From the NCBI GenBank assembly GCA_900766735.1, contig CAAFWO010000017.1, positions 792 through 64,791 on the forward strand: 64,000 bases of DNA, in the 5' to 3' direction. The DNA comes from Clostridia bacterium (lineage in GTDB: Bacteria > Bacillota > Clostridia > CAKSNL01 > HGM11501). Both the position numbers and the translations under genes were made by a program. Each line of letters begins with the position of its first letter. The first letter of the stretch is position 1. The notes beneath the pieces were generated by a model, which had not been told where the DNA came from, made no database searches, and was given only the letters and a program-made list of their open reading frames with translations. Positions 1 through 64,000 of this stretch are shown here, one piece after another.

Positions 1-681
1 AAGGTCGAATCCCTCGACTAAAAAGTCGCCTCTCACACCCTCGTTTAACATCACGATGCCGGGCTTGATCTTTTCGATCCTCTTTCTGCCCTCGATCCAG
101 AAGTCGAGCGGCACTCTGTCGCCAACATCACAACGGTAGCCGTCGATGTCGAACTTTTCCACGAAATACTCCATATTGCGCCAGAGGTATTCCCTGAGCT
201 CCCTGCTCTCGAAGTTGATGCCGGGGAAGTGCCAGTCAAGGTCAACGGGGTTTCCCGCCTCGTCACGCAAAATGAAATCCGGGTGCTCTTTAATAAACAC
301 CGCTTTCGGGCCGCAGTGAAGGTATACAAGGTCCAAAAGGACTTTAAGGCCCAGTTTGTGCGCCGATCTAACGAACGACAAAAGGTCATCGTCCGTGCCG
401 TACTCGGGATCGATCTTATAATAATCGCTCATACGGTAGGGGTTTTTCGGGTTGTCAAAGCCGCTCTTCGCGTGCCTGTCGCTCCAGTGGCTCTTATCCA
501 TATCGTCGTCCATTTCAAATATCGGGCAGAGGTACACGTGCGTAACGCCGATCTCCTTCACCTCGGGAAGCATCTTCTCTGCCGCCTCAAGCGTTCCCTC
601 GCTTGTGAACGCTCTCGGGAATATCTGATAGAACACGCTTTTCTTAAGTTCATCACTCATTTTTCTTGCTTTCATCATCAT
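1..681 (-). CDS. Glycoside hydrolase family 13 (alpha-amylase family) protein, N-terminal part only (C-terminus beyond left edge)
   Basis: Reverse-complement translation starts with ATG at 679-681, with a GGAGG RBS at 684-688. It reads MMMKARKMSDELKKSVFYQIFPRAF...LDLVYLHCGP...GYRCDVGDRVP, which matches GH13 conserved regions I and II. The frame is still open at position 1. Confidence 0.7.
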   Translation of the reverse strand, partial: MMMKARKMSDELKKSVFYQIFPRAFTSEGTLEAAEKMLPEVKEIGVTHVYLCPIFEMDDDMDKSHWSDRHAKSGFDNPKNPYRMSDYYKIDPEYGTDDDLLSFVRSAHKLGLKVLLDLVYLHCGPKAVFIKEHPDFILRDEAGNPVDLDWHFPGINFESRELREYLWRNMEYFVEKFDIDGYRCDVGDRVPLDFWIEGRKRIEKIKPGIVMLNEGVRGDFLVEGFDL

Positions 682-812
682 TTCCTCCTTTTTCGTATAT
701 TAAGACTATACACCAAAAAAGAGGTCAAGTAAATAAATAAAACAACCCTATATTTATACTTTTCGGCACAAAAAGAAGGCGGCGAAGCATTATAAGCGAA
801 CGCTTAAATATT

Positions 813-1007
813 TTATTTATTTTTCCTTTTTCCGGAGGCTCCGGCTATTGCTCCGATGCCTCCCAATAGGACGCCGCCAACCAGTGCACTGCCTAATTTT
901 CCGCTTATTACGTTTTCTCCGTCTTCCTTTAGTTCAAAGTCATTCACATCTTGAAATGAACAAACTTTGACGACCGAAGTCAGTATTATAAAAAACATCA
1001 TACTCAA
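813..1007 (-). CDS. Small hypothetical protein (64 aa) with C-terminal glycine-zipper (GGVLLGGIGAIAGASG)
   Basis: ORF on the provided track. The RBS is weak and I see no recognisable family. Confidence 0.3.
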   Translation of the reverse strand: MSMMFFIILTSVVKVCSFQDVNDFELKEDGENVISGKLGSALVGGVLLGGIGAIAGASGKRKNK

Positions 1008-1040
1008 TTTTTGAGTATTATCAATAATAAAATATGAAAG

Positions 1041-1079
1041 AACAGCCGTTGATCTTTCAAAAAATCAACGGCTGTTTTT
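1041..1079. terminator. Rho-independent terminator-like hairpin (cagccgttgat / atcaacggctg) plus T-run
   Basis: 11-bp perfect inverted repeat with a 10-nt loop, followed by TTTTT. Confidence 0.5.
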
Positions 1080-1210
1080 GAGCTATAAAAAAGTGAAATA
1101 TCTCAAACTCGCCACCGCGAGTTTGTACCGCACTTCTTCACTTTTCACTATTACTTCCCAAAAATCGGCGGAAGTTTAAGGAATAGTGAAGAGTGAAAAT
1201 GTAATAAGTA

Positions 1211-1243
1211 AAAATCGGCAAGCACTGACCGTACTTGCCGATT
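1211..1243 (-). terminator. Terminator of the tRNA-Met/tRNA-Glu operon
   Basis: Hairpin aatcggcaag...cttgccgatt flanked by T-runs on both strands, immediately 3' of the tRNA-Glu CCA end. Confidence 0.5.
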
Positions 1244-1245
1244 TT

Positions 1246-1320
1246 TGGTGACTCGTACCAGATTTGAACTGGTGTTACCGCCGTGAAAGGGCGGTGTCTT
1301 AACCGCTTGACCAACGAGCC
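1246..1320 (-). tRNA. tRNA-Glu (anticodon UUC)
   Basis: The reverse complement reads GGCTCGTTGGTCAAGCGGTTAAGACACCGCCCTTTCACGGCGGTAACACCAGTTCAAATCTGGTACGAGTCACCA. It has a 7-bp acceptor stem and a CTTTCAC anticodon loop, and closely matches Bacillus tRNA-Glu. Confidence 0.9.
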
Positions 1321-1325
1321 GGATA

Positions 1326-1402
1326 TGGTAGCGGCAGGTGGACTTGAACCGCCGACCTAACGGGTATGAACCGTTTGCTCTAGCCAGCTGAGCTATGCCG
1401 CC
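1326..1402 (-). tRNA. tRNA-Met elongator (anticodon CAU)
   Basis: The reverse complement reads GGCGGCATAGCTCAGCTGGCTAGAGCAAACGGTTCATACCCGTTAGGTCGGCGGTTCAAGTCCACCTGCCGCTACCA. The anticodon loop is TTCATAC and the sequence is very close to B. subtilis elongator tRNA-Met. Confidence 0.85.
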
Positions 1403-1431
1403 ATGTATCCGTCAAAAGTGACAGCTATATT

Positions 1432-1460
1432 ACTATACCACAAAATCAAATTAATGTCAA
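1432..1460 (-). promoter_or_regulatory. Sigma-A type promoter for the tRNA operon (TTGACA-17-TATAGT on minus strand)
   Basis: On the reverse complement: cTTGACAttaatttgattttgtggTATAGT, immediately upstream of tRNA-Met. Confidence 0.5.
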
Positions 1461-1471
1461 GACTTTTTTTA

Positions 1472-1612
1472 TTAAAATTCCTCTCCGGTCGCCATATCGG
1501 TGCTTCGGTAATACTTTATCTCGGCCCTTTCGCGGTTCACATAGCGATAGACAAATATAAATACCGCCGCCCAAAAAACCAGGAACACTGTTATTATTAT
1601 CTTCTTTTTCAT
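1472..1612 (-). CDS. Possible small membrane peptide (46 aa: MKKKIIITVFLVFWAAVFIFVYRYVNRERAEIKYYRSTDMATGEEF)
   Basis: Internal ATG of the 100-aa track ORF, lying just downstream of the gyrA terminator hairpin. One hydrophobic helix. No SD sequence. Confidence 0.2.
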   Translation of the reverse strand: MKKKIIITVFLVFWAAVFIFVYRYVNRERAEIKYYRSTDMATGEEF

Positions 1613-1626
1613 TTTTAATAAATTTT

Positions 1627-1656
1627 CTGTGCCGGAAAAATTCCGGCACAGATTAT
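1627..1656 (-). terminator. Hairpin downstream of gyrA (ctgtgccgg aaaaatt ccggcacag)
   Basis: 9-bp perfect inverted repeat lying 2 nt downstream of the gyrA stop (gyrA end 1659; hairpin 1628-1652). The flanking runs are A/T-rich rather than a clean T-tract. Confidence 0.4.
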
Positions 1657-1658
1657 CT

Positions 1659-4169
1659 TTATTCCTCCGTACCGGGCTCACTTTCCACGGTATCGGTTTC
1701 TTCCTCTTCCTCGTGTGCTGTCTTTGCAAGGCCGATGACCTTAACGCCGTCGCCCGGGCGCATGAGGCGGACACCGCTTGTCGCTCTTCCGATCGAATTG
1801 ATCTCCTCGGTGTACATTCTTATGATGACGCCGTCGGACGCGATGAGCATCAGATCGTCGGACGCATTTACCGCCGTAACGCCGATGACATTTCCCGTCT
1901 TATCCGACGTTTTATAGCCGATGAGACCCATACCGCTTCTCTTCTGAGTCTTGAAAAGGTCAAACTCCGTCTTCTTGCCGAAGCCGTTTTCCGTTACTAT
2001 CATAAGCTCGGACTCATCGTCGACGTTCGCCATGCCGACAACATAGTCGCCCTCGCGCAGAGTGATCGCCTTAACGCCGCGCGTTACTCTTCCCAAGGGT
2101 CTGACATCGGACTCGTTGAAGCGGATGACCATTCCCTTATTCGTGCCGACCATAATGTCGTTCTCGCCGTCTGTTAAGTTAACGCCGATAAGCTCGTCGT
2201 CCTCGTCGATCACGATAGCGATAAGGCCGCCCTTTCTGGTCGTTCCGTAGCAGTCAAGCGACGTCTTTTTGATTATGCCCTTTTTGGTGAGCATGGTAAG
2301 ATATTTATCGCTTGAAAATTCGCTTACCGGAATCATCGCAGTTATCTTCTCGTCCTTCTCGACGGGAAGAAGATTGATGATAGCCGACCCCTTTGCCTGT
2401 CTGCCGGACTCCGGAATCTGATAGCCTTTTAGCTTATACGCCCTTCCCTTATTGGTGAAGAACATTATATAGTCGTGGGTCGACGCGGTGGAGATGTATT
2501 CGACAAAGTCCTCCTCTCTCGTCTGGAGGCCGGACACGCCGCGGCCGCCCCTGTGCTGGCTCTTATAGGTCGAGCTTACTGTGCGCTTAACATAGCCGTA
2601 GTGAGTCATCGTGATGACGCAGTCCTCTTTCTCGATAAGGTCCTCGTCCTCGATCTCCTCTACAATGTTTTCGATCTGAGTCTCTCTCTCGTCGCCGTAC
2701 CTGTCCCTTATCTCGATAAGCTCTTTTTTGATCTGTTCTAAAAGCATCTTCTTATCAGAAAGGAGAACCCTGTATTCCTCTGTCCTTTCTTCAAGCTCGC
2801 TGTATTCGTTGTCGATCTTCTCGCCGTTTAATTTCTGGAGCTGAACAAGGCGCATATCCAGAACACTCTGCGCCTGTATTTCGGAAAATCCGAACCGCGC
2901 AATGAGGTTTTCCTTAGCGTTGTCATATGAATTTCTGATAATGTTAATTATCTCGTCGATATTGGCAAGGGCAAGCCTCAAGCCCTCCAAAATATGCATT
3001 CTCGCCTCGGCCTTTTCAAGGTCAAACTGAGTTCTTCTTGTAACAATCTCTTCCTGGAAGCAGATGAACCTGTCCAATATCTCTTTAAGATTCATCGTTT
3101 TCGGCCTTCCGTTGTCGATCGCTATCATATTGATTGAAAAGCTGTCCTGAAGGCGCGAGTATTTATAAAGCTGATTTAAAACGACCTGGGGGTTTGCGTC
3201 CCTCTTTAAGAAAATTTCGAGCCTGATGCCGACTCTGTCCGAAGAGTGGTCGTCAATATCGTCAAGTCCGTCGATCTTTTTGTCCTTAACAAGGTTTGCG
3301 ATGGACTCAACCAAGTCTTTTTTATTTACTTTGTAGGGAAGCTCTGTCACGATGATCGAGGCAGTGCCGTTTTTGTGCTCCTCGATCTGCGCCTTTGCCC
3401 TTATGATGATCCTGCCTTTTCCGGTCGCATATGCGCTCCTGATGCCGCTTCTGCCCATGATAGTTCCCTTTGTCGGGAAATCGGGGCCTTTGATATATTC
3501 CATCAGCTCCTCGACCGTGATCTCGGGGTCTTCGATCTGCGCTATAACGCCGTTTAACACCTCGGTCAGGTTATGAGGCGGAATCTCCGTCGCCATTCCG
3601 ACAGCGATACCCGACGAACCGTTGACCAAAAGAGTGGGTATTCTCGTGGGAAGAACGACCGGCTCTCTTCTCTTCTCATCGAAGTTCGGGATAAAGTCGA
3701 CCGTGTTTTTATCGATATTTTCAAGCAAAACATTTGCTATCTTGCTCATTCTCGCCTCGGTGTATCGGTAAGCGGCAGGCGGATCGCCGTCGACGCTTCC
3801 GAAGTTACCGTGCCCGTCTATCAGGGGGTAGCGCATCGAGAAATCCTGCGCCATTCTTACCATCGCGTCGTAAACCGACGCGTCGCCGTGCGGATGGTAC
3901 CGGCCGATAACGTTACCGACGGTCGTTGCCGACTTGAAGAATGGTTTATCCGAAGTTAAGTTTTCCTCATACATCGAATATAAAATTCTTCTGTGAACGG
4001 GCTTCAAACCGTCCCTCACATCGGGCAGGGCACGGCTCATGATAACGCTCATCGCATAGTCAATGAACGCCTCTTTCATTCTTTTTTCTATATCAACGTT
4101 GACAATTGTCTGCGTTTCCAAATGCTCCTCAAAATGAGAATCCTCATAATTTTTACTTTTCTTAGCCAT
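1659..4169 (-). CDS. gyrA: DNA gyrase subunit A
   Basis: 836 aa. Carries the AAMRYTEARM active-site region with a GyrA N-terminus and an acidic C-terminal tail. GGAGG RBS. Confidence 0.97.
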
Positions 4170-4192
4170 TATTTGCCTCCGATCTCACTGAC

Positions 4193-6127
4193 TCAAATGT
4201 CGAGATTCTGTACATACTGAGCATTTTCCTCAATAAATACTCTTCTCGGCTCAACCTCGTCGCCCATAAGAACGCTGAAAATGTCGTTTGCCCTCTCTGC
4301 GTCCTCCATTGTGACCTTTAAGAGTATTCTGTTCTTGGGATCCATTGTCGTCTCCCAGAGCTCCTCGGGGTTCATCTCACCGAGACCTTTGTATCTGCTG
4401 ATGTCGACCTTTGCTCCTAAGTCGCCGTCCTTTAGTTCCTCGCTGATCTGATCCCTTTCCTCGTCACTGAAGGCAACGCGGGACTTTTTACCTCTCGAAA
4501 GCTTGTAAAGCGGGGGCTTCGCAAGGTAAATGTGCCCGGTCTCTATCAAAGGCGTCATAAATCTGAAGAAGAAGGTCAATAAAAGCGTCTGTATATGCGC
4601 GCCGTCAACATCGGCATCGGCCATAACGATTATCTTGTCGTATCTTAATTTTTCAAGCGTGAAGTTCTCGCCGATTCCCGTGCCGAGCGCCTGTATAACG
4701 GGTGTTAACTTATCGTTTCCGTAAACCTTATCCGCCCGTGCCTTTTCGACGTTTAACATCTTTCCCCAAAGAGGAAGTATCGCCTGATATTTACTGTCTC
4801 GCCCGTTCTTTGCCGAGCCGCCGGCAGAATCACCCTCTACTATGTATATCTCTGTCTTTGTCGGATCTTTAACGATACAGTCTGTAAGCTTTCCGGGAAG
4901 TGAGCTTGAGCCAAGCGGCGTTTTCCTCGACGTTTCCCTTGCTTTTCTCGCCGCTATTCTTGCCTTCGCGGCAAACATCGCCTTTTCAAGTATAGCTTTT
5001 CCGACAATAGGATTTTCCTCCAAAAAGTCGGTAAGCTTTTCCTTAACCATATTTTCGACGAGAGCTCTCATTTCCGAGTTTCCGAGTTTGGTCTTCGTCT
5101 GCCCTTCAAACTGCGGTTCTTCCAATTTAACGGAGATAATAGCGATGAGGCCTTCTCTCACATCGTCGCCGGTCAACTCATCGTCCTGTTTCATGAGTTT
5201 ATATTTTTTTGCATATTCAACCAAAACCTTAGTGAGAGCAGATTTGAATCCGGTCTCATGCGTTCCTCCCTCAGTCGTGGAAATGTTGTTTGCAAAGGAC
5301 TCTATTATTTCGTCATAGCCGGTCGTCCACTGCATGGCAACCTCCGCCATGCTTCCGTCCTTCTTGCCGCTGACATATATAACATCCTCGTTAACGGCTT
5401 CAAGGTCGCTTTTTTTACTGTGCTTTTCTGAAAAAATATAAGAAACGAAATTCTTTATTCCGCCCTCATAGTGAAGAACCTCTTTTTCGGGCGTCTCTTT
5501 TCTCATATCCGTAAAGATTATTCTGACTCCGCCGTTTAAGAATGCCTGCTCTCTTAATCTCTTAAGCAACACACTATAGTCATAAACTGTCTCTTCAAAA
5601 ATTTCATCGTCCGCCCAGAAGGTGATCTCCGTTCCCGTTCTGTCGGTCTTGCCTATCTCGTGGACCTTACCGTCCGGAACACCTCTTTTATAGCTCTGAT
5701 ACCAGATCCTCTCACCGTCCGACACCTTTACCTCAAGTCTTTTTGAAAGCGCGTTAACAACAGATGCTCCAACGCCGTGAAGACCGCCGGACACCTTATA
5801 TCCTCCTCCGCCGAATTTTCCGCCGGCATGAAGAACGGTAAATATAACATCGATCGTCGAAATTCCCATTTTGGGGTGGATCCCGTGCGGAATACCTCTT
5901 CCGTTATCCTTAACTGTAACGGAGTTATCCTCGTTTAAGGTGACCTCTATCTCTGTGCAGTATCCTGCCAGTGCCTCGTCTATCGAGTTATCGACAATTT
6001 CATATACAAGGTGATGAAGGCCCCTTATTGAAGTCGATCCGATATACATACCCGGTCTTTTTCTGACCGCTTCAAGGCCCTCCAAGACCTGTATTTGATT
6101 TTCATCGTAATTATTATTAGCGCTCAT
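4193..6127 (-). CDS. gyrB: DNA gyrase subunit B
   Basis: 644 aa with the GHKL ATPase motifs ([13 protein letters not shown]), TOPRIM motifs and [10 protein letters not shown]. Confidence 0.97.
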
Positions 6128-6392
6128 AATCCAAATCCTTTCTTCCCGACCTGTCGCTCTCTATTCTTTTTAATAACGTCGCCGGAGAAATGGGCGATAC
6201 GTATACTCTGTTTTCCTTATCGAGCACATATGACCTCGGAAGGTCAAATGACGTCGTTATGACTTTTTTTCTTTTTTCCGATTCTTTTAAAAATTCCTTG
6301 GTTATCTTTGAAATACTCGTGTTTTCAATGTCGAATATTCCGATAATATCCTCGCTTCTTAAAAGAAAATCTCCCCCTATATGAAGATACAT
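6117..6392 (-). CDS. remB: DUF370 family protein (YaaB/RemB-like), conserved between recF and gyrB in Firmicutes
   Basis: 91 aa in the conserved position and of the expected size. Overlaps the gyrB start by 11 nt. Confidence 0.65.
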
Positions 6393-6395
6393 TTT

Positions 6396-7502
6396 CTAAT
6401 CCTCTTTTTTTATCTTGCCGTAGTCGACCGTGAAAAAGAACGATTTTTTTCTTTTCCGAAGGCCGCTTGCCCCGGTGCAGGTTATTATTGTCTGCTTTCC
6501 TTTGATTTTTTCGGTCAGATACGACTGCCTTTTTTTATCAAGCTCGCTCATTATATCGTCAAGCAGTAAAACAGGGTAGCTCCCTGTCCTGTCCTTAATG
6601 ATTTCGGTCATCGCAAGCTTTAAACAAATAATAACGGAGCGCTGCTGCCCCTGCGAGCCGAAAAGCTTCACATTCTTTTTGTTTATCAAAAATTCAACGT
6701 CGTCTCTGTGCGGCCCGGTCAGAGCCTGCATTTTTTCGATCTCGGCGTTTTTAAGCCTATCCGTTTTTTCCCTAAAATCCTCTTTTATCTTCTCTACATC
6801 GTTAATATCGCGAAGTGAAACAGAAGGAACATATTTTATCGTGAGCTTTTCCTTCCCGTCCGTAAGCTCCTCCATTTTTTCCTTGGCATACTCTTCAAGC
6901 ATTTTTATAAAGCTTCCGCGATACATAAAAAGTCTCGACCCGTACTCCGTCATTCTCTGGTTCCATATATCTATCATCATGGAGATCTCGCGCGGAGAAC
7001 CTTTTTTTAAGAGTGTGTTTTTCTGCTTTAAGCATTTATTATAGTCTCTTAAAATTTTAACATAGTTCGGTCGAAGAACCGAAATCGAATCGTCTAAAAA
7101 TTCTCTTCTTAATTCCTTTTCGCCCTTTATTATCTCAATTTCCTCCGGGCAGAAAAGAACTGTCTTAAAATATTCGGACAGTAATGAATTTTTAGAGAGA
7201 GGGATCTTATTAAAGCTTATCTCTTTTTTCCCGTCGCACGTTACCTTAAATTCGCCGTTATAGGAATAGTCCTCGTTTATAAAATCCATTCCCAAATAAA
7301 ACGAGTCGCACCCGAATCGGATAAGATCTTTTTCTCCCGCCGGACGATAGCTCTTGCCCGTTGAAAAAAGATAGATAGCCTCAAGCAGATTCGTTTTTCC
7401 CTGGGAGTTTTTTCCTCTTATAACATTAACCTCGGGATTAAAGAATATTTCCTGCTCTTTAAAATTTCTGTAATTTAAAAGCTTAAGCCTTTCAATTCTC
7501 AT
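6396..7502 (-). CDS. recF: DNA replication and repair protein RecF
   Basis: 368 aa. N-terminal Walker A (GKNSQGKTNLLEAI) and the SMC-like signature. Confidence 0.95.
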   Translation of the reverse strand: MRIERLKLLNYRNFKEQEIFFNPEVNVIRGKNSQGKTNLLEAIYLFSTGKSYRPAGEKDLIRFGCDSFYLGMDFINEDYSYNGEFKVTCDGKKEISFNKIPLSKNSLLSEYFKTVLFCPEEIEIIKGEKELRREFLDDSISVLRPNYVKILRDYNKCLKQKNTLLKKGSPREISMMIDIWNQRMTEYGSRLFMYRGSFIKMLEEYAKEKMEELTDGKEKLTIKYVPSVSLRDINDVEKIKEDFREKTDRLKNAEIEKMQALTGPHRDDVEFLINKKNVKLFGSQGQQRSVIICLKLAMTEIIKDRTGSYPVLLLDDIMSELDKKRQSYLTEKIKGKQTIITCTGASGLRKRKKSFFFTVDYGKIKKED

Positions 7503-8601
7503 TTTTTAATCTAACGGGAAGAACCATTTGAATGAAGGAATCGTTATCTATCGGGCGGATGATACAGGGGCTTAAATTTGAATTGAATTCAAGCTTTGCA
7601 ACGTCCGTTTCCGCGGCCTTTAACGCGTCGTGAATATAGCGGTTGTTAAAGCCGATCTCGGTTTCTTCTCCTTCAAAGGGAATCTCCAATGTGTCGACGA
7701 TCTGACCCGTCGCGGTGATGCACTTTATTATGAGCTCTTTTTGAGTAAAGTGAAATCTTATCGGGCTCTTTGTCTCGTCCGCCGCGATGATGGGCTCACA
7801 GCGCTCAACGCTCTCCATCACGCTTGAAACGGGAATCACAACGCTGTAGTTATTGACTGCCGGAATCGTCTTCTCATAATTTAAGTAATTTCCTTCGATA
7901 AGCCTTGAAACGACCTTTGCGTTTTCCGTCTTTATAGAAACATATCTTTCGGTAAGGCCTATATTTACCTTTGAGTCGTCGTCTCTTAATATTTTAACAA
8001 GCTCACCGAGCGTCTTTCCGGGAACGATGAACGAAAAGTCGCCGCTTGAGGTTACTTTTTCTCTTCTTAAAGCAAGGCGGAATCCGTCAACCGAAACGAC
8101 ATTTAAATTATCTCCTTTAACTTCAAAAAGAGAACCGGTCAAAACTATTCTGCTCTCGTTCTGCGACACGGCATAGAGAGTTCTTCTTATCATATTTTTT
8201 AAGGTTCCCTCTTCTATCGAAAATTCATTTTCCTTTTCGATTTCGGGAACCGAAGGAAATTCATCGTCCGACAGACCCAAAATTTTATATTCGATGTTCT
8301 GGCAGGTGATGACAGCGTTTCTGTTTTCGTTCACCTTTAAGGTCACGGTATCGTTGGGAAGCTTTCTCACAATGTCCATAAAGGTTTTTGCGAGTAAAAC
8401 GATTCCTCCCTCTTCATAAACCTGCGCCGGGATGAGGCACTCTATACCGAGATCCATATCGTTTCCGACTATCGTTAAAGTCTCTGCTTCTGCTTTTATG
8501 TATATTCCCTCCAAAATGGGAAGCGAAGCTTTCTGTGAGACCGCTTTTGAAACGATGTTCAAGGTATTTAAAAGTATTTCCTTCTGACACTGAAAAATCA
8601 T
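7492..8601 (-). CDS. dnaN: DNA polymerase III beta subunit (sliding clamp)
   Basis: 369 aa with three-domain clamp similarity. GGAGAA RBS. Confidence 0.95.
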   Translation of the reverse strand: MIFQCQKEILLNTLNIVSKAVSQKASLPILEGIYIKAEAETLTIVGNDMDLGIECLIPAQVYEEGGIVLLAKTFMDIVRKLPNDTVTLKVNENRNAVITCQNIEYKILGLSDDEFPSVPEIEKENEFSIEEGTLKNMIRRTLYAVSQNESRIVLTGSLFEVKGDNLNVVSVDGFRLALRREKVTSSGDFSFIVPGKTLGELVKILRDDDSKVNIGLTERYVSIKTENAKVVSRLIEGNYLNYEKTIPAVNNYSVVIPVSSVMESVERCEPIIAADETKSPIRFHFTQKELIIKCITATGQIVDTLEIPFEGEETEIGFNNRYIHDALKAAETDVAKLEFNSNLSPCIIRPIDNDSFIQMVLPVRLKNEN

Positions 8602-8800
8602 GACGATTCTCCTTTTCCTTTGGATTGATTTTTTTATAAATAATATATATTTAAATTCAGTAATAGTAGTATGGGTGGATTGTGTGAAAAACTAAATATT
8701 ATGCCCTTTTTTCAAGGGCCTATACATATTTTTTTATGATGAAGAAATGTCTAAATAAAAAGAATTTAAATATCCACAGCCTGTTTAAAAGGTGGACTGA
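8602..8800. promoter_or_regulatory. oriC segment between dnaA and dnaN (incC-like): AT-rich putative DNA unwinding element plus a DnaA box
   Basis: 8615-8670 is about 85% AT (ttgatttttttataaataatatatatttaaattcag). aTATCCACA at 8770-8778 matches the DnaA-box consensus at 8 of 9 positions. Confidence 0.55.
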
Positions 8801-10114
8801 TCAGCTGTTTTTTAAGTCAGTCGTTATTTTATCGATTTTTTCTTTTTTTTCATCATCCTCAGAAATAAAGGTCTCTACCTTTTTTATTGCGTGGATAATG
8901 GTGGAATGATCCTTTCCTCCGAAATATTCCCCTATCTTGTTATAAGACAGTTCGGTTAAATTTTTACAAAGGTAGATTGCAATCTGCCTCGGAACGACAA
9001 TATCCTTTGTCTTTCTTTTTGAGGTGATATCCTCCTCTCTTATTCTGAAAAGGGAAGAAACCGATTTAATTATCATCTCCGGAGTGATTATTCTGGAAGA
9101 GGAGGTAGTTCTGTATTTTTTTATAGCTTCCTTTGCCATATCCAAAGTAATTTCTCTGTTAACGAGCCCGGAATAAGCCGAAAGAGTTTTAAAAACTCCT
9201 TCAAGCTCACGTATGTTCATTGTGATATTGTCGGCAATATACATTAAAATTTCCGTGTCTATATTTATATTCTGGTTTTCTGCCTTTTGCTTTAATATAG
9301 CGACTCTCGTTTCATATTCCGGAGGCTGAATATCTCCTAAATATCCCCATCCGAAACGGGATTTTAATCTTTCCGCAAGGTTGGGAATTTCATTGGGAGG
9401 CCGGTCACTTGACAAAACTATTTGCTTTGAATCCTCGAAAAGAGAATTAAAGGTGTTAAAAAATTCCTCTTCCATGGACACCTTGCCGGCTATAAACTGA
9501 ATATCATCGACAAATAAAGCGTCTATCTTTCTGTATTTTTCACGGAATGAGTCCGTGCTTTTTTTTGCGATGCTCTCTATAAGCTCGACAGTGAATGTTT
9601 CAGCAGTGACAAACAGAGTTTTTAAATTAGGACTGTTTTCGTTTATAAAATTTTCCATCGCGTGCATAAGGTGGGTTTTTCCCAAGCCGACTCCTCCCCA
9701 AATGAATAAGGGATTATAAGCTTTACCGGGTGTTTCTGCCGCGCCGAGAGCAAGTGCATGAGCGAACCTGTTTGAATTTCCGACAACAAAATTATCAAAA
9801 GTATATTTTAAATTGTTTTCTTTTTTTGCAAAAGATTTTTTTTCTTCTTCCTCGGTTTTTTCTTTTTCATCTCCGACTGTGACAAAAATTAAGTAGTTTT
9901 TTCCGGATGCTTCCAAAACGGAGTTTATAATGAGATCCTTATAGCGGTTGTCCAGCATGTTTTTTATAATGTCGGTCTTCACCGAAAGATAAATTTTATC
10001 GTCCGTCATTTTATAAGGAACAACGTCTTTTATCCATGTATTGTAGGAAACGTTCGGAATTTCTTCTTTTATGTATTCACATGATTTTGCCCAAATATCC
10101 GATAATAAGGACAA
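8801..10114 (-). CDS. dnaA: Chromosomal replication initiator protein DnaA (likely TTG start 27 nt inside the longest ORF)
   Basis: AAA+ Walker A (GGVGLGKTHL) and the C-terminal DnaA-box-binding HTH. An AAGGGGG RBS lies 8 nt upstream of the in-frame TTG (start 10114). The longest track ORF (to 10141) has no RBS. Confidence 0.93.
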   Translation of the reverse strand: MSLLSDIWAKSCEYIKEEIPNVSYNTWIKDVVPYKMTDDKIYLSVKTDIIKNMLDNRYKDLIINSVLEASGKNYLIFVTVGDEKEKTEEEEKKSFAKKENNLKYTFDNFVVGNSNRFAHALALGAAETPGKAYNPLFIWGGVGLGKTHLMHAMENFINENSPNLKTLFVTAETFTVELIESIAKKSTDSFREKYRKIDALFVDDIQFIAGKVSMEEEFFNTFNSLFEDSKQIVLSSDRPPNEIPNLAERLKSRFGWGYLGDIQPPEYETRVAILKQKAENQNINIDTEILMYIADNITMNIRELEGVFKTLSAYSGLVNREITLDMAKEAIKKYRTTSSSRIITPEMIIKSVSSLFRIREEDITSKRKTKDIVVPRQIAIYLCKNLTELSYNKIGEYFGGKDHSTIIHAIKKVETFISEDDEKKEKIDKITTDLKNS

Positions 10115-10406
10115 TCTTATAACCCCCTTAATTATCCACAATTGTTTATAAAAGATGTTGAAAACTGTGGATAAACCCTTATTTTTATAACAAAAAGGCT
10201 CTGCGGCTGATTTAAGGTTGTGGATAAGTTATCAACCGCTCTTATATTCATATCTCATATATTATAACAAAAAACTTTCCTTTTTACAAGATTAAATTTA
10301 TTTTTTTTGTGAAAATTTTAATTTTTCGGTTGACAAATAAAATTTTAATATATATAATAAAAAAAAGTCTGTAATTTTTTATTTTACTTTTAAGGAGGTG
10401 TTTTTT
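10115..10406. promoter_or_regulatory. oriC segment upstream of dnaA: three perfect DnaA boxes plus the rpmH promoter
   Basis: TTATCCACA at 10132-10140. TGTGGATAA at 10166-10174 and 10219-10227. The rpmH promoter is TTGACA (10330-10335), a 17-nt spacer, then TATAAT (10353-10358). Confidence 0.7.
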
Positions 10407-10541
10407 GTGCTTAGAACATATCAGCCCAACAAGCTTAAGAGAAAAAAAGTGCATGGATTCAGAAGCAGAATGAGCACTAAAAACGGCAGAAAAGTTCTTT
10501 CGAGAAGAAGAAGACAGGGCAGAAGGGTTCTTTCCGCTTAA
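10407..10541 (+). CDS. rpmH: 50S ribosomal protein L34
   Basis: GTG start following an AAGGAGG RBS. Encodes the 44 aa [44 protein letters not shown]. Absent from the ORF track because it is under 60 aa. Confidence 0.9.
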
Positions 10542-10568
10542 TTTTAAGAAGGAGAGATTATCTTTGGC

Positions 10569-10907
10569 ATGAAAAGTACGCTGTCGCTGAAAAGCAATTC
10601 TATTTTTACAAAACTTTATAAAAAGGGGAGCTGTGAGAAGTCCAGAAGCGTGATAATGTATTATCACAAAAACGGACTTCCTTTTTGCCGGATGGGAATA
10701 ACGGTCAGCAAGAAGATCGGTTCCGCTGTCAAAAGGAACAGAGCCAAAAGGCTTATCAGAGAAAGCTACAGATGCTTTGAAAAATACGCCTCGGGGTACG
10801 ATATTGTTTTTGTTGCAAGAACCATAACGCCCGAGGCCGGGTTTTTTGAAGTGAAAAAGGATATGGAAAGGCTGTTTGAAAAAAGTCTTATGAGGTGTGA
10901 AAAGTGA
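10569..10907 (+). CDS. rnpA: Ribonuclease P protein component
   Basis: 112 aa, basic, in the conserved position after rpmH. Confidence 0.9.
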
Positions 10908-11113
10908 AATATGTTTTTCTTTTTTTTATCAGACTTTATAGAAAATATATTTCTCCTTTGTCAAAGCCTCATTGCAGATTTTACCCCACATGTTCAGCCT
11001 ATGCCTATGAAGCAATAAAAAAATACGGTGCGTTAAAGGGCGGTTTTTTAACCGTTAAAAGAATTCTGAAATGTCACCCTTTTAATGCGGGGGGATATGA
11101 TCCCGTTCCGTAA
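10904..11113 (+). CDS. yidD: Membrane protein insertion efficiency factor YidD
   Basis: 69 aa with the PTCSxYxxEA motif. Overlaps rnpA by 4 nt. Confidence 0.85.
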
Positions 11114-11125
11114 AAAAATGAGGGA

Positions 11126-12031
11126 GTGATTAAAATAATAGATTTTTTCGCTAATATACTCAGCTATATCATTAACCCCATTTACAATCTGGTCGGAAAT
11201 TACGGTGTTGCCGTAATTTTGTTTACTGTTATAGTTAAAGTATTACTTGTCCCGCTCGGTGTTAAGCAGCAAAAGACGATGGTCAAGACCAAGCAGATCA
11301 AGCCCGAGCTTGACAAAATCCAGTCTAAATACAAAAACGATAAAGAAAAGCTCAACGAAGAAACGATGAAGCTTTATCAGAAGTATGACATTAACCCGAT
11401 GGGCGGATGTCTTCCTCTTCTTGTTCAGTTTCCGATTCTTTTGGGTCTTTACAGGGTTATTCAGCACCCCATTAACTGGATTTTAAGAAGTAATCCGGTT
11501 GATGCCATAGAAAAGATAATTACCGAAGGAAAGATGACAGAGTCCGCGGCGGCCGAAGCTCTTCGTTCGCTCTGCGCGTCGGCAGACAAAATTGCCGGCT
11601 TAAACAGTGTGAGCGAGCTTGTCGGAGCGTTTGAAAAGGATGCGTCGCTCGGCGTTACGCAGATAGACATAGCTTCAAAATTCCATCTCGTTAATTTCGA
11701 TTTTCTGGGATTGGATCTGTCGGCAACGCCCTCTATCAGCGAGCTTTCGTGGCTCTGGATAATTCCCATATTTGCAACGGGCGCGGCATTTTTCTCAAAC
11801 TGGGTATCTTCAAAGATCAACCCGATAACGGGAGATCAGGCGCAGACTATGAAGAGCATGAACCTTATGATGCCTTTGATGACGCTGTTTTTCACGTTCA
11901 CTCTTTCGGCAGGTATCGGCGTTTACTGGTTCTTCAGCACGATGTTATCCGTTGCACAGATGTATCTTTTGACAAAGTATTTTGAAAAGAAATATCCTTC
12001 CGTTGCCAATACGGGGAAAGGAAAAAAATAA
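11126..12031 (+). CDS. yidC: Membrane protein insertase YidC/Oxa1 family (start codon uncertain, GTG/ATA region)
   Basis: 301 aa with YidC transmembrane core motifs (GGCLPLLVQFPILLGLY). Confidence 0.88.
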   Translation: MIKIIDFFANILSYIINPIYNLVGNYGVAVILFTVIVKVLLVPLGVKQQKTMVKTKQIKPELDKIQSKYKNDKEKLNEETMKLYQKYDINPMGGCLPLLVQFPILLGLYRVIQHPINWILRSNPVDAIEKIITEGKMTESAAAEALRSLCASADKIAGLNSVSELVGAFEKDASLGVTQIDIASKFHLVNFDFLGLDLSATPSISELSWLWIIPIFATGAAFFSNWVSSKINPITGDQAQTMKSMNLMMPLMTLFFTFTLSAGIGVYWFFSTMLSVAQMYLLTKYFEKKYPSVANTGKGKK

Positions 12032-12687
12032 TGAGATTTGCAGAAAAAAAGGCAAAAACCGTTGACGAAGCGGTAAATCAGGCATTAGCTGAGCTTGGCG
12101 CTTCGAAAGACGAGGTTGATATTGAAATAATTGAAGAGACAAAGGGTCTTTTCGGAATCCTCGGAAGCAAGGAAGTCAAGGTCAGAGTCACATTAAGGGA
12201 AAGAGAAGAAGTGACTCGCGCCAAGGAGTTTATTAAAAATGTGACGGATAAGTTAGGAATGAACATCGAGCAGGAGGCCTCTTATAACGAAGAGGACAAG
12301 CTCTTAAAGATTGAGTTAAAGGGCGAAGAACTTGGCCTTTTGATCGGAAGAAGAGGAGAAACTCTTGACTCTATCCAGTACCTTACAAACATTTTTGTAA
12401 ACAAGAAGTCGGACGATTATGTCAAAGTCACGATCGACGCTGAAAATTACAGGGCGAGAAGAGAAGAAGCTTTGGTATCGCTGGCGAAGAGAACGGCTTC
12501 GAAGGCTGTTAAATACAGAAAAAATATGATAATTGAGCCGAAAAATCCTTACGAGAGAAGAATAATTCACGAGGCTCTTCAGGATTATCCCGAGGTAACG
12601 ACCTATTCAGTCGGAGAGGATCCCAACAGAAAGGTTATTGTGGCCTATAAGGGAATGGCCGGCGGCTACAGAAAAAACCAGGAATAA
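12031..12687 (+). CDS. jag: Jag/KhpB RNA-binding protein (KH + R3H domains)
   Basis: 218 aa in the conserved position after yidC. Confidence 0.85.
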   Translation: MRFAEKKAKTVDEAVNQALAELGASKDEVDIEIIEETKGLFGILGSKEVKVRVTLREREEVTRAKEFIKNVTDKLGMNIEQEASYNEEDKLLKIELKGEELGLLIGRRGETLDSIQYLTNIFVNKKSDDYVKVTIDAENYRARREEALVSLAKRTASKAVKYRKNMIIEPKNPYERRIIHEALQDYPEVTTYSVGEDPNRKVIVAYKGMAGGYRKNQE

Positions 12688-12736
12688 TTTAAAGAAGCGG
12701 CTTTTAAAGCCGCTTCTTATTTTAAGGGAGAAAAAA

Positions 12737-14086
12737 ATGTCTGAAACAATTGCGGCGATAAGCACAGCGCCGGGAAAAGGCGGAATTTCAATAATCAGAA
12801 TAAGCGGCGACAATGCTATTTTAACGGCGGACAAGGTATTTTGCGGCAAAAAAAGACTTGCCGATGCGAAAACGCACACCATCCACTACGGAAAAATCGT
12901 TTCCGGCGGCAAGGTGATTGACGAGTGCCTCTGCTCGGTAATGAGAGCGCCCTTAAGCTATACCACGGAGGACGTTGTCGAGATAAACGTCCACGGCGGA
13001 GTGTATTCGGCCGAGATGACGCTTAAAGCTGTCTTGGGTGCAGGAGCAAGGCCGGCAAAGCCCGGCGAATTTACGCTTCGCGCCTTTATGAACGGAAGGA
13101 TTGACCTTTCGGAGGCCGAGGCCGTCGGAGATATTATAGATTCAAAGACGGCGCTTGCACAGTCAACGGCCGTCAACCAGCTCGAAGGAAAATTAAAAGA
13201 GCCCGTCAACAATTTAAGAAAAAGGTTAGTTGAGATTCTGGGCTATATCACCGTCTCGTCCGACTTTCCGGACGAAGACCCGGACTCACTTTCCGGGATC
13301 GACATCAAAAAAGAAATTGAGAATATAAAAAAAGAAACTGAAATTATCTTAAATAATGCCGACAGGGGTATTATCATAAGAGATGGCGCTCTTTGCGCCA
13401 TCTGCGGCAAGCCAAACGTCGGAAAATCGTCGCTCTTAAACGCACTGACGGGAACTGACCGCGCGATAGTGACTGAGATCGAGGGCACGACGCGCGACGT
13501 TATCGAGGAATACATCAACATAAAGGGCGTTCCGGTGAAGCTGGCGGACACTGCCGGGATCCGCGAAAAAGCGGACGAGGTGGAAAAGATCGGCGTCAAA
13601 AAGGCGAAGGAGTATATCGATAAGGCCGACCTTTGCATTTTTGTGGCCGACAATTCAAGAAAATTTGAAAAAGAGGACGCGGAGATATTCTCGCTCCTTA
13701 AAAATAAAAAGGTGATAACAGTATTAAATAAGTCGGAGCTTGAAAATGAGTGCACTCTCCCCCCTTATATCTTAAATCCGGTTAAAATTTCGGTAAGAAC
13801 GGGAGAAGGCATAGCCGAGCTTACCGACAGGATATATGATGAGCTTATGGGAGAAGAGTTTTCGTCCGACTCGGTTTTGATCACGAACGGAAGACATAAA
13901 GAGGCGCTCGCCTTTGCCGATTCCGAGATCGGGAAGGCACTCACCGAGCTTGAAAGCGGCGCGCCGGTCGACCTTTGCTCGATATATTTGGAGAGCGCCG
14001 TGTCGCACCTTGGCGAAATCACGGGAATGACCGTATCTGACGAGGTCATAGGCGAGGTATTTTCAAAGTTTTGCATAGGAAAATAG
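12737..14086 (+). CDS. mnmE: tRNA modification GTPase MnmE (start at MSETIAA with AAGGGAG RBS; the longer track ORF is an upstream extension)
   Basis: G1-G4 GTPase motifs (GKPNVGKSSLLN, DTAG, NKSE) and the C-terminal CIGK. Confidence 0.93.
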   Translation: MSETIAAISTAPGKGGISIIRISGDNAILTADKVFCGKKRLADAKTHTIHYGKIVSGGKVIDECLCSVMRAPLSYTTEDVVEINVHGGVYSAEMTLKAVLGAGARPAKPGEFTLRAFMNGRIDLSEAEAVGDIIDSKTALAQSTAVNQLEGKLKEPVNNLRKRLVEILGYITVSSDFPDEDPDSLSGIDIKKEIENIKKETEIILNNADRGIIIRDGALCAICGKPNVGKSSLLNALTGTDRAIVTEIEGTTRDVIEEYINIKGVPVKLADTAGIREKADEVEKIGVKKAKEYIDKADLCIFVADNSRKFEKEDAEIFSLLKNKKVITVLNKSELENECTLPPYILNPVKISVRTGEGIAELTDRIYDELMGEEFSSDSVLITNGRHKEALAFADSEIGKALTELESGAPVDLCSIYLESAVSHLGEITGMTVSDEVIGEVFSKFCIGK

Positions 14087-14096
14087 GTGAATTTTA

Positions 14097-15971
14097 ATGG
14101 AATATTTTAACGCAGGTAAATATGACGTTGCCGTCATCGGCGCGGGGCATGCCGGTTGCGAAGCGGCGCTTGCCGCCGCCAGAATGGGCTGTTCTGTCGT
14201 GATGTTTTCCGTGAATCTTGACGCGGTGGCCAATATGCCGTGTAATCCGCACATCGGCGGAACGGCGAAAGGACACCTGGTTAGGGAGATAGACGCGCTC
14301 GGCGGCGAGATGGGAAAAGCGGCGGACGAGACTTATATTCAGATAAAGATGCTGAACCTCGGCAAAGGGCCGGCCGTTCATTCTCTTCGCGCGCAGATCG
14401 ACAGAATGAAGTACCGCGAGAGAATGAAGCACACGATCGAGCTTCAGGACAACCTTGACTTAAAGCAGGGTGAGGTCATTGACATCAGGTTTGAGGACAA
14501 AAAGGTGAAGTCAGTCGTCACGGCGACGGGCGCGGTTTACGATGTTAATTCGTGCATTATCGCGACCGGAACATATTTAAACGGCCGCATAGTAATAGGC
14601 GAGTTAAAGATCGACGGCGGACCGGACGGGATGATGCCGGCAAAGGGACTGTCGGACAGCCTCATAAAGGCCGGGGTGCGCCTCATGCGGTTTAAGACGG
14701 GCACACCGTCGCGCTTAAACAGGAAAAGCGTGGACTTTTCGAAAATGGAGCACCAGGACGAAAAAGATCCTCCCCTCCCATTCTCGTTTGAGACCGAAAA
14801 TATGCGCCCGAGCACGGCGGACTGCTACATCACATATACAAATGCCGAGACTCATAGGATAATAAGGGACAACATCGAAAGAGCGCCGCTTTTCAATAAA
14901 TCCATCAAGGGCACGGGGCCGAGATACTGCCCCTCGATCGAGGATAAGGTGATGCGCTTTGCGGACAAGCAGCGTCACCAGATATTTATCGAGCCGATGG
15001 GCGAAAACACGGAGGAGCTCTATGTTCAGGGAATGTCGTCAAGCTTGCCTGAAGACGTGCAGATAAAGATGCTCCACTCGATAAAAGGGCTTGAAAATGC
15101 GAAAATTCAGCGAAATGCCTATGCCATCGAGTATGACTGTTTGGACCCGACTCAGCTTAAGTCCACTCTTGAATTTAAGAAAATATCCGGCCTTTTCGGC
15201 GCGGGGCAGTTTAACGGAAGCTCCGGCTATGAAGAGGCGGCGTGCCAGGGTCTTATGGCCGGCATCAACGCGGCGCTGAAGGTGAAAAACAAGCCCCCCT
15301 TTGTGCTCGACCGGTCGGAGGCATATATCGGCGTACTTATAGACGATCTTACGATCAAGGGAACGCCCGAGCCTTACAGAATGCTCACCTCGCGTGCGGA
15401 ATACCGCCTTTTGCTCCGCCAGGACAACGCGGATTTAAGGCTTACCGAAAAAGGCCACGAGCTGGGACTTATTTCGGACGGGCGCTACAATGCTTTTTTA
15501 GAGAAAAAGCGCCTTATCGAGCAGGAAATAGAACGCTGCGAGAAGAAAAACATCTCCCCGTCGGAGGCAAACCCGGTGTTAGAGCGGTTTTCGAGCACTC
15601 CCATCACGACGGGCTTTAAGTTAGGCGAGCTAATAAGAAGGCCGGAGCTTAACTATTTTGTGTTAAAAGACGCGGATTCCGACAGGCCGCCTCTTCCCTA
15701 TGCGGTCTGCGAGGAGGTCAACATCGCGGTCAAATACGACGGATATATAAGGATGCAGAAAGAACAGGTCGAGGCGTTCCGAAAGCTTGAAAAAAGAAAG
15801 ATTCCGGCAGATACGGACTATAACCTCATAAGCGGCCTAAAAAAAGAGGCGCGCGAAAAGCTCATCAAGGCAAAGCCGGAAAACATCGGTCAGGCCGGCA
15901 GAATTTCCGGCGTTTCCCCGGCCGACATCGCGGTTTTATACATCTATCTTGACCAGAACAAAAGAGGGTGA
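14097..15971 (+). CDS. mnmG: tRNA uridine 5-carboxymethylaminomethyl modification enzyme MnmG (GidA)
   Basis: 624 aa with the FAD-binding N-terminus ([15 protein letters not shown]). Confidence 0.95.
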
Positions 15972-16666
15972 TCGCCATAGAAAACATTTATCCCGTTAAG
16001 ATTTCAGAAGAGGCCTATTTAAATCTTGAAAAATATGCCGACCTTTTGACGGAACATAACAAATATATGAACCTCACCGCCATAACAAAGAGAAGAGAGA
16101 TCCGCGTGAAGCATTTTGCGGACTGCCTTTCGCTTTTAACGCTCGGAATCATTAAAGAGAATATGACCGTTGCGGATGTGGGCACGGGAGCGGGCTTTCC
16201 GGGTCTGCCGGTAAAGATCGCAGTGCCCTCCCTATCTGTCACGCTTATCGACGCACTTGAAAAAAGGGTGAACTTTCTAAACACGGTGATAGGCGCACTT
16301 AAATTGGAAAATATCACGGCAGTCCATAAAAGAGCGGAGGACGCCGGGCAGGACGGTTCGCTTCGCGAAAGCTTTGACATTGCGCTTTCCCGTGCGGTCG
16401 CGCCGCTTTCGGTGCTCTCGGAATATTGCCTTCCCTTGGTGAAACCGGGCGGATATTTTTTGGCAATGAAGGGTCCTGAGCCCGAAACCGAGGCGGACGG
16501 GGCAAAGGGAGCAATAAAAGAGCTCGGCGGCGAAATTGAAAAAATTAAAAGGCTCACCATTGCCGAAGAGATGACCCACAGCGTTGTGATAATAAAAAAA
16601 ATATCGCAAACACCGCAAAAATATCCCAGAAAAGCGGGCAAACCGGCAAAAAGCCCGTTAAAGTGA
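15968..16666 (+). CDS. rsmG: 16S rRNA (guanine527-N7)-methyltransferase RsmG (GidB)
   Basis: 232 aa with a SAM-methyltransferase fold ([10 protein letters not shown]). Overlaps mnmG by 4 nt. Confidence 0.9.
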
Positions 16667-16749
16667 CACTTTAAAGGCGAAAAAGGGCGAAAACTTATTA
16701 TTTACAAAAACTGGAAAAGGTGCTATTATGGAATTGTTCAAAAGATAGC

Positions 16750-16787
16750 ACGAAAACCGCTTTTGAATGAAAGCGGTTTTTCTTTTT
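16750..16787 (+). terminator. Hairpin (aaaccgctttt / aaagcggttt) + T-run, 3 nt before the noc RBS
   Basis: 10-bp stem with a 6-nt loop, followed by TTTTCTTTTT. A candidate sigma-A promoter (TTTACA-17-TATTAT, about 16703-16731) lies upstream of it. Confidence 0.45.
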
Positions 16788-16800
16788 AAGGAGGATATTA

Positions 16801-17619
16801 ATGATAAGCGCCGTGTTTTCGGAGGAAATACCGAAAAAAGTTATTGACATACCGCTCGAAAGGATCGAGACGAACCCCACACAGCCGAGACGGTTTTTTG
16901 ACCTTGAGGCGCTGGCGGAGCTTGCCGCATCGATCGACGAGTACGGAGTCATTCAACCGATAACCGTTAAAAAGAAGGCGAACGGAAGCTTTTTGATAAT
17001 TGCCGGCGAGAGAAGATACCGTGCAAGCTGTATGGCGAAAAAGCGCACCATTCCGGCGATAGTCGTTAATTTGAGCGATTCTGAAAGCGCCGCGATAGCG
17101 CTTCTGGAAAACCTTCAGCGAAAGGACCTGACCTTCTTTGAGGAGGCCGAGGGCTATGCACGTCTCATGAACGAGTATAATATGACGCAGGACGAGCTTT
17201 CAGAAAAGCTCGGAAAAAGCCAGTCCTCGATCGCGAACAAGCTAAGGCTCTTAAAGCTTGACGACGAATCAAAGACCGCGATATTCGAAGCCGGGCTCAC
17301 GGAAAGGCACGCGAGGGCGCTTCTAAAGCTCGCGAACAAAAAAAGCAGAGAGAAAGCTCTTAAGCTGATAATAGAGAAAAAACTCAATGTCGCAAAGGCC
17401 GAAAACCTTATTGACCGCCTGGCGGAGGACGAGGCGGAAAGCAAACGCCTCAACGCCTTCAAGGCAGTGATGAGTGAGGATGCGAAAAAGCAGAAGATTT
17501 TTTGCAACACGGTCAATAAGGCAATCCGACTTCTGGACAAGTCCGGCATAAAGACCGAGATAGAACAGGCCGAGGACGAGGAAAACTATATCTACACGAT
17601 CAGCATCAAAAAAAGCTGA
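16801..17619 (+). CDS. noc: ParB-family nucleoid occlusion protein (Noc-like paralog of Spo0J)
   Basis: 272 aa with the ParB N-terminal motif (GERRYRA) and an HTH. Sits in the conserved rsmG-noc-soj-spo0J order. Confidence 0.75.
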   Translation: MISAVFSEEIPKKVIDIPLERIETNPTQPRRFFDLEALAELAASIDEYGVIQPITVKKKANGSFLIIAGERRYRASCMAKKRTIPAIVVNLSDSESAAIALLENLQRKDLTFFEEAEGYARLMNEYNMTQDELSEKLGKSQSSIANKLRLLKLDDESKTAIFEAGLTERHARALLKLANKKSREKALKLIIEKKLNVAKAENLIDRLAEDEAESKRLNAFKAVMSEDAKKQKIFCNTVNKAIRLLDKSGIKTEIEQAEDEENYIYTISIKKS

Positions 17620-17661
17620 ACCGGAGAGGTTCTTCATTAACCCCCTTCTTCCTGCGCGGAG

Positions 17662-17677
17662 TGTTTCACGTGAAACA
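17662..17677. promoter_or_regulatory. parS site (TGTTTCACGTGAAACA, perfect consensus) within a 32-bp perfect palindrome 17654-17685
   Basis: Exact match to the Firmicute parS consensus. Flanked by gcgcggag / ctccgcgc. Confidence 0.85.
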
Positions 17678-17698
17678 CTCCGCGCAATTATTTTTAAA

Positions 17699-17714
17699 TG
17701 TTTCACGTGAAACG
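17699..17714. promoter_or_regulatory. Second parS site (TGTTTCACGTGAAACg, 15/16)
   Basis: Lies 37 bp downstream of the first parS and upstream of parA. Confidence 0.8.
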
Positions 17715-17776
17715 ATTGCAATTTAAATTAAAGTGTGATATACTTATAAAGACGATTAAACGAAAAGAGGAACGCT

Positions 17777-18541
17777 ATGGGGAAAGTGATAGCACTCGCC
17801 AATCAGAAGGGCGGCGTCGGCAAAACGACGACAGCGGTGAATTTGAGCGCCGCGCTTGCCGAAAAGGGCAAAAAGATACTTCTTATCGATTCCGACGCAC
17901 AGGGCAACGCCACAAGCGGACTCGGAATCAAGATCGAAAAAGGCGGAAAAACGCTTTACAATGTTATAACGGAAGAAGAACCGATGAGCTCCGCGATAGT
18001 GAAGACGGCGTATGACCGCCTTTATGTTTGCCCGTCGGATGTTGAGCTTTCCGGTGCGGAGATCGAGCTTGTGGATGCGCCCGACCGTGCACATCGGCTT
18101 AAGAATGCGCTTTCCGGAATAAAAAACGATTACGATTTCATTTTGATAGACTGTCCCCCGTCGCTCGGACTGGTGACGCTTAACGCGCTCGCCGCGGCGG
18201 ACACGGTTTTGGTTCCTATTCAGTGCGAGTTTTACGCGCTGGAGGGTTTGGCGCTCTTAACGGGGACGATCAAGCGCGTTAAAAAAAGCATAAATCCCGA
18301 CATTGAATTTGAGGGGGTGCTCTTAACGATGTTCAACGGAAGGGCCAACCTCTCAATTCAGGTTGCCGACGAGGTTAAAAGATATTTCCGCGAGAAGGTC
18401 TATAAAACAGTGATTCCGCGAAATATCAGGCTTTCGGAAGCGCCGGGCTTCGGAGAATCGGTGCTGACATACGATTCGCGCTCTAAGGGCGCGGAAAGCT
18501 ACCGCGCGTTGGCTGACGAGGTTATTAAATATAACAGATAA
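17777..18541 (+). CDS. soj: Chromosome partitioning ATPase ParA (Soj)
   Basis: 254 aa with the deviant Walker A KGGVGKTT. Confidence 0.93.
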   Translation: MGKVIALANQKGGVGKTTTAVNLSAALAEKGKKILLIDSDAQGNATSGLGIKIEKGGKTLYNVITEEEPMSSAIVKTAYDRLYVCPSDVELSGAEIELVDAPDRAHRLKNALSGIKNDYDFILIDCPPSLGLVTLNALAAADTVLVPIQCEFYALEGLALLTGTIKRVKKSINPDIEFEGVLLTMFNGRANLSIQVADEVKRYFREKVYKTVIPRNIRLSEAPGFGESVLTYDSRSKGAESYRALADEVIKYNR

Positions 18542-18551
18542 CGAAAGGAAA

Positions 18552-19424
18552 ATGGCTATGGCGAAAAAGGGACTCGGAAGAGGGCTTGACGCGCTTCTTC
18601 CGACAGAAGATGAGGCCGTTGAAAGCGGGAATAAGGAATTTATCACTGTGGCGACGGCTTTTGTTGAGCCGAACAGAAAACAGCCGAGAAAGCATTTTGA
18701 CGAGGAGGAGCTTTCAGCACTCTCGGAATCGGTCAAAAGGTACGGCGTGCTTCAGCCGATAACGGTCAAGGATGAAAAAAACGGATTTTACACGATCATC
18801 GCCGGGGAGAGACGGTGGAGAGCCGCGAAAATGGCGGGGCTTTCCGAGGTTCCGGTGCGTATCGTTGATTTTTCCTCGCTTGAGGAGCTTGAGGTTTCGC
18901 TTATCGAGAACCTTCAGAGGACCGACCTTGACCCTGTCGAAGAGGCGATGGGCTATAAGCGGCTGATGGAGGAGCACATGCTTACGCAGGAGGAGGTCTC
19001 CAAAAAGGTCGGCAAAAGCAGAAGTGCGGTTGCCAACGCTTTGAGAATACTCGCTCTTCCCGAAAATGTGAGGGAGCTTCTGATAGAAAAAAAGATCTCC
19101 GCCGGCCACGCGAAGGCGATCTTGATGGTCAATGACAGTAAAAAGCAGGAGCTTTTGGCCGAAAGGATCGTTTCGGAGGGCCTTTCCGTGAGAAGCGCGG
19201 AAAGCATAGCGGCGATGCTTAACTCCGAAAAGGCGAAAAAGGCGCCTTCAAAGAAACACGAGAAAACGCCGGAGGTCAAGGATCTTGAAAAGAGCCTGTC
19301 CGACAGCCTCGGCACAAAGGTCTTGCTTGAGGAGAAGAAAAAAGGCGGAAAGATCGAGATCGAGTATTATGACAAGGATCAGTTAGAGGCTATAATCGGC
19401 TACCTTAAAGGGTATCAAAGATAG
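18552..19424 (+). CDS. spo0J: Chromosome partitioning protein ParB (Spo0J)
   Basis: 290 aa with the GERRWRAA ParB box and an HTH. Confidence 0.93.
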   Translation: MAMAKKGLGRGLDALLPTEDEAVESGNKEFITVATAFVEPNRKQPRKHFDEEELSALSESVKRYGVLQPITVKDEKNGFYTIIAGERRWRAAKMAGLSEVPVRIVDFSSLEELEVSLIENLQRTDLDPVEEAMGYKRLMEEHMLTQEEVSKKVGKSRSAVANALRILALPENVRELLIEKKISAGHAKAILMVNDSKKQELLAERIVSEGLSVRSAESIAAMLNSEKAKKAPSKKHEKTPEVKDLEKSLSDSLGTKVLLEEKKKGGKIEIEYYDKDQLEAIIGYLKGYQR

Positions 19425-19438
19425 AAAGGAAAATCGGG

Positions 19439-20788
19439 ATGAAAAAATTACTCGCTTTAACGGCTGTATTTTTCTTTGTCTTTACAATTGCCGGCTCTGC
19501 GGCACTGTTTTCGGATGTTAACGGCCACTGGGCAGAGCCGTATATCGAGGCGCTCACGATGGAGGGCGTGATAAACGGCGTGTCGGATAACAGCTTTGCG
19601 CCCGACAGCTCCGTCACGAGAGAGCAGTTTTTAAAAATGCTAATGATCGTGTCGGCAAAAAGCACGGGCGAAAGAATGCTTTTCGAAAATCCTCCCAAGA
19701 GCGATGAGGGTGAGCTTTCGCCGTTTGCCGACGTTTCAACTGACCGATGGAGCTATTATTACATTAAAAAAGCTTACGGAACTATCATTTATACCGAGGA
19801 ATACGGCGAGAAATTCGAACCGGTTAAATACATCACGCGCGAGGAGGCGGCAGTCTGGATGAGCCGCGCGCTTGAGCTTTCGCCGGCTGAGCCGGATTTT
19901 ACCGATAACGACCTTATCGGAAAGAAAGAGCTTGTCGGCGCAGCAGCGGCAAGCGGCCTTATCTCGGGATTCCCGGACAAGAGCTTTCGCCCGGGACACA
20001 CGCTCACGAGAGGTGAAGCCTCCGTTATGCTTCTGCGCGCAGGAAGGATTAACGCAATGCTCGTTTCGGCGTCATACACCGAAACGGCAAAGGAATTTAC
20101 CAGAGATCTATATCTTGACGGGACGGAGGAAAACGTTAAGATCACGGCGGACGGCGAGAGCTATGCCGTCACCGTCAACGACATCACCGTGCTCGGCGGC
20201 CGGTGCGAGACTGCCGCGAGCCGCTATTATGTGATCGACATTGACAAAAACGACAGCTTTAAGGAGATCGCCGTTGTCGAAAAGGATTTCGGCGACTCAA
20301 CGCTTGCGATATACAGATACACCGGGAAGACGCTCTATCTTATGGGCACGGTCGACAGCGACGGCGACATCGCTGTGAGAACCGACAGCACGCCGATCGG
20401 CGACGACTGGGGCGCTGTCAGCATCAATATGGACGGGAGCATTACCGCGAACATCGGCGTTCAGTTCGTGCACACGATGCTTATACGCCGCCAGTATAAG
20501 TTAAACTCCAAAATGCGCATCGAGCCTGTCGGCACGGAGTTTTACACGATCGGGAAATATTCCTCGTTCACAGTGAAAAACGACCTTGAAAGCTCATATT
20601 CCGATGAGGAGCACCCGAACATTTCGTTAAAACCCGGCTACACCGGTTCGATCGTGAAGACGGACCTTAAAAACTGGATATACATCGAAACCGGAAGCGG
20701 CGATAAGGGCTGGATATATGTAAACGAAGGCCTTGTGAACGGGCTTAGCCTGTCCGACTATCTTGACGGGCTCAACTATGCGGGATAA
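19439..20788 (+). CDS. SLH-domain (S-layer homology) cell-wall associated protein
   Basis: Signal peptide, three SLH repeats (FSDVNGHWAEPYIEAL...; FADVSTDRW...; FTDND...) and a C-terminal beta-rich domain. Confidence 0.8.
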   Translation: MKKLLALTAVFFFVFTIAGSAALFSDVNGHWAEPYIEALTMEGVINGVSDNSFAPDSSVTREQFLKMLMIVSAKSTGERMLFENPPKSDEGELSPFADVSTDRWSYYYIKKAYGTIIYTEEYGEKFEPVKYITREEAAVWMSRALELSPAEPDFTDNDLIGKKELVGAAAASGLISGFPDKSFRPGHTLTRGEASVMLLRAGRINAMLVSASYTETAKEFTRDLYLDGTEENVKITADGESYAVTVNDITVLGGRCETAASRYYVIDIDKNDSFKEIAVVEKDFGDSTLAIYRYTGKTLYLMGTVDSDGDIAVRTDSTPIGDDWGAVSINMDGSITANIGVQFVHTMLIRRQYKLNSKMRIEPVGTEFYTIGKYSSFTVKNDLESSYSDEEHPNISLKPGYTGSIVKTDLKNWIYIETGSGDKGWIYVNEGLVNGLSLSDYLDGLNYAG

Positions 20789-20828
20789 CATAGGGCGCGA
20801 AGGCGGCTTATGCTCAAAAAATATATAA

Positions 20829-21479
<651 letters not shown>

Positions 21480-21487
21480 TATAAATA

Positions 21488-21526
21488 AAAAACACCGTGT
21501 GTATTAATGCACACGGTGTTTTTTAT
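21488..21526. terminator. Bidirectional rho-independent terminator (aacaccgtgtg ... cacacggtgtt)
   Basis: 11-bp perfect stem with A-run and T-run flanks. Serves the convergent upp gene and the downstream oxidoreductase. Confidence 0.75.
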
Positions 21527-22771
21527 TTATTCATATAACGGAGAGAAATTTTTCGGAGCGTCGCCGAAATCGGGCACGTCCATCGTGATCCCGCCCTTTA
21601 ATGCGGACTCATGAGCGACAAGGTCGGGTACCATGTAACGTGCCGCGTCCCACGCATTGTTGGGAGGCAGCTTGTCGGCCTTAACCGCGCGGACGAAATC
21701 GTCTACCAAGAAGGGATGCGAATTATAGTGCGCGTGAATGTTCTTCTCCCTGAACGGTTCGGGAAGCCTTGAAAGATCCTGAATCGGCGAAAAGCCCTCG
21801 ATATAGCGCACAGAGCAGGGATCTTTAGTCATATCTATCGTTCCGGCGTGCTTATCTTCGACATAGCGGTAGGTATTGATGAGCTCGTCAAGATACTCGA
21901 TCCTCAGACCGTCGGGCGCGCTGTGACCGCGCTGGAAAGTGTGCTGAGTGACGCTGCACTCATACGAGCCCTCATCTCCGTAAAACGCCGTGATGTAGGA
22001 CGACGGCTTGTTGATACCGACTCTCCTGAACTCGTTGACCCTCATCACTCCTCCGCCGGAGAGCGAGAAGAGCGCCGTTTCGTTGGAAAACGGGTTGTCC
22101 CAGTAGTTTTTACCGTTGCCGTATATATCGTCGGCATTGTGATCTTCATAGCCGAAGCACGAAACCTTTTTGATATGCTCGCCGGGAAGTGCCGAAAGGA
22201 TCATCGAGATCGAGTGCGTGGGATAGAACATCGGCGGTATACCGGCCGGCTTTCTCCAATCGTCGCCGGCAGAGTGCTTGAAATCGGCATACATCTCGCT
22301 GATGTCGTGATAATACTGCGATTCGCCGTAAACGAACTTACCGAAACCGCCCTCTTTGTATTTTTGGCGGCAGTAGATCGCGCAGGGATAATAGTAGCAC
22401 GTCTCGCCCATCATATAGACCTTGCCTGTTTTCTTGACGGTTTCGATTATCTCGCCTATCTCGTCGATCTCGCAGGCGATCGGAACGGCGGAATACACAT
22501 TCTTCCCGGCCTCGAGCGCCTTGATGACCATCGGCCCGTGAAGATGGCGCTGTGTGAAGATCGCGACCGAGTCGATGTCGGGCGCCTCGGCGAGCATCTC
22601 GTCGAGGCCTAAATAACCGCGCTTTAAGCCGTGGCGAGTCATTGCGTCCTTCACGCGCTCGGGCACAACGTCCGCGATGACGACCTCCTCAACATCGGGA
22701 TGAAGCTTAAAAAGTCTGATAAAGTCGCCGGAGAAAAACCCTGCGCCGACGACGCCTATTTTAATACCCAT
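21527..22771 (-). CDS. Gfo/Idh/MocA family NAD(P)-dependent oxidoreductase with long C-terminal extension (start at MGIKIGVVGAG)
   Basis: Rossmann fold GVVGAGFFS with an EKP motif region. GAGGTG RBS before the internal ATG at 22771. Confidence 0.8.
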   Translation of the reverse strand: MGIKIGVVGAGFFSGDFIRLFKLHPDVEEVVIADVVPERVKDAMTRHGLKRGYLGLDEMLAEAPDIDSVAIFTQRHLHGPMVIKALEAGKNVYSAVPIACEIDEIGEIIETVKKTGKVYMMGETCYYYPCAIYCRQKYKEGGFGKFVYGESQYYHDISEMYADFKHSAGDDWRKPAGIPPMFYPTHSISMILSALPGEHIKKVSCFGYEDHNADDIYGNGKNYWDNPFSNETALFSLSGGGVMRVNEFRRVGINKPSSYITAFYGDEGSYECSVTQHTFQRGHSAPDGLRIEYLDELINTYRYVEDKHAGTIDMTKDPCSVRYIEGFSPIQDLSRLPEPFREKNIHAHYNSHPFLVDDFVRAVKADKLPPNNAWDAARYMVPDLVAHESALKGGITMDVPDFGDAPKNFSPLYE

Positions 22772-22885
22772 AAATAACACCTCGCTGATTTTTTTGTACA
22801 AGTACACTATAGCCCCGTGAGCAAAAAAATTCAATGGATAAAACACGCGTTAATTTGTATTTTTCGTTTAATAAATAAAGGGTAA

Positions 22886-23737
22886 ATGGCGTCTTTGCAG
22901 AAATATAATAGCGAGGTGAGAATTTTGATTCGTGATATATCGGAGATTTTGGACGCTGAGCTTTTGATAAAGAACACGGCGTTTGCGCAAAACTATAACG
23001 TCGTCCCTCCCGTACCGACTTTCTGCCGTGCCGGCGATAAGCCGTATTCAAGGCTTTTCTATATCAAACAGGGCGCGATGGAGTTTTACACTTTGGACAA
23101 AAAAGAGAAGATTTTAACTGCGGAAGAAGGCGCGGTCCTTTATCTTCCCTGCGACTTTGAATATTACTCCGAATGGAAAAACGGCGAACGGGGCGCGTAT
23201 GAAACGGTGCTTTTTACGCTTTGGGAAAACGATGAGCATATCGAGCTTTCGAATGCAGTTACGCTCCTCGTTTCGCCGGAGGAAAACCGCTTTGAAGAGA
23301 ACTTTTCCGATCTTAAAAAGGTGTGGCTTGCCGGTGCACTCGGCTACAGGCTGGAGTTTAAGGCAAGGGTCTATCTCCTGTTAAAGGCTGTTGCGCTCTC
23401 CAAGATGAAAAAAGAGGTTAAGGCCAAGTTCAAAAGCATATATAAAGGCATTATGCACATCGAGAACAACTACCTTGAGGACACTTGTATAGAAGAGCTT
23501 GCCCAAATGTGCCATGTCAGCACGAGCACATTCCGCCGGCTTTTCGTGGAGTATAAGGGCGAAACGCCGATAAAATACCGCAACATTCTGCGTTTAAAGC
23601 GCGCCGAAGAGCTCTTAAAAAGCGGCGAATATACTGTTTCGGAGGCCGCGGAGGCCTCCGCGATACCGGATGTGGCGTATTTTTCAAAGTTGTTCAAAAA
23701 AGTCATCGGTATCTCCCCGTCCGAAATCAAAAAATAA
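22886..23737 (+). CDS. AraC family transcriptional regulator (cupin-like N-domain + AraC HTH)
   Basis: C-terminal ...STSTFRRLFVEYKGETPIKYRNILRLKRAEELL...VAYFSKLFKKVIGISPSE. Confidence 0.85.
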   Translation: MASLQKYNSEVRILIRDISEILDAELLIKNTAFAQNYNVVPPVPTFCRAGDKPYSRLFYIKQGAMEFYTLDKKEKILTAEEGAVLYLPCDFEYYSEWKNGERGAYETVLFTLWENDEHIELSNAVTLLVSPEENRFEENFSDLKKVWLAGALGYRLEFKARVYLLLKAVALSKMKKEVKAKFKSIYKGIMHIENNYLEDTCIEELAQMCHVSTSTFRRLFVEYKGETPIKYRNILRLKRAEELLKSGEYTVSEAAEASAIPDVAYFSKLFKKVIGISPSEIKK

Positions 23738-23829
23738 AAGATAAAGTGCTTGTTTTGTACAAGTACTTTATCTTTTTATACATTGTTTTTTTCATCGGTT
23801 GAATGTAAAATAAATATGAGGTGAAAAAG

Positions 23830-24609
23830 ATGAAATTTTCGGTATGCATCGATATGATGTTTTCATATCTTGATTTTTACGACCGTTTTGCCGCGGTCAA
23901 AAATTCGGGGCTCGGCACGGTTGAGTTCTGGAAATGGTCCGTCAAGGACATTTTAAGGGTACAAAAGGTTTTATCCGAAAACGAAATGAACCTAAGCTTA
24001 ATGAATATCGACGTAAAAGACGACGAAGAGCTCTCATATGACCTTTCGCGCGGAATTTTGAATAAAAAGCGCTCGGGCGACCTGATACGCGCGATCGAGG
24101 AGTCCGCGATCGCGTGCGATAGGTTGGACTGCCGGAACCTTATAGTCCTGATCGGCGAAACGGAGGACGGCGTTTCTTATGAAGAGCAGAAGGAAAACGT
24201 TTTTTCCTCGCTTTGCGATGCCGCGCCCTATGCCGAGAAGAACGGCGTCACGCTTATGGTCGAGCCGCTCAACGCCTATGACCGCAAAAATTACTTTATG
24301 CCGGAAAGTGACCCGGCGGCAGATATTATCCGCGCGGTGGGGAGCAAAAACATCAAAATGCTTTTTGACATCTACCATCAGCAGAGGACAGAGGGCAACA
24401 TTCTGGAGCGTATCGAAAAAAACATCGATATAATCGGCCATTTTCACGTGGCGGACAGCCCGAAAAGGACAGAGCCCGGAACAGGCGAGCTTAACTGGAA
24501 AAACATTTTGAGCGCGATCGAAAAGACGGGCTATCCGGGCTATGTCGGCCTTGAATACAGAGCGACCCGCCCCGATAATGAAACGCTCGGATTTACAAAG
24601 GAGATCTGA
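23830..24609 (+). CDS. Sugar phosphate isomerase/epimerase (xylose isomerase-like TIM barrel; hydroxypyruvate isomerase-like)
   Basis: MKFSVCIDMMF..., with GLEY and HxAD metal-binding motifs. Confidence 0.8.
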   Translation: MKFSVCIDMMFSYLDFYDRFAAVKNSGLGTVEFWKWSVKDILRVQKVLSENEMNLSLMNIDVKDDEELSYDLSRGILNKKRSGDLIRAIEESAIACDRLDCRNLIVLIGETEDGVSYEEQKENVFSSLCDAAPYAEKNGVTLMVEPLNAYDRKNYFMPESDPAADIIRAVGSKNIKMLFDIYHQQRTEGNILERIEKNIDIIGHFHVADSPKRTEPGTGELNWKNILSAIEKTGYPGYVGLEYRATRPDNETLGFTKEI

Positions 24610-24612
24610 TTT

Positions 24613-25725
24613 ATGGACAGGATCAAGGTTTGCATAATAAGCTGCGGAATGATAGCAAACAAGGCGCACATTCCGGCATATCTGAACCGGGAGGACGCGT
24701 TTTTCGTTTCCGCCGTGTCTGACGTGTCGGAAAAGGCGGCGCGCGGGACCTCGGAGCGCTTTAATATCGGCAACTGGTATACGAACGCGGAGGAGATGCT
24801 CATAAAGGAGCGGCCGGACCTTGTTTCCGTCTGCGTGCCGAATAAGTTTCACAAGGAATACACGCTTTTAGCGCTTTCGCACGGGGCAAACGTCCTTTGC
24901 GAAAAGCCTGTGGCATATACCTATGGCGACGCGCTCGAGATGTATAATCTCGCGAAGGAAAAGGGGAGGCTTTTGGTCGCATGCCAGTCCATGCGCTATA
25001 CCCCGGATCGCATCGCCGCGCATGAGCTCATTGAAGAAGGCGTTCTGGGCAACATTTATTATGCGGAGCTTTCGCGAATCCGCCGCCGCGGAATTCCAGC
25101 CTGGGGCAAATTCCACATCCGCTCCGAGTCAGGGGGAGGCGCGTTCTTGGATATCGGCGTGCATATGATAGACTCGCTCCTGTGGCTGATGGGAAACCCG
25201 GAGATAGAGTCCGTCTCCGGCACGGCGTGCGCCATGATCGCGCATCAGGAAAAACAGCTTAAAAGCAGTCTTTCCGAGAGCGGCGCGCTCGGCGGAGTGG
25301 ACCTTGGGCGAAGCTACAGCGAAAAAGAGTTCGATGTGGAGGACTTCGCCTCGGGAAGCGCATATTTCAAAAACGGCGCGAGGGTGAATTTCAAGGTCGC
25401 GTGGGCGGTCAATCTGCCGGACGAAACGTCGATGAAGATCGTCGGCGATTCGGCAGGCCTCTCTCTCCCCTCTTTGGAGCTTTACGGCAGCGCCGGAAGC
25501 TTTCAGTCGGACTTTTTCCCCAAGGTCGCAAACGACGACAAATATAAAACGAAGGAGTTCGGCGGCCACTTTCACCTAATCGACCATCTGGCGGACGTTA
25601 TGCTAAAGGGCGAGCCTTTGATGATACGGCCGGAGGAAACAATTAACACCGCCGCATTTATCGACCTTTTCTATAGGTCGGCAGAGCTAAAGCGCGAAGT
25701 CACGATCGGCGAAATAAAGGGCTGA
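24613..25725 (+). CDS. Gfo/Idh/MocA family oxidoreductase
   Basis: N-terminal Rossmann fold plus the EKP motif (LCEKPVA). Confidence 0.85.
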   Translation: MDRIKVCIISCGMIANKAHIPAYLNREDAFFVSAVSDVSEKAARGTSERFNIGNWYTNAEEMLIKERPDLVSVCVPNKFHKEYTLLALSHGANVLCEKPVAYTYGDALEMYNLAKEKGRLLVACQSMRYTPDRIAAHELIEEGVLGNIYYAELSRIRRRGIPAWGKFHIRSESGGGAFLDIGVHMIDSLLWLMGNPEIESVSGTACAMIAHQEKQLKSSLSESGALGGVDLGRSYSEKEFDVEDFASGSAYFKNGARVNFKVAWAVNLPDETSMKIVGDSAGLSLPSLELYGSAGSFQSDFFPKVANDDKYKTKEFGGHFHLIDHLADVMLKGEPLMIRPEETINTAAFIDLFYRSAELKREVTIGEIKG

Positions 25726-25743
25726 GGAAGATCCTCAGCCCTT

Positions 25744-26373
25744 TTAAAATTCTTTTGCCTTGGGCAAACTCCAGTGAAACTTTGCCGCGAGAAAGCGGAT
25801 CGCAACGATCAAGACGAGCCCGGCGCTCATCGCATAATACTCGCCGAAGCCCCAGAGAAGGTATGAGACAAGCGCACCGGCGATCGCGGCGCAGGCATAT
25901 ATGTGCTTGACGAAGATGTAGGGCCGTTCACCGGCGAAAACATCGCGCAGAACTCCGCCGCCGACGCCTGTCACGACAGAGATAAACGTTAAAAGAAGCG
26001 GATTTTCTGAGAATCCGGAATCGATGCCGACCTTAAGGCCGCAGACCGTGAATATCCCGAGCCCCAATGAATCGGTCACGAGCATTAAAATTTCATATAA
26101 ATGCGGCCGCGAGGTGATGAAGTGGCGGAGCTTCGGAATGAAGATCAGAACCGACGTGATGATCGAAATCAAAATATAGCGCGAATTCATAAGCGCGGAC
26201 GGCGGCGTCAGCCCGAGTGTGATGTCGCGGATCATTCCGCCGCCGACGGCGGCCGTGATGCCCAAAATGCACACGCCGAAAATATCCATATTCTTCTTAA
26301 GCGCCGTCACCGCGCCGGACAAGGCGAACGAAACGGTGCCCACGATCTCTAAAAACAAAATAAATAAATCCAT
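25744..26373 (-). CDS. UPF0126/TRIC-family (trimeric intracellular cation channel-like) membrane protein
   Basis: Two repeats of the GGG(M/V)(I/L)RD motif within about 7 transmembrane segments. Confidence 0.75.
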   Translation of the reverse strand: MDLFILFLEIVGTVSFALSGAVTALKKNMDIFGVCILGITAAVGGGMIRDITLGLTPPSALMNSRYILISIITSVLIFIPKLRHFITSRPHLYEILMLVTDSLGLGIFTVCGLKVGIDSGFSENPLLLTFISVVTGVGGGVLRDVFAGERPYIFVKHIYACAAIAGALVSYLLWGFGEYYAMSAGLVLIVAIRFLAAKFHWSLPKAKEF

Positions 26374-26437
26374 AGCCCTTCCTCCATGAAAATATAATAC
26401 TAAAAAATATTATATGTGTCAAGTATCGGGAGCGTGA

Positions 26438-26470
26438 AAAAGTGCACCGACCTTTCGGTCGGTGCACTTA
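26438..26470. terminator. Bidirectional terminator (aagtgcaccgacc tttc ggtcggtgcactt)
   Basis: 13-bp perfect stem. Confidence 0.65.
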
Positions 26471-26472
26471 AA

Positions 26473-27951
26473 TTATTTAAGAATCTTTTTAAAGTCCTCA
26501 TATGCGCTGTCCCAAGCGGCAGTTTCCTGAGGCTCGTAGCAGACGGGCTCGAACGACGCTTTAACGATCTGTCTTGCCTCGTCCAAGGTCTTGATCTCGC
26601 CGAGAGCCATGAGCTGTGCGGCGATGTTACCCATTGAGGTCGCCTCAACAGGGCCGGCAACGACTCTTCTGCCCGTCGCGTTAGCGGTGAACTGGCAGAT
26701 CATCTTATCCTTGATTCCGCCGCCCACAAGGTGAACAACGTCGATTTTCTTGCCGAAGATCTCTTCAAGGCATTCGATGGAATAGCGGTATTTCATCGCA
26801 AGGCTCTGCGCTATGCAGCGTGTGACAGGGCCAATTCCATCGGGAATGGGCTGATTTGTATTTTTGCAGAACTCGGCAATGAATTTCGGCATATTTCCGG
26901 GGCCGGAAAAACCGGTGTAGTCCGGATCGATGAAGCTTTCAAACGGCTTTGCGTTCCATGCTGCCTGCTCCATATCGTCAAACGACAGCGCCTTGCCCTC
27001 TCTTTTCCACTGACGGCGGCTCTCCTGAATGATCCACAGACCCATAACGTTTTTAAGGAAGCGGATAGTCTTGTTGATACCGCCCTCGTTGGTGAAGTTG
27101 TATTTCGCGGAAAGGTCGTTTATCAAGGGCTTGTCGATCTCGACGCCTAAAAGCGACCATGTTCCGCAGCTTATGTAAACATAGCTTTCGTCCTTCTCGG
27201 CCGGAACAGCCGCAACGGCGGACGCCGTGTCGTGCGATGCGACAGCGGCAATGGGAACGGAGCCGATTCCGAGCTCTTCCGCAATTTCGGGGAGCACCTT
27301 GCCCATGATCTTTCCGGGGTGGATAACGTTTGTGAATATCTTTTTGGGAAGGCCGAGCTTTTCAATGATGCCCCATGCCCAATCGTCTGTCACCGAGTTA
27401 TAAAGCTGGCTGGTGGAGGCGATCGAATACTCCGTCACCTTTTCGCCGGTTAAGAAATAATTGAAAAGGTCGGGGATCATCAGCATCGTCTCGGCGTTTT
27501 CGAGAGCCGGAGAGCCGGAAAGCTTGTCGGCAAGAAGCTGATATATCGTGTTGAAGTTGGCGAACTGGATTCCGGTTTCGGAATAGATCTCGTCCTTGCT
27601 TATGTATTTTTCGATGTCGTTGAAGATCGGGAACGTCCTCGGGTCGCGGTAGTTGTGCGGATTTGCCAAAAGCCTTCCCGTTTTGTCAAGCAGTCCGTAG
27701 TCAACGCCCCATGTGTCGATACCGATCGAGGCGATGTCGCGGTTTCCTTCCATCGCGGTTTTGTTGATTCCGGTCTTGATCTCGAAAAAGAGCCTTAAAA
27801 TGTCCCAGTAAAGGTCTTTGCCGACTGCGACGAAATCGTTTGAAAAGCGGTGAGTTTCGTTAAGTGTCACCTTTTTGCCGTCATACTCGGCCAGGATCGC
27901 TCTTCCCGAGCTTGCGCCGAAGTCGTATGCCAGAACTTTGAGATTTGCCAT
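26473..27951 (-). CDS. FGGY-family carbohydrate kinase, rhamnulokinase-like
   Basis: The YDFGASSGR N-terminus and the DTWGVDYGLLD motif resemble RhaB. Confidence 0.78.
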   Translation of the reverse strand: MANLKVLAYDFGASSGRAILAEYDGKKVTLNETHRFSNDFVAVGKDLYWDILRLFFEIKTGINKTAMEGNRDIASIGIDTWGVDYGLLDKTGRLLANPHNYRDPRTFPIFNDIEKYISKDEIYSETGIQFANFNTIYQLLADKLSGSPALENAETMLMIPDLFNYFLTGEKVTEYSIASTSQLYNSVTDDWAWGIIEKLGLPKKIFTNVIHPGKIMGKVLPEIAEELGIGSVPIAAVASHDTASAVAAVPAEKDESYVYISCGTWSLLGVEIDKPLINDLSAKYNFTNEGGINKTIRFLKNVMGLWIIQESRRQWKREGKALSFDDMEQAAWNAKPFESFIDPDYTGFSGPGNMPKFIAEFCKNTNQPIPDGIGPVTRCIAQSLAMKYRYSIECLEEIFGKKIDVVHLVGGGIKDKMICQFTANATGRRVVAGPVEATSMGNIAAQLMALGEIKTLDEARQIVKASFEPVCYEPQETAAWDSAYEDFKKILK

Positions 27952-27978
27952 AAGAAAAATCCTCCTTAAAATAATGGT

Positions 27979-28959
27979 TTATCCTTTTTTCATAAAGCGG
28001 ATGTCGTTTCCGCAGAATTTTAATATCGTAAAATCGCCGATGATGCGCGAGAGCGTGCGCTCTGAATAAACGCGCTTGATGTCCTGAAGCGAAAGATTCG
28101 TGCTGACAATGGTCTTCTTTTTCGTCAAAAGCCTCGTATTTAATATCCTGAAAAGCTCCGACACCGAAAAGTCCGAAATAAACTCGGTCCCGAGGTCATC
28201 CAAGATCAGAAGGTCGCAGTCCGTGAGCCGTTTCGCCGTGTAAACGTCGGCCTCCTCGTTTGTTTTGGAAAACTTTATCTTATCCAAAAGCGTGAAGACG
28301 ACACCGGCGCTCTGATATATGACGCTGACGCCGCGGCTTATGAGGCTGTTCGCGATGCAGGAGGACAAAAACGTCTTCCCGAGCCCGGTCTGGCCGGTGA
28401 ATAAAAGGTTATCGTCCAAAGACTCGAAATTCTCCGCAAAGCGCTTGCAGACAGTGAGTATCCTTTCCATGACCGCGCGCGGATGCTCGCCGCCGTCCCC
28501 GAGCACCTCAGGATAGAGCGAAAGATCGAAATCCTCAAAGCGGTTTTTGGAAAGCGCCGCGAGGTTGGACTCCGAGAACACCGCCTCGATCAGCTTCTTT
28601 TTAAAGCACTCGCAGTATGAGTTGTCGATAAAGCCCTCGTCGCGGCAATACGGGCAGTCATACGGCGGATTTAAGAAATTTTTGTCGTAGCCCGCGCCCT
28701 CGATCAGCGCGTCGCGCTTTTTGGTGAGCGAGACTGAGCGTGAATGGATCTCCTCTGCCGCCTTCTCGGGGTCATACCCTTCGGCGACGCGGCGGAATAC
28801 CGAAAAGCTGATCGACGCGATCTCGTCGTCAAGCTTTTTAAGCTCCGGAATTTCGGAATATAAAAGAGAGCGCCTGTTGTTGATAAGCTCCGCCCTCGCT
28901 CGTTTTTTCGCTTCGAACTCGCCCGCGACTGCGGCGGCGATGCTCTTGTCGTACGGCAT
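27979..28959 (-). CDS. DnaC/DnaI-like helicase loader (IstB-like AAA+ ATPase with N-terminal Zn-ribbon)
   Basis: Walker A TGQTGLGKTFL, Walker B LLILDDLG and an N-terminal CPYC...CEC. Confidence 0.8.
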   Translation of the reverse strand: MPYDKSIAAAVAGEFEAKKRARAELINNRRSLLYSEIPELKKLDDEIASISFSVFRRVAEGYDPEKAAEEIHSRSVSLTKKRDALIEGAGYDKNFLNPPYDCPYCRDEGFIDNSYCECFKKKLIEAVFSESNLAALSKNRFEDFDLSLYPEVLGDGGEHPRAVMERILTVCKRFAENFESLDDNLLFTGQTGLGKTFLSSCIANSLISRGVSVIYQSAGVVFTLLDKIKFSKTNEEADVYTAKRLTDCDLLILDDLGTEFISDFSVSELFRILNTRLLTKKKTIVSTNLSLQDIKRVYSERTLSRIIGDFTILKFCGNDIRFMKKG

Positions 28960-28974
28960 TTAACTCCCCCTCCT

Positions 28975-29991
28975 TTAGTTAACGGTCAGCGTGCTTTGAC
29001 CGGCGATCTTGTCAAGCTCCTCGTCCGAATACGAACGGGTGCCGGAGTATGAGGCGAACTTCGTTTTCGGCGCGGGTCTGGCCGCTTTTGGCTCTTTTTT
29101 CACCTCGCGCTCCGCCTCGTCAACGGTGCTGATGCCGGCCGTTTTCCAGTTTTGCAATATCGCGTTCATATAGTGATAGCTCGCCTTGCCGGTGTTTAAG
29201 ATAGTCTTGTCATAGGCAAGCTTTATCATCTCGTCCGAAAAACCCATATTTTCGCTCCACTCGATAAGGTGGTGATACTCCGCGTCTCCAAGATCGCGCC
29301 CGGAGATGCCGAGGAGCTTTTTAAAGCGGCGCTTGGTCTTTCCGGCCTTTTCGAGCGCACAAAGATGCGCCGAGGCCTTCTCCGGAGTGTTGATCCCCAT
29401 ATCGTACCATGAGAGGGCGACCTTCTCGATGTAGCGCATCGCCTTTTTGTCAAGCGACGCGCAGTGCTCGATGATCATTAAGATGACCTCGACCGGGAGC
29501 GAAAGCCAGTCATAGAAGCTGTAGAGCGTCATCGTGTCGTTCTGCGAAAGCGGACGGCCCAAAAGCATGTGCGCATGCTCATACATCTCGGCCAGCGTGC
29601 GGTCGGACGACTGACGGTCGGCGATCTCGCTCATCTTGTATGCCGGGCGTGACGGCATTTCACCTTCCGCCTTCTCCTCCTTTTTGGGAGCGATGGACGA
29701 AAGATCCGAAAACTGAACCAGAAAGTCCGACGGGTCGGACTCGGAATTATAGATAAGCGTCACGACGCCGCGGCTCTCCCAGTATTTCCATGCCTTGATA
29801 ACGTCGCTCTCTAAAATCGAAAGTGACGACGCAACGTCGGCAACAGTGGACTTCGGATTTTCCGAATAGCACTGACGGTAGCCGTAAATATAAACCGCAA
29901 TAAAGGTCGGGTTCGCGTCCTTCATGCAGTAATCAACAAATTCGCAGGGAATGCAGAAGACCTGATTCCTGCCGAGAGAGAAACCTGCCAT
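28975..29991 (-). CDS. DnaD-domain replication initiation/membrane attachment protein (start at MAGFSLG with AAGGTGAGG RBS)
   Basis: DnaD-domain-like C-terminal half. Lies upstream of the dnaI-like gene, as in the Bacillus dnaB-dnaI arrangement. Confidence 0.78.
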   Translation of the reverse strand: MAGFSLGRNQVFCIPCEFVDYCMKDANPTFIAVYIYGYRQCYSENPKSTVADVASSLSILESDVIKAWKYWESRGVVTLIYNSESDPSDFLVQFSDLSSIAPKKEEKAEGEMPSRPAYKMSEIADRQSSDRTLAEMYEHAHMLLGRPLSQNDTMTLYSFYDWLSLPVEVILMIIEHCASLDKKAMRYIEKVALSWYDMGINTPEKASAHLCALEKAGKTKRRFKKLLGISGRDLGDAEYHHLIEWSENMGFSDEMIKLAYDKTILNTGKASYHYMNAILQNWKTAGISTVDEAEREVKKEPKAARPAPKTKFASYSGTRSYSDEELDKIAGQSTLTVN

Positions 29992-30113
29992 AATAAAAGC
30001 CTCACCTTGGTAATAAATCAATGAACAAAAGTCATACAATAATATGATAGCACAATTTTTATCATTCTTCAATAACAATTTTAAATTTTGCAAAATTTAT
30101 GGGAGGTTTGCTG

Positions 30114-30917
30114 ATGTTTACCTACGAGGAACTTGTAAGGACAATGGATCATGCCGAGGCGCACTCCGCCGGCCGGAGCGTCTGGGGGCGCGAGCTGTGG
30201 TGGTATAAGCTGGGGAGCGGAGGAAAAAAGCTCTTTTTGAACGGCACGCACCACGGAAACGAATATATCACGGCGCGGCTGTGCGCGGACTATTATAATG
30301 AAGGGAAAATTCCGGACGGCTGGAGCGTTTACATAATGCCGATGGTGAACCCGGACGGCGCGGCCGTTTCCCAGGGGCTGCTGCCCAAGAGCACGGCGAT
30401 ATATGAGAACCTGCGCCGTATGAACGGATGGAACGACATATACCGCTCGTGGCAGGCGAACGCGAACGGGGTCGATCTAAATCACAATTACGACGCAGAC
30501 TTTAGCCAGATCGAGCCGCACGGCCCGTCGCGCTGTGCCGGCCGCTATCCTGAAAGCGAGCCGGAGACCCGCGCGGTCGTGAATTTCGTGAGGAGCGAGA
30601 ATTTCGATATGGTGATATGCTTACATTCGCAGGGCGAGGTAATTTATCACGGTTTCAAGGGCTTCTACCCCAAAGGGAGCGCCGAGATAGCCGCGGCAAT
30701 GGCAAAAATATCGGGCTACGCGGTCGAAGAGCCGGAGAAAGCGGCCTCCTTCGGCGGAATGAAGGACTGGTTCGTGGATAAATTCAAAAGGCCGGGCTTC
30801 ACCGTCGAGGTCGGAAAAGGTAAAAATCCGATCGACGAAGGCCAGACCGGGGAGATCGAAAAACGCCTGTTCGGCGCAATTGACGCGGCGATGTTGACTT
30901 ATGATGAGGTTTTGTGA
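30114..30917 (+). CDS. M14 family zinc carboxypeptidase (gamma-D-glutamyl-diamino acid peptidase-like)
   Basis: HGNEY zinc-ligand motif and the LHSQGE motif. GGGAGG RBS before the internal ATG. Confidence 0.8.
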   Translation: MFTYEELVRTMDHAEAHSAGRSVWGRELWWYKLGSGGKKLFLNGTHHGNEYITARLCADYYNEGKIPDGWSVYIMPMVNPDGAAVSQGLLPKSTAIYENLRRMNGWNDIYRSWQANANGVDLNHNYDADFSQIEPHGPSRCAGRYPESEPETRAVVNFVRSENFDMVICLHSQGEVIYHGFKGFYPKGSAEIAAAMAKISGYAVEEPEKAASFGGMKDWFVDKFKRPGFTVEVGKGKNPIDEGQTGEIEKRLFGAIDAAMLTYDEVL

Positions 30918-30951
30918 TAAAATATAGAAAAAAACGTCGGGAGGCGATAGC

Positions 30952-31869
30952 ATGAAATATAACACAGTCGTGATCGGAGGCGGAGCGGCCGGGCTTGATG
31001 CGGCGGCATCGTGCGCAAGACTCGGGCTTTCGGTGCTTTTACTTGAAGCGATGTATACGGGCGGAATGGCGCTCAAGGTGAAAAACGTGCCGGACTTTCC
31101 CGGCTTTCCGGACGGGATCAGCGGCGAGGAGCTGACCGACAGAATGGAGAAAGCGGCGATCGCCGCCGGCGTTCGCATTCTTCACGAACGGGTGACGGAT
31201 ATGGAGCTTTCGGAAAAAACTAAAAGCATCACGACCGACAGGGGCGCCTATGAGGCGGACACGGTGATAATCGCCTGCGGTGTGCGCGTCCGCGAAATGG
31301 GGCTTGAAAACGAGCGCGCGCTCACCGGGCTCGGCATTTTCCATGCAGTCGCGGAGGGCAAAAGGGCGATCGAAGGCAAGAAGGCGGCTGTCTGGGGCTC
31401 GGGCGAGGAGGCGTGCAACTTTGCGCTTGAACTTGCGGAGATATGCATAGCGGTGTACCTCATCTGTCCCGAGGAGTGCTTAAATGCCGGAAAACGGCTG
31501 ATAGAGCGCATCAGAAACACACCGAAGATAAAATTATACGAAAATTCGCTGATCGCCGGTGTCAATGAAGGAATGTTTCTTTTAGAGTCTATGACCGTGG
31601 TCGGCAAGGAGACGATGGAGATCGATTCGATGCCGGTCGAGGCGGTGTTCGTTTCGCCGGAGCTTGAACCGGACAGCGACGTGCTTTTGGGGCACGTCAG
31701 AATGACGGACGAGGGAGCGGTCATCGTGAACGGTGATATGGAGACGGAAACAGAGGGAGTCTATGCGGTCGGTGCCGTGCGTTCCGGCTCGGCGAAAACG
31801 ATTCCGGACGCAGTGGCCGACGCGCGCCGCGCCGCCCTCGCAGTAAATGCGTATATAATAGGAAACTAA
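30952..31869 (+). CDS. Thioredoxin-reductase-like FAD/NAD(P)-dependent oxidoreductase lacking the CxxC redox motif (YpdA-like)
   Basis: FAD motif VVIGGGAAG and a second GxGxxA motif. I found no CATC/CAVC disulfide. Confidence 0.7.
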   Translation: MKYNTVVIGGGAAGLDAAASCARLGLSVLLLEAMYTGGMALKVKNVPDFPGFPDGISGEELTDRMEKAAIAAGVRILHERVTDMELSEKTKSITTDRGAYEADTVIIACGVRVREMGLENERALTGLGIFHAVAEGKRAIEGKKAAVWGSGEEACNFALELAEICIAVYLICPEECLNAGKRLIERIRNTPKIKLYENSLIAGVNEGMFLLESMTVVGKETMEIDSMPVEAVFVSPELEPDSDVLLGHVRMTDEGAVIVNGDMETETEGVYAVGAVRSGSAKTIPDAVADARRAALAVNAYIIGN

Positions 31870-31874
31870 AATTT

Positions 31875-31903
31875 AAAAGCAAGCCGAAAGGTTTGCTTTT
31901 TTG
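31875..31903 (+). terminator. Rho-independent terminator after the TrxR-like gene
   Basis: aagcaagcc gaaa ggtttgctt followed by TTTTTT. Confidence 0.5.
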
Positions 31904-32062
31904 TATGTGCGTAAAGGCTCCCTCATCAGATGGAGGCATTTGACCACCCCACCCACGCTAATGCACCCATCTCTTTGTAACAATTCACTCACCCGTCCGC
32001 GGAACACTTTGCCGCTCTAATGTTACAAAACGGTGACAAATGAAGAAAAATCGCAAAAAAGC

Positions 32063-32091
32063 TTGACAAAACACAAAAAAAATAATATTAT
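32063..32091 (+). promoter_or_regulatory. S-layer gene promoter P1 (TTGACA-17-TATTAT)
   Basis: Consensus -35 with an A-rich spacer. Confidence 0.55.
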
Positions 32092-32177
32092 AAAATGGTT
32101 AAGGCGAAAAAAGACCGCGTTTTTTTGCAGCAATGTGCTCCCTATTTTACAGTTGTGTAACAACTCGGTAAATAGCA

Positions 32178-32206
32178 TTGACTTATAAAAGGGTCGATGC
32201 TATAAT
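32178..32206 (+). promoter_or_regulatory. S-layer gene promoter P2 (TTGACT-17-TATAAT), followed by a ~120-nt structured 5' UTR
   Basis: Near-perfect sigma-A consensus. The leader contains GC hairpins before the AAGGAGG RBS. Confidence 0.65.
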
Positions 32207-32329
32207 GAAGCCATGGTTGGGAGGACCGTACTTGTACGGGCTTTCGATAAGCGACAGGTAAAAAGGCCGGCTCGCGGAAAGCGGATTCTTTCGCCAACAA
32301 AAAATTTTTTATAAGGAGGAATTGAGGTT

Positions 32330-35245
32330 ATGAAAAATCTCAAGAAAGTTCTCGCACTTGTATTGGCATGCGCTACTCTCTTCACGATGAGCTCTTTCGC
32401 ATTTTCGGACGTTGCTGAAGATGCAAGCTATCTTGAAGCTGTAACGATGCTCAGCAAGCTGGGAATCATCAACGGTTATGAGGATGGAACCTTCCTTCCT
32501 GATAACACAATCACCAGAGCGGAAGCTGCGAAAGTTCTTGTATGCGCTCTTAACGCTGAAGATTCAGCTAAGGGTATGGCAGATCAGGAGCTCTTCACAG
32601 ACGTTCCGAAGACTCACTGGGCTGCAGGTTATGTAAACTACGCTGCAAACTTCGGTATCATCGCAGGTCGTGGAAACGGCATATTTGATCCCGAGTCTCC
32701 CGTTTCTTACGAGGAAATCGTAAAGATGGTAGTTGCAATGCTTGGTTACACACCTGTTGCAAACATCAAGGGCGGCTATCCCACAGGTTATCTCTATGTT
32801 GCAAACAGCGTAGCTAAGATCACCAAGGGTGCAACCGGCACGACCGGCGACGCTGCTAAGAGATGGGTTGTTGCAAGACTTGTATTCAACTCTCTTGAAA
32901 CAAAGATCATGGAGCCCGAAAAGTGGAGTGCAAGCGATCCCGAGTACATCAAGGGTGATGACACTCTCTTAAAGGATTATCTTGAAGTTACCAAGGTTGA
33001 GGGTGTTATCACCGATACATTCCTCGCTAAGGCTGATTTCCAGGATAAAGAAGATCAGGACGTTGACTTGCTTATCAGCACAATCGACGGCAAGACAAAG
33101 AGAGCACTCGAGAATGACAACATTTCTTACAACTCTATGCCCGGCGACACCTACACTGTAGACGCTAACGGCACATACGCTGAGGATTACCTCGGTTACA
33201 CAGTTGTAGCATACGTTAAGGATTTCGACGAGGGTTCCGACGTGCTCGTTGCTGTAGCTCCCAAGGCTAACAAGAACACGACTCTTGACGTTGCTTTTGA
33301 CGACTTCGAGAAAGACACTGTTGACAACTCAAACTCTAAGTACATCGAGTTCGAGTACTATGCAAATGTTGACGACGAAGACACAACAAAGGGCAAGATC
33401 TCCAAGAAGAATGACGACTTCTATGTATATCAGAACGGCAGATTGGACTCTTCTCTTAACTCTGACACGGCAATTGTTAACTTCATCAAGCAGTTCAGCA
33501 CCGATTACGATGCAGAAGAGGGTTACATCAGATTCGTTGATAACGACGGCGATAACTATGCTGATTACCTCTTCGTTGAGACCATCAACGATGAGTATGT
33601 AGTTGATTCTATCACAGCTAAGACATTCAAGATTGACGACAAGATCAACTCTAAGACGATCACTCTCGATCCTACCGACGATGAGAAGTATGTAAACTTC
33701 TACAGAGACGGCGTACAGGTTGAGTTCTCTTCCATCAAGGAAGGCGACACTCTTTCTGTAGCATACAATAAGTCTACTCTTAAGAACTCCAACGTTGTAA
33801 GCGTTTACATCTCTTCGGAGAAGGCTGAGGGCTATGTTTCCACAGCTTCCGCTACAAAGAACGAGTACAAGATCGACGGTACCGTATATGCTAAGTCTTC
33901 TAAGTACACTGAAGACATTAGGAGAGGCGACGAGGGCACATTCTACCTTAACTATAAGGGCAGAGTAGCATACAAAGAGGCTCAGACTTCTAAGGACGGC
34001 AACTATGCATTCTTACTTTCTGTAAACACTGATGACGACTTTGCTGACGGCAAGAGCTTCACTCTTCGTTTCATGAACGAAAAGGGTGAGTGGGTAGACG
34101 CTAAGCTTTATGAGAAGCTTGCTATCTACGACGAAGGCGGTAAGCAGGTTGCTAAGTACAAGGACATGGATGCTCTTGAGGCCGGAATCGAAGCTAATAC
34201 GAGCAACTGGTTAGCGGTAAATGCAGGCGAGCTTGAGCTTGACGGCGCTAAGGCTCAGAGAATATTCAAGTATACTCTTAACTCCAACGGCGACATCACA
34301 AAGATCACTCTTCCCAAGAATGGCCTTAATGAGGACAAATTCACCTATGAAGCATTTACTGATGAGACCTACAAAGAGTCTTCCAACAGATTTGCCGGCA
34401 TCAAATATAAGGGCGGCGTTGACAAGAAAACTGTAGTATTCAATATCGACGTTGACACTGACAACGTAGTAGACGCAACAAAGAAGAAAGAGGTTTCTCT
34501 TGCGACAAGCACTCTCTTCAAGGATGAGTCTAAGTACACAGGTATTGCATACGATTACGAGAACGACGCTTACAAGTGCATGGTAATCACCAATGCCGGA
34601 AACAAGATCGACGAAGAGTCTTCTCTCCTCGTAATCCAGAACGCAGAGCTCACATCCAACGATGATGACGATTACTTCGTAATCACCGGTTACAAGGATG
34701 GTAAGAATGTTACTCTTGAGTCTGTAGCAATTGAAGACCTCGGGTATGAGGGCACTAAGGTTACAACCGACAGCGAGCTTGAAAATCTTGACGGCGGCGC
34801 AATCGCAGAGATCTCTGTTGACGGCGCAGGCAAGATCGACAATGTAAAGGTTCTCTTCACATTTGACGATGCTGAGTACGGCAAGAAGGTTGAGATCGGC
34901 AACCTTGACGAGGATGCAGCTTATGTATACGGTGCAATCTCTTCCAAGAAGGTTTCCGGAACAGGCAAGGTTATCGACCTTACATCTTCATATGTATTAG
35001 ATGCTGATGGCAAGGATCAGAATGTATTTGCAAGCATCGCAACAGCGGGTGCCGGCATGAAGGGTAACATCTACCTTGTAGAGCCCGGTGCAAGAAAGAA
35101 CACCATCTCGGTTGATACTTCTATCGCTGATTATGTTGATTCTCTCAACGAAGATCTCGGATCCGGTGACGAAGTTTACTGCGCATATGCTAAGCTTTAT
35201 GACGGCGACACGATCGACGTTGTAGTTTACAAGATCAAGCTGTAA
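32330..35245 (+). CDS. S-layer protein with three N-terminal SLH domains (971 aa)
   Basis: Signal peptide followed by SLH repeats and a large acidic Asp/Thr-rich beta-type domain. Twin strong promoters, strong terminator and biased codon usage suggest very high expression. Confidence 0.85.
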   Translation: MKNLKKVLALVLACATLFTMSSFAFSDVAEDASYLEAVTMLSKLGIINGYEDGTFLPDNTITRAEAAKVLVCALNAEDSAKGMADQELFTDVPKTHWAAGYVNYAANFGIIAGRGNGIFDPESPVSYEEIVKMVVAMLGYTPVANIKGGYPTGYLYVANSVAKITKGATGTTGDAAKRWVVARLVFNSLETKIMEPEKWSASDPEYIKGDDTLLKDYLEVTKVEGVITDTFLAKADFQDKEDQDVDLLISTIDGKTKRALENDNISYNSMPGDTYTVDANGTYAEDYLGYTVVAYVKDFDEGSDVLVAVAPKANKNTTLDVAFDDFEKDTVDNSNSKYIEFEYYANVDDEDTTKGKISKKNDDFYVYQNGRLDSSLNSDTAIVNFIKQFSTDYDAEEGYIRFVDNDGDNYADYLFVETINDEYVVDSITAKTFKIDDKINSKTITLDPTDDEKYVNFYRDGVQVEFSSIKEGDTLSVAYNKSTLKNSNVVSVYISSEKAEGYVSTASATKNEYKIDGTVYAKSSKYTEDIRRGDEGTFYLNYKGRVAYKEAQTSKDGNYAFLLSVNTDDDFADGKSFTLRFMNEKGEWVDAKLYEKLAIYDEGGKQVAKYKDMDALEAGIEANTSNWLAVNAGELELDGAKAQRIFKYTLNSNGDITKITLPKNGLNEDKFTYEAFTDETYKESSNRFAGIKYKGGVDKKTVVFNIDVDTDNVVDATKKKEVSLATSTLFKDESKYTGIAYDYENDAYKCMVITNAGNKIDEESSLLVIQNAELTSNDDDDYFVITGYKDGKNVTLESVAIEDLGYEGTKVTTDSELENLDGGAIAEISVDGAGKIDNVKVLFTFDDAEYGKKVEIGNLDEDAAYVYGAISSKKVSGTGKVIDLTSSYVLDADGKDQNVFASIATAGAGMKGNIYLVEPGARKNTISVDTSIADYVDSLNEDLGSGDEVYCAYAKLYDGDTIDVVVYKIKL

Positions 35246-35266
35246 GCTTTAACCCAAACAATTAAA

Positions 35267-35297
35267 AAGAACGCAGAGCAATCTGCGTTCTTTTTTT
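35267..35297 (+). terminator. Strong rho-independent terminator of S-layer gene
   Basis: gaacgcaga gcaa tctgcgttc followed by TTTTTTT. Confidence 0.85.
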
Positions 35298-35299
35298 GT

Positions 35300-35580
35300 G
35301 TGCGCTTTCAAAGGCTCACCCGGAGTTTGGTTAAGGCGCAATAAGGCTCCCCCTGGGGGAGCTGTCAAAACCGCAGGGTTTGACTGAGGGATATGGGATT
35401 TGCACCCACTCCGATAGTACACCGTAGGGCACGGCGGTTTCCGACGTGCCGACCGTTTTGCACACACCTCGGTTCGTCGTAAACGCCGAACCCTACGATT
35501 TGCACCCACTCCACTGATGCACCCGTAGGGGATGGCGTCCCCGACATCCCGATAATTTTAAGAACAAAAAAGGGGAACAA
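35300..35580. repeat. Cluster of modular intergenic palindromic repeat elements (family shared with 31905-31960 and 40320-41100)
   Basis: gatttgcacccactcc occurs twice. A 29-nt core gtagggcacggcggtttccgacgtgccga is identical to 40923-40951. A ~45-bp unit gagtttggttaaggcgcaataaggctccccctgggggagctg is homologous to 40631-40677 and 40789-40832. Confidence 0.65.
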
Positions 35581-35607
35581 ATGAAGCGAGTGGAAGATTT
35601 AAAACAA

Positions 35608-35642
35608 AAAAAGTCGGAACAAGCTTCGCTTGTTCCGACTCG
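35608..35642 (-). terminator. Terminator of tRNA-Thr (minus strand)
   Basis: gtcggaacaagc ttcg cttgttccgac with a T-run on the minus strand. Confidence 0.65.
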
Positions 35643-35718
<76 letters not shown>

Positions 35719-35733
35719 AAACCAACATATAAT

Positions 35734-35762
35734 ATTATACTTTATATTGCCCGATTTGTCAA
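35734..35762 (-). promoter_or_regulatory. tRNA-Thr promoter (TTGACA-17-TATAAT on minus strand)
   Basis: Reverse complement cTTGACAaatcgggcaatataaagTATAAT. Confidence 0.65.
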
Positions 35763-35909
35763 GAAAAAATTACAGAATTTTTGATAGCAAAAAAACGAAG
35801 AAACGGAACAATCTTCACAAAAAACTTAAGGCACTCGCCGCTCTTCCGTGTTACAATACCCTTGACCGGAACAAAGAGGCCGGGAATAATCCGAAAAGAG
35901 GGGTAAACT

Positions 35910-37298
35910 ATGAAATACGAAAACGGAAAAGTAAGGGATCTTAAAATTGCATATATCGGCGGCGGTTCGCGCGGCTGGGCGTGGGGGCTGATGAGCGACC
36001 TCGTGTCGAACGATGATATGTCTGGCGATGTGGCGCTTTACGACATTGACCGCGATGCCGCAAAGAACAACGAAATAATCGGAAACAGATATAACTCGGC
36101 AGAGGGCGCGGTTTCCGAGTGGCACTATAAGGCGGTGGACAATATCGACGACGCGCTCACCGGCGCGGACTTTGTCATCATCTCCATTCTGCCCGGCACG
36201 TTTGACGAAATGGAGTCGGACGTTCACGCACCCGAAAAATACGGCATTTACCAGCCCGTCGGCGATACGACAGGCCCCGGCGGCGCGATCAGAGCGCTCC
36301 GCACGATTCCGATGTATGAGGAGTTTGCGAAGGCAATAAAGAAAAACTGCCCGAACGCGTGGGTCATCAACTACACAAACCCGATGGCCGTGTGCGTGAA
36401 CACGCTTTACAAGGTGTTCCCCGAAATCAAGGCGTTCGGCTGCTGCCACGAGGTTTTCGGAACACAGAAATTTATGTGCAGTGTATTAAAGGAAGAAATG
36501 GATATCGACGCAACGAGAGAGGAGATCAACATAAATGTTCTCGGCGTCAACCATTTCACATGGATAACAGAGGCGAAATATAAAAATTTAGACCTCTTCC
36601 CCATTTACCGCAAATTCGCAGAGAGTCATGCGGAGTCCGGATTCGGCAAACCTGTGGACGATAATTGGATCAACCGCCAGTGGGCAAGGAACGAAAAGGT
36701 AAAAATGAACCTCTTCTTGAGATACGGCTATATCGCCGCGGCAGGCGACCGTCACCTTGCGGAGTTCTGTCCCGGCAAGTGGTACCTTGAGAGTCCCGAA
36801 TCGGCATATAAAGACTGGGGCTTCGGGCTCACAAGCGTTAAATGGAGAAAAGAGGAGCTCGCAAGAAGGCTCGAAAGAAGCAATGCTCTTGCCGAGGGAA
36901 GAGGAACCTGCAAGATCGAAAAGACCGGCGAGGAGGGCGTTCACCAGATGCGCGCGCTTTTAGGCCTTACAAAGCTTGTGACAAATGTGAACATTCCCAA
37001 CTGCGGCCAGATCCCGAACCTTCCTTTCGGCGCAGTCGTTGAGACGAACGCGGTATTCACGGCCGACAGCGTTAAGCCGGTATTTGCGGGCAATGTTCCG
37101 GAGGAGATCTATCCCCTCGTTTCAAGGAACGCCGGCGCGCAGGTGCTTATTACCGAGGGCGGCTTAAAGCGTGATCTTTCCCTTGTGTTTGACGCGTTCT
37201 GCCACGATCCTTTGGTGACGACATCGCTTTCCGACACGAAAAAACTCTTCAATGAGATGCTCGATAATACAAAAGAGTATATTAAAATGTACTTTTAA
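35910..37298 (+). CDS. Glycoside hydrolase family 4 (NAD+/Mn2+-dependent alpha-glucosidase / 6-phospho-glycosidase)
   Basis: N-terminal Rossmann fold IAYIGGGS and the GH4 signature region CCHEV. Confidence 0.85.
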   Translation: MKYENGKVRDLKIAYIGGGSRGWAWGLMSDLVSNDDMSGDVALYDIDRDAAKNNEIIGNRYNSAEGAVSEWHYKAVDNIDDALTGADFVIISILPGTFDEMESDVHAPEKYGIYQPVGDTTGPGGAIRALRTIPMYEEFAKAIKKNCPNAWVINYTNPMAVCVNTLYKVFPEIKAFGCCHEVFGTQKFMCSVLKEEMDIDATREEININVLGVNHFTWITEAKYKNLDLFPIYRKFAESHAESGFGKPVDDNWINRQWARNEKVKMNLFLRYGYIAAAGDRHLAEFCPGKWYLESPESAYKDWGFGLTSVKWRKEELARRLERSNALAEGRGTCKIEKTGEEGVHQMRALLGLTKLVTNVNIPNCGQIPNLPFGAVVETNAVFTADSVKPVFAGNVPEEIYPLVSRNAGAQVLITEGGLKRDLSLVFDAFCHDPLVTTSLSDTKKLFNEMLDNTKEYIKMYF

Positions 37299-37328
37299 TA
37301 GCATTTTTTAACTTTTTCGCGTTTTTCT

Positions 37329-37359
37329 CTTGACAAACCCAAGTAAAAAGATATATAAT
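37329..37359 (+). promoter_or_regulatory. Promoter of Cu-amine-oxidase-domain surface protein gene (TTGACA ... TATAAT)
   Basis: Consensus -35. The -10 is tatataat with a 17-19 nt spacer. Confidence 0.5.
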
Positions 37360-37416
37360 AATGCATGATAGGTGGGCTGTATTTTACAGTTGAATTTTTA
37401 TAAGGAGTGAATTGAG

Positions 37417-39141
37417 ATGAAAAAATTTATCGCATTGGTACTTGCTATGCTCATGGTCATTTCGTGCGCGTGCGTTGTAAGTGCCGCAGACAAAACACTG
37501 TTTGAGTGCCTTGGCGGAAAAGCCGGTACATTGAACAGCGATGTTAAGACATCGGTAGTTGCAAAATCAAGCACAAGCACTGTATATTCGAGCGTTGTTG
37601 AGGCATACGCAACAGGCGAGCGCTCATATGATTTCAGAGCAATTCTTGATATGAGCAGCGTTAAGAACCTTGCCGCACTTGCAAAGGCAAAGGTTGCTAC
37701 ATTTGAGGATTACAAGGGTGATTTTGACGCACTTGACATTAAGGGCGATTTCACCGTTGTTGTAACCTATCCCGAGGGAATTACTCTTCCCGACTTCACA
37801 AAGTCTGAGTCCTATGACGCAATAATCGGCGGCGTATTCGATATGGCTATGCCTGTTGTTGACGAGGAAGCTAAGACAATTACCTTCAGATTCACACTTG
37901 CTGACGGAACAAAGGCAAGCGCTATTGAAGCGTTCCCCGATGAGTTCATGTTAACAGCTTACGGCTTCAAGGTATCTAAAGTAGGCGAGTATGTTCTTAC
38001 CGGAACAATGGCCGGCAAGACCGAGATCTATGAGGGTGAGAACAAGGTTTACACCATCAACTACAAGTCGGTTGACAGCAAGGATGAGGCGGCTGTTCCT
38101 TCTCTTACAATCACATTGAAGAAGAAGAGTTCTTCGTCTTCCGGCGGAAACTCCACAAGCAAGCCTTCGACAGGTTCTTCCACAACTGTTGATGTAACAG
38201 GCAACAAGACCGTTAAGGTTGACGTTTCGACCTCAGGTTCGACTGCAACAGTTAAGGACATCACAGCTGACGACCTTAAGAAAGCAGGCGCAGATAAGGA
38301 TCTTGTAATTGACCTTTCCGGACTCAAGAAGGATCTTGACACTGTCAAGATTACAGGTGACACAGCTAAGGCAATCGCTGATTCCGACGTTGAGAACGTT
38401 GAGATTAACCTTGGAGACACCACAGTTGCAATCGATTCTAAGACAATTGCGGCAATCGCAAAGGCTGACGCTAAGAACATCGAGATCGGTGTTGATACAG
38501 ACGTTAAGCTTAACGCTAAGCAGGACGAGGCTGTTAAGGGTCTTGAAAATGCAGAAACTCTTACCGTATCCATCAAGGCTGACGGAAAAGACGTTGCAGG
38601 AACTGCTGCGGTAACCGCTCCTTATAAGTGGGACGGAAAGGGCGTAATCCTTGCAGGCACAGTTGATGCTGAAGGCAAGATCACAAACGTTCCCGTTTCC
38701 TTCAAGAAGGGCGAGATCAATGTAACTGCAGCAACAGGCGAGGCAGTCGTTGTATGGACTGTTCCGGCTGAAAAGGCATTCGTTCTTACAATCGATAAGA
38801 AGGACGCTGATGTATTCGGCGAGAAGGCGTCTAACGACGTTGCTCCCAAGATCGTTAAGAACAGAACAATGCTTCCCGCAAGATTCGTTGCAGAGAAGCT
38901 CGGCGCAACAGTTGAGTGGAACGAAGAGAAGCAGGAAGTTACCGTTAAGTCTGATAACGTAACAATCGTTATCACGATCGGTGCTGAAAAGGCTCTCGTA
39001 AATGACAAGGAAGTTGAACTTGACTCTCCGGCATTCATCGAGAACGACAGAACCTACACACCTATCAGATTCATATCTGAGAGCCTTGGCGCAACAGTTA
39101 ACTGGAACGGCGCTACCGAGCAGGTTGTTATCACAAAATAA
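37417..39141 (+). CDS. Secreted cell-surface protein with C-terminal copper amine oxidase N-terminal-like (stalk) repeat domains
   Basis: Signal peptide, an S/T/G-rich linker and two C-terminal Cu_amine_oxidN1-like repeats (LPARFVAEKLGATVEWN; TPIRFISESLGATVNWN). Confidence 0.8.
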   Translation: MKKFIALVLAMLMVISCACVVSAADKTLFECLGGKAGTLNSDVKTSVVAKSSTSTVYSSVVEAYATGERSYDFRAILDMSSVKNLAALAKAKVATFEDYKGDFDALDIKGDFTVVVTYPEGITLPDFTKSESYDAIIGGVFDMAMPVVDEEAKTITFRFTLADGTKASAIEAFPDEFMLTAYGFKVSKVGEYVLTGTMAGKTEIYEGENKVYTINYKSVDSKDEAAVPSLTITLKKKSSSSSGGNSTSKPSTGSSTTVDVTGNKTVKVDVSTSGSTATVKDITADDLKKAGADKDLVIDLSGLKKDLDTVKITGDTAKAIADSDVENVEINLGDTTVAIDSKTIAAIAKADAKNIEIGVDTDVKLNAKQDEAVKGLENAETLTVSIKADGKDVAGTAAVTAPYKWDGKGVILAGTVDAEGKITNVPVSFKKGEINVTAATGEAVVVWTVPAEKAFVLTIDKKDADVFGEKASNDVAPKIVKNRTMLPARFVAEKLGATVEWNEEKQEVTVKSDNVTIVITIGAEKALVNDKEVELDSPAFIENDRTYTPIRFISESLGATVNWNGATEQVVITK

Positions 39142-39192
39142 TCAAGGATAACGGTTTCCAACGGCTGTCTGTCGGATGGAGAATGTTAATTA

Positions 39193-39225
39193 AGCCGAAG
39201 CAGCGAAACTGCTTCGGCTTTTTGC
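39193..39225 (+). terminator. Rho-independent terminator
   Basis: agccgaagcag cgaaa ctgcttcggct followed by TTTTT. Confidence 0.75.
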
Positions 39226-39286
39226 TTTTCGAAAACAAGAAATCGGGACGGATACCATTATATTATAAAACAGGAGGTATTTTAAA

Positions 39287-40282
39287 ATGTACAAAGCAAG
39301 TGAAAAACGATATGCAAAAATGCAATATGCCCACTGTGGAAAGAGCGGCTTGAAATTGCCGAAAGTTTCGCTCGGATTGTGGCATAATTTCGGAAATACC
39401 GCTTCTTTTGATAATATGACGGCGCTGTGCACAACGGCGTTTGACCACGGAATAACGCATTTCGACCTCGCGAATAACTACGGGCCCGAACCCGGCAGAG
39501 CGGAGATTAATTTCGGTAAGATATTGAAGGAAAATTTCCTCCCCTACCGTGACGAGATGATAATTAGCACCAAGGCCGGCTATGATATGTGGGAAGGCCC
39601 TTACGGAAACTGGGGCAGCAGAAAATATCTGATCGCGAGCCTTGACCAGAGCTTGAAGAGAATGGGCATCGATTATGTGGACATTTTCTACCACCACAGA
39701 CCCGATCCGGAGACTCCGCTTGAGGAAACGATGGGTGCGCTGGACTATGCGGTGAAGAGCGGCAAGGCACTCTATGCCGGGTTGTCCAACTACAACGGCG
39801 AGATGATGGAGCGTGCGGCGGAGATTCTGGAGCGTTTGAACTGCCCGTTCGTAATCAATCAGAACCGCTATTCGATTTTTGACCGCACGATCGAGCAGAA
39901 CGGATTGAAGAAGACTGCCGAGAGATGCGGAAAGGGTATAATCGCATTCAGCCCTCTTGCTCAGGGCACGCTGACCGACCGCTATCTTAATGGCATTCCG
40001 GAGGACAGCAGAATAAAGACGGACGGCAGATTCTTAAAAGCGTCGATCCTGACGGAAGAGAGACTGTCGGAGATTAAACAGCTTAACGATGTTGCGCGCC
40101 GCCGCGGCCAGACTCTGGCTGAGATGGCTCTTGCCTGGGTGCTTAAGGATAACGCGGTGACGAGCGTGCTTATCGGCGCGTCCAAACCGGAGCAGATTCT
40201 GGATAATATTAAGGCGATCAATAACAACAACTTTACGGAGGCGGAGCTCCGCGAGATCGATGCGATCTGCCAGATAGTATAA
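39287..40282 (+). CDS. Aldo/keto reductase (L-glyceraldehyde 3-phosphate reductase YghZ/Gpr-like)
   Basis: 331 aa with the AKR catalytic tetrad region (DLANNYG..., HRPD). Confidence 0.88.
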   Translation: MYKASEKRYAKMQYAHCGKSGLKLPKVSLGLWHNFGNTASFDNMTALCTTAFDHGITHFDLANNYGPEPGRAEINFGKILKENFLPYRDEMIISTKAGYDMWEGPYGNWGSRKYLIASLDQSLKRMGIDYVDIFYHHRPDPETPLEETMGALDYAVKSGKALYAGLSNYNGEMMERAAEILERLNCPFVINQNRYSIFDRTIEQNGLKKTAERCGKGIIAFSPLAQGTLTDRYLNGIPEDSRIKTDGRFLKASILTEERLSEIKQLNDVARRRGQTLAEMALAWVLKDNAVTSVLIGASKPEQILDNIKAINNNNFTEAELREIDAICQIV

Positions 40283-40284
40283 TA

Positions 40285-40318
40285 AAAACCCCCGTGATTT
40301 TCATCACGGGGGTTTTAG
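40285..40318 (+). terminator. Rho-independent terminator
   Basis: cccccgtga ttttca tcacggggg followed by TTTT. Confidence 0.8.
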
Positions 40319-40319
40319 A

Positions 40320-41100
40320 ACAACGCACTATGCATAGTGTCGTAACACGGATAGGCAGTGTAATGACATGGTACACAGTTTTGCATTAAAATGCGTGCAA
40401 AATAACCGTGTGCTGGTCTCCAAAGTATCACGGGTTTCGCACATTCACTCCACTCATGCACCTGTAGGACGCTCACGGTTCCCGACGTGCCGAGTGTGCT
40501 TTTCGGGTTGAATGCACCGTAGGGTCGATTCTCAGAATCGACCGGTTAATAATTTGTTCACCTTTGGCATATCCTCCCTCCGCCTTCGGCTCCACCCTCC
40601 TTTACACAAGGAGGGCTTTAAACTTCCGCAAAGGTTTGGAGAGAACATTTAAAGGCTCCCTTGCCCAAAGGGAGCTGGGTTTTGCATAGCAAAACTCTGA
40701 GGGGTAGTTATAAGGCCGTCTCTCCCTCCGTCAAAACCTGACGGTGTTGCCACCTCACTCATCAGATGGAGGCATTTAAGCATCCGCCGAGGTTTGGATA
40801 GTGCATTTAAAGGCTTCCTCTAAGGAGGCTCCGCCGGTAGGCGGTGGTGAGGGGGCGATGTGGGCAACGGGTCGTCGAGGACGCCAACCTCTACGGGTTA
40901 GCGGTCACATATTTGGTGCATTGTAGGGCACGGCGGTTTCCGACGTGCCGAATGCGAACTTAAAATTCTCTCCCTCCGTCTCGGCTGCGCCGAGCCAGCT
41001 CCCTCGTCAGAGGGAGCCCTTTGCGCTTGCTTTTTCAGTGCACCGCAGGGGATGGCGTTCCCGAAATTCCGAAACCTATAAAAACTCGTATTTTTTGACA
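40320..41100. repeat. ~800-bp gene-free region densely packed with modular hairpin repeats (same family as 31905-31960 and 35300-35580)
   Basis: No credible ORF. At least four repeat modules recur. These are TGCACC-GTAGGG + hairpin (x4), the ggtttggaKag...aaaggctYcc-loop-ggagc unit (x2), TCTCCCTCCG + hairpin (x3) and ctcatcagatggaggcattt (x1). Confidence 0.65.
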
Positions 41101-41236
41101 TTTGCCTGAGCTAAGTGCGCATCAAAATAACAAAAAAATAAAGAATTAAACTTATTTAAAAGCAAAAAATTAAAGGCATATTGCAAACACTGATGATATA
41201 ATGTAGACAGTTCACAAAAATGACGGGGGAATGAAT

Positions 41237-42235
41237 ATGGAGAGAAACCAGAATCCGGCGAAGCACACACTTGACCTGATCAGGGCGACAGAGCCCGCGA
41301 TGCGCTACCGCGGCGGCGACTTTGAAAAATGGCAGAAGGACGCGCGCGAAAAGCTCATTGAGCTTTTGAGAATGCCTGCTCCGGCGAAGGACGACGCGCT
41401 TTTGATCGAGTATGAAAAGGACGAAGAAACCTATCACGAGACGAGGTTTACCTTCAGGAGCGAGGAGGGCTATTTCGTGCCGACGCACCTTTTGGTGCCG
41501 AAAAACGCGAAGGGCAAGGTGCCTGTCGCGATCTGCCTTCAGGGACATTCGCGCGGAATGCACATATCGCTCGGACGGCCGAAATACCCTGGCGACGAGG
41601 CGGACATTTCCGGCGTAGACCGTGACTTTGCCGTCGGCGCGCTTGAAAAAGGCTTTGCCGCGCTTGCGATCGAACAGCGCGGAATGGGCGAATGCGGCGG
41701 AACGGAACGCGGCCCGGCCTGCCAGCTTCATACGATGGCGAACCTTCTGATCGGCAGAACGACCATCGGGGAGCGCGTGTTGGACATCTCACGCGCGATC
41801 GACGTTTTGATAAAGCATTTTGACGCGATCGACCCCGACAATATAATCTGCGTCGGCAACTCCGGCGGCGGAACGGCGACTTTTTATGCCGCGTGCGTTG
41901 ATGAGCGCATTAAAACCGCAATCCCGAGCTGTGCATTCGCAAGCTATGACGATTCGATCGCCGCGATGCTCCACTGCACCTGCAACTTTATCCCGAACAT
42001 CAGAAACTACTTTGACATGGGCGACCTTTCGGGGCTTATCGCGCCGAGAAACCTCATAATCGTGTCCGGCAAGGAAGACCCTATCTTTCCCATCGATTCG
42101 GCAAAGAAATGCTTTGAGATCACAAAAGAGCTCTATTCGCACACAAACGGCACGGCCGTTCACGTTATCGGGCCGGAGGGCCACCGCTTTTACAAAAAAG
42201 CCGCGTGGGAGGCTTACGACAAAATTACAAAATGA
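41237..42235 (+). CDS. Alpha/beta hydrolase fold esterase (GNSGGG nucleophile elbow; acetylxylan-esterase/dienelactone-hydrolase-like)
   Basis: The G-x-S-x-G motif in an a/b-hydrolase context. Preceded by the extended -10 TGaTATAAT. Confidence 0.72.
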   Translation: MERNQNPAKHTLDLIRATEPAMRYRGGDFEKWQKDAREKLIELLRMPAPAKDDALLIEYEKDEETYHETRFTFRSEEGYFVPTHLLVPKNAKGKVPVAICLQGHSRGMHISLGRPKYPGDEADISGVDRDFAVGALEKGFAALAIEQRGMGECGGTERGPACQLHTMANLLIGRTTIGERVLDISRAIDVLIKHFDAIDPDNIICVGNSGGGTATFYAACVDERIKTAIPSCAFASYDDSIAAMLHCTCNFIPNIRNYFDMGDLSGLIAPRNLIIVSGKEDPIFPIDSAKKCFEITKELYSHTNGTAVHVIGPEGHRFYKKAAWEAYDKITK

Positions 42236-42284
42236 CTTGCATTTCTGCGCTTTTTATACTACAATAGCTAAAGGGGGTGTGTTT

Positions 42285-42587
42285 ATGGTAAAACACATAA
42301 TACTCTGGAGCTTGAAAGAGACGTATTCAGACAGCGAAAAGGACGAGATCAGGAAAAACATCAAGCGTGAGCTTGAAGGTCTTAAGGGAAAGATACCGGG
42401 GCTTATTGACATCCGCGTGCAGACAGAGCGCCTTCCCTCCTCCACCGCTGACCTGATGCTCGATTCGACATTTGAAAACGCCGAGGCGCTGGCCGGCTAT
42501 TCGGTTCACACCGAGCATGTGAAGATCGCGGACACATTCGTCCGCCCGCACACCGAGAGGCGCGCCTGCCTTGATTTTGAAATTTAA
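42285..42587 (+). CDS. Dabb-family stress-responsive dimeric alpha+beta barrel protein
   Basis: 100 aa (MVKHIILWSLKE...), resembling the Stress_responsive A/B barrel fold. Confidence 0.7.
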   Translation: MVKHIILWSLKETYSDSEKDEIRKNIKRELEGLKGKIPGLIDIRVQTERLPSSTADLMLDSTFENAEALAGYSVHTEHVKIADTFVRPHTERRACLDFEI

Positions 42588-42602
42588 AACACTGCCACCG
42601 GG

Positions 42603-42668
42603 TAGAAGCATTCGCTTGCACATCGTTAGGTCATAGAAGATGTGCGGACGGATGCTTATTTTTTATTT
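42603..42668 (+). terminator. Long nested hairpin + T-run immediately before the RBS of the next gene
   Basis: aagcat...gcacatc gttaggtcatagaa gatgtgc...atgctt followed by TTTTTTATTTTT, then AAGGAGG. Confidence 0.5.
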
Positions 42669-42682
42669 TTAAGGAGGACAAC

Positions 42683-42910
42683 ATGAGACACTATTTCACA
42701 AAAACCGAAATCGCTCTCTGGAGCGTCTCCGCCGCGGCCATAATATTATCCTTTATTATGTTTGACGGCAAAAGCTTTCTGACGCTTGCCTCGCTCTTCG
42801 ACCCGGGCTATATCTCCGTCGTCGTGTGCTTTGCCGCGTTCCTTGCAAACGATATTTACGGTTTTATCTCGTGGAAGAGGCTCGAGAAAAAGAAAAAAAT
42901 TAATGCTTGA
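42683..42910 (+). CDS. Small hydrophobic membrane protein (75 aa, 2 TM), unknown family
   Basis: Strong AAGGAGG RBS. Two predicted transmembrane helices. Confidence 0.5.
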   Translation: MRHYFTKTEIALWSVSAAAIILSFIMFDGKSFLTLASLFDPGYISVVVCFAAFLANDIYGFISWKRLEKKKKINA

Positions 42911-42953
42911 AAAATACCGCCGTCTGTGGTAGTATAGATAGCGGAGTGATCGT

Positions 42954-43592
42954 ATGGAAATAATGCACAAAAGCCGCGGCCGGAAGATGAGCGACGGGCA
43001 GAAGATTTTAATTTCTGTAGGGATATTGCTTTTAGGCATCGCTCTCGGCGCGTTTTCAAAATATCTTGACGGGGGAAGGCTTCCCTTTATTCTTCGTGAG
43101 ATCAATGATCTGCTTGACATTAATAATTTTCTCGGCGGGTTCGCGCCGTGGATATTGCTCGGGCTATGCCTTTCCGTTTTCAGCAGAACGCCTTTAAGAG
43201 CGGCGGTCAACACGTTTTTGTTCTTCGCCGGCATGGTCTCGGCATATTATTTATACTCGTATTTCGTTTTGGGGTTCTACCCTGAGCGCTATGCGTTTAT
43301 CTGGATTGTGTTCACGCTCTTAAGCCCGTTTCTGGCGTTCGGAACGTGGTTTTCAAAGGAAAAGGGCGTCGTCCCGATCGTAATTTCGGCGTTCATACTG
43401 GCGCTTTTGATCAACACCGCGTTTAACTACGGGCTTTACTACATAGCGGTGACTAACCTTTTGAACGCGCTGATATTTATCGCCGCGGCGGTGATACTTA
43501 AAAGGAACGCGTCCGAAACGTCAATTATGCTTGCCCTGGCACTCATTTTAGCGATTATAATGCGCTTTGCGCTGCCATATCAGATATGGTGA
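42954..43592 (+). CDS. Integral membrane protein (212 aa, ~6 TM), unknown function
   Basis: Has its own promoter-like signal (TTGAAA-17-TAGTAT). Hydrophobic profile. Confidence 0.6.
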   Translation: MEIMHKSRGRKMSDGQKILISVGILLLGIALGAFSKYLDGGRLPFILREINDLLDINNFLGGFAPWILLGLCLSVFSRTPLRAAVNTFLFFAGMVSAYYLYSYFVLGFYPERYAFIWIVFTLLSPFLAFGTWFSKEKGVVPIVISAFILALLINTAFNYGLYYIAVTNLLNALIFIAAAVILKRNASETSIMLALALILAIIMRFALPYQIW

Positions 43593-43608
43593 GAAAGGAA
43601 GTATTAAA

Positions 43609-44355
43609 ATGCCCAAAGTTATAACGTTTAATATAAGATATACCGACGATCCGAACGGCAACTCCATTGCCGAGCGCGCGCCGAGGCTTAAAAAAGTCAT
43701 CGACGGGCGCGACCCCGACCTTATCGGCTTCCAGGAGTGCACTCCGGCATGGATGGAATTTATCGAAAAATACTGGGGAGAGGACTATGAGATAATAAAT
43801 CAGTACCGCGCGCACCACAGCTTAGAGTCTACACCGATTTTATACAAGCGCGACAAGTTCGAGTGCCTTAAAAAGGGCTGGTTCTGGCTGTCGGACACTC
43901 CGGAAGAAGAGTCCGGCGGATGGGACGAGTGCGGCTGCTACAGAATTTGCTGCTACGCCGTTTTAAAGTGCAAATCGTGCGGAAAGACCTTCACATTTAT
44001 GAACACGCATTTCGGATTCGGTGATGACAATCAGGTTAAGAGCGCCAAGCTCATACGGGCGAAGAGCGAGGAGATCTCGGCTGCACCGGCATTCTGCACG
44101 GGCGACTTTAATATGACTCCCGAAAAAATCGGCTATAAGACAATGACGGAGTTTTTCACGGACGTTAACGCCGTGACAGAGAAGGACTTTAACACCACCT
44201 ATCACGGATATGACAAAGACTATACCGGTGAGCACATTGACTATTGCTTTATCGACAAGCGCATTAAGCCGGTGTCGTCCAAGGTGATATATGACCTTGT
44301 GGACGGCAAGTTCCCGTCTGACCACTACGGGATCGAATTCAAACTTGAAATATGA
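43609..44355 (+). CDS. Endonuclease/exonuclease/phosphatase (EEP) family protein
   Basis: N-terminal ITFNIRY and the C-terminal SDHYGIEFKL catalytic His motif. Confidence 0.8.
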   Translation: MPKVITFNIRYTDDPNGNSIAERAPRLKKVIDGRDPDLIGFQECTPAWMEFIEKYWGEDYEIINQYRAHHSLESTPILYKRDKFECLKKGWFWLSDTPEEESGGWDECGCYRICCYAVLKCKSCGKTFTFMNTHFGFGDDNQVKSAKLIRAKSEEISAAPAFCTGDFNMTPEKIGYKTMTEFFTDVNAVTEKDFNTTYHGYDKDYTGEHIDYCFIDKRIKPVSSKVIYDLVDGKFPSDHYGIEFKLEI

Positions 44356-44356
44356 A

Positions 44357-44392
44357 AAAAGGAAGGCGTCAGCCTTCCTTTTTAGTTTGGAT
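44357..44392. terminator. Bidirectional terminator (aaggaaggc gtca gccttcctt)
   Basis: Perfect 9-bp stem between convergent genes. Confidence 0.75.
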
Positions 44393-44411
44393 TGTCACGG
44401 TTGAACCTTTT

Positions 44412-45350
44412 CTATTGCGTTATTTTAGTTCCGCCGCCGGACATTGCATTTTTTGCGTTTTCAAGAGACGTTATAACAGCGACGCGGTCGGGCGAGCCTT
44501 TCACAAATTCCACGGCGGAGAGCACCTTGGGGCGCATGCTCCCCTCGCCGAACTCGCCGGCTTCGTCATAGGAAAGCGCCTCTTTGACCGTCATTTGGGC
44601 AAGCTCTTTTTCGTTTTCCTTGCCGAAATTTATCGAAACGCGGTCGACCGCGGTCAGGATGAAGAGATATTTCGCGTCTGTCTCGCTTGCCAAAAGCGCG
44701 GCGGCGCGGTCTTTATCTATCACGGCGGAAACGCCGCGGTATAACCCGTCCGACTCTTTTGCGACGGGGATTCCTCCACCGCCGCACGCGATGACGATGA
44801 ACTCGTTGTCAAGAAGATTTAGTATTGAGTCGCGCTCGACGATCGATTTCGGCGCGGGCGAGGCGACGACCTCACGGTAGCCGCGGCCGGAGTCCTCCTT
44901 AAAGGTCTTGTCCGGGTACTCGTGCTTTATTTGTTCGGCCTCTTCGCGCGTGAAGAACGCGCCGATGGGCTTTGTCGGATTTGAAAACGCCGGATCTGAT
45001 TTATCGACCTCGACCTGCGTTATCATCGAGGACACGTGCCAGGGCATATTGCGCTTTCGGAGCTCGAACAAAATTTCCTGCTGAAGGTGGTAGCCGATAT
45101 AGCCTTCGCTCATTGCCGTGCATTCGGGGAGCGGCATTGCCGGGATTTTTTTATTCACCTTCGCGCCATCCGAGAAGGCGGACGAGATCATGCCGACCTG
45201 AGGGCCGTTTCCGTGCGTTACGATGATTTCATACCCTTCGGCGATGAGCGAAACGAGATGCGGCGCGGCGGCGCGGATCTTTTCAAGCTGTTCGGACGGC
45301 GTGTTTCCGAGCGCGTTTCCGCCGAGAGCTATTACGATGCGGTCAGCCAT
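44412..45350 (-). CDS. aguC: Carbamate kinase
   Basis: 312 aa with the typical [11 protein letters not shown]-terminus. Last gene of the agmatine deiminase operon. Confidence 0.9.
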
Positions 45351-46449
45351 TTATGCTCCCCCTTTTGGGAATCTGCTGGGTGATGCAGTGAATGTTGCCG
45401 CCGCCGAGCAGTATCTCGCGCGCATAGATGCCGACGATCTCGCGGCCGGGGAACACTTCTTTCAAGAGCGATTCTGCCTTTTCGTCCGCCGGGTCGTTGA
45501 ATTTCGGGAAGAGCACCGCACCGTTTATGATATAAAGGTTGGCATAGCTTGCGGCAAGGCGGTCGCCCTCGTTTCTCGGGAGCGTGCCGTCCACGGCGTC
45601 CACGCCCTCCGATTCCTCGGCGGTGATCAAGACGGGGCGGGGCAAGATGAGCTTGTGAACCTTGATCTTTCTGCCCTTTGCGTCCGTCTCGCGTTCCAAG
45701 ACTTCGAGCGCGCTTTTTGAAATTTCATACTGCGGATCGGACTCGTCCTCGCACCAGGCAAGGAGCGCCTCCCCGGGCTTTACAAACGTGAAGATGTTAT
45801 CGACGTGTCCGTTCGTCTCGTCGTTATAGATTCCGCGCGGAAGCCAGATGATCTTTTCAACGTTTAAATATTCCTTTAACTTTTCTTCGATTTCTTCTTT
45901 TGAGAGCGAGGGGTTTCTGCCTTCGCTTAAAAGGCACTCCTCGGTCACGACCAAGGTTCCCTCGCCGTCGACATGGATCGAGCCGCCCTCGAGCACGAAG
46001 TTTTCCGCCTTATAGCGGTCGGCGCGCTCAATTTCGGTGACCTTTAAGGCGATCTCGTCATCAAGATCCCAGGGAAAGTAAAGACCGTCGACAAGGCCGC
46101 CCCAGGCGTTAAAGTCCCAGTCGACACCGCGTATCTCTTCGCCGTTGGTGACGAAGGTCGGCCCGCAGTCGCGGACCCAGGAGTCGTTGTTCGATGCCTC
46201 GATAACGCGGACGGCCGGGTCTAACATGGCGCGCGCATTCTTGTACTGATCCTTATTTGCCAAAACGGTGATGGGCTCAAAGCGCGAAATGGCTTTCGCC
46301 ACCTCGGCGAAGACCTTCTGCGCCGGCTTTCCGCCGTTTCGCCAGTTGTCCGGGCGCTCGGGCCATATCATATATGAGCCGGAGTGAGGCTCAAACTCGC
46401 CCGGCATTCGGAAATTATCTTTTTTGGGTGTTGAATTTACTGTTTTCAT
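45343..46449 (-). CDS. aguA: Agmatine deiminase
   Basis: 368 aa with the PAD_porph/agmatine deiminase catalytic C-terminus ([10 protein letters not shown]). Confidence 0.9.
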
Positions 46450-46453
46450 AGTT

Positions 46454-47812
46454 TTATCCTTTCTGTGTTTTTATGGCGCGCGAGGCGATGACCTCGCCGA
46501 TGATGACGGCAAGAATAGTGCCCAAAAGAAGCGGAAGCTTTGTGCCGAGCTCATCGGACGAGAAATTTAACGGGACGACCGATAGCACGACCGAGATCAC
46601 CAGAAGCGCCATCGGAAGATAAGCATAGAGCTTTAAGATCCCCTGCCCTCCGCCGACCTTATAGGGGCGGTTCCTGTCCGGGTCGGTTTTCCGGAGCTTT
46701 AGAAAAGCCGGAAAGATCGGGATATAGGACATTAATAGCGTTACCATATTAAGTGCGAAAAAGCTCCAGAAAAGGTCGGGGCTCGGGATGAAAGGCGCCG
46801 AGAGCACCACGAGCGACGCGATGACGCCGTTTGCGATGTTCGCGCCCTGGGGCATTTCCTTCTTATCAAGGATGCCGAATACCTTGGGGAGCGCCCCCTC
46901 TTTCGCGGCATAGCTTGCGACATAGTTCACGCCGAACGACCAGGAAATGAGGTTCGTAAAGAGCGTGTACATAAACATCAGCCCGAATATGATGATGAGC
47001 GCACCGGAGCTTTTGCCCGTCAGCGTCATAAAGCTTTCGACGAGACCGCCCGATGCGGCAAGCTCATCCGCCGGAATGGCAACGCCGATTCCGAACGACG
47101 CTAAGATATAGAAAAATGCGATGAAAACGCCACCCAAGACGAGCGCTTTCGGGATCTCCTTACCCGGGTTTTTCATTTCTGAGGCGAAGGTCGTCACGAC
47201 CTCGAAGCCCAAGAAGTTAAAGATTATGACCGAGATGTTGGAAAGCCCCGTCACATTAAGGCTCGGAATGAAGCTCTCGGGTGTGAACGCATTGGCCGAG
47301 CCGCGCGTCACGGCGACGTAGATACCGAGAACGCCGAGTGAAAGCATGATGATCGCTTTAAATATCGCGGCGATGTTTAATATCCACTTGTTGTCGCTCA
47401 CGTTAAAGCCGCTTATGAAAACGACCACCCAGATGAATAAAAGCTGGAGCAGCACCGTTGCAAAAACCGAAAGCGTGATGCCGAAAAGCGTCGCTAAAAG
47501 GTCGGTAAAGAGCACCGCGAGCGAACCCATCCAAAGCGGAAAGTTGATATAATAATACCAGGCGACGCGCGAGCCCCAGCGCTTGCCGAACGCGCGCTTT
47601 ACCCAGTCATAGATTCCGCCCTCGTCCTCATACGCCGTGCCCAACTCCGCGGAGATCAGGCCGTACGGCATGAAGAACCCCAAAAGCAGGAATATCCACC
47701 AGAAAAACTGCGAGTTGCCGATCGCCGCCGCGCCGGGAGCGGACTCCACGACGAGCACGATGCAGACGGCGGCAAGCACCGCGTCAAAAAGACGGAATTT
47801 TTTCTTTGTCAA
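46454..47812 (-). CDS. aguD: APC-family agmatine/putrescine antiporter
   Basis: 452 aa with about 12 transmembrane segments, between ptcA and aguA. Confidence 0.8.
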
Positions 47813-47838
47813 GTAAAAAACCTCCTTATAAGAGCCTA

Positions 47839-48846
47839 TCAGAAGATTTTGGAAAGCTCGGAGTAAACTTCGGTCTTCACGGCCTCGCGCTCCGCCTCAC
47901 AGCCCAAGGAATCGCGGAGAAGGTAAACTAAGATACCGCGCATCGCGGTCAGGCGGTTTTCCGCCTCGTCGAAGGCGATGGAATAGTCAGAATCCAAAAC
48001 CTCGTCGGTGACTTCCTCGCCTCTGCTTGCCGGAAGGCAGTGCATGAACTTAACATCGGGCGAGGCTTTTTTCATCATTGCGTCCGTCACCTGATACTTG
48101 GGCATGAAGAGCTTTAAGCGCTCCTCTTTGGAAAGCTCGGCGTTGTAAAGGCCGTACCACACGTCGGTATAAACGAAGTCTGCGCCGGAGAGTGCTTCGT
48201 CCTCGTCCTCTGTCACCGTCACACTGCCGCCGGAAATTTCCGAGTTTCTCTTTCCTATCTCGATGAACTTTTCGGAAAGCTGATTTCCTTTCGGGCCGAA
48301 ATGCACGAAATTCATACCGAGCTTTGTCGAGATCATCATTTCCGAGGCGCAGACCTGCGTTGCGTCGCCGACGAAAACGATCTTACAGTCCTCAATTTTC
48401 TTGCCATTTGGAAGGTGCTCAATCATCGTGATCGCGTCGCCTATCTCCTGCGTCGGGTGGTTATAGTCGCTCATCGCGTTGATAACGGGGATCGATGCGC
48501 ACTCGGCGAGGCGGACAACGGTGTTATGCTCGTCCACACGCGCCATCAAAATGTCCGTCAGGCGCGAGAGAACGCGCGCGGTGTCCTCCATCGTTTCGTG
48601 GCCGCCCAACTGTATCTGCCCGGGAGCCAAATACTGTGCATGGCCTCCTAATTGTTCCATCGCCGTTTCAAACGAAACTCTTGTACGGGTCGAGCTCTGC
48701 TGAAAAATCATGCCGAGCGTTTTATTTTTAAGAAGCGGGGGATAATAACCGCGGCGTATGCTTTTCTTGATCGCAAGGCTTAGATTGATTATCTTTAAGA
48801 GCTCCTCTTTGGTGTAGTCTTCTGTTGTAATTAAATCTTTAATCAT
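47839..48846 (-). CDS. ptcA: Putrescine carbamoyltransferase (ornithine carbamoyltransferase family)
   Basis: STRTR carbamoyl-phosphate binding motif and the HPTQ motif. Operon context with aguD/aguA/aguC. Confidence 0.82.
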
Positions 48847-48932
48847 AAAATCAGTCCTTTCTTTTTTAATTTGCCCGAATGAGAAAAATGCTATGCAAAA
48901 AAATAAAAATGTGATAAAATAAAAATGAGGTG

Positions 48933-49823
48933 ATGAAAGTGGTCATAACGCTGACATTAAATCCGGCATTCGACATATATTATGAAACCGGGCGCCTTGA
49001 ACCCGGAAGCGAGATGCGCGTGAAAAAAACGGGCCGGTTCATCGGCGGCAAGGGCATAAACACGTCGCGCGCCCTATTCTCGCTCGGCATTGAAAATTTT
49101 GCCGCCGTGCTTTTGGGGCGCGACAACGCGGTCGAATTTATTAAAGAGGCCGAGGGCGAAGGACTTTGCCTGATTCCGGTTTTGACAAGCGGCGCGGTGC
49201 GCGAAAACATCACTGTGCGCGAGGATGGCGGACGGGAAACAAGGATGAGCACAGATTTTTTTGCTGATGAAGATTCGGTGGCCGAAGCGCTCCGAAAAAC
49301 AAAAGCCGCCTTTTCCGGCGACGATATTTTGGTCTTTTCGGGAAGATTGCCAAAGGGCGTTGAAAAAGAAAGAATAACGGATTTTCTTTCCGGGCTTACG
49401 GGCGTTAAAATAGCGCTCGACTCCAAAAGTATGGCAAAGGAGGACATAAAAAAGATCCGCCCGTGGCTCATCAAGCCCAACGAAGAGGAGGCGCTCGCGT
49501 TCGGAGATACATATAAGACAGCGGCGGCGAAGCTAAAAGCGCTCGGCTGTGAAAACGTCATAATAAGCCTCGGCGAAAACGGGGTGTTCTTTTCGGGAGC
49601 GGACGAGTTTTTCGTAAAAGCGCCGAAAGTGTGCGCGCTTTCGACCGTCGGCGCGGGCGACAGCTTGACCGCCGGGTTTATCGCATCGCACATTTTAAAA
49701 AGGAGCGAAAGAGAGTGCGTGCGTTTTGCAGTCGCCGCCGGTTCTGCGGCGTGCGAGAAGGCAGGAACAGCGCCGCCCGATATGAGCGAGGTCACCCGTC
49801 TTTTTTCGGAAAATACATTTTAA
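48933..49823 (+). CDS. PfkB-family carbohydrate kinase (1-phosphofructokinase/tagatose-6-P kinase-like)
   Basis: GG dipeptide region and the GAGDS motif. Confidence 0.8.
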
Positions 49824-49888
49824 AAAGGATTTTTGCATTTACATTTCACCCTCTTTAGTGCTAAAATCAGGATAAGGAGGGATATGAT

Positions 49889-50334
49889 ATGAAAGATAAA
49901 TTGATTTTGCCGACCAAAGAGCAAGCCGCCTGTGGCAGACGGCGGAGCATGACTACAGCGTTAAAGCTCGCCGTGGAAGAACGGCGAAGGCGATGCTGTG
50001 GCGGAATTTATTGCCTCGTGCAAAAAACGCGTTTTCCGCACCGATAAACGAAAAATTCGCAAAAAAGAGCGAAACGGAATTTGAAATAGCCTCAAACGGC
50101 GAAAAGGCATATGTCATGCTCGGCGAGGAGATTGAAAAAGGCGAGCGCGTGACGGGATACACCCTTTCGGCAGAGGATAAAGAAGGGAAAGAAATATTCT
50201 CTTATTCGGGGGCTGTCATTTCGCACAAGAGAATTATCGCCGTTCCGGAGGGCGCGGTCAAAATAAAGCTTAAGATTACGGCCTTTAAGGACACACCGGC
50301 GATCCGGTTTTTCAATATATATAAAAGAGGATAG
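49889..50334 (+). pseudogene. Hypothetical gene apparently split by a frameshift (52-aa frame with strong RBS followed by 113-aa track ORF 49993-50334 in another frame)
   Basis: A strong AAGGAGGG RBS precedes the ATG at 49889. The downstream ORF (49993-50334) has no RBS of its own. Confidence 0.3.
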
Positions 50335-50360
50335 GCACTGCCTATCCTCTTTTTCTTGCT
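50329..50360. terminator. Bidirectional terminator (aggataggca ctg cctatcct)
   Basis: Perfect stem with a T-run. Confidence 0.7.
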
Positions 50361-50962
50361 TCAAGTCTGTATATGGGCTTTCCATCGTTTACGAAGCGCT
50401 CTTCGTACTCGGTCATAACATTTCCTTCAAAGTCGCTTGAATGAAGGTCGAACGTGATGTTAGAAAGGCGAAAATCCTCGCCCGCGAAGCTGTTTAGCGA
50501 AAACTCAAAAAGCGGTGCGTTGTCCGTCTTGAAAAAGATCTCTCCGTCCGGCGTGAGCCACTTTTTATAAAGCTTTAGAAAGTCCGGATGCGTGAGCCTT
50601 CTTTTGGCGCGTTTCTTCTTCGGCCACGGGTCGGAAAAGTTAAGATATATCCGTTTGACCGAGCCTTCCTTTATTATATCGTCCAAAAGCGCGACGTTCT
50701 TCATCGAAAACCGGAGGTTCTCTATCCCGGCTTTTTTCGCGCTCTCAGCCGCGAGAATGGCGACATTTTCGCACTGCTCCACGGCAAGGTGGGCGCTGTC
50801 CGGGTTAAGGCGCGCGGTCTCGGTGATAAAGCGCCCTTTGCCGCACCCGATCTCGATGCATAAGCTCTTATCGCCCGAGAAGCCGTAAAGCTCGTCGGCC
50901 GTCTCTATGATATAGTCGCCGCACCCGTCGATACGCTCGGAAAGATGCGCCCTTTTTCTCAT
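50342..50962 (-). CDS. trmB: tRNA (guanine46-N7)-methyltransferase TrmB (start at MRKRAHL or nearby TTG)
   Basis: SAM-binding region with characteristic TrmB motifs. The longest track ORF runs through its own extended -10 (TGTTATAAT). Confidence 0.85.
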   Translation of the reverse strand: MRKRAHLSERIDGCGDYIIETADELYGFSGDKSLCIEIGCGKGRFITETARLNPDSAHLAVEQCENVAILAAESAKKAGIENLRFSMKNVALLDDIIKEGSVKRIYLNFSDPWPKKKRAKRRLTHPDFLKLYKKWLTPDGEIFFKTDNAPLFEFSLNSFAGEDFRLSNITFDLHSSDFEGNVMTEYEERFVNDGKPIYRLEARKRG

Positions 50963-51142
50963 TCTCAAAAAAATCAACTCCAAAAATATGATTAATATAT
51001 TATAACAGCAAATCAAAAATAAATCAATAGAAGGTTATAAAATGTGTTAATTAGGCTCATAAATGCGCAAGTCGGGCAAACGGTATTGACATGAGACGTT
51101 TTTTTCTATTATGCTTTTAAAAAATATCGGAGGGAAAAAACT

Positions 51143-52393
51143 ATGCTTAAAAAAATCACAGCGGTTATTGCCTGCCTTGCGATCGCGGCGTCGGTTGTCG
51201 GATGCGGCAAAAAAGCGGTAACATTTGACACTGAAGACTGGGGCGACATGGAGATCCGTGTTGCCGGCTACAGACTTTTCAACGACGACCCGTTAAACTA
51301 TGAGTTTGCGGCAGGCGCCGACAAGTTTACCGAAGAGTACGGCACGAAGGTTTCATTTATGGTCGGCGGCGGCGACGGACTGGGCGACGATCTCGTTTCG
51401 GGCATCATGTCCGGCGACCCGTGGGAGGTTCAGTATTGTTTCGGAATCTCGGTATTCCCGCTCACCTTTGCCGAGGAGCTCTACACACCCATCACGGATT
51501 ATCTTGATTTCGAGAACAACGACAAGATTGACAAGCTCACTGTCGAGGGCACAAAGTGGCTCGGAGAGTACTACGGTGTCAGCGCCCTTCCCATGCAGGA
51601 AGTTTTGTATATAGCATATAACGAGACATGGATGAATGAGCTCGGCATCAAGACCCCCTATGAGTATTACAAAGAGGGCAAGTGGGACATGGAGGCTTAT
51701 AAGGAGATCAACAAAGCCGGCGTTGCACTCGGCGCAAACTCAAAGAGCATGTACACAAGACCGCACGTTCCCGGAAAATATATGTCCGAATGGAACGACG
51801 AGACAGGCGAGGTCACCGTTACATATGACTGCCCCGAAAACGTTGAGTGGCTCAGCTACTGGGGTGAGCTTTTGAGCAATCCTCAGTACAACATCACGAC
51901 GGTCGGCAAGGTTTCTTTAAGAAACATCATCATGCGCGATCAGGTTATGCCCAACCTTATCAAAGACGAGCTTAACGAAACGACGACAGATACGATAAGA
52001 TACATAAACTACCCCAATAAGGACGGCGGACCCGGCGCATATCTCACGGACTCGCACTTCCTCTTCCCCCAGGGCGTTTCGGAGGAAAAGCTTCCCTGCG
52101 CATTCATGCTCGCCTGCTACATGGTCGACTCCAAGTCTGAGATGGTAACCGAGGAGACCTATAAGCCCAACATGAACGAAGAGGACTTCGCGATTTGGGA
52201 GGAGACGCTTGACAACGCATATTATCTTCCGAGAATTTTCTATAACGGAATCTGGGAGATGTGCGACAAGTTCTTAAGCGATATGAACGCCGGAAAAGCG
52301 GTTGCGACTCACATCGCGGAAAACACAGAGGTTCTTAAGGCAAGAGCCGAAGAGTTCAACGAAAAATACGTTGACGGCTATGAAGCAAAATAA
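51143..52393 (+). CDS. Extracellular solute-binding lipoprotein (ABC transporter family-1 SBP), paralog 1
   Basis: Lipoprotein signal peptide (lipobox VVGC). SBP_bac_1-like GVSALPMQEVLYIAYN core. Confidence 0.78.
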   Translation: MLKKITAVIACLAIAASVVGCGKKAVTFDTEDWGDMEIRVAGYRLFNDDPLNYEFAAGADKFTEEYGTKVSFMVGGGDGLGDDLVSGIMSGDPWEVQYCFGISVFPLTFAEELYTPITDYLDFENNDKIDKLTVEGTKWLGEYYGVSALPMQEVLYIAYNETWMNELGIKTPYEYYKEGKWDMEAYKEINKAGVALGANSKSMYTRPHVPGKYMSEWNDETGEVTVTYDCPENVEWLSYWGELLSNPQYNITTVGKVSLRNIIMRDQVMPNLIKDELNETTTDTIRYINYPNKDGGPGAYLTDSHFLFPQGVSEEKLPCAFMLACYMVDSKSEMVTEETYKPNMNEEDFAIWEETLDNAYYLPRIFYNGIWEMCDKFLSDMNAGKAVATHIAENTEVLKARAEEFNEKYVDGYEAK

Positions 52394-52409
52394 TTAAAAA
52401 CATACTTAA

Positions 52410-52445
52410 AAAACAGGGCGGCTTTTCCGCCCTGTTTTTTGCGCC
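52410..52445 (+). terminator. Rho-independent terminator
   Basis: aaacagggcgg cttttc cgccctgttt followed by TTTT. Confidence 0.8.
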
Positions 52446-52685
52446 GGCGAGCACCGGCTGACGGGCAGAAAAAAGCAGCCGGACAACAAGAAATAAAACC
52501 TTTTTTGGGTAATTATGCTGATTTTCATAACCAAATGTGTGAAAAAGTGAAATATATGTGCACTTTTTTAAAGAAAAGTCTTGACCCGGAGCGGATTTTG
52601 GTATATAATACTCTTACATTGGTGTCCCGGCGGCATTCCGGGGCATAGCACCCGTGAGGGAATTAAAAGTATGGAGGAGTATAGA

Positions 52686-53934
52686 AATGGCAAAAAAAAT
52701 CATTGCGGTTGTTGCTTGCTTGGCTATCATTGCGTCTTTTGTAGGATGCGGCAAGAAAGTAACATTCAACACAGAAGACTGGGCTGACATGGAAATCCGT
52801 GTTGCAGGCTACAGACTTTTCAACGACGACCCGTTAAACTATGAGTTTGCGGCAGGAGCAGATAAGTTTACCGAGGAGTACGGAACAAAGGTTTCCTTCC
52901 TGGTAGGCGGCGGCGACGGACTTGGCGAAGACCTTGTTTCCGGTATCATGTCGGGCGATCCCTGGGAGATCCAGTATTGCTTCGGTATCTCGGTATTCCC
53001 GCTGACATTCGCTGAAGACCTTTACACACCCATTAACGACTACATAGACTATGACAACAACGACAAGATCGACAAAGTTACTGTTGAGGGCACGAAGTGG
53101 CTCGGCAACTACTACGGCGTAAGCGCTCTTCCCATGCAGGAAGTTTGGTATCTTGCATATAACGAGACCTGGATGAAGGAGCTCGGTATCAAGACCCCCT
53201 ATGAGTACTACAAAGAGGGCAAGTGGGATATGGACGCTTATAAGGAGATCAATAAGCAGGCGACAGCACTCGGTGCGGGCACCAGATCCTCAATGACAAG
53301 GCCTCAGACCACAGGAAAATATATGTCCACATGGAACGACGAGACAGGCGAAGTTACCGTTACATATGACAGCCCCGAGAACACAGAGTGGCTCGGCTAC
53401 TGGGGTGAGCTTCTGACCAATCCTCAGTACAACATCAGAAGCGGCGGCAAGGTTTCTTTGAGAAACTCCATCATGCGTGACGGAGTTATGCCCAACCTTA
53501 TCAAGGATGAGCTCAACGAAGAGACGACCGATACAATCAGATACATCAACTATCCCAATAAGGACGGTTCGGTAAGCTCGTATCTTACAGACTCGCACTT
53601 CCTCTTCCCCCAGGGCGTTTCGGAAGATAAGCTTCCCTGCGCATTCATGCTCGCTTGCTACATGGTTGACTCTAAGTCCACCATGGTAACGGAGGAGACC
53701 TATAAGCCCAACATGAGCGAGGAAGACTTCGCACTTTGGGAGGAGACGCTCGATAACGCATACTATCTTCCCAGAATATTCTATAAGGGTATCTTCGACA
53801 TTGGTAACAAGTTCTTAAAAGATATGGATGAGGGCAAGGCTGTTGCAACTCACATCGCTGAGAACACAGAGAGCCTTAAGGCTAAGGCTGAAGAGTTCAA
53901 CACAAAGTATGTTGATGGCTACGAAGCTAAATAA
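52686..53934 (+). CDS. Extracellular solute-binding lipoprotein, paralog 2 (~85% identical to 51143-52393)
   Basis: Own promoter TTGACC-17-TATAAT (~52578-52606) and GGAGGAG RBS. Lipobox FVGC. Confidence 0.78.
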
Positions 53935-53945
53935 TTAAATAATGC

Positions 53946-53985
53946 CGATAAAACAGAGCGGAAATTCCGCTCTGTTTTTTCTTTG
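53946..53985 (+). terminator. Rho-independent terminator
   Basis: aacagagcgg aaattc cgctctgtt followed by TTTTTTC. Confidence 0.8.
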
Positions 53986-54079
53986 AGGCGACCGAAAAAT
54001 CCCCGTCGCCGTATCAAAATCTTAATAAAAGCTGTGAAAATGCGGCCTTGACGGCCGATTCGCAGCTAAATTATAAAAG

Positions 54080-54150
54080 AAAAAACCCGAAATGTTGAAC
54101 CGACCTCCCAATCGTTAGATTTTTGGTCTAACTTTCGGGGGTCGGTTCAC
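54080..54150 (-). terminator. Nested hairpin terminator downstream of the EamA-like gene
   Basis: gaaccgacc(t)ccc ... gggggtcggttc enclosing gttaga/tctaac, with a T-run on the minus strand. Confidence 0.5.
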
Positions 54151-54169
54151 TTTGCACACAGTTTATTTT

Positions 54170-54583
54170 TTATAAAACCATTACGAGCGTTCCGGCGGCG
54201 ATCAGCACAGAACCGATTGCCGACTTGACGGTGAATTTTTCGTGCAGGAATAAAAACGCCATAATGAGCGTTAAAACGATGCTCATTTTATCGATCGGGG
54301 CGACACGCGAAACCTCGCCGAGCTGAAGCGCCTTATAGTAAAACAGCCACGACGCGCCTGTCGCGAGGCCGGAAAGAATTAAGAATATCCAGCTTTTTTT
54401 GTCAATATCCGCAATTCCGGACTGGGCGTTTGTCAAAAACACCATTCCCCACGCCATGATGAGGACGACGGCCGTGCGGAGCGCGGTCGCAAGGTTCGAG
54501 TTGACGCCGTTTATGCCGACCTTCGCCAAAATTGACGTGAGTGCCGCGAAAACCGATGAAAGAATTGCGCAGACAAGCCACAT
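54170..54583 (-). CDS. EamA-like small DMT-superfamily transporter (single EamA domain, 4 TM)
   Basis: 137 aa with the EamA motif pattern. Confidence 0.7.
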   Translation of the reverse strand: MWLVCAILSSVFAALTSILAKVGINGVNSNLATALRTAVVLIMAWGMVFLTNAQSGIADIDKKSWIFLILSGLATGASWLFYYKALQLGEVSRVAPIDKMSIVLTLIMAFLFLHEKFTVKSAIGSVLIAAGTLVMVL

Positions 54584-54601
54584 AATAAAACCTTCTTTCG
54601 T

Positions 54602-55369
54602 TTATTTTGAATTATGGCGCAGAACCTCATACATTAAAATTCCGGCGCTGACCGAAGCGTTTAACGATTCCGCCTTACCGCGCATCGGAATCTTGACCGC
54701 TTCGCAAAGAGAGATGACCTCGTCCGACGCGCCGGAACCCTCGTTCCCGATTACAACGGCGCATTTACCGCGAAAGTCCGCCTCGAAAAGCGAGACAGAA
54801 TCCTCGCGCAGTGCTCCGCAAAAGACCCTGTAGCCCCTCTTTTTAAGGAGCGGAATTATGGACGGCAAGTCCCCGCCCAAGAGGATCGGAAGGTTAAATA
54901 CCGAACTCATCGTCGAGCGGATGACCTTGGGATTATAAAGGTCGGCACAGCCGGGCGATAAGATGACTGCGGATGAGCCCGCCGCGTCCGCAGTGCGGAT
55001 GATGGTGCCGACGTTGCCGGGGTCCTGCACCCTGTCGCAGAGAACCAAAAGGTCAAATGATCCGCTCAGGATCTCCTCCACGGAAGAGGGGACGATCTTT
55101 GCGACAGCGAGCATGTCCTGCGGCGATGAGGTGTCCGTTATCTCGGCAAAAGTCTTCTCGTCTGTCGAAAACTGGGGAATCGAATGGTCGAAAAGCGGCT
55201 CGCCGCCGTTACAGAATATTATGTAGGAGATCTTAGCGCCGTTTGCGACCGCGTCCGTCACGCTTCGTTTGCCTTCGATGATGAACTCGCCGGACTTTTC
55301 GCGCTCCCTTTTTTTCGAGAGCTTTTTAATGTGCTTGATTTTATCGTTTGAAGCGGATAGTGTGAGCAT
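54602..55369 (-). CDS. TrmH-family (SpoU) RNA 2'-O-methyltransferase
   Basis: SPOUT motifs (GNEGSG; ESLNASVSAGILMYE). Confidence 0.85.
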   Translation of the reverse strand: MLTLSASNDKIKHIKKLSKKREREKSGEFIIEGKRSVTDAVANGAKISYIIFCNGGEPLFDHSIPQFSTDEKTFAEITDTSSPQDMLAVAKIVPSSVEEILSGSFDLLVLCDRVQDPGNVGTIIRTADAAGSSAVILSPGCADLYNPKVIRSTMSSVFNLPILLGGDLPSIIPLLKKRGYRVFCGALREDSVSLFEADFRGKCAVVIGNEGSGASDEVISLCEAVKIPMRGKAESLNASVSAGILMYEVLRHNSK

Positions 55370-55416
55370 ATATCCTCCAAAAATAAAAGGAACGGTATCA
55401 ACCGTTCCTCGTTTTT

Positions 55417-55773
55417 TTACGCCAATGCGCTCTTAGCCTTTGCAACGAGCTCGGCGAAAGCCGCGGAATCGTTGATTGCTATCTCGGAAAGCATCTTTCT
55501 GTTAAGAGTGATGTTTGCCTTCTTAAGTCCGTTCATGAACTGAGAATAGTTTATTCCGTTCATCTTGCATGCAGCGCTGATTCTGGTGATCCAGAGTCTT
55601 CTGAAATCTCTCTTCTTCTGCTTTCTTCCGATGTAAGCATAGTCGAGAGCCTTCATAACGGACTGCTTTGCTACCTTATAAACTTTAGAGCGGGCACCAA
55701 CATAGCCTTTAGCCAGCTTAAGTACTTTTTTGTGTCTTTTTTTTGCGCTCATTGCGCCTTTAATTCTAGCCAT
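55417..55773 (-). CDS. rplT: 50S ribosomal protein L20
   Basis: 118 aa ([24 protein letters not shown]...). Confidence 0.95.
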
Positions 55774-55794
55774 TTCTCTCTTTTCCTCCTGGTA

Positions 55795-55992
55795 TTATTT
55801 GTAGGGAATAAGGGTCTTCATTACCTTTGCGTTCGAAACGCTTACGTAACCGCCCTTTCTGAGTCTTCTTTTTCTCTTGGTGCTCTTCTTGTTTAATATA
55901 TGACTCTTGAAAGCCTTTCCGCGTTTGATCTGACCGCTTTTGGTGAGTCTTAAACGCTTTGCGGCGCCTCTGTGCGTCTTAATTTTGGGCAT
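55795..55992 (-). CDS. rpmI: 50S ribosomal protein L35
   Basis: 65 aa ([17 protein letters not shown]...). Confidence 0.95.
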
Positions 55993-56046
55993 AACTATTA
56001 AACTCCTCTCGGTTAAATTTATTCTAAAGCATTTCTGCTTTGTGAC

Positions 56047-56547
56047 TTATTTTTTCTCGATCGGCGCAACGATCATAAAAAGGGTTCTGCCTTCGAGCTT
56101 GGGCTTTTTCTCAACGTTTCCGCATTCGGCCAACGCTTCGGCAACGCGGTCAAGAAGCTGAACAGCCAATGAAGAATGGTTGATCTCACGCCCTCTGAAC
56201 CTGATGGTGACTTTAAGCTTGTCGCCCGCGGTCAGAAATTTCTTTCCGTGGTTCATTTTGGTCTCGAAATCGTGTGTGTCGATCGAAGGAGTCATCTTGA
56301 TCTCCTTAGTGTCGACAATGCGCTGGTTCTTTCTGTTTTCCTTCTCTTTCTTAAGAAGTTCGAAACGGTACTTCCCGTAGTCCATTATCTTGCACACGGG
56401 CGGATCCGCATTCGGCGACATCAAAACCAGGTCAAGCTCCGCCTCATCGGCAAGGGACTGCGCCTTATCGGTATCCATAATGCCGAGCTGTTCGCCGTCG
56501 CTCCCTATGAGCCGCACGCTTTTCGCCGTTATTTCCTCATTGATCAT
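56047..56547 (-). CDS. infC: Translation initiation factor IF-3 (start codon uncertain; possibly non-canonical as in other infC genes)
   Basis: 166 aa from MINEEITAKSVRLIG... aligns with the B. subtilis IF-3 N- and C-domains. The track ORF extends upstream without support. Confidence 0.85.
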   Translation of the reverse strand: MINEEITAKSVRLIGSDGEQLGIMDTDKAQSLADEAELDLVLMSPNADPPVCKIMDYGKYRFELLKKEKENRKNQRIVDTKEIKMTPSIDTHDFETKMNHGKKFLTAGDKLKVTIRFRGREINHSSLAVQLLDRVAEALAECGNVEKKPKLEGRTLFMIVAPIEKK

Positions 56548-56693
56548 CAATTCCTTGATAGCTATTGAAAACACCCCCGAAATTAAAAATTGCGGCAGGA
56601 AACTGCCGCAACAAAAAACGCTTGATTTCTGCGTATTTACCGAACCGCTCGTACGTCGGCCGGTGAGAAGCGGCAATGCCTCTGCTTGTTTTG
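56548..56693 (-). ncRNA. infC leader with intrinsic-terminator attenuator (L20-leader type autoregulatory element)
   Basis: ~145-nt leader between the promoter and infC. It contains the hairpin ttgcggcag tttc ctgccgcaa plus a T-run on the minus strand (56590-56611). Confidence 0.5.
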
Positions 56694-56700
56694 CTCTGCT

Positions 56701-56729
56701 ATTATAACACTTATTTATCACTTTGTCAA
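56701..56729 (-). promoter_or_regulatory. infC operon promoter (TTGACA-17-TATAAT on minus strand)
   Basis: Reverse complement cTTGACAaagtgataaataagtgtTATAAT. Confidence 0.65.
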
Positions 56730-56737
56730 GCTTTTTG

Positions 56738-56766
56738 TTGACAAAATTTTTTCTTAGGTGTATAAT
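56738..56766 (+). promoter_or_regulatory. Promoter of FMN riboswitch-ribU (TTGACA-17-TATAAT)
   Basis: Perfect consensus boxes. Divergent from the infC promoter, and the two -35 regions form a near-perfect inverted repeat. Confidence 0.65.
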
Positions 56767-56774
56767 ATTAAAAA

Positions 56775-56935
56775 AAGAGTAGGGCGAGGTGAAATTCCTC
56801 ACCGGCGGTAATGAGCGTTTATGCTACGAGTCCGAGAGCGAAAGCTGATTTGGGTCAGATTCCCGAACCGACGGTAAAGTCCGGATGAAGAACTCACTTT
56901 TATGAGAGGCGCCTTTTTAAGGGCGCTTTTTTTGT
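56775..56935 (+). ncRNA. FMN riboswitch (RFN element) with terminator expression platform
   Basis: Conserved RFN segments GGGCGAGGTGAAATTCCTCACCGGCGGTAA, AGTCCGAGAGCGAAAG and CCGACGGTAAAGTCCGGATGAAGA. Followed by the hairpin aggcgcc/gggcgct and T7. Confidence 0.85.
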
Positions 56936-56962
56936 CCCCGCTTAAAAGAAAGAAGGATATTT

Positions 56963-57493
56963 ATGAAAAGAACAAGATTTATGGCAGTGTGCGCGATGCT
57001 TTCGGCAATGGCGGTCGTTTTGCAGCTTATGGCGGCGGTTATCCCGAAGGTCGGCGGATTTTTGGACATTGAGTTTTCCGACCTTCCGGCGATAATCGGA
57101 ACGCTCGCGCTCGGGCCGCTTTGCGGCGTTTTGATCGAGCTGATCAAAAATGTGGTGCACTGCGCATTCACGACGACGGGGTTTGTCGGCGAGCTGGCAA
57201 ATTTCGTCGTGAACGGAACATTCGTTTTGGTGCTCGGCCTCATCTATAAGGCGCATAAAACGAAAAAGACAGCGATCGTCGGCTTTGCGGCGGCGACGCT
57301 TGTTTGTACCATTACGGCGATGGCGGCAAACTATTTTCTGATGTTTCCGCTCTATATGCCGGATGCACCTAAAAATGTCATCTGGGCGATGATTCTTTCG
57401 ACAGTAACGCCGTTTAACATTGTTAAAGGAATCGTCCTTTCGGTGATAACGCTTCTTATTTATAAAAAGCTCTCGCCAATCATAAAGGGATGA
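56963..57493 (+). CDS. ribU: ECF transporter S component, riboflavin-specific (RibU-like)
   Basis: 176 aa, 5-6 TM ECF S-component topology, directly downstream of the FMN riboswitch. Confidence 0.8.
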   Translation: MKRTRFMAVCAMLSAMAVVLQLMAAVIPKVGGFLDIEFSDLPAIIGTLALGPLCGVLIELIKNVVHCAFTTTGFVGELANFVVNGTFVLVLGLIYKAHKTKKTAIVGFAAATLVCTITAMAANYFLMFPLYMPDAPKNVIWAMILSTVTPFNIVKGIVLSVITLLIYKKLSPIIKG

Positions 57494-57639
57494 CGAAATA
57501 TCGTCGGAACAAGTTACACTTGTTCCGATTTTTCTTACAAAAAATCTTCCGCAAGCTCCGCTGTTCCTCATCTTTGCAAAAAGGCACGCTGTCGATGCCG
57601 CATTTTTGCGGCCCGCCACCGTAAGGTGCCGGGAATAGG

Positions 57640-58365
57640 TCACTGAAAAATGTCGTTCCCCTCGCCTTTCTTTTTCTCACGGCGGAACGCCAAAAATGTG
57701 GCCGATGTGTCCACCGCGGCAAAGAAAACATCATTAACGCTGCCTATTCCCTGCTCGGAAAGCTTTCTTTCGAGCCATTTTTCGTCGCGCCCGGAAAGGC
57801 GCAGATTTTCATATAATATATGGCCGTCGGCGATCAATGTCACGAACGGGCTTTCTTCGGCGACGGCATTTTGGTGCATTATATTGCCGATGTCCCCGGG
57901 CGTCGCCGGGCGTGCCGTCGATTTGGGGAGCACGGAGATCTTGCCGTTCTCCTCCAAAAAGGCATAACCGATGTCGCCGACGTTGAAATAGCCCTGAACG
58001 CGGCATTGATTTAAGAACTCGCTTAAGTCCACTTTGCTTTTTTTGAAATTTTCGGGCAAAAATTTTCCGTTGTATATCAGGGCGAGACTCCTTCCGCTGA
58101 CAAAGCGGCGCACGCGTATCGATTTTGAGGTCAGCACCGTGATGAAATATCCGGCCGCAGTGTAGACGGCCATCGCGGTCAGCGGCTTTAGAAAGTCGCC
58201 CTCGAGCGAGGTTGCCATCTCGGCGGCGATCGACCCTATCGTGATGCCGTTGATATAGTCGAACATATTTAGCTCGGACATCTGGCGGTTTCCGATGATC
58301 TTGACCGATATAAACATGGCGATGAGCGAAAAAAGCGACACCGCGGCGATGTTTAAAATTGCCAT
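57640..58365 (-). CDS. DUF421 (YetF-like) family membrane protein (start at MAILNIAAV; track ORF is over-extended)
   Basis: N-terminal transmembrane helices plus the YetF C-domain. AAAGGAG RBS before the internal ATG. Confidence 0.75.
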   Translation of the reverse strand: MAILNIAAVSLFSLIAMFISVKIIGNRQMSELNMFDYINGITIGSIAAEMATSLEGDFLKPLTAMAVYTAAGYFITVLTSKSIRVRRFVSGRSLALIYNGKFLPENFKKSKVDLSEFLNQCRVQGYFNVGDIGYAFLEENGKISVLPKSTARPATPGDIGNIMHQNAVAEESPFVTLIADGHILYENLRLSGRDEKWLERKLSEQGIGSVNDVFFAAVDTSATFLAFRREKKKGEGNDIFQ

Positions 58366-58369
58366 AATA

Positions 58370-58400
58370 AAGGCACACTCCTTTTTTATGAGTGTGCCCC
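58370..58400 (-). terminator. Terminator after EamA transporter gene
   Basis: ggcacactc ... gagtgtgcc hairpin with a T-run on the minus strand. Confidence 0.5.
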
Positions 58401-58415
58401 GTAAGATAAAAATTA

Positions 58416-59288
58416 TTACATCGCCGCAGTGAGGATCCCGACGGTTATCAGCGCGGCACATAAAAGCCTGTATAAAATGTGCTTTTCGCCGAAAAAAAGC
58501 TTGCCCATCAAAATGGAGGCGACGACGGACGACTGCTTTAAGAGTATCATTACCGTCACGCGGCTGTCCGGCGAGGCGTTGGCCGTGAAAAGTGCGCGGT
58601 CGCCCAGAACGAAGATGACGCTCATTATTATGATGAGCGGATTTTTTATGTAGGTCTTTAAGCTTATGTGAGTCTTTGTGATTATGACATATACAAGGTA
58701 TAAAAGCGTCATACACAGCATGAACCAGAACTGGAGCGCGCCGGGCGTGATGTCGCCCCGCGCCATGATGCCTTTATCCATCGTGCCGGAAATTGAGTTG
58801 AAAAGGCACGAGGTCAAAAGCATTAAGACCGGCACAAGCGCGGCTTTGCCCTTTTCTCCGTCGCGCTTTAAATTGACCGCCGAAACGCCCAGAACCACCA
58901 GAAGAAGGCCAAGCCACTGATATATGCCCATCTTTTCATTAAAAAAGATTATTCCGAACAGCGTGGAAAATAATATGCCCGACATTTCCACGACCCCGAA
59001 AAAGCTGACCGGCATTTTGCCGATGGACTTAAACGAAAATATCCACGCGACGAAAACGGCGAGCGATTTTAAAAGTATAATAAGGTAGAGCGACCTGTCG
59101 GCAAAAATGAGCTCGCCAGGCGAAGAGGTGAGCGACACGGGCGCTATTAAAAGAAAGCTTAAAAGCGTGTATAAAAACAAGACCTCGACCAAAGGGCTTT
59201 TTGTGAGCGCCTTTTTCCGAAGAGCGTTTCTGACTCCCGAGGCGACCCCGTAAAAGAGCGTTAATGCGATCCAATTCAATTCAATCAT
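58416..59288 (-). CDS. EamA/DMT-superfamily transporter (10 TM)
   Basis: 290 aa with two EamA domains. Confidence 0.8.
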   Translation of the reverse strand: MIELNWIALTLFYGVASGVRNALRKKALTKSPLVEVLFLYTLLSFLLIAPVSLTSSPGELIFADRSLYLIILLKSLAVFVAWIFSFKSIGKMPVSFFGVVEMSGILFSTLFGIIFFNEKMGIYQWLGLLLVVLGVSAVNLKRDGEKGKAALVPVLMLLTSCLFNSISGTMDKGIMARGDITPGALQFWFMLCMTLLYLVYVIITKTHISLKTYIKNPLIIIMSVIFVLGDRALFTANASPDSRVTVMILLKQSSVVASILMGKLFFGEKHILYRLLCAALITVGILTAAM

Positions 59289-59481
59289 CTCCCGGCAAGA
59301 TTATACTATAAACCGATAAATTTTGCAATATTAATAAAAAAATAAAAAAACTATTGCATTTTGTGAAAAAGTGTGCTACAATATATTTTGCTGAAAAATA
59401 CTAAGGGCAAAAAGTGCGGCACCGTTCGCCGCGCCGCTTGCCGTAACCCAAATGTATTAAAAAATTTTTGGAGGTGAATTA

Positions 59482-59746
59482 CATGCCCAATATTAAATCA
59501 GCTAAGAAGAGAGTTCTTATCACAAAGAAGAAAACACTCAGAAATCAGATGATTAAATCCGCGATCCACACGGCTTTAAGAAAGGCTGACGCTGCAGTTG
59601 CGGCAAACGATAAGGACGAGGCTAAGAAGGCGGTTACTTACGTGATCAAGAAGCTTGATCAGGCGGCTGCAAAGGGTGTGTTCCACAAGAACACCGTTGC
59701 AAGAAGAAAATCTGCTCTTGTTAAGCGTTTCAACGCAATGGCGTAA
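59482..59746 (+). CDS. rpsT: 30S ribosomal protein S20 (start at MPNIKSAKKR)
   Basis: GGAGGTG RBS 6 nt before the ATG. The track ORF starts 5 codons upstream without an RBS. Confidence 0.93.
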
Positions 59747-59799
59747 ATTTTATAAATACAAAAACTTAAGGACAGTTTCCCACTGTACGATTTGTAAAC

Positions 59800-59830
59800 A
59801 AAAATCTACGCTAAGTAGATTTTTTTGTTG
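59800..59830 (+). terminator. Rho-independent terminator
   Basis: aaaatctac gctaa gtagatttt followed by TTTT. Confidence 0.7.
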
Positions 59831-59874
59831 TGCAGGGGTTTTTCGCATTTTCCTATTAGAAGGAGGGATTAACT

Positions 59875-61026
59875 TTGAAAAGACTTTTTACTTCCGAGTC
59901 CGTGACCGAGGGACATCCGGACAAGCTGTGCGACCTTGTGGCGGACAGAATTCTTGACGCGTATCTTAAAGAAGATCCGTATTCGAGAGTTGCGTGCGAG
60001 GTGACGGCGTGCACGGGCCTTATCAACGTGATGGGCGAGATCACGAGCCGCACCACGGCGGACGTTCAGTCGATCGTGCGCGATACCGTGCGCGAGATCG
60101 GCTATACCGATTCCTCGATGGGGTTTGACGCGGACACATGCTGTGTTATGAACAGCGTTCACGGCCAGTCGCCGGACATTGCAATGGGTGTCGGCGACGG
60201 GGACGATCCGGATTCCGGCGCAGGCGACCAGGGTCTCATCTTCGGCTATGCGTGCTCCGAGACGGACGCGCTCATGCCGCTTCCCATTTATCTTGCGCAC
60301 AAATTGTCCGAACGCCTCACATATGTGAGAAAGTCGGGGATCATGAGCTATCTCCGCCCTGACGGCAAGACTCAGGTGACGGTTGAATACTCCGAGGACG
60401 GGGAGCCCAAACGGATCGACGCGGTGGTCGTTTCCTCCCAGCACTCCGACGACGTTTCGCAGGAGGAGATCAGGCGCGACATCAAGAAGAACGTGATCGA
60501 TCATGTCATCGACAAAAATATGATGGATGAGAACACGAAGATATTTATAAACCCGACCGGAAGATTCGTTATCGGCGGACCTTACGGCGATTCGGGACTC
60601 ACCGGAAGAAAGATCATCGTTGATACATACGGCGGATATGCGCGCCACGGCGGCGGCGCATTTTCGGGAAAGGACCCGTCCAAGGTGGACAGGAGCGCGG
60701 CCTATATGGCGCGCTATGTTGCAAAGAACCTCGTAAAAGCGGGCATCTGCTCAAAGTGCGAGATCCAGATCGCGTATGCGATCGGCGTTGCAAGGCCTGT
60801 TTCCGTGAGAGTTGACACGTTCGGAACGGGCAAAATTTCCGACGGCGAGATCGAAAAAATAGTTGAGGACACCTTCGATTTAAGGCCGCACGGCATTATC
60901 GAAAAGCTTGGCTTAAGAGCGCCGATCTATGCGAAGACGACGAACTACGGCCACTTCGGAAAAGAGGGGCTCCCCTGGGAAAACACCGATATGGCACCCA
61001 TATTGGCGAAAAAAGCGGGATTTTAA
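59875..61026 (+). CDS. metK: S-adenosylmethionine synthetase (TTG start)
   Basis: 383 aa with GHPDK, GAGDQG and the hexapeptide motifs. GGAGGG RBS. Confidence 0.95.
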
Positions 61027-61070
61027 CTAATAATGCGCCGAAAATTAATTTTCGGCGCATTATTTTCACG
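61027..61070 (+). terminator. Rho-independent terminator
   Basis: aataatgcgccgaaaat taa ttttcggcgcattatt. Confidence 0.8.
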
Positions 61071-61075
61071 AATTC

Positions 61076-61108
61076 TCTTGACAAAAAAAGCGATTTTTAG
61101 TATACTGT
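61076..61108 (+). promoter_or_regulatory. Promoter for sigH (TTGACA-17-TATACT)
   Basis: cTTGACAaaaaaagcgatttttagTATACT. Confidence 0.5.
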
Positions 61109-61139
61109 GATTAATGTGGCAAAGAACGGGGGTATCGCC

Positions 61140-61766
61140 TTGAACATTTCCGATTATGCCGGCTGTTCCGATGAAGAACTCATCAGCCTTTCCAGAAACG
61201 GAGAGGACGGAGCGCTGGATTTTCTGATCGCCAGATATGTCGGACTGGTCAGGCAGAAGGCATTCCGTTACTTTTTGGTCGGCGCGGACAAGGAGGATCT
61301 CGTTCAGGAGGGACTCATCGGTCTATTCAAAGCGACGAGGGACTATGATGCTTCGCATTCTGTTCCCTTTAAGAGCTTTGCGGAGACTTGCATCATGCGC
61401 CAGATAGCGACCGCTATCAAGGCTGCCACTCGGTTGAAACACGGTCCTTTGAATAATTCTATTTCCTTAAGCCAGCCTTTGTTTGACGACGATGAAGAGG
61501 CTGTCGCCCTGATGGACGTTATTTGCAGAGATACACTCCCCAACCCTGAGGAAATCATTATCAATAAAGAACGCTATCGCATTATGGGAGAAAAAATTCA
61601 AAGTCTTTTAAGTAAATTCGAAAAGCAGGTGCTTGCCTACTATCTGCAGGGAAGAACCTATCACGACATTGCGTTAGAACTTGATAAGCCTCAGAAGGCG
61701 GTCGACAATGCGCTCCAGCGCGTGAAGCGCAAGCTTGAAGGCATTGTTGACGAACGGACGTTATGA
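61140..61766 (+). CDS. sigH: RNA polymerase sporulation sigma factor SigH (probable TTG start)
   Basis: Region 2/4 similarity to B. subtilis SigH (EDLVQEGLIGLFKATRDYD...FKSFAETCIMRQIATAIK). AACGGGGG RBS 7 nt before the TTG. Confidence 0.82.
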   Translation: MNISDYAGCSDEELISLSRNGEDGALDFLIARYVGLVRQKAFRYFLVGADKEDLVQEGLIGLFKATRDYDASHSVPFKSFAETCIMRQIATAIKAATRLKHGPLNNSISLSQPLFDDDEEAVALMDVICRDTLPNPEEIIINKERYRIMGEKIQSLLSKFEKQVLAYYLQGRTYHDIALELDKPQKAVDNALQRVKRKLEGIVDERTL

Positions 61767-61869
61767 CCGGCGTTTAATATTGTCATATGCCCGGCTGTAA
61801 AAGCAGGAGATCGGTGCAAATCCGGTCAGGGTCAAATACTATTATTATCACAAAGCGAGGAGATCGAAC

Positions 61870-62145
61870 ATGTACCAGGACAAGACATTGGTATGCAAGG
61901 ATTGTGGAAAAGAATTCGTTTTCACAGCCGGCGAACAGGAATTTTATGCTGAAAAAGGTTTTCAGAATGAGCCCCAGCGCTGCAAGGACTGCAGAGCTGC
62001 AAAGAAGGCTTCCATGAGAGAAAACAGAGAAATGTACACAGCTGTTTGCGCAGCTTGCGGCAAGGAAGCAAAGGTTCCCTTTGTTCCCAAGAACGACAAG
62101 CCCGTTTATTGCAGTGAGTGCTTCGCAAATCGTAGAGCTGAATAA
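61870..62145 (+). CDS. Zinc-ribbon domain protein (four CxxC motifs)
   Basis: 91 aa with two CxxC pairs (CKDCGK...CKDCR; CAACGK...CSEC). Confidence 0.7.
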   Translation: MYQDKTLVCKDCGKEFVFTAGEQEFYAEKGFQNEPQRCKDCRAAKKASMRENREMYTAVCAACGKEAKVPFVPKNDKPVYCSECFANRRAE

Positions 62146-62159
62146 TTCGACGATTAAAA

Positions 62160-62190
62160 AAAGTAGCTGTTTTAACAGCTACTTTTTTTG
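62160..62190. terminator. Bidirectional terminator (gtagctgtt ttaa cagctac) containing the uvrC stop codon
   Basis: Perfect stem flanked by A7 and T7. Confidence 0.75.
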
Positions 62191-64000
62191 TCTGTAATAA
62201 TCATATATTGCTTCTGCCGCGGTCTTGCCGACGGCATCGCGAAGTTCTTGAAGCGTCGCCTTTTTGATGTTTGAAACGGTCTTGAGCCGGCGCATCAGCT
62301 TTTCATAGGTCTTCTCTCCGACCCCCTTAAGCGAAAGGAGCGGGCTTTTGGCCATCGATTTTTCGCGCAGACGGTGGTGATAGCCGATCGCCGCGCGGTG
62401 CACCTCGTCCTGAATGGCCGTCATCAGCCGAAACTCGGGCGATGTCGGATTTATCGCGATCTCACCCTCCGGCGCGAGGAGAGCGCGCGTTCTGTGCCGC
62501 TCGTCCTTCACCATGCCGTAGACAGGGAGCGAGAGGCCGAGCGAGGATAAAACCGAGAGTGCGATGTTCACCTGGCCGGCTCCGCCATCCATCAAAATAA
62601 GGTCGGGCAAGAGCGAGAACTTTGCTTCGTCCGGGTCAAGTGTTCCGTCCGAAAGCTTTTCATATTCGGATAAACAGCGGCGAAACCGGCGGGTCAGAAC
62701 CTCGTTCATACTTGCGTAATCGTCGCCGGCGTTCTCATCGCTTATTTTGAAAAAACGGGTGTCCTTTTTAGAATACCGCCCGTCGGCAAAGACGATCATG
62801 GCGCCGACTGCGGCGTCCCCCGATATGTGCGAAATGTCGTATGCCTCGATGCGCGACGGGGGATCGTTAAGCCCGATGAGTTTTCCGAGAGCTGCCGCGG
62901 CGCTTTTTTTGAGGCTTTTTTTCATTTTTGACTCGCGTATGTCGTGAAGCGTTTTCTCTGCGTTTTTCACTGCCATATCGGCAAGCTCCTTGTATTTTCC
63001 GCGCTGTGCGAAGCGAATCTCGACCGACGAGGTGCGCTTGGCGGAAAGGAAATCCGAAAGCATTGCGGAGTCTTCGGGCTCGGTCGCGGTGATGATGAGC
63101 GCCGGGGGAACGACCGGTGCGTCCTCATAATACTGCGAAAGAAAGTTTTCCATAATTATGCCGTCGTCGATCCCGGCGGCGCCCTCCGTCGGGAAGCTTT
63201 CGCGCCCGGTCATTTTTCCGTTCCTGATGTGGAGAACCTCGAATGAAAGGTCGTTATCCTCCGCGGCGAAGGCGAAAACGTCCGCATCCTTCCCGGTGAG
63301 GATGGTGACGTTCTGCTTTTCAGAAATGTATCTGATCGAATTTATCTTATCGCGAAGGTCGGCCGCGCGCTCAAACTGGAGCTTTTGGGCGGCCTCGGTC
63401 ATCTCGCCCTCCAGTCGCCCGATCAAAGCGCCGTGGTGGCCTTTGATGAAATCCGCCGCGTCGGAGATGGCTTTTTTATATTCCTCTTCGCTCACCTGGC
63501 CGGTGCACACGCCCATACAGCGCCCCATCGAATAGTAAAGGCACGGGCGCTTTTTACCGAAATCCTCGGGAAAGCGGCGGTTACAGGTCGGCAGACGGAA
63601 GATCTTTTCGGTCATCTCGATCATTTCGCGGCAGAAATACGCGCTCGTGTACGGGCCGAAATAGTCCGCCCCGTCCTTCTCAGTGCGGCGCGTGAAGCTG
63701 ATCTTCGGGTATCGCCCGGCGGAAATTTTGATGAACGGATAGGTCTTTGAATCCTTTAACAATATGTTGTAGTGCGGCTTGTATTCCTTAATGAGATTGC
63801 ACTCGAGCACGAACGCCTCGCGCTCGGTCGCGGTGATGATGAACTCAAAATCCGCGATGTTGGCAACCATGGCGCGCACCTTGGGCGTGTGATTCGCCGA
63901 GGCGTGGAAATATTGGCGCACGCGGTTTCTTAATACCTTCGCCTTGCCGACATAGATTATCTTGCCGGCGGAATTTTTCATAATATAGACGCCGGGCCTG
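62179..64000 (-). CDS. uvrC: Excinuclease ABC subunit C, 5'-truncated at window edge
   Basis: GIY-YIG (GKIIYVGKAKVLRNRVRQYF), UvrBC domain and a C-terminal HhH. The frame remains open to position 64000 (PGVYIMK...). Confidence 0.93.
   Translation of the reverse strand, partial: RPGVYIMKNSAGKIIYVGKAKVLRNRVRQYFHASANHTPKVRAMVANIADFEFIITATEREAFVLECNLIKEYKPHYNILLKDSKTYPFIKISAGRYPKISFTRRTEKDGADYFGPYTSAYFCREMIEMTEKIFRLPTCNRRFPEDFGKKRPCLYYSMGRCMGVCTGQVSEEEYKKAISDAADFIKGHHGALIGRLEGEMTEAAQKLQFERAADLRDKINSIRYISEKQNVTILTGKDADVFAFAAEDNDLSFEVLHIRNGKMTGRESFPTEGAAGIDDGIIMENFLSQYYEDAPVVPPALIITATEPEDSAMLSDFLSAKRTSSVEIRFAQRGKYKELADMAVKNAEKTLHDIRESKMKKSLKKSAAAALGKLIGLNDPPSRIEAYDISHISGDAAVGAMIVFADGRYSKKDTRFFKISDENAGDDYASMNEVLTRRFRRCLSEYEKLSDGTLDPDEAKFSLLPDLILMDGGAGQVNIALSVLSSLGLSLPVYGMVKDERHRTRALLAPEGEIAINPTSPEFRLMTAIQDEVHRAAIGYHHRLREKSMAKSPLLSLKGVGEKTYEKLMRRLKTVSNIKKATLQELRDAVGKTAAEAIYDYYRQKK

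Follow-up and report, generated by a model that had tools for sequence, protein, structure and literature searches.

A probable BIME-like mosaic of GTAG-tagged REPs and double-hairpin repeats between an S-layer gene and a convergent tRNA-Thr gene in an uncultured gut Clostridia bacterium

Small non-autonomous repeats and MITEs of bacteria include Correia, ERIC and the BOX/RUP repeats of streptococci, and REP-RAYT and REPIN systems were reportedly described by Nunvar in 2010 and by Bertels and Rainey in 2011. The described systems closest to the locus reported here are the GTAG-tagged REPs, in which a short, GC-rich hairpin carries GTAG at its foot and undergoes complementary changes in its stem, with copies that are extragenic, follow ORFs and form clusters (Di Nocera 2013, PMC3733652), and the TnpAREP proteins of subclass 2.4, for which REPs have been described in frame within the tnpAREP genes, between HuH and Tyr (Quentin 2018, PMC6006769). 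Here we analyze a 280-nt gap between the terminator of an SLH-domain S-layer gene and that of a convergent tRNA-Thr gene, and find that it carries three GTAG-tagged REPs and one double-hairpin unit, which we call B (Table 1). We think it likely that this gap is a BIME-like mosaic of two non-coding, hairpin-forming families of dispersed repeats, the REPs among them mobilized by a RAYT, that has accumulated neutrally in a silent gap; both families are typical of uncultured gut Clostridia.

The window (the whole stretch of DNA analyzed, 64,000 nt) comes from an uncultured human-gut Clostridia bacterium, and identical GH4 proteins are found on human-gut metagenome contigs, including Hadza samples. 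The closest species-representative genome, hereafter the sister species, is a Hadza MAG named "uncultured Clostridia bacterium" (CAKSNL01) that is syntenic with the window at 83-92% nucleotide identity. Elsewhere in the window, we observed a tandem duplication of a lipoprotein-like gene of ~1.5 kb at 51149-53875, with copies that are 84% identical and 1541 nt apart.

Table 1. Repeat modules of the gap, their flanking transcription signals and the related repeat loci of the window (positions are those of the 64-kb window).
Feature	Position	Strand	Sequence or structure	Remark
SLH-domain S-layer gene	32330-35245	+		left neighbor of repeat cluster
S-layer gene intrinsic terminator	35264-35297	+	GAACGCAGA-gcaa-TCTGCGTTC then TTTTTTT	left cluster boundary; terminator scan
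B unit with leader	35306-35390	+		leader 35306-35342; B proper 35343-35390
B hairpin 1 with AAG	35343-35362	+	AAG + GCTCCCC-ctg-GGGGAGC	
B hairpin 2, variable	35364-35384	+	GTCAAAACC-gca-GGGTTTGAC	
B tag	35384-35390	+	CTGAGGG	conserved end of unit
REP leader copy 1	35397-35412	+	GATTTGCACCCACTCC	exact 16-mer repeat
REP 1	35418-35452	+	TACACC-GTAG-GGCACG-gcggtttccga-CGTGCC-GA	hairpin 35428-35450
REP 2, inverted	35467-35502	-	GTAG-GGTTCG-gcgtttacga-CGAACC	core 35471-35496
REP leader copy 2	35497-35512	+	GATTTGCACCCACTCC	exact 16-mer repeat
REP 3	35518-35552	+	TGCACCC-GTAG-GGGATG-gcgtccccga-CATCCC-GA	hairpin 35529-35550
tRNA-Thr intrinsic terminator	35611-35641	-		right cluster boundary; terminator scan
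tRNA-Thr(GGT) gene	35643-35718	-		right neighbor, convergent to S-layer gene
tRNA-Thr promoter	35734-35762	-	perfect TTGACA-17-TATAAT	
Sister cluster	40457-41074	+ (cluster); REP at 40865-40900 on -		REPs, C-B units, C unit
Degenerate remnant	31910-31975	+	GCTCCCTC...GGAGGC hairpin + leader CACCCACGCTAATGCACCC	3' of Pyr_redox gene terminator

A first-pass annotation of the sequence had described two copies of a palindromic module in the gap, each a leader followed by TGCACC(C)GTAGGG and a hairpin, with stems ggcacg...cgtgcc and gggatg...catccc and related loops. Both direct copies are real: the 16-mer leader occurs exactly twice in 64 kb, at 35397 and 35497 (against 0.28 matches in shuffles, even with 3 mismatches allowed), and 5-6 nt after each copy comes T(A/G)CACC(C)GTAGGG and then a perfect 6-bp hairpin with the stem described. 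The loops of REP 1 and REP 3 are indeed related (gcggtttccga and gcgtccccga), the consensus loop in other genomes being GCGTCCCCGA. What the first reading missed is a third copy, the inverted REP 2, which lies tail-to-tail with REP 1 and has its GTAG end facing that of REP 3, such that the REPs of the gap run +, -, + with a repeated leader. Covariance-model scores are 42.3 bits for REP 1 (itself in the training set), 42.2 bits for REP 2 and 49 bits for REP 3. There is a near-identical copy of REP 1 at 40917-40951, and the stem and loop of REP 3 are also found in the sister species (L013, L014, L017, L021). A strict search, requiring G[TC]AGG and, next to it, a perfectly paired stem of 6 bp or longer, returned 5 sites in the 64-kb window, 3 of them inside the gap, as compared with 0.71 ± 0.85 sites in dinucleotide shuffles.

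These REPs share with the GTAG-tagged REPs of E. coli and Pseudomonas an unpaired GTAG directly at the foot of a GC-rich stem (6-9 bp), subfamilies set apart by compensatory stem changes, an extragenic position after ORFs, where the flanking genes converge or run in the same direction, clustering in which neighbors meet head-tail, head-head or tail-tail, and the occasional use of GTAG as a stop codon (PMC3733652), the last seen in the related contig L011, where the TAG is the stop codon of the upstream ORF (a 1150-aa gene). They differ in their host, a gut Clostridia lineage, whereas Firmicutes are absent from the text of PMC3733652, and in having an unusually long (10-11 nt) and conserved loop (GCGTCCCCGA) over a variable stem, a conserved 5' extension TGCACC with a ~20-nt leader (GCACCCACTNCG...), and tandem head-to-tail arrays, which are common here and rare in that survey. 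They also differ from REPINs: neighboring inverted REPs in the gap have different stems (GGTTCG in REP 2 versus GGCACG in REP 1 or GGGATG in REP 3), and therefore no long REPIN hairpin can form.

Across genomes, the REP consensus opens with TGCACC-GTAG; a GC-rich stem of 6 bp then encloses the loop GCG(G)TYYCCGA, and GA follows the return strand of the stem. Scanning 185,579 species genomes with the pattern TGCACCGYAGGGNNNNGCGN{2,3}YCCGA returned 20 loci, half of which (10/20) are true matches, all of them in gut or rumen Clostridia MAGs; we rejected the remaining loci (high-GC Actinomycetes etc.) as REPs, as they lack repeat context and are at chance level for a ~20-nt pattern. The ten Clostridia MAG loci have in common the tag TGCACCGTAGG and the loop GCGTCCCCGA, and the three central stem pairs vary with full compensation, the stems seen including GGACCG, GGTGCG, GGGCGG, GGGCTG, GGGTCG, GGGATG, GGCACG, GGTTCG and GGTTTG. 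In an alignment of 17 copies from 9 genomes, 98% of stem cells are paired and three pairs show compensatory changes, with 26 double-change cells observed versus 7.8 ± 2.2 in shuffles (0/500 reach the observed value); when the 3' partner was slid as a control, pairing fell to 30-51%. Directly 5' of the stem, the tag is GTAG in REP 1, 2 and 3, and among the aligned members it is GTAG in 14/17 and GCAG in 3/17. Sites with GTAG and a hairpin are many in related MAGs and metagenome contigs, and the metagenome contigs with B units also contain GTAG-REPs, of many stem types. Among IMG/VR viral contigs, the GTAG-REP pattern matched only one (L151).

Within the window, the covariance model, trained on a set that included the six best window matches and left out those at 40513 and 40457, finds 8 REP copies at 2 loci in 64 kb, both of them intergenic clusters; all REP copies of the window are intergenic, the gap cluster lying between convergent units. 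The second locus, the sister cluster, holds REPs at 40457 (degenerate), 40513, 40865-40900 (-), 40917 and 41039. A third locus, the degenerate remnant, retains the REP leader CACCCACGCTAATGCACCC with no hairpin after it. Thus the modules do occur beyond the copies first noted, the REP hairpin in the sister cluster and in gut and rumen Clostridia MAGs, and the ggctccc module in at least 120 metagenome contigs and 94 viral contigs. Our literature search found no description of these repeats in Clostridia.

The hairpins of REP and B are under structural selection, and the gap region folds better than shuffled sequence (z = -2.3 to -3.4). Both observations would suit a reading in which the modules are functional structured RNAs, that is, 3'-end stabilizers, back-up terminators or small RNAs made by read-through from the S-layer or tRNA-Thr gene, and REPs elsewhere have been reported to stabilize mRNA and to terminate transcription (PMC3733652, PMC6006769). 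Also in its favor, the sister species has a REP (GGGAGGATG-tcca-CATCCTCCC, then TTTTT; L013 3225-3260) directly after the Pyr_redox gene, where the terminator of that gene would be; the counterpart in the window (31870-31905) is an unrelated intrinsic terminator. This REP may serve as a terminator, and given its position at the expected terminator site, occasional exaptation is plausible.

We nevertheless regard the RNA reading as unlikely for the gap. As the first-pass annotation had it, the repeats sit where the S-layer mRNA and the convergent tRNA-Thr end, with the terminators at 35264-35297 and 35611-35641 flanking the cluster; the S-layer terminator hairpin is 100% conserved in all strains and is kept in the sister species. 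A terminator scan of the gap matched these two terminators only, with none at the REPs or B, a promoter scan found no promoter-like site inside the gap, and the hairpins of its REPs have no T-run on their 3' side. The same holds more broadly, in that each of the three repeat clusters of the window begins downstream of a strong intrinsic terminator, has copies on both strands and is without promoter-like or terminator-like sites, all of which makes a local RNA role unlikely. Searching Rfam tells against it as well, as the window matches that reach the gathering score are limited to tRNAs and an FMN riboswitch, and nothing relevant appears in the two repeat clusters up to E = 10. (The riboswitch, at 56771-56901 on the + strand, matches RF00050 with 77 bits.) The ORFs called across the gap are spurious translations of the repeats; we rejected as a gene the minus-strand ORF at 35365-35580, whose translation, likewise spurious, reads ...GMSGTPSPTGA...VGFGVYDEP....

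The second family of the mosaic had been glimpsed as one copy of a 45-bp unit, ggtttgg...ggctcccc. That unit is present, with two more window copies of its ggtttgg...ggctcccc-ctg-ggggagc form at 40633 and 40791 (ggctcccc-ctg-ggggagc near 40650 and 40808), but it is only part of a longer module that continues via the hairpin at 35364-35384 to CTGAGGG. Hairpin 1 of the full B unit is conserved (GCTCCC/GGGAGC plus two variable pairs), and hairpin 2 is variable: the 127 copies among the matches listed include 89 distinct sequences, the number of pairs averages 6.1, and folding yields -8.1 kcal/mol, compared with -2.0 kcal/mol for shuffles. In a hand-chosen subset of equal length, 96.9% of hairpin 2 cells are paired and 22 are double-change cells, versus 6.7 in shuffles (0/500). 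B has an inverse partner, module C, which reads CCCCTCCG, a variable hairpin and then CCACCTCCC-loop-GGGAGGC, and which departs from an exact inverse by fixed differences (a flipped foot pair, and CGGAGGG for CTGAGGG). Together they form a C-B unit of 130-150 nt that is palindromic overall, with inverted ends CCCCTCCG...CTGAGGGG; both modules have fixed linkers, and in the C-B or B-C pairs inspected the hairpin-1 loops of the partners are reverse complements. In the gap, B lacks the C half that normally stands before it. Elsewhere the window has, in tandem, two complete C-B units (about 40575-40705 and 40721-40858), along with a lone C unit (40972), and the B pattern itself matches at 35358, 40671 and 40824 versus 0.39 matches expected.

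Scanning metagenomes with the B pattern (AAGGCTCCC-N3-12-GGGAGCTG-N14-30-CTGAGGG) showed how widespread this family is, the contigs with matches coming from human gut, rumen and wild herbivores, and B/C is a very abundant repeat family of gut Clostridia. Some of the IMG/VR viral contigs (L155-L234) carry 2-3 B copies, which may lie in true phage DNA or in host flanks. By a rough ORF-based estimate, the 65 classifiable metagenome copies listed lie between convergent (27), same-direction (34) and divergent (4) gene pairs, and, again roughly and among the matches listed, 28 further copies lie inside putative ORFs of at least 150 aa. The orientation of B relative to neighboring genes, 20 versus 14 among the matches listed, shows no clear bias, which is a further point against an RNA role. 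The full B-C-A unit has no match among plasmids and three weak matches among phages, to unannotated fecal fragments.

The B/C family is without GTAG, and we know of no enzyme that mobilizes it; the element is also absent from Rfam and from the literature searched. It resembles small non-autonomous repeats and MITEs in that the C-B unit has inverted ends and a palindromic build and is abundant, intergenic and found in phage contigs, and it differs from them in having internal hairpins with freely varying stems, which ordinary MITE copies do not show. Among other assignments considered for these strings, module C as a CGTC-tagged REP was rejected, since its CGTC is inside the stem and the AT-first stems and CCA tail of that family do not fit. 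By eye, we also rejected hammerhead-like CUGANGA motifs (the CATCAG/GTCAG strings are hairpin loops or arms, with no GAAA or stem III following) and integron attC sites (no RYYYAAC/GTTRRRY ends).

Comparing the locus across strains, as the first reading had proposed, revealed two haplotypes that differ by replacement of modules. In one (L002, L003, L004, L007, L009, L010) the full B-C-REP series is present and the gap is ~70 nt longer, and in the other (the window, L001, L005, L006) the first GATTTGCACCCACTCC leader replaces the end of B and C, such that leader copy 1 is exclusive to this haplotype and the C module stands there in the other, which reads ...CACTTA... at the site of leader copy 2. 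The difference is a replacement between CTGAGGG and ACCGTAGGG and not a clean insertion, most simply explained by recombination between repeat copies; being a replacement that adjoins a recombining S-layer allele, it does not prove transposition. The S-layer protein of the window is 92% identical overall to that of L002 (6342-9266), with ~99% identity over the first 660 residues and with most of the divergence and indels falling in the C-terminal third, past about residue 660. Its upstream neighbor gene is 99% identical, and neighboring genes are about 99-100% identical, a pattern that suggests allelic replacement of a surface-exposed domain beside the repeat cluster. Separately, the strains differ 3' of an esterase gene, where L002 and L008 carry a mobilizable element at 16.3-21.4 kb (HTH regulator, MobC/NikA-like protein, relaxase, phage replication protein) and where L001, L005 and L006 have Dabb, Exo_endo_phos and agmatine-pathway genes, according to the contig gene tables.

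Modules also turn over between species. The orthologous gap of the sister species is ~800 nt long and contains at least 6 REPs in both orientations together with B and C units, a module content wholly different from that of the window, with both flanking terminators conserved, and the sister-species spacer orthologous to the degenerate remnant has four intact REPs and a C unit in its place. That module order and content differ between strains argues once more against a structured RNA, and it bears equally on a second alternative, namely that the cluster binds proteins or structures the chromosome in the manner of E. coli BIMEs, which are bound by gyrase, IHF or Pol I, and is kept for supercoil relief between very highly expressed convergent units. 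PMC2817692 gives the BIME precedent, high transcription is expected both of the S-layer gene and of the tRNA gene, whose promoter is perfect, and the orthologous gap of the sister species is also filled with repeats. We find this alternative quite improbable, however, as the module content is conserved neither between strains nor between species, the modules are found again in phage contigs and across many unrelated settings, and no protein partner is known. The likeness to BIMEs is one of architecture only, with no sequence similarity or homology. It comprises a mosaic of palindromic units of alternating orientation with conserved linker motifs, two complementary unit types in opposite orientation (B versus C, like Y versus Z) and a location at transcription-unit ends, whereas B and C are double hairpins without GTAG and have no known binding of IHF, gyrase or Pol I.

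The same REP is found inside transposase genes of related MAGs. In L011 and L015 it occurs as an inverted pair, ~190 nt apart and in frame within a 181-aa ORF, where the hairpins are translated as VGTGVPDGP and GPSGTPVPTVQ. This ORF has the HuH motif MPNHIHILL and matches NCBIfam NF047646, "REP-associated tyrosine transposase" (E 1e-14), at 54.5 bits, below the cut-off of 80, with no match in Pfam, in which respect it differs from described RAYTs; its best solved relative is the E. coli TnpAREP (PDB 4ER8, E 5e-7), against which the REP-coded peptide aligns as an insertion just after HuH. The arrangement matches REP-RAYT systems and TnpAREP subclass 2.4, respectively, in that a RAYT-like HUH-Y1 protein is tied to the same REP and in that the gene contains the REPs in frame, past its HuH motif (PMC6006769). 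This is a large protein family (2,525 clusters at 90% identity; 14,914 representatives at 50%, with E up to 1e-3), some members carry the JGI name "REP element-mobilizing transposase RayT", and in related MAGs the gene lies among housekeeping genes. Across RAYT lineages the embedded peptides co-vary in pairs (VGTGVPDGP/GPSGTPVPT, VGDGALDVP/GTSRAPSPT, VGDGALDIP/GMSRAPSPT, VGAGALDGP/GPSRAPAPT), and therefore each RAYT gene keeps a matched inverted REP pair; the VGDGALDIP/GMSRAPSPT pair corresponds to the GGGATG stem of REP 3. The flank TGCACC|GTAG is likewise shared by GTAG-REPs and RAYT genes, in which it encodes PTVQ.

Many RAYT homologs (among them P0003, P0004, P0005, P0012, P0016 and P0024) have tandem duplications of the REP-coded peptide within the ORF, e.g., VGTGVLDGPPSTGVLDGPPSTGVLDGP, so REPs multiply in frame within the transposase gene. 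Another array, at 4310-4460 of L011, begins with a full REP, whose right half (GGCGTCCCCGACGGTCCGTTTGTAAYC) is then repeated in tandem as about five copies of 31 nt; it lies 3' of the 1150-aa gene and directly adjoins the RAYT gene. In the same contig, the coding flank of RAYT past its second REP, GGTGCAAAATTCTATCCCCTCAAGG, looks like the reverse complement of the junction between B and leader in the window (35384-35407), GGTGCAAATCCCATATCCCTCAGTC, a hint that sequence next to RAYT could be the source of the leader and CTGAGGG tag.

Unlike in REP-RAYT systems, no cognate RAYT was found in the available sequence of the window species: tblastn recovered no RAYT gene in the 64-kb window or in contigs of same-species strains. 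Protein searches returned no RAYT with the exact window-type peptides (VGDGVPDIP/GMSGTPSPT or VGHGGFRRA), and an artificial RAYT query bearing REP peptides of the window type yielded no more than 6 candidates, of which none matched. The query P0255, a RAYT with the GGGATG stem, did find GGGATG-stem RAYTs, with the loop GCGCCCTCGA and not the GCGTCCCCGA of the window. Around two RAYT loci on long contigs (L152, L154), there are no dispersed REPs within ±10 kb, and therefore a RAYT with embedded REPs does not alone imply dispersal.

The paired REPs of these genes bring in a third alternative, in which the gap is a decayed RAYT gene or IS200-like transposon, a dead "REPtron", rather than repeats that were acquired independently. 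In related MAGs, RAYT genes do carry two inverted REPs ~190 nt apart, and the spurious minus-strand ORF of the gap does read RAYT-like REP peptides (...GMSGTPSPT...VGFGVYDEP...). Against this, tblastn with RAYT gave no similarity outside the REP-coded peptides, the peptide order is reversed relative to RAYTs, a HuH motif is lacking, and the same modules recur at 40457-41074, all of which leaves a decayed gene highly improbable.

We therefore return to the mosaic of dispersed repeats, and propose that the REPs are, most likely, non-autonomous elements processed in single-stranded form by an HUH-Y1 transposase of the RAYT/TnpAREP type, which would recognize the hairpin with GTAG at its foot and cut and rejoin there, its presumed single-strand substrate being TGCACCGTAGGG plus the hairpin. 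With a cognate RAYT not found in the searched sequence, and given the two long contigs just described, we infer the mobilization of these copies from the E. coli biochemistry in the cited papers. B, with its GCTCCC hairpin, variable hairpin, CTGAGGG tag and inverse partner C, is the second family in the mosaic. Copies of REP, B and C would accumulate between the two convergent terminators because insertions there cost nothing, and recombination between copies would then reshuffle the modules. Our best reading is thus that selfish palindromes built up neutrally in a transcriptionally silent gap, and the repeats probably lack a local function.

How the two families arose is a more tentative matter. 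A possible, if rather doubtful, history is that B/C is a separate mobile palindromic element with its own enzyme and that the GTAG-REPs descend from the REP pair in RAYT coding sequence, a descent we suggest because the RAYT flank TGCACC|GTAG is shared. If true, the repeats would be a route for a domesticated transposase gene to seed its own recognition sites chromosome-wide.

The cluster itself is an ordinary though little-described feature and not a new biological system. Its recognition explains a common source of spurious ORFs in such genomes, as the peptides GMSGTPSPT, VG.G..D.P and GELS...TEG are translated repeats. The repeats break assemblies and mark fast-evolving spacers, and as such could serve in strain typing, and they may seed recombination beside the variable S-layer gene. 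More broadly, they extend REP/BIME-type repeats and the link to RAYT to uncultured gut Clostridia, a group outside the REP surveys we examined.

Follow-up and report, generated by a model that had tools for sequence, protein, structure and literature searches.

A probable BIME-like mosaic of two hairpin repeat families in an intergenic block of gut Clostridia

Introduction

REP/RAYT systems are textbook features of Proteobacteria. BOX, RUP and SPRITE of Streptococcus pneumoniae and the Correia elements of Neisseria are short, modular, hairpin-forming intergenic repeats that occur in variable combinations; the BOX modules boxA-B-C keep a fixed order, and Correia and RUP elements typically have a terminal inverted repeat and a target duplication. 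REPs lie in clusters, often inverted, downstream of genes (PMC3733652). Subclass 2.4 of tnpA_REP, described as abundant in Cyanobacteria and Bacteroidetes (Quentin et al. 2018, PMC6006769), has in-frame REPs inside the gene, with variable insertion, and canonical long REPs whose stem starts from three G-C pairs.

The locus examined here belongs to a 64,000-nucleotide stretch of DNA from a Clostridia bacterium; this whole stretch is called the window below. An initial annotation had described positions 40320-41100 as a gene-free block of about 800 bp, built of hairpin repeats and representing either a mosaic of the BOX, BIME or Correia kind from a novel family or a large structured ncRNA. We consider it probable (roughly 0.7) that the block is a BIME-like mosaic of small non-coding intergenic hairpin repeats from two families, modules a and b, that circulate in gut Clostridia and phages. 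The mosaic reading is supported by modules in both orientations and by their recurrence in the window, in other genomes and in phage contigs; the annotation had made its proposal depend on copies beyond this site, and these are present. Comparison with BIMEs is supported because one of the modules is a GTAG-tagged REP of the RAYT type, the building unit of E. coli BIMEs.

The block shares with BOX, RUP, SPRITE and Correia elements the variable combination of modular hairpin repeats, but it appears to have no sequence similarity to them, and no terminal inverted repeat with target duplication was seen. It resembles the REPs and BIMEs of Enterobacteria and Pseudomonas in its imperfect hairpin, which is G/C-based and has GTAG at the 5' foot. 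As with REPs, BIMEs and REPINs, the repeats of the window are extragenic, often clustered and in part inverted, and appear to make up mosaic blocks with linker motifs. A single-copy Y1/HUH transposase is associated with them, as in REP/RAYT systems, and its closest structure is E. coli TnpA_REP (4ER8). Four features set the repeats apart from known REPs and BIMEs: the host phylum, Bacillota/Clostridia, is not covered in the REP surveys PMC3733652 and PMC5581495; the inner loop, GCGTCCTCGA, is fixed while the stems around it vary widely; a second, unrelated two-hairpin module is part of the blocks; and units of 82 nt and 159 nt were found in direct tandem instead of strictly alternating REP pairs.

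Results and Discussion

Composition of the block

As annotated, the block lies between the intrinsic terminator of the upstream aldo/keto reductase (AKR) gene, which forms its left edge and stands outside the repeat family, and the promoter of a hydrolase gene that starts at 41231; the -35/-10-like TTGACA...TATAAT of this gene is placed downstream of the block. The absence of a credible ORF was also borne out, the longest in the ORF list having at most 67 aa. About 13 hairpin modules make up the block (Table 1). The a and b units have the order a+ a+ b- b+ b- b+ a- a+ b- a+, with no strict REP alternation. REPs stand beside other conserved motifs, and both orientations are represented. Folded as DNA, the block reached -150.7 kcal/mol, compared with -112.3 ± 6.7 for shuffles (z = -5.73). 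Larger units are repeated within it: 40592-40661 and 40750-40819 form a 70-nt direct repeat (74% identical, spacing 158), and there are inverted b-/b+ pairs of about 130 nt each. A search by MITE criteria found no flanking direct duplication and no empty site around the inverted b pairs. The copies at 40464, 40720, 40808 and 41045 are decayed or degenerate.

Table 1. Repeat modules and adjoining features in the window. R1 is the covariance model of module b.
Feature	Position	Strand	Description
Fragmentary copy	31905..31975	+	helix-1 part of module b and leader part of module a; downstream of a terminator; 87.5% identity over 32 nt to 40754-40785
Module b, outside block	35341..35394	+	R1 46.6 bits, E = 1.1e-12; helix 2 GTCAAAACC...GGTTTGAC
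Module a, outside block	35424-35452	+	
Module a, outside block	35468-35495	-	
Module a, outside block	35525-35552	+	
AKR terminator hairpin	40285..40316	+	perfect 14-nt inverted repeat, then T-run
Module a, degenerate	40464..40493	+	GTAGGACGCTCACG-GTTCCCGA-CGTGCCGA; leader CACTCCACTCATGCACC (40446-40462) on its 5' side, also at 35508-35524
Module a variant	40519..40543	+	GTAG and 9-bp hairpin GGTCGATTC-TCA-GAATCGACC; TGCACC-GTAGGG head as elsewhere, stem and loop different
Module b, variant family	40572..40616	-	helix 1 CCCTCCTT/AAGGAGGG; helix 2 GCC-GAA-GGC; tail GGAGGGAGGAT; 87% identical to L336 1109-1159
Linker 'c'	40617..40649	.	CTTCCGCAAAGGTTTGGAGAGAACATTTAAA; between inverted b pair; second copy 40778-40807
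Module b	40650..40707	+	GGCTCCCTT-GCCC-AAAGGGAGCTG, hairpin GGTTTTGC-ATA-GCAAAAC, TCTGAGGGGTAG; R1 45.0 bits, E = 3.8e-12
Module b, degenerate	40720..40777	-	CTCCCTCCGTCAAAACCTGACGG...CCTCACTCATCAGATGGAGG; weak R1 match, 7.5 bits; alignable to 40967-41022 and 31918-31949
Module b, decayed	40808..40857	+	GGCTTCCTCTAAGGAGGC, hairpin CGCC-GGTA-GGCG, GTGAGGGGG; R1 18.1 bits, E = 0.0017
Module a, inverted	40870..40894	-	reverse complement GTAGAGGTTG-GCGTCCTCGA-CGACC
Module a	40923..40951	+	GTAG-GGCACG-GCGGTTTCCGA-CGTGCC-GA
Module b	40968..41022	-	reverse complement GGCTCCCTC-TGAC-GAGGGAGCTG, hairpin GCTCGGC-GCA-GCCGAGA, CGGAGGGAGAG; R1 46.2 bits, E = 1.5e-12
Module a, degenerate	41045..41072	+	GCAG-GGGATG-GCGTTCCCGA-AATTCC-GA; decayed copy of the 35525-35552 type

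All features named in the initial annotation exist at or near the coordinates it gave. Its four TGCACC-GTAGGG units with hairpin are the forward module a copies of the block, of which the first reads TGTAGGA (tag GTAGGA) and the last GCAG; the inverted copy at 40870 is an addition. A unit of about 45 bp that it had picked out was confirmed and belongs to the longer 70-nt direct repeat. CTCCCTCCG occurs in three exact copies (40574, 40722 and 40970) and nowhere else in the 64 kb. One assignment did not hold: TCTCCCTCCG with a small hairpin, listed as a module of its own, belongs to the GGCTCCC...GGGAGC module, of which it forms one end in reverse complement. The pattern GGCTCCC-N(2-10)-GGGAGC gave 3 matches, compared with 0 in 100 shuffles. 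BLAST confirmed the proposed kinship with 35300-35580 and 31905-31960, and the 29-mer said to be shared by 35424-35452 and 40923-40951 is 100% identical. The modules are present in 3 intergenic sites of the window, in both orientations, and none lies within a gene.

Module a is a GTAG-tagged REP

Module a consists of GTAG, a G/C-based stem with compensatory changes and the conserved inner loop. Across 19 copies from 7 sources, 99.3% of stem cells were paired, compared with 23-54% in slid controls, and the pairing score was reached by 0 of 500 shuffles. Eight stem variants were seen, and at the three middle pairs of the stem 20 changes are double-sided. GTAG adjoins the stem at 35424, 35492(-), 35525, 40519, 40889(-) and 40923, in keeping with the REP pattern of GT[AG]G at 0-2 nt on the 5' side of the hairpin. 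All 8 module a units in the 64 kb are intergenic, and they fall into two clusters in which some neighbours are inverted. Module a is a canonical GTAG-tagged REP, the RAYT-associated type; it is a further case of REPs already known and no novel class. The annotation's proposal of a novel family accordingly fails for module a, a known kind of REP (PMC6006769), and appears to hold for module b, which is found neither in Rfam nor in the searchable literature.

Searches with short strings were of limited yield. The exact 27-mer of the commonest REP matched only 3 metagenome contigs. The degenerate pattern CACTCCNNTNATGCACCN{0,1}GTAGG gave 0 matches in GTDB genome contigs and was probably too strict for the species representative; a degenerate module a pattern was too loose against viral contigs, where 119 of the 120 matches listed were due to chance.

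A RAYT-like gene carries module a

In four related Clostridia loci (L323, L330, L333 and L334), the REP GTAGGGGACGGCGTCCTCGACGTCCC occurs twice, inverted, inside a gene of 165-186 aa, and further copies lie beside the gene. The protein has HUH (PNHIH) and Tyr (YHDHIIR) motifs, both invariant. It matched the NCBIfam REP-associated tyrosine transposase NF047646 at E = 1.6e-18 with 67 bits, below the curated cutoff of 80, and PF01797 with 20.4 bits, below the threshold of 23; because both scores fall under the curated thresholds, we regard it as a divergent relative and not an equivalog. In a PDB profile search the best match was 4ER8 (E = 1.7e-6), and ISDra2 TnpA gave 4e-4. The family numbers 5599 proteins at E <= 1e-10. 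Unlike insertion sequences, the gene is low-copy per contig (1-2 contigs for most clusters, as many as 8 for a few) and is sited among housekeeping genes; its neighbours include ctsR-mcsB-clpC, comEC and an MmeI-type restriction-modification gene.

Both REPs within the gene are fixed, with hardly any variation. One lies N-terminal to the HUH motif and the other between the HUH and Tyr motifs, and they encode VGDGVLDVP and GTSRTPSPT. Among 120 homologues, two stem-encoding positions showed 13 residue pairings, all of them reverse-complement codon pairs. Gut Clostridia thus appear to hold a large RAYT-like family in which REP hairpins within the coding sequence restrict the allowed amino-acid pairs. 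The family is like subclass 2.4 and RAYT group 4 (Bertels et al. 2017, PMC5581495) in having GTAG-GGG...CCC and in-gene REPs, one of them between HUH and Tyr. It differs from subclass 2.4 in that both in-gene REPs are fixed and show compensatory change at the amino-acid level; the likeness is one of features and makes the family a candidate member of subclass 2.4.

Several REPs of the window lead to these and other loci. That at about 35525-35552 is identical to a REP inside the L323 RAYT-like gene, the loop of the inverted REP at 40870 is identical to the RAYT-gene REP loop, and a 34-mer of the REP at 40923 also occurs in the plsX-acpP spacer of another organism. By the established mode of REP spread, module a would be moved in trans on single-stranded DNA by a single-copy Y1/HUH REP-associated tyrosine transposase. 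The enzyme would recognise the GTAG tag and the folded hairpin, then cut and rejoin there, and such recognition would select hairpins with a variable stem and a constant tag and inner loop. No RAYT gene was found in the 64-kb window by tblastn.

Module b is a two-hairpin unit with a mirror-repeat tail

Module b has the architecture GGCTCCC-loop-GGGAGCTG-variable hairpin-CTGAGGG. Its first hairpin is conserved and of pyrimidine/purine composition, its second is hypervariable and has GNA loops, and a purine tail follows. Covariance model R1 matched copies in the window at E of about 1e-12, and RNAalifold recovered both helices with compensatory changes. Helix 2 of the copy at 35341 is nearly the same as that of a Faecalibacterium prausnitzii locus (L255). 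In strains L003 and L005, helix 2 of the copy at 40572 is swapped for GGTTTTTAT-GAA-ATAAAAACC with the GAA loop unchanged. Module b had no Rfam match and was not found in the searchable literature; literature on Faecalibacterium and Clostridia repeats, and searches with exact DNA and peptide strings, likewise returned nothing. It looks undescribed so far.

Module b also resembles IS200/IS605-derived palindrome-associated elements (PATEs) and CGTC-tagged REPs (Di Nocera 2013), which have a subterminal hairpin and a short conserved tag: CCGTC stands at the foot of helix 2 in copies of the window (40578, 40727 and 40975). The foot in most phage copies is CAGTC, not CGTC, and module b differs from PATEs and CGTC-tagged REPs in its second conserved hairpin and its mirror-repeat tail. 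An unsystematic search of neighbourhoods revealed neither a TnpA nor a TnpB gene beside a module b copy. Module b is missing from 3 of the 4 RAYT loci and may therefore not depend on the RAYT-like enzyme. Integron attC sites were dropped as candidates for the repeats for want of GTTRRRY core sites, CRISPR because period and architecture are wrong, and group II introns, retron RNAs and tRNA-derived elements because their defining motifs are lacking.

In 85 of 97 distinct copies the 3' tail of module b mirrors the helix-1 purine strand instead of complementing it; shuffled tails do so in 28 copies on average and in 44 at most. The tail tracks helix 1 across differing helix-2 backgrounds; it obeys the rule in the copy at 40968, and a second helix-1 family (AAGGAGGG; window 40572-40616 and L336) keeps it too. 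Such a mirror tail is compatible with a triplex. On this footing module b could be a new class of single-stranded DNA element, in which the purine tail would clamp helix 1 in an intramolecular triplex as a possible recognition signal; we regard this as conceivable, with the odds against it. The proposed triplex would be of the purine-motif type (G.G-C, A.A-T, T.A-T), with the tail on the pyrimidine-purine hairpin and the GNA-looped hypervariable helix 2 as connecting arm. The fold might be recognised by a single-strand-specific enzyme that would spread module b through gut Clostridia and phages. The mirror tail thus offers a testable hypothesis of a triplex-forming mobile DNA element.

Distribution in strains, relatives and phages

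The block is 93-100% identical among 10 strains of the species; because it is nearly invariant, there is no sign of recent transposition at the block. The sister-species locus is not a clean empty site: modules a and b take up only about 270 nt there, in a different order and not colinear with the block, although the promoter-proximal 110 nt are colinear. A scan of genome contigs with the AKR protein gave a best match of 77-78% identity, with no synteny and no orthologous loci; the Lachnospiraceae loci obtained from it are without the modules, and L323 was among its loci. The closest named GyrB matches, at 84-85% identity, belong to MAGs labelled Clostridia, Ruminococcaceae or Monoglobales.

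These data bear on the alternative that the block is one large structured ncRNA, as the annotation had also suggested, or that it belongs to the hydrolase gene as a long, structured 5' leader, with the hairpins as domains of the RNA. The excess folding over shuffles, the conservation within the species and the position directly upstream of the hydrolase promoter region would all suit such a molecule. It is nonetheless very improbable. At the gathering threshold, Rfam 15 gave no relevant match across the window and none at all in the block; with the limit relaxed to E <= 10, the block showed sub-threshold noise only, the highest-scoring of which covers the AKR terminator. Modules stand in both orientations inside the block and are dispersed over unrelated genomic and phage contexts; the module set of the sister species is shorter and reordered though its promoter region is colinear; and covariation and conservation are confined to individual small hairpins. 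The block is moreover preceded by the AKR terminator and followed by the hydrolase promoter.

Beyond the species, modules a and b are common in related gut bacteria and their phages and appear to have gone undescribed there. Module b was also found in Faecalibacterium. By inspection it is present with full architecture in most of the 120 gut viral contigs listed, from a total of at least 120, and a stricter pattern that requires the tail gave at least 109 distinct copies among the viral matches listed. Module b occurs with module a in composites of about 159 nt and also alone, above all in phages; locus L058 has composite a+b tandem arrays of 159 nt, comparable to the 158-nt spacing in the block.

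A decayed relic, that is, a locus-specific spacer left by old duplications with no active family behind it, would account for the degenerate units, for a block static across 10 strains and for a window without a transposase. We give this little probability. A REP of 29-34 nt recurs unchanged at two sites of the window and between plsX and acpP of another organism, a second REP matches that of L323 exactly, the wholesale replacement of helix 2 in L003 and L005 spared the GAA loop, and phage contigs contain hundreds of well-formed copies. Under the favoured BIME-like mosaic, the 800-bp block would have grown locally by duplication and inversion of units, as the 158-nt duplicate and the inverted b pairs suggest, and several copies would have decayed after this growth.

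The phage copies also raise the question of host function, since the modules could be not selfish DNA but selected elements (terminators, insulators or protectors of mRNA 3' or 5' ends) copied through ordinary duplication. Module b in phages occupies the gap from a stop codon to the following ribosome-binding site and favours one orientation. Of 109 copies, 31 have a ribosome-binding site with start codon at most 45 nt from the GGGAGCC end, compared with 9 of 109 for the other end. A short T-run comes after some of the copies, and one terminator-like site was called at 41008-41023. E. coli REPs stabilise upstream mRNA (discussed in PMC3733652). Selected host elements are nevertheless unlikely as an explanation of the block: most copies have no T-run, and termination has no need of 6-13 units, stacked in both orientations, where a perfect terminator already precedes them. 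In phage copies the strand with stable GNA triloops and purine tail is antisense to the genes, and the transposase gene linked with module a speaks for mobility. In a BIME-like mosaic, any termination, insulation or mRNA-end protection for neighbouring genes would be a by-product.

Modules a and b both build long gene-free chromosomal blocks and are placed between genes of many gut phages, and they could serve as markers of phage-host linkage. Such repeat blocks are a probable source of spurious 'hypothetical proteins'. We suspect them as a cause of broken contigs in assemblies of gut metagenomes as well; contigs of 1-2 kb carry many of the RAYT-like genes.

Two structured modules in the block

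The block at 40320-41100 held no credible ORF, as initially annotated; the longest inside it reaches at most 67 aa. All repeats listed in the initial annotation were present. The TGCACC-GTAGGG-hairpin units were confirmed, with an additional inverted copy at 40870-40894; CTCCCTCCG occurs in three exact copies in the block and nowhere else in the 64 kb; block sequence recurs at 35300-35580 and 31905-31960; and the 29-mer at 35424 is identical to that at 40923. The reported unit of ~45 nt exists but stands within a longer 70-nt direct repeat (40592-40661 and 40750-40819, spacing 158). Repeat content is far above chance: GGCTCCC-N(2-10)-GGGAGC gave three matches compared to none in shuffles, and the block folded as single-stranded DNA reached -150.7 kcal/mol compared to -112.3 ± 6.7 for shuffles (z = -5.7).

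All modules can be assigned to two structured units, a and b, and to linkers; along the block the units run a+ a+ b- b+ b- b+ a- a+ b- a+. In module a, GTAG directly precedes a hairpin with a GG/CC stem base, three variable middle pairs and a conserved inner part, G-CG-(T/C-rich loop)-CG-A; examples are GTAG-GGCACG-GCGGTTTCCGA-CGTGCC-GA and GTAG-GGGATG-GCGTCCCCGA-CATCCC-GA. Module b has two hairpins, GGCTCCCXY-loop-Y'X'GGGAGC-T-[helix 2]-T-GAGrGpq, and a covariance model built from 71 copies found it both within and outside the block. The "TCTCCCTCCG + hairpin" element does exist; rather than a separate module, it is the opposite strand of module b. Two (b- linker b+) units make up a 158-nt duplication.

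At its left edge the block has two more short palindromes, 40326-40339 (CACTATGCATAGTG) and 40379-40405 (TTTTGCA-N10-TGCAAAA), that fit neither module and have no other copies in the window. The repeat cluster at 35.3-35.6 kb has an SLH-protein terminator on one side and a tRNA gene on the other; the features at 35646-35718 (-), 1249-1402 (-) and 56771-56901 (+) are tRNA genes and an FMN riboswitch.

Coordinates of the block's neighbours, module b copies and related loci
Feature	Sequence	Positions	Strand	Remark
Chromosomal origin region	window	1659-14086		gyrA, gyrB, recF, dnaN, dnaA (-); then yidC, jag, mnmE (+)
Aldo/keto reductase gene	window	39287-40282	+	left neighbour of block
Terminator hairpin, perfect	window	40285-40316		ends aldo/keto reductase gene
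Alpha/beta-hydrolase gene	window	41231-42235	+	right neighbour of block
Module b	window	35341-35394	+	covariance model, E ~1e-12
Module b	window	40650-40707	+	covariance model, E ~1e-12
Module b	window	40968-41022	-	covariance model, E ~1e-12
Module b, decayed	window	40808-40857	+	covariance model
Module b, decayed	window	40720-40777	-	covariance model
Module b variant	window	40572-40616	-	different helix 1
RAYT-like gene	L323	13795-14316	-	two inverted in-ORF REPs
RAYT-like gene	L330	10001-10513		two inverted in-ORF REPs
RAYT-like gene	L333	10001-10519		two inverted in-ORF REPs
RAYT-like gene	L334	10001-10561		two inverted in-ORF REPs
plsX-acpP inverted REP pair	L342	300-420		one arm identical over 34 nt to window 40920-40953
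plsX-acpP inverted REP pair	L343	3270-3390		one arm identical over 34 nt to window 40920-40953

Module a and a RAYT-like gene

Judged by sequence, the features of module a are the defining marks of REPs associated with RAYTs (REP-associated tyrosine transposases, TnpA_REP). When 19 REP units, taken from the window and from six further sources, were aligned, 99.3% of cells paired and 20 changes were double-sided, a level matched by none of 500 shuffles. Five module a units were found in a Clostridia MAG, L323, which also encodes a 174-aa protein whose coding sequence holds two of these units, inverted. The window REP at 35525-35550 equals the REP within this gene base for base. The protein carries an HUH motif (PNHIH) and a tyrosine motif (YHDHIIR); it matched the NCBIfam model "REP-associated tyrosine transposase" with E = 1.6e-18 (67 bits, below the cutoff of 80) and Pfam Y1_Tnp weakly. 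For the family profile, the best solved relative was E. coli TnpA_REP (4ER8, E = 1.7e-6), followed by ISDra2 TnpA.

The family comprises 5599 proteins at E <= 1e-10, low-copy per contig, annotated solely as "transposase" or "hypothetical protein" and originating from Clostridia, Ruminococcaceae or Oscillospiraceae. Their gene neighbours are housekeeping genes. In all four loci checked as DNA, GTAGGGGACGGCGTCCTCGACGTCCC codes for the near-invariant peptide VGDGVLDVP and its reverse complement for GTSRTPSPT. Among 120 homologues, the residues of the paired stem codons formed 13 combinations (D-V, T-C, T-G, D-I, T-R, A-G, N-V, G-A, S-R, V-D, T-S, L-E and A-C); all 13 correspond to reverse-complement codon pairs, so the REP hairpin inside the ORF is under selection. 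Spacers flanking the genes hold more REP copies that keep the loop but differ in their stems, among them at least four tandem 82-nt units that precede the L334 gene. A small gene overlaps or abuts the transposase gene start in L330 and L333 (57 aa and 81 aa, respectively); the 81-aa product of L333 matched HTH_26/HTH_3.

TnpA_REP subclass 2.4, equivalent to RAYT group 4 (PMC5581495), combines a stem base of three G-C pairs with in-frame REPs inside the tnpA_REP gene (PMC6006769); module a and the L323-type gene share both traits. A survey of GTAG/CGTC REPs leaves Firmicutes and Clostridia unmentioned (PMC3733652), and Bertels et al. mention Clostridia for group 1 only, which is not REP-rich (PMC5581495).

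The 34-nt REP of window 40920-40953 has an identical copy, with an inverted partner, in the plsX-acpP spacer of two metagenome contigs (L342 and L343), an arrangement like a REPIN. The flanks have no match to the window, and the contigs are probably from another organism.

Module b in phages and other genomes

At least 120 viral contigs, many apparently from human-gut samples, matched the helix-1 pattern, and by inspection most matches listed had the complete module b architecture (hairpin plus CTGAG(A/G)GG tail). With the tail made obligatory, a stricter pattern gave at least 109 distinct copies. RNAalifold recovered both helices, with compensatory change in 7 of 11 pairs. Helix 2 is hypervariable (73 different sequences in 97 distinct elements), and its usual end on the b+ strand is a C-GNA-G triloop (GAA 15, GCA 14, GTA 7, CGCA 9).

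The 3' tail co-varies with helix 1 as the mirror image, not the complement, of its purine strand: G stands opposite G, and A opposite A or T. Both variable positions followed this rule in 85/97 elements; with tails shuffled among elements, 27.8 did so on average and 44 at most (2000 trials). Where the same helix-2 sequence occurred with different helix-1 classes, the tail went with helix 1. The rule also held in a second helix-1 family (CCCTCCTT/AAGGAGGG; window 40572-40616 and L336), with the tail GGGAGGAT(TTT). Under established triplex rules, this would be the exact sequence requirement for an intramolecular purine-motif triplex in which a pyrimidine strand, a loop, a purine strand, a linker and the third strand follow one another.

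Single phage units sit downstream of a stop codon and ahead of the next ribosome-binding site, and their sense strand reads CCCTCAG...GGGAGCC. Among the matches listed, a ribosome-binding site and start codon lay within 45 nt of the GGGAGCC end in 31/109, compared to 9/109 at the opposite end. In viral contig L058, a + b composite units of 159 nt, arrayed in tandem and inverted, take up gaps of 600-800 bp separating structural genes, a design shared with the block. Several viral contigs (L011, L015, L025, L038, L060 and relatives) carry module b apparently in frame within a conserved phage ORF (...RMRELYARQQID-[b]-GKPKYGSQK...), which would be an intragenic REP-like insertion.

Among named genomes, Faecalibacterium prausnitzii (L255) and L323 carry module b, and the L255 helix 2 is nearly identical to that at window 35356-35390. 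Module b was missing from ~75 loci, most of them of Lachnospiraceae, and from all but one of the four RAYT loci, so its tie to the RAYT-like gene is not strict.

Origin and present state of the block

The initial annotation had offered a novel mosaic repeat family or a large structured ncRNA. The evidence favours a BIME-like mosaic built from REP-type repeats, in line with the mosaic option, and does not support a large structured RNA. A secondary function, in termination or in protecting mRNA ends, may exist. TnpA_REP acts by a known mechanism and, together with the gene-repeat association in relatives, this suggests that module a was mobilised, as single-stranded DNA, by a RAYT-like enzyme. 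The block would have grown by insertion and by local duplication or inversion of units; it is now largely static and partly decayed.

The host is an uncultured human-gut member of the Clostridia, whose closest named GyrB matches (84-85% identity) are MAGs of Clostridia, Ruminococcaceae and Monoglobales. The replication origin region lies ~30 kb left of the block, and an AT-rich 0.9-kb gap (~10.2-11.1 kb, GC 0.34), with yidC following it, coincides with the GC-skew minimum. With forks moving rightward from the origin, the + strand would be the lagging-strand template. Six of eight REPs carry GTAG on this strand, a number too small to weigh, in agreement with the single-strand specificity of Y1 enzymes.

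The block is present, with 93-100% identity, in ten strains of the species. A 12-nt insertion after 40714 sets apart the divergent strains L003 and L005, in which one helix 2 (window 40582-40592) is also replaced wholesale, GCC-TTC-GGC becoming GGTTTTTAT-TTC-ATAAAAACC. The new hairpin is unrelated and longer, and the GAA loop is kept on the b+ strand. This polymorphism hints that helix 2 changes through replacement, not point mutation. In a sister species the hydrolase is 86% identical and only ~270 nt of repeats lie upstream: one b-, one variant b+ and one a-, non-colinear with the window block. The last 110 nt before the hydrolase gene are colinear (71%). Downstream of the hydrolase-Dabb genes (~42.6 kb), strains L002, L009 and L010 carry an integrated mobilisable element in place of the window-strain genes, encoding an HTH regulator, MobC, a relaxase, an IstB-like ATPase and a serine recombinase.

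Follow-up and report, generated by a model that had tools for sequence, protein, structure and literature searches.

The intergenic region at positions 40571–40995 of the stretch analysed here (64,000 nt of a Clostridia bacterium; hereafter, the window) raises a simple question. A conserved C-rich motif occurs at three sites, and each time a hairpin with a different stem follows it. The initial annotation took this pattern for an RNA-level or protein-recognised hairpin element. We asked what kind of element it is, and our answer, to which we give a probability of about 60%, is that a small palindromic DNA repeat of ~50 nt, interspersed and here called M, is present as a copy at each site, and that it belongs to the REP/BIME/NIME-like class and forms a new mosaic family. 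The window lies ~30 kb from oriC.

Anatomy of Module M in the Window

Our reading of the sequence showed that motif and hairpin are present at all three sites, as annotated. Copy 1 is ATCCTCCCTCCG followed by GCC-TTC-GGC, with a stem of only 3 bp; the hairpin had been described correctly except for its loop, in which one G was counted twice (TTCG). Copy 2 is CTCTCCCTCCG followed by (CC)GTCA-AAACC-TGAC(GG), and copy 3 is CTCTCCCTCCG followed by TCTCGGC-TGC-GCCGAG. These sites are the 5' halves of a ~50-nt unit with two hairpins, and hairpin 2 comes after each of them. When the sites were folded as single-stranded DNA, two hairpins were obtained at each (z-scores in Table 1).

The unit opens with a C-rich leader, at the end of which stands CGTC or AGTC; hairpin 1 with its variable stem comes next, then a CCA or CAG tail and the more conserved hairpin 2. 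Its sequence runs CCCTC(A/C)G, hairpin 1, then CAGCTCCC/CCACCTCCC-loop-GGGAG(C/G). It exists in an alpha form (CCCTCAG...CAGCTCCC...GGGAGC) and a beta form (CCCTCCG...CCACCTCCC...GGGAGG), which are often joined as inverted doublets; copies 1 and 2 are the left arms of such doublets of ~140 nt. The tag at the hairpin foot is CCGTC in beta copies and CAGTC in alpha copies, and reads CCGTC in copies 2 and 3 and CCGCC in copy 1. The tail 3' of hairpin 1 is CCA in all three noted copies and, in the alpha form, CAG or in a minority CCAG; CCA was a fixed part of the beta search pattern.

We compared the motif counts of the window with those of shuffled sequences. TCTCCCTCCG was seen twice against 0.17 expected (two or more in 1/100 shuffles), and TCCCTCCG four times against 1.97 expected (four or more in 10/100 shuffles), with three of the four occurrences falling within 400 nt. 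The motif alone excludes chance only weakly; the strong evidence is the module as a whole. We ran on the window a covariance model derived from M copies of unrelated viral contigs. It scored the three sites, copy 2 only as a degenerate one, and found three further copies on the minus strand, so that six M copies are known in the window, all within two intergenic regions (Table 1). The motifs of copies A and A' pair with each other and close a multi-branched fold (composite z = −4.6).

Table 1. Features of the repeat clusters in the window.
Feature	Position	Strand	Sequence	Evidence and remarks
Remnant of M hairpin 2, directly after terminator	31910..31941	+	GGCTCCCTCATCAGATGGAGGC	20-nt exact match to 40758–40777
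Best M copy of the window (alpha), other intergenic region, after terminator	35342..35396	-		Covariance model 42.5 bits, E 1e-9; polymorphic among strains; flanked by R modules 35424–35452 (+), 35469–35496 (-) and 35525–35552 (+)
Intrinsic terminator of upstream aldo/keto-reductase gene (39287–40282, Pfam annotation)	40285..40316	+	AAAACCCCCGTGAT/ATCACGGGGGTTTT	Perfect 14-nt inverted repeat (I2)
R module, GTAG-tagged REP-like palindrome	40464..40493	+	GTAGGACGCTCACGGTTCCCGACGTGCCGA	Sequence read; tied to 40934–40954 by direct repeats D4/D6
R module, GTAGGG then perfect hairpin	40519..40543	+	GGTCGATTCT-C-AGAATCGACC	Inverted repeat I9 and sequence
M copy A (noted copy 1), beta-like	40570..40622	+	CCTCCCTCCG, hairpin 1 GCC-TTC-GGC, CCA tail, hairpin 2 CCCTCCTT-tacac-AAGGAGGG	Covariance model 18.3 bits, E 0.003; fold z = −4.1
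Doublet A spacer with small central hairpin	40623..40650	.	CCGCAAAGG	Strain comparison
M copy A' (alpha), inverted partner of A	40651..40709	-	CCCCTCAG, hairpin 1 GTTTTGC-TAT-GCAAAAC, then CCAGCTCCCTT...AAGGGAGCC	Covariance model 30.4 bits, E 1.8e-6
M copy B (noted copy 2), degenerate beta	40718..40778	+	TCTCTCCCTCCG, hairpin CCGTCA-aaacc-TGACGG, CCA tail, decayed hairpin 2 CCTCACTCATCAGATGGAGG	Covariance model 10.1 bits, E 0.44; fold z = −2.8
M copy B' (degenerate), inverted partner of B	40809..40859	-		Covariance model 8.5 bits, E 1.2; collinear with A' in 70-nt direct repeat D1
R module, reversed (CTAC = reverse complement of GTAG)	40868..40896	-		Sequence read; resembles 35469–35496
R module	40923..40951	+	GTAGGGCACGGCGGTTTCCGACGTGCCGA	29-nt identity to 35424–35452
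M copy C (noted copy 3)	40966..41022	+	TCTCTCCCTCCG, hairpin 1 CTCGGC-TGC-GCCGAG, then CCAGCTCCCTC-gtca-GAGGGAGCC	Covariance model 35.6 bits, E 7e-8; fold z = −3.8
R-like module, tag changed to GCAG	41045..41072	+	GCAGGGGATGGCGTTCCCGAAATTCCGA	Direct repeats D4/D7; resembles 35525–35552
Extended -10 promoter-like box before downstream hydrolase gene (ATG 41238)	41194..41202	+	TGATATAAT	Inferred by eye; absent from consensus-scan list

The cluster with the noted copies starts downstream of the reductase-gene terminator and stops before the promoter-like box. All three clusters of the window are downstream of strong terminators. Window clusters sit between terminators and promoters, the promoter-like box at the cluster of the noted copies having been recognised by eye.

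Stem Pairing and Distribution of the Family

Pattern scans of viral contigs, in which the hairpin 1 stretch was left unconstrained, gave at least 132 distinct alpha and at least 133 distinct beta copies among the matches listed. In these, a perfect hairpin 1 stem of at least 4 bp was found in 90% of the alpha copies (12% in shuffles; 46 different stems) and in 74% of the beta copies (13% in shuffles; 49 different stems), or about 95 different stems for both forms together. The commonest stem length is 5–6 bp, the loops are mostly of 3 nt (TNC), and the second pair is C-G in 120/122 copies. Paired cells made up 97.1% of alignment A1 against 79.7% in shuffles, and its 41 double-change cells were reached by 0/500 shuffles; the covariation involves hairpin 1 as well as the inner pairs of hairpin 2. 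The annotated pattern of differing stems with a retained stem-loop is therefore borne out by both the pairing and the covariation. Stems covary across the family, but within the species of the window stem SNPs are mostly uncompensated.

Watson-Crick pairs account for 622/665 stem cells, with three G·T and six A·C cells, and the G·U fraction on the motif strand is 0.6–0.8%. Among the matches listed, motif-strand loops are TNC (GNA on the complement) in 155/264 copies, and GNA on the motif strand in 2/264. This asymmetry shows some strand-specific constraint, which RNA could also give.

The initial annotation proposed to collect all copies of the motif and to fold the sequence downstream. Of the 101 distinct TCTCTCCCTCCGTC sites in viral contigs, 18 were members of the family, and only these were enriched for a hairpin (12/18); at the other 83 sites it was seen at background level (3/83, background 87/2000). 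A hairpin cannot be predicted from the motif alone.

In named genome records, M copies were found in Faecalibacterium, with four copies in 21 kb, and in Vescimonas. They also fill intergenic regions of a real phage and occur in a Klebsiella plasmid fragment, and matches in the phage collection were to unannotated faecal phage records only. A metagenome scan with a locus-specific 25-mer gave no matches. Besides A/A' and B/B' in the window, inverted doublets were seen in the sequences L124, L034 and L134. [quoted passage not shown] Doublets end in inverted CCCTC(A/C)G...C(T/G)GAGGG, such as the 13-bp repeats of L134, and a target-site duplication is visible neither at the two doublets of Faecalibacterium nor at those of the window. 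Every type of adjacency between M copies was observed in the adjacency table.

M is thus a widespread family with structure-preserving stem variation. It has what defines REP sequences in the broad sense: a short palindromic unit in many, mostly intergenic copies, an arrangement as inverted dimers and as clusters or mosaics, and stem pairing that is preserved although subfamilies differ in stem sequence. No description of the family was found in the literature searched, the coverage of which was incomplete and gives no proof of novelty. It apparently is an unnamed family of small two-hairpin DNA repeats shared by Faecalibacterium, Vescimonas and related gut Clostridia and by the phages of these bacteria.

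Exchange of Modules Among Strains and the Associated R Repeats

We compared both intergenic regions among strains. The region with the noted copies measures 803–1170 nt in 11 haplotypes, with conserved flanks and a rearranged centre. The second ranges from 663 to 1656 nt over nine haplotypes, and contains a 432-nt block present three times as well as recombinant hairpin combinations. The differences between strain clusters concern whole modules, which are gained, lost, amplified in tandem or exchanged, with breakpoints in conserved 7–9-nt blocks. Haplotype L209 lacks copy B, which is rearranged in L210, L217 and L218; hairpin 1 of copy A has two alleles; the motif of copy C is CCCTCAG in 9/11 haplotypes of the strain alignment; and the loop alleles GCAAAG, GCTTCG and GCCGAG of the doublet A spacer are shuffled between doublets A and B.

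Within the species, hairpins come to differ as copies swap them whole. A ~150-nt composite is moreover present in tandem, with copies 1 and 2 as paralogues (74% identity over 70 nt, direct repeat D1). The initial view that the pattern was not plain duplication is not supported. Recombination alone can explain every polymorphism seen, and no clean pair of empty and filled sites with exact element ends was found among the polymorphisms compared.

M clusters together with the GTAG-tagged REP-like palindromes termed R. GTAGG followed by a hairpin was enriched 4.8-fold within 300 nt of M, compared with 1.3-fold for a control tag. The tag GT[AG]G, placed 0–2 nt 5' of the hairpin foot, is found in the neighbouring R modules, whereas M has CGTC or AGTC. 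Genes for a transposase or a REP-associated transposase were found neither near any copy nor among the window ORFs scanned, and a Y1 transposase domain was found neither in the window ORFs tested nor among the gene calls of the strain loci. We also looked for a full-length parent element in the form of alpha(+)...beta(−) pairs 0.3–5 kb apart; only adjacent clusters were recovered, with no candidate transposon.

Nature and Meaning of the Repeat

M is best read as behaving like the REP/BIME "junk" repeats of E. coli and not like a functional RNA, because G·U pairs are nearly absent, both orientations occur, the window copies follow terminators, one copy is in frame within an ORF, M clusters with R, and there is no Rfam match. 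Of the two kinds of element that the initial annotation allowed, the RNA-level one is disfavoured by the G·U fraction (at most 0.8%), the unbiased orientation, the position after terminators and the Rfam result, and a hairpin of single-stranded DNA recognised by a protein is, as we infer, the best reading.

The spread of the units, present or past, would proceed through hairpins of single-stranded DNA on which an enzyme that recognises structure acts, and for this enzyme a Y1/HUH REP-associated transposase is the likeliest candidate. Propagation would be limited to copies that keep a hairpin, and this would give rise to covariation without RNA function. Recombination between copies would then shuffle the hairpin cassettes, and effects on neighbouring transcripts would be by-products.

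The alternative that M is a cis-acting RNA element in 3' or 5' UTRs, which protects mRNA ends from exonucleases or serves as a weak terminator or attenuator, appears unlikely to us. It would agree with the covariation and with the strand-asymmetric loop composition. Since the hairpin 2 5' arm recurs as a direct repeat in the leader CTCCCTC, the leader could compete for the 3' arm GAGGGAG; the number of C in the leader tracks that in the hairpin 2 arm across subfamilies (AAT/TT, ACT/TC, xAC/CT, xCC/CC), so that a leader:3'-arm pairing of 5–7 bp is always possible. Stabilisation of mRNA by REPs is established (reviewed in PMC3733652). Faecalibacterium doublets immediately follow a stop codon or separate a -10-like box from a ribosome-binding site; some are inside probable 3' or 5' UTRs, and RNA-level effects are thus possible.

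However, the clusters of the window come after strong terminators, and that of the noted copies ends before the next promoter-like box. The covariance model placed both orientations of M within one intergenic region of the window. Of the copies outside ORFs and between co-directional genes, 23 were oriented with the flanking genes and 17 against them, which shows no bias, on the basis of a crude home-made ORF caller that is unreliable in GC-rich contigs. This caller was used solely for the orientation ratio and for finding one contig (L067) in which M is in frame within a 3329-aa ORF and encodes TPSVTFGDSSLREGA; comparison with a homologue gave no clean 15-codon indel. The scarcity of G·U pairs and the mostly uncompensated stem SNPs within the species also speak against an RNA. 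At least five T in the 9 nt after hairpin 2 were present in 5/132 alpha and 12/133 beta copies among the matches listed, and a terminator or attenuator was rejected because T-tracts are so rare. Rfam returned no relevant match at gathering score over the window, and only chance-level matches at E up to 10 over the region.

Some known elements were excluded separately. A hammerhead ribozyme was suggested by CTGATGAG, which is present at 31922 as well as on the strand complementary to copy 2; this is only a variant of the hairpin 2 loop (tcatcaga, tcgtcaga), and there is neither GAAA nor stem III. Integron attC sites and CRISPR were ruled out on architecture.

E. coli BIMEs are reported to serve as protein-binding platforms for gyrase, nucleoid-associated proteins or DNA polymerase I. 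The M/R clusters might likewise be duplex or cruciform DNA platforms for such proteins and be kept for chromosome organisation. The mosaic BIME-like architecture with alternating orientations, the distance of ~30 kb to oriC, and the strict Watson-Crick palindromy on both strands, which fits cruciform or duplex recognition, would suit this role. We nevertheless consider it improbable: cluster content and length vary widely among strains of one species and whole doublets are lost, which speaks against a host function tied to position; phages and the Klebsiella plasmid fragment carry these units too, and no M/R-binding protein is known.

That the motif and hairpin are a chance resemblance, or a local tandem duplication with random decay and no family-level meaning, has next to no credibility. 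It would agree with the weak over-representation of the motif, the tandem paralogy of copies 1 and 2 (D1) and the chance matches without a hairpin that make up most viral-contig TCTCTCCCTCCGTC sites, but it is already contradicted by stem pairing far above shuffles, by covariation, by a model from unrelated contigs that recovers window copies at E 1e-9 to 3e-3, by more than 260 distinct copies from viral contigs, and by copies in Faecalibacterium and Vescimonas.

Among described repeats, the closest parallel to the DNA repeat M is the CGTC-tagged REP superfamily of Di Nocera et al. (2013, PMC3733652), which includes the Neisseria dRS3 repeats in NIME mosaics. It is defined by a CGTC tag, with TGTC and CCTC as allowed variants, and a CCA tail. 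Like the beta form of M, which reads ...CCCTC-CGTC-stem-loop-stem-CCA-CCTCCC, these REPs have a short GC-rich hairpin with CGTC left unpaired at its foot and then an unpaired CCA tail. They share with M the subfamilies with complementary stem changes, the dimers, the large intergenic mosaics in which other repeats are interspersed, the occasional in-frame copies inside genes, and the lack of a known dedicated transposase. However, their stems are of 8–9 bp and start with two A-T pairs, with loops of 4–5 nt, whereas hairpin 1 of M usually has 4–7 bp and a 3-nt TNC loop; M always has a second conserved hairpin and a C-rich leader; and in alpha copies AGTC and CAG replace CGTC and CCA. The text of PMC3733652 makes no mention of Firmicutes or Clostridia.

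The REP/BIME sequences of E. coli and the REPIN doublets of Pseudomonas are mobilised by RAYT (TnpA-REP) Y1 transposases. They resemble M and R as short intergenic palindromes with a conserved tag, R carrying the canonical GTAG(GG) followed by a hairpin, and they resemble M in inverted doublets of 90–140 nt, mosaic clusters, location downstream of genes and strain variation. M differs in that it lacks the GT[AG]G tag and that its stems are far more diverse within one genome, whereas REPIN populations are near-identical; moreover, none of the clusters was found to adjoin a RAYT gene. Pneumococcal BOX (boxA-boxB-boxC; PMC3049150) is, like M, a modular hairpin-forming intergenic repeat of a Gram-positive (Firmicutes) host with a variable number of internal modules and no transposase of its own. 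It has no sequence similarity to M, and its modules are conserved in sequence and lack the conserved flanks and free stems of M. Integron attC sites also have short conserved boxes flanking a stem whose structure, not sequence, is conserved, and they are recognised as single-stranded hairpins. By contrast, M has no R''/L''...L'/R' boxes and no gene cassettes between its units, and one cluster contains units of either orientation; neither an integrase nor attI was observed in the vicinity of the clusters examined.

A more specific proposal, which we make tentatively and at less than even odds, is that M and R form a REP-type system with a logic of its own, hitherto absent from catalogues, in the Oscillospiraceae/Ruminococcaceae group and its phages. 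The two-hairpin alpha and beta units would be its left and right ends, recognised as single-stranded DNA, with a GNA triloop on the complement of the motif strand, and the 7–9-nt blocks between hairpins would be recombination joints that exchange cassettes, so that structural diversity outpaces point mutation. Such a system, if true, would be a useful strain marker and a link between phage and host.

Faecalibacterium, Vescimonas and their relatives, which are important gut commensals, contain these repeats in abundance, as do the phages of these bacteria, and M and R make intergenic regions hypervariable among strains of one species. M can sit inside real genes, and its reverse strand, inspected by hand, is stop-free in at least one frame and may therefore seed spurious ORF calls; the repeats are also likely to break assemblies. 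Naming and modelling M would improve annotation and supply markers for strain typing and phage-host assignment. The locus also carries a warning: its clear stem covariation is most likely the mark of a selfish DNA-level element together with exchange of hairpin cassettes, and not of a functional RNA. M would extend the REP/BIME concept to gut Clostridia, which are absent from the tagged-REP survey of Di Nocera et al. (2013, PMC3733652), and if a dedicated enzyme exists, Y1/HUH or other, it would represent a new REP-transposase pairing in Gram-positive gut commensals.

The repeated module in the reductase-hydrolase spacer

According to the initial annotation, a C-rich motif with CCG at its end is followed immediately by a small hairpin with a different stem in each case, and this arrangement is present at all three sites (copies 1, 2 and 3). 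The window comes from a human gut organism with 48.6% G+C. The 10-mer of the motif occurs in it twice (0.17 expected) and the 8-mer four times (1.97 expected), three of these within 400 nt; taken alone, this over-representation is only weakly non-random. Folded as single-stranded DNA, copies 1, 2 and 3 each form two hairpins, not one (z = −4.1, −2.8 and −3.8).

Comparison with other genomes and with two further spacers of the window showed that each copy makes up the 5' portion of a roughly 50-nt module, here called M. It consists of a leader, A(A/C)(T/C)CCCTC(A/C)G, then hairpin 1, then hairpin 2, C(A/C)(G/C)CTCCC + loop + GGGAG(C/G), and usually C(T)TT. Conservation drops sharply about 3 nt 5' of the leader and about 5 nt 3' of hairpin 2. 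M occurs in an alpha form (CCCTCAG ... CAGCTCCC ... GGGAGC) and a beta form (CCCTCCG ... CCACCTCCC ... GGGAGG). Copies 1 and 2 are beta-like, and each has an inverted, alpha-like partner on the minus strand; the two resulting doublets, A and B, are about 140 nt long and have their leaders paired with each other. Copy 3 has an alpha body with the beta-leader CCG; its leader is CCCTCAG in 9 of 11 strain haplotypes. A covariance model built from 24 viral-contig copies detected six M copies in the window, confined to two spacers (see the table).

In viral-contig copies, the loop and inner pairs of hairpin 2 show tight linkage to the 2-3 nt that precede CCCTC(A/C)G (AAT-TTTACACAA, ACT-TCAGAGA, TCT-TCGTCAGA, xAC-CTTTCAG, xCC-CCAGAGG), and these subfamilies occur in the alpha as well as the beta form. 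The linkage may reflect an alternative pairing of leader and 3' arm, or shared descent alone.

Features of the window and of one plasmid locus
Feature	Coordinates	Strand	Remarks
Aldo/keto-reductase gene	39287-40282	+	5' neighbour of spacer
Spacer with copies 1-3	40283-41237		intergenic, 955 nt
Hydrolase gene	start 41231/41238	+	3' neighbour of spacer
M copy	35342-35396	-	covariance model, 42.5 bits
M copy (copy 1)	40570-40619	+	covariance model, 18.3 bits
M copy (partner of copy 1)	40651-40709	-	covariance model, 30.4 bits
M copy (copy 2)	40718-40776	+	covariance model, 10.1 bits
M copy (partner of copy 2)	40809-40859	-	covariance model, 8.5 bits
M copy (copy 3)	40966-41021	+	covariance model, 35.6 bits
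R modules	35424-35552, 40464-40543, 40868-40951, 41045-41072		GTAG-tagged palindromes
Three tRNA genes	1249-1402 and 35646-35718	-	Rfam
FMN riboswitch	56771-56901	+	Rfam, 77.1 bits
Replication origin region	1659-19424		chromosomal
Alpha/beta M doublet	L449 1497-1660		Klebsiella pneumoniae plasmid pKP13f, NZ_CP004000.1

The chromosomal replication origin lies inside the window, with gyrA, gyrB, recF, dnaN and dnaA on the minus strand and yidC, jag, mnmE, mnmG, rsmG, noc/parB, parA and parB on the plus strand. At about 8-12 kb the GC skew, negative until then, becomes positive. This puts the repeats of the reductase-hydrolase spacer in the right replichore, about 30 kb in, where the plus strand is leading. 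A 251-aa ORF with IF-3 domains on the opposite strand overlaps the start of the FMN riboswitch; its true start is probably further downstream.

Stem pairing, and whether M is a DNA or an RNA element

Search patterns that fixed only the leader and hairpin 2, leaving 6-30 nt free, were applied to viral contigs. They recovered at least 132 distinct alpha and at least 133 distinct beta copies. Among the matches listed, the free stretch held a perfect stem of ≥4 bp in 90% of alpha copies (12% in shuffles) and in 74% of beta copies (13% in shuffles), with at least 46 and at least 49 different hairpin-1 stems, respectively. The true beta figure is higher than 74%, because the stem often takes in the flanking G and C. 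In an alignment of hairpin-1 stems, 97.1% of cells were paired, against 79.7% in shuffles; its 41 double-change cells were matched in level by 0 of 500 shuffles, and every slid control collapsed. Covariation extends to the inner pairs of hairpin 2. An unbiased search took all TCTCTCCCTCCGTC sites in viral contigs (101 distinct). The expectation that hairpins lie 3' of the motif held for the M family, where 12 of 18 sites had a perfect stem of ≥5 bp, but not for the other 83 sites, where a hairpin was found in 3, the background rate (87/2000). In viral contigs the motif alone is thus mostly a chance occurrence.

Several independent observations favour M being an element at the DNA level. Stem cells are Watson-Crick in 622 of 665 cases, with G·T in only 3 and A·C in only 6, and folding of the matches listed gives a G·U fraction of 0.6-0.8% for the motif strand and of 1.2-3.9% for its complement. 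As a mini-hairpin motif in DNA, the C-GNA-G triloop is highly stable. Of the 264 loops among the matches listed, 155 read TNC on the motif strand (GNA on the complement), and 2 read GNA on the motif strand itself. Opposite orientations stand side by side in the window, and copies between co-directional genes and outside ORFs, as delimited by a crude ORF caller, run with the flanking genes in 23 cases and against them in 17. All adjacency types are represented. The M copy in frame within a 3329-aa ORF and the units in the spacers of a phage contig, both described below, point the same way. Each of the three window clusters starts directly 3' of a strong terminator, and the reductase-hydrolase cluster stops 5' of a promoter-like box, identified by eye, of the hydrolase gene. 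An Rfam search of the window and region gave no family for M. The module is not itself a terminator, since T-tracts after hairpin 2 are rare among the matches listed. An RNA-level effect in some contexts is possible, because the Faecalibacterium doublets lie inside probable UTRs and the leader is a direct repeat of the hairpin-2 5' arm, with C-run lengths matched across subfamilies.

Rearrangement among strains

Eleven haplotypes of the spacer, from strains whose reductase protein is identical or nearly so, range from 803 to 1170 nt with conserved flanks and a rearranged centre. L209 lacks doublet B, L212 has an additional R(-)R(+) block (R being a GTAG-tagged palindrome module), and L218 has 200 nt extra. 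L210 and L217 carry TCTCTCCCTCCG + 38 nt + CGGAGGGAGAGA in place of doublet B. Two unrelated alleles, GCCTTCGGC and TTTTTAT-TTC-ATAAAAA, occur at hairpin 1 of copy 1, and the central hairpin has three loop alleles shuffled between doublets A and B. A 12-nt indel between the doublets, AACCGTGCGTTC (L003/L210-L218 versus window 40714), forms its own mini-hairpin, GAAC-cgtgc-GTTC; the similar TAGTTATAAGACGTGCGTCC connects M(-) with M(+) in the second spacer of some strains.

The second spacer varies between 663 and 1656 nt. Some haplotypes have an additional M(+), whose leader is unchanged but whose stem, GTTTTTC/GAAAAAC, is different again. In L330, three M(-) stand in tandem, and the window copy equals hairpin 2 of the first plus hairpin 1 of the second; in L335 hairpin 1 is swapped. 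In L334 (3590-4770, same species, corresponding to window ~35300-35560) a 432-nt block of M(-), M(+) and R occurs three times, which extends the spacer from 664 to 1656 nt. The SLH-domain protein upstream varies from 964 to 982 aa. Breakpoints fall within the conserved blocks GGGAGCTG, CTGAGGG and the R core.

Divergence of the spacer is much faster than that of its flanking genes (39 differences in 250 nt, against 0-8 per 250 nt in the genes), and single-base stem changes within the species mostly lack compensation. The proposal of different stems with one structure is supported as far as retained pairing and covariation are concerned, but not as compensatory point mutation within the species. 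At the population scale, varied stems with constant structure arise by exchange of whole-hairpin cassettes between copies, not by paired point mutations in place. The initial annotation was right in its observation and partly right in its interpretation.

Relation to REP systems and spread

R modules lie beside M, for example GTAGGGCACGGCGGTTTCCGACGTGCCGA and GTAGGGGCGAT-gaaa-ATCGCCC, and GTAGG + hairpin is enriched 4.8-fold within 300 nt of M (control tag, 1.3-fold). R has a conserved loop, GCGKyyyCGA, 4-bp stems that covary (GATG/CATC, CACG/CGTG, TTCG/CGAA) and often a conserved 5' extension, GATTTGCACCCACTCC...GCACC. It fits the GTAG-REP definition and is REP-like in the strict sense. Hairpin 1 of beta-M shares its CGTC tag and CCA tail with the second REP superfamily described by Di Nocera et al. 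(PMC3733652); it lacks the stem length, initial A-T pairs and loop size of that superfamily. Further features that these authors report, and that we also observed, are complementary changes in the stems of subfamilies, dimers, mosaic clusters of the Neisseria type and gene-internal copies in frame; their text does not mention Firmicutes or Clostridia. Group 1 REP-associated transposases have been reported from Clostridia (PMC5581495).

An in-frame copy lies at 2254-2298 of viral contig L067, in a low-complexity linker of a 3329-aa ORF, and encodes TPSVTFGDSSLREGA. The related protein P0008 also has the segment, and P0002 lacks about 26 residues there. Contig L023 comes from a genuine phage, with a P22-like portal, DUF859 and an endolysin. 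Its spacers hold M and R units, with at least 11 pattern matches in 12.8 kb; those at 2780-9311 contain M units plus GTAGGGGCGAT-gaaa-ATCGCCC units, and in one intergenic region a unit of about 158 nt stands three times in tandem.

A covariance-model scan of named genome loci, a small sample of 1.2 Mb, found four copies in 21 kb of Faecalibacterium prausnitzii, arranged as two inverted doublets, and further matches only in one Faecalibacterium MAG and one Clostridia MAG; the Lachnospiraceae, Bifidobacterium and Treponema loci in this sample gave none. A plasmid search found an R-rich cluster with an M variant 3' of a terminator in Vescimonas fastidiosa (Oscillospiraceae), and an alpha/beta doublet beside sul2 on a Clostridia-like segment of Klebsiella/Enterobacter conjugative plasmids. 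That segment (L449) also encodes rsmH and tgt, and its beta arm reads CCTTCC instead of CCCTCC. The segment resembles a fragment of gut-Clostridia DNA that a resistance plasmid of enterobacteria has picked up.

M and R may be selfish or neutral REP-type DNA repeats. A structure-recognising enzyme, most likely a Y1/HUH REP-associated transposase, would handle them as single-stranded hairpins, and propagation would select intact hairpins and so produce covariation. Clusters would build up at neutral positions 3' of terminators, then grow, shrink and shuffle through recombination at the conserved blocks. The transposition step stays a proposal, because no mobilising enzyme was found near M copies or among the scanned window ORFs, and no precise insertion of M among the compared strain loci. 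The M family did not turn up in Rfam or in the searchable literature, which does not prove novelty. M is best read as a REP/BIME/NIME-like mosaic repeat.
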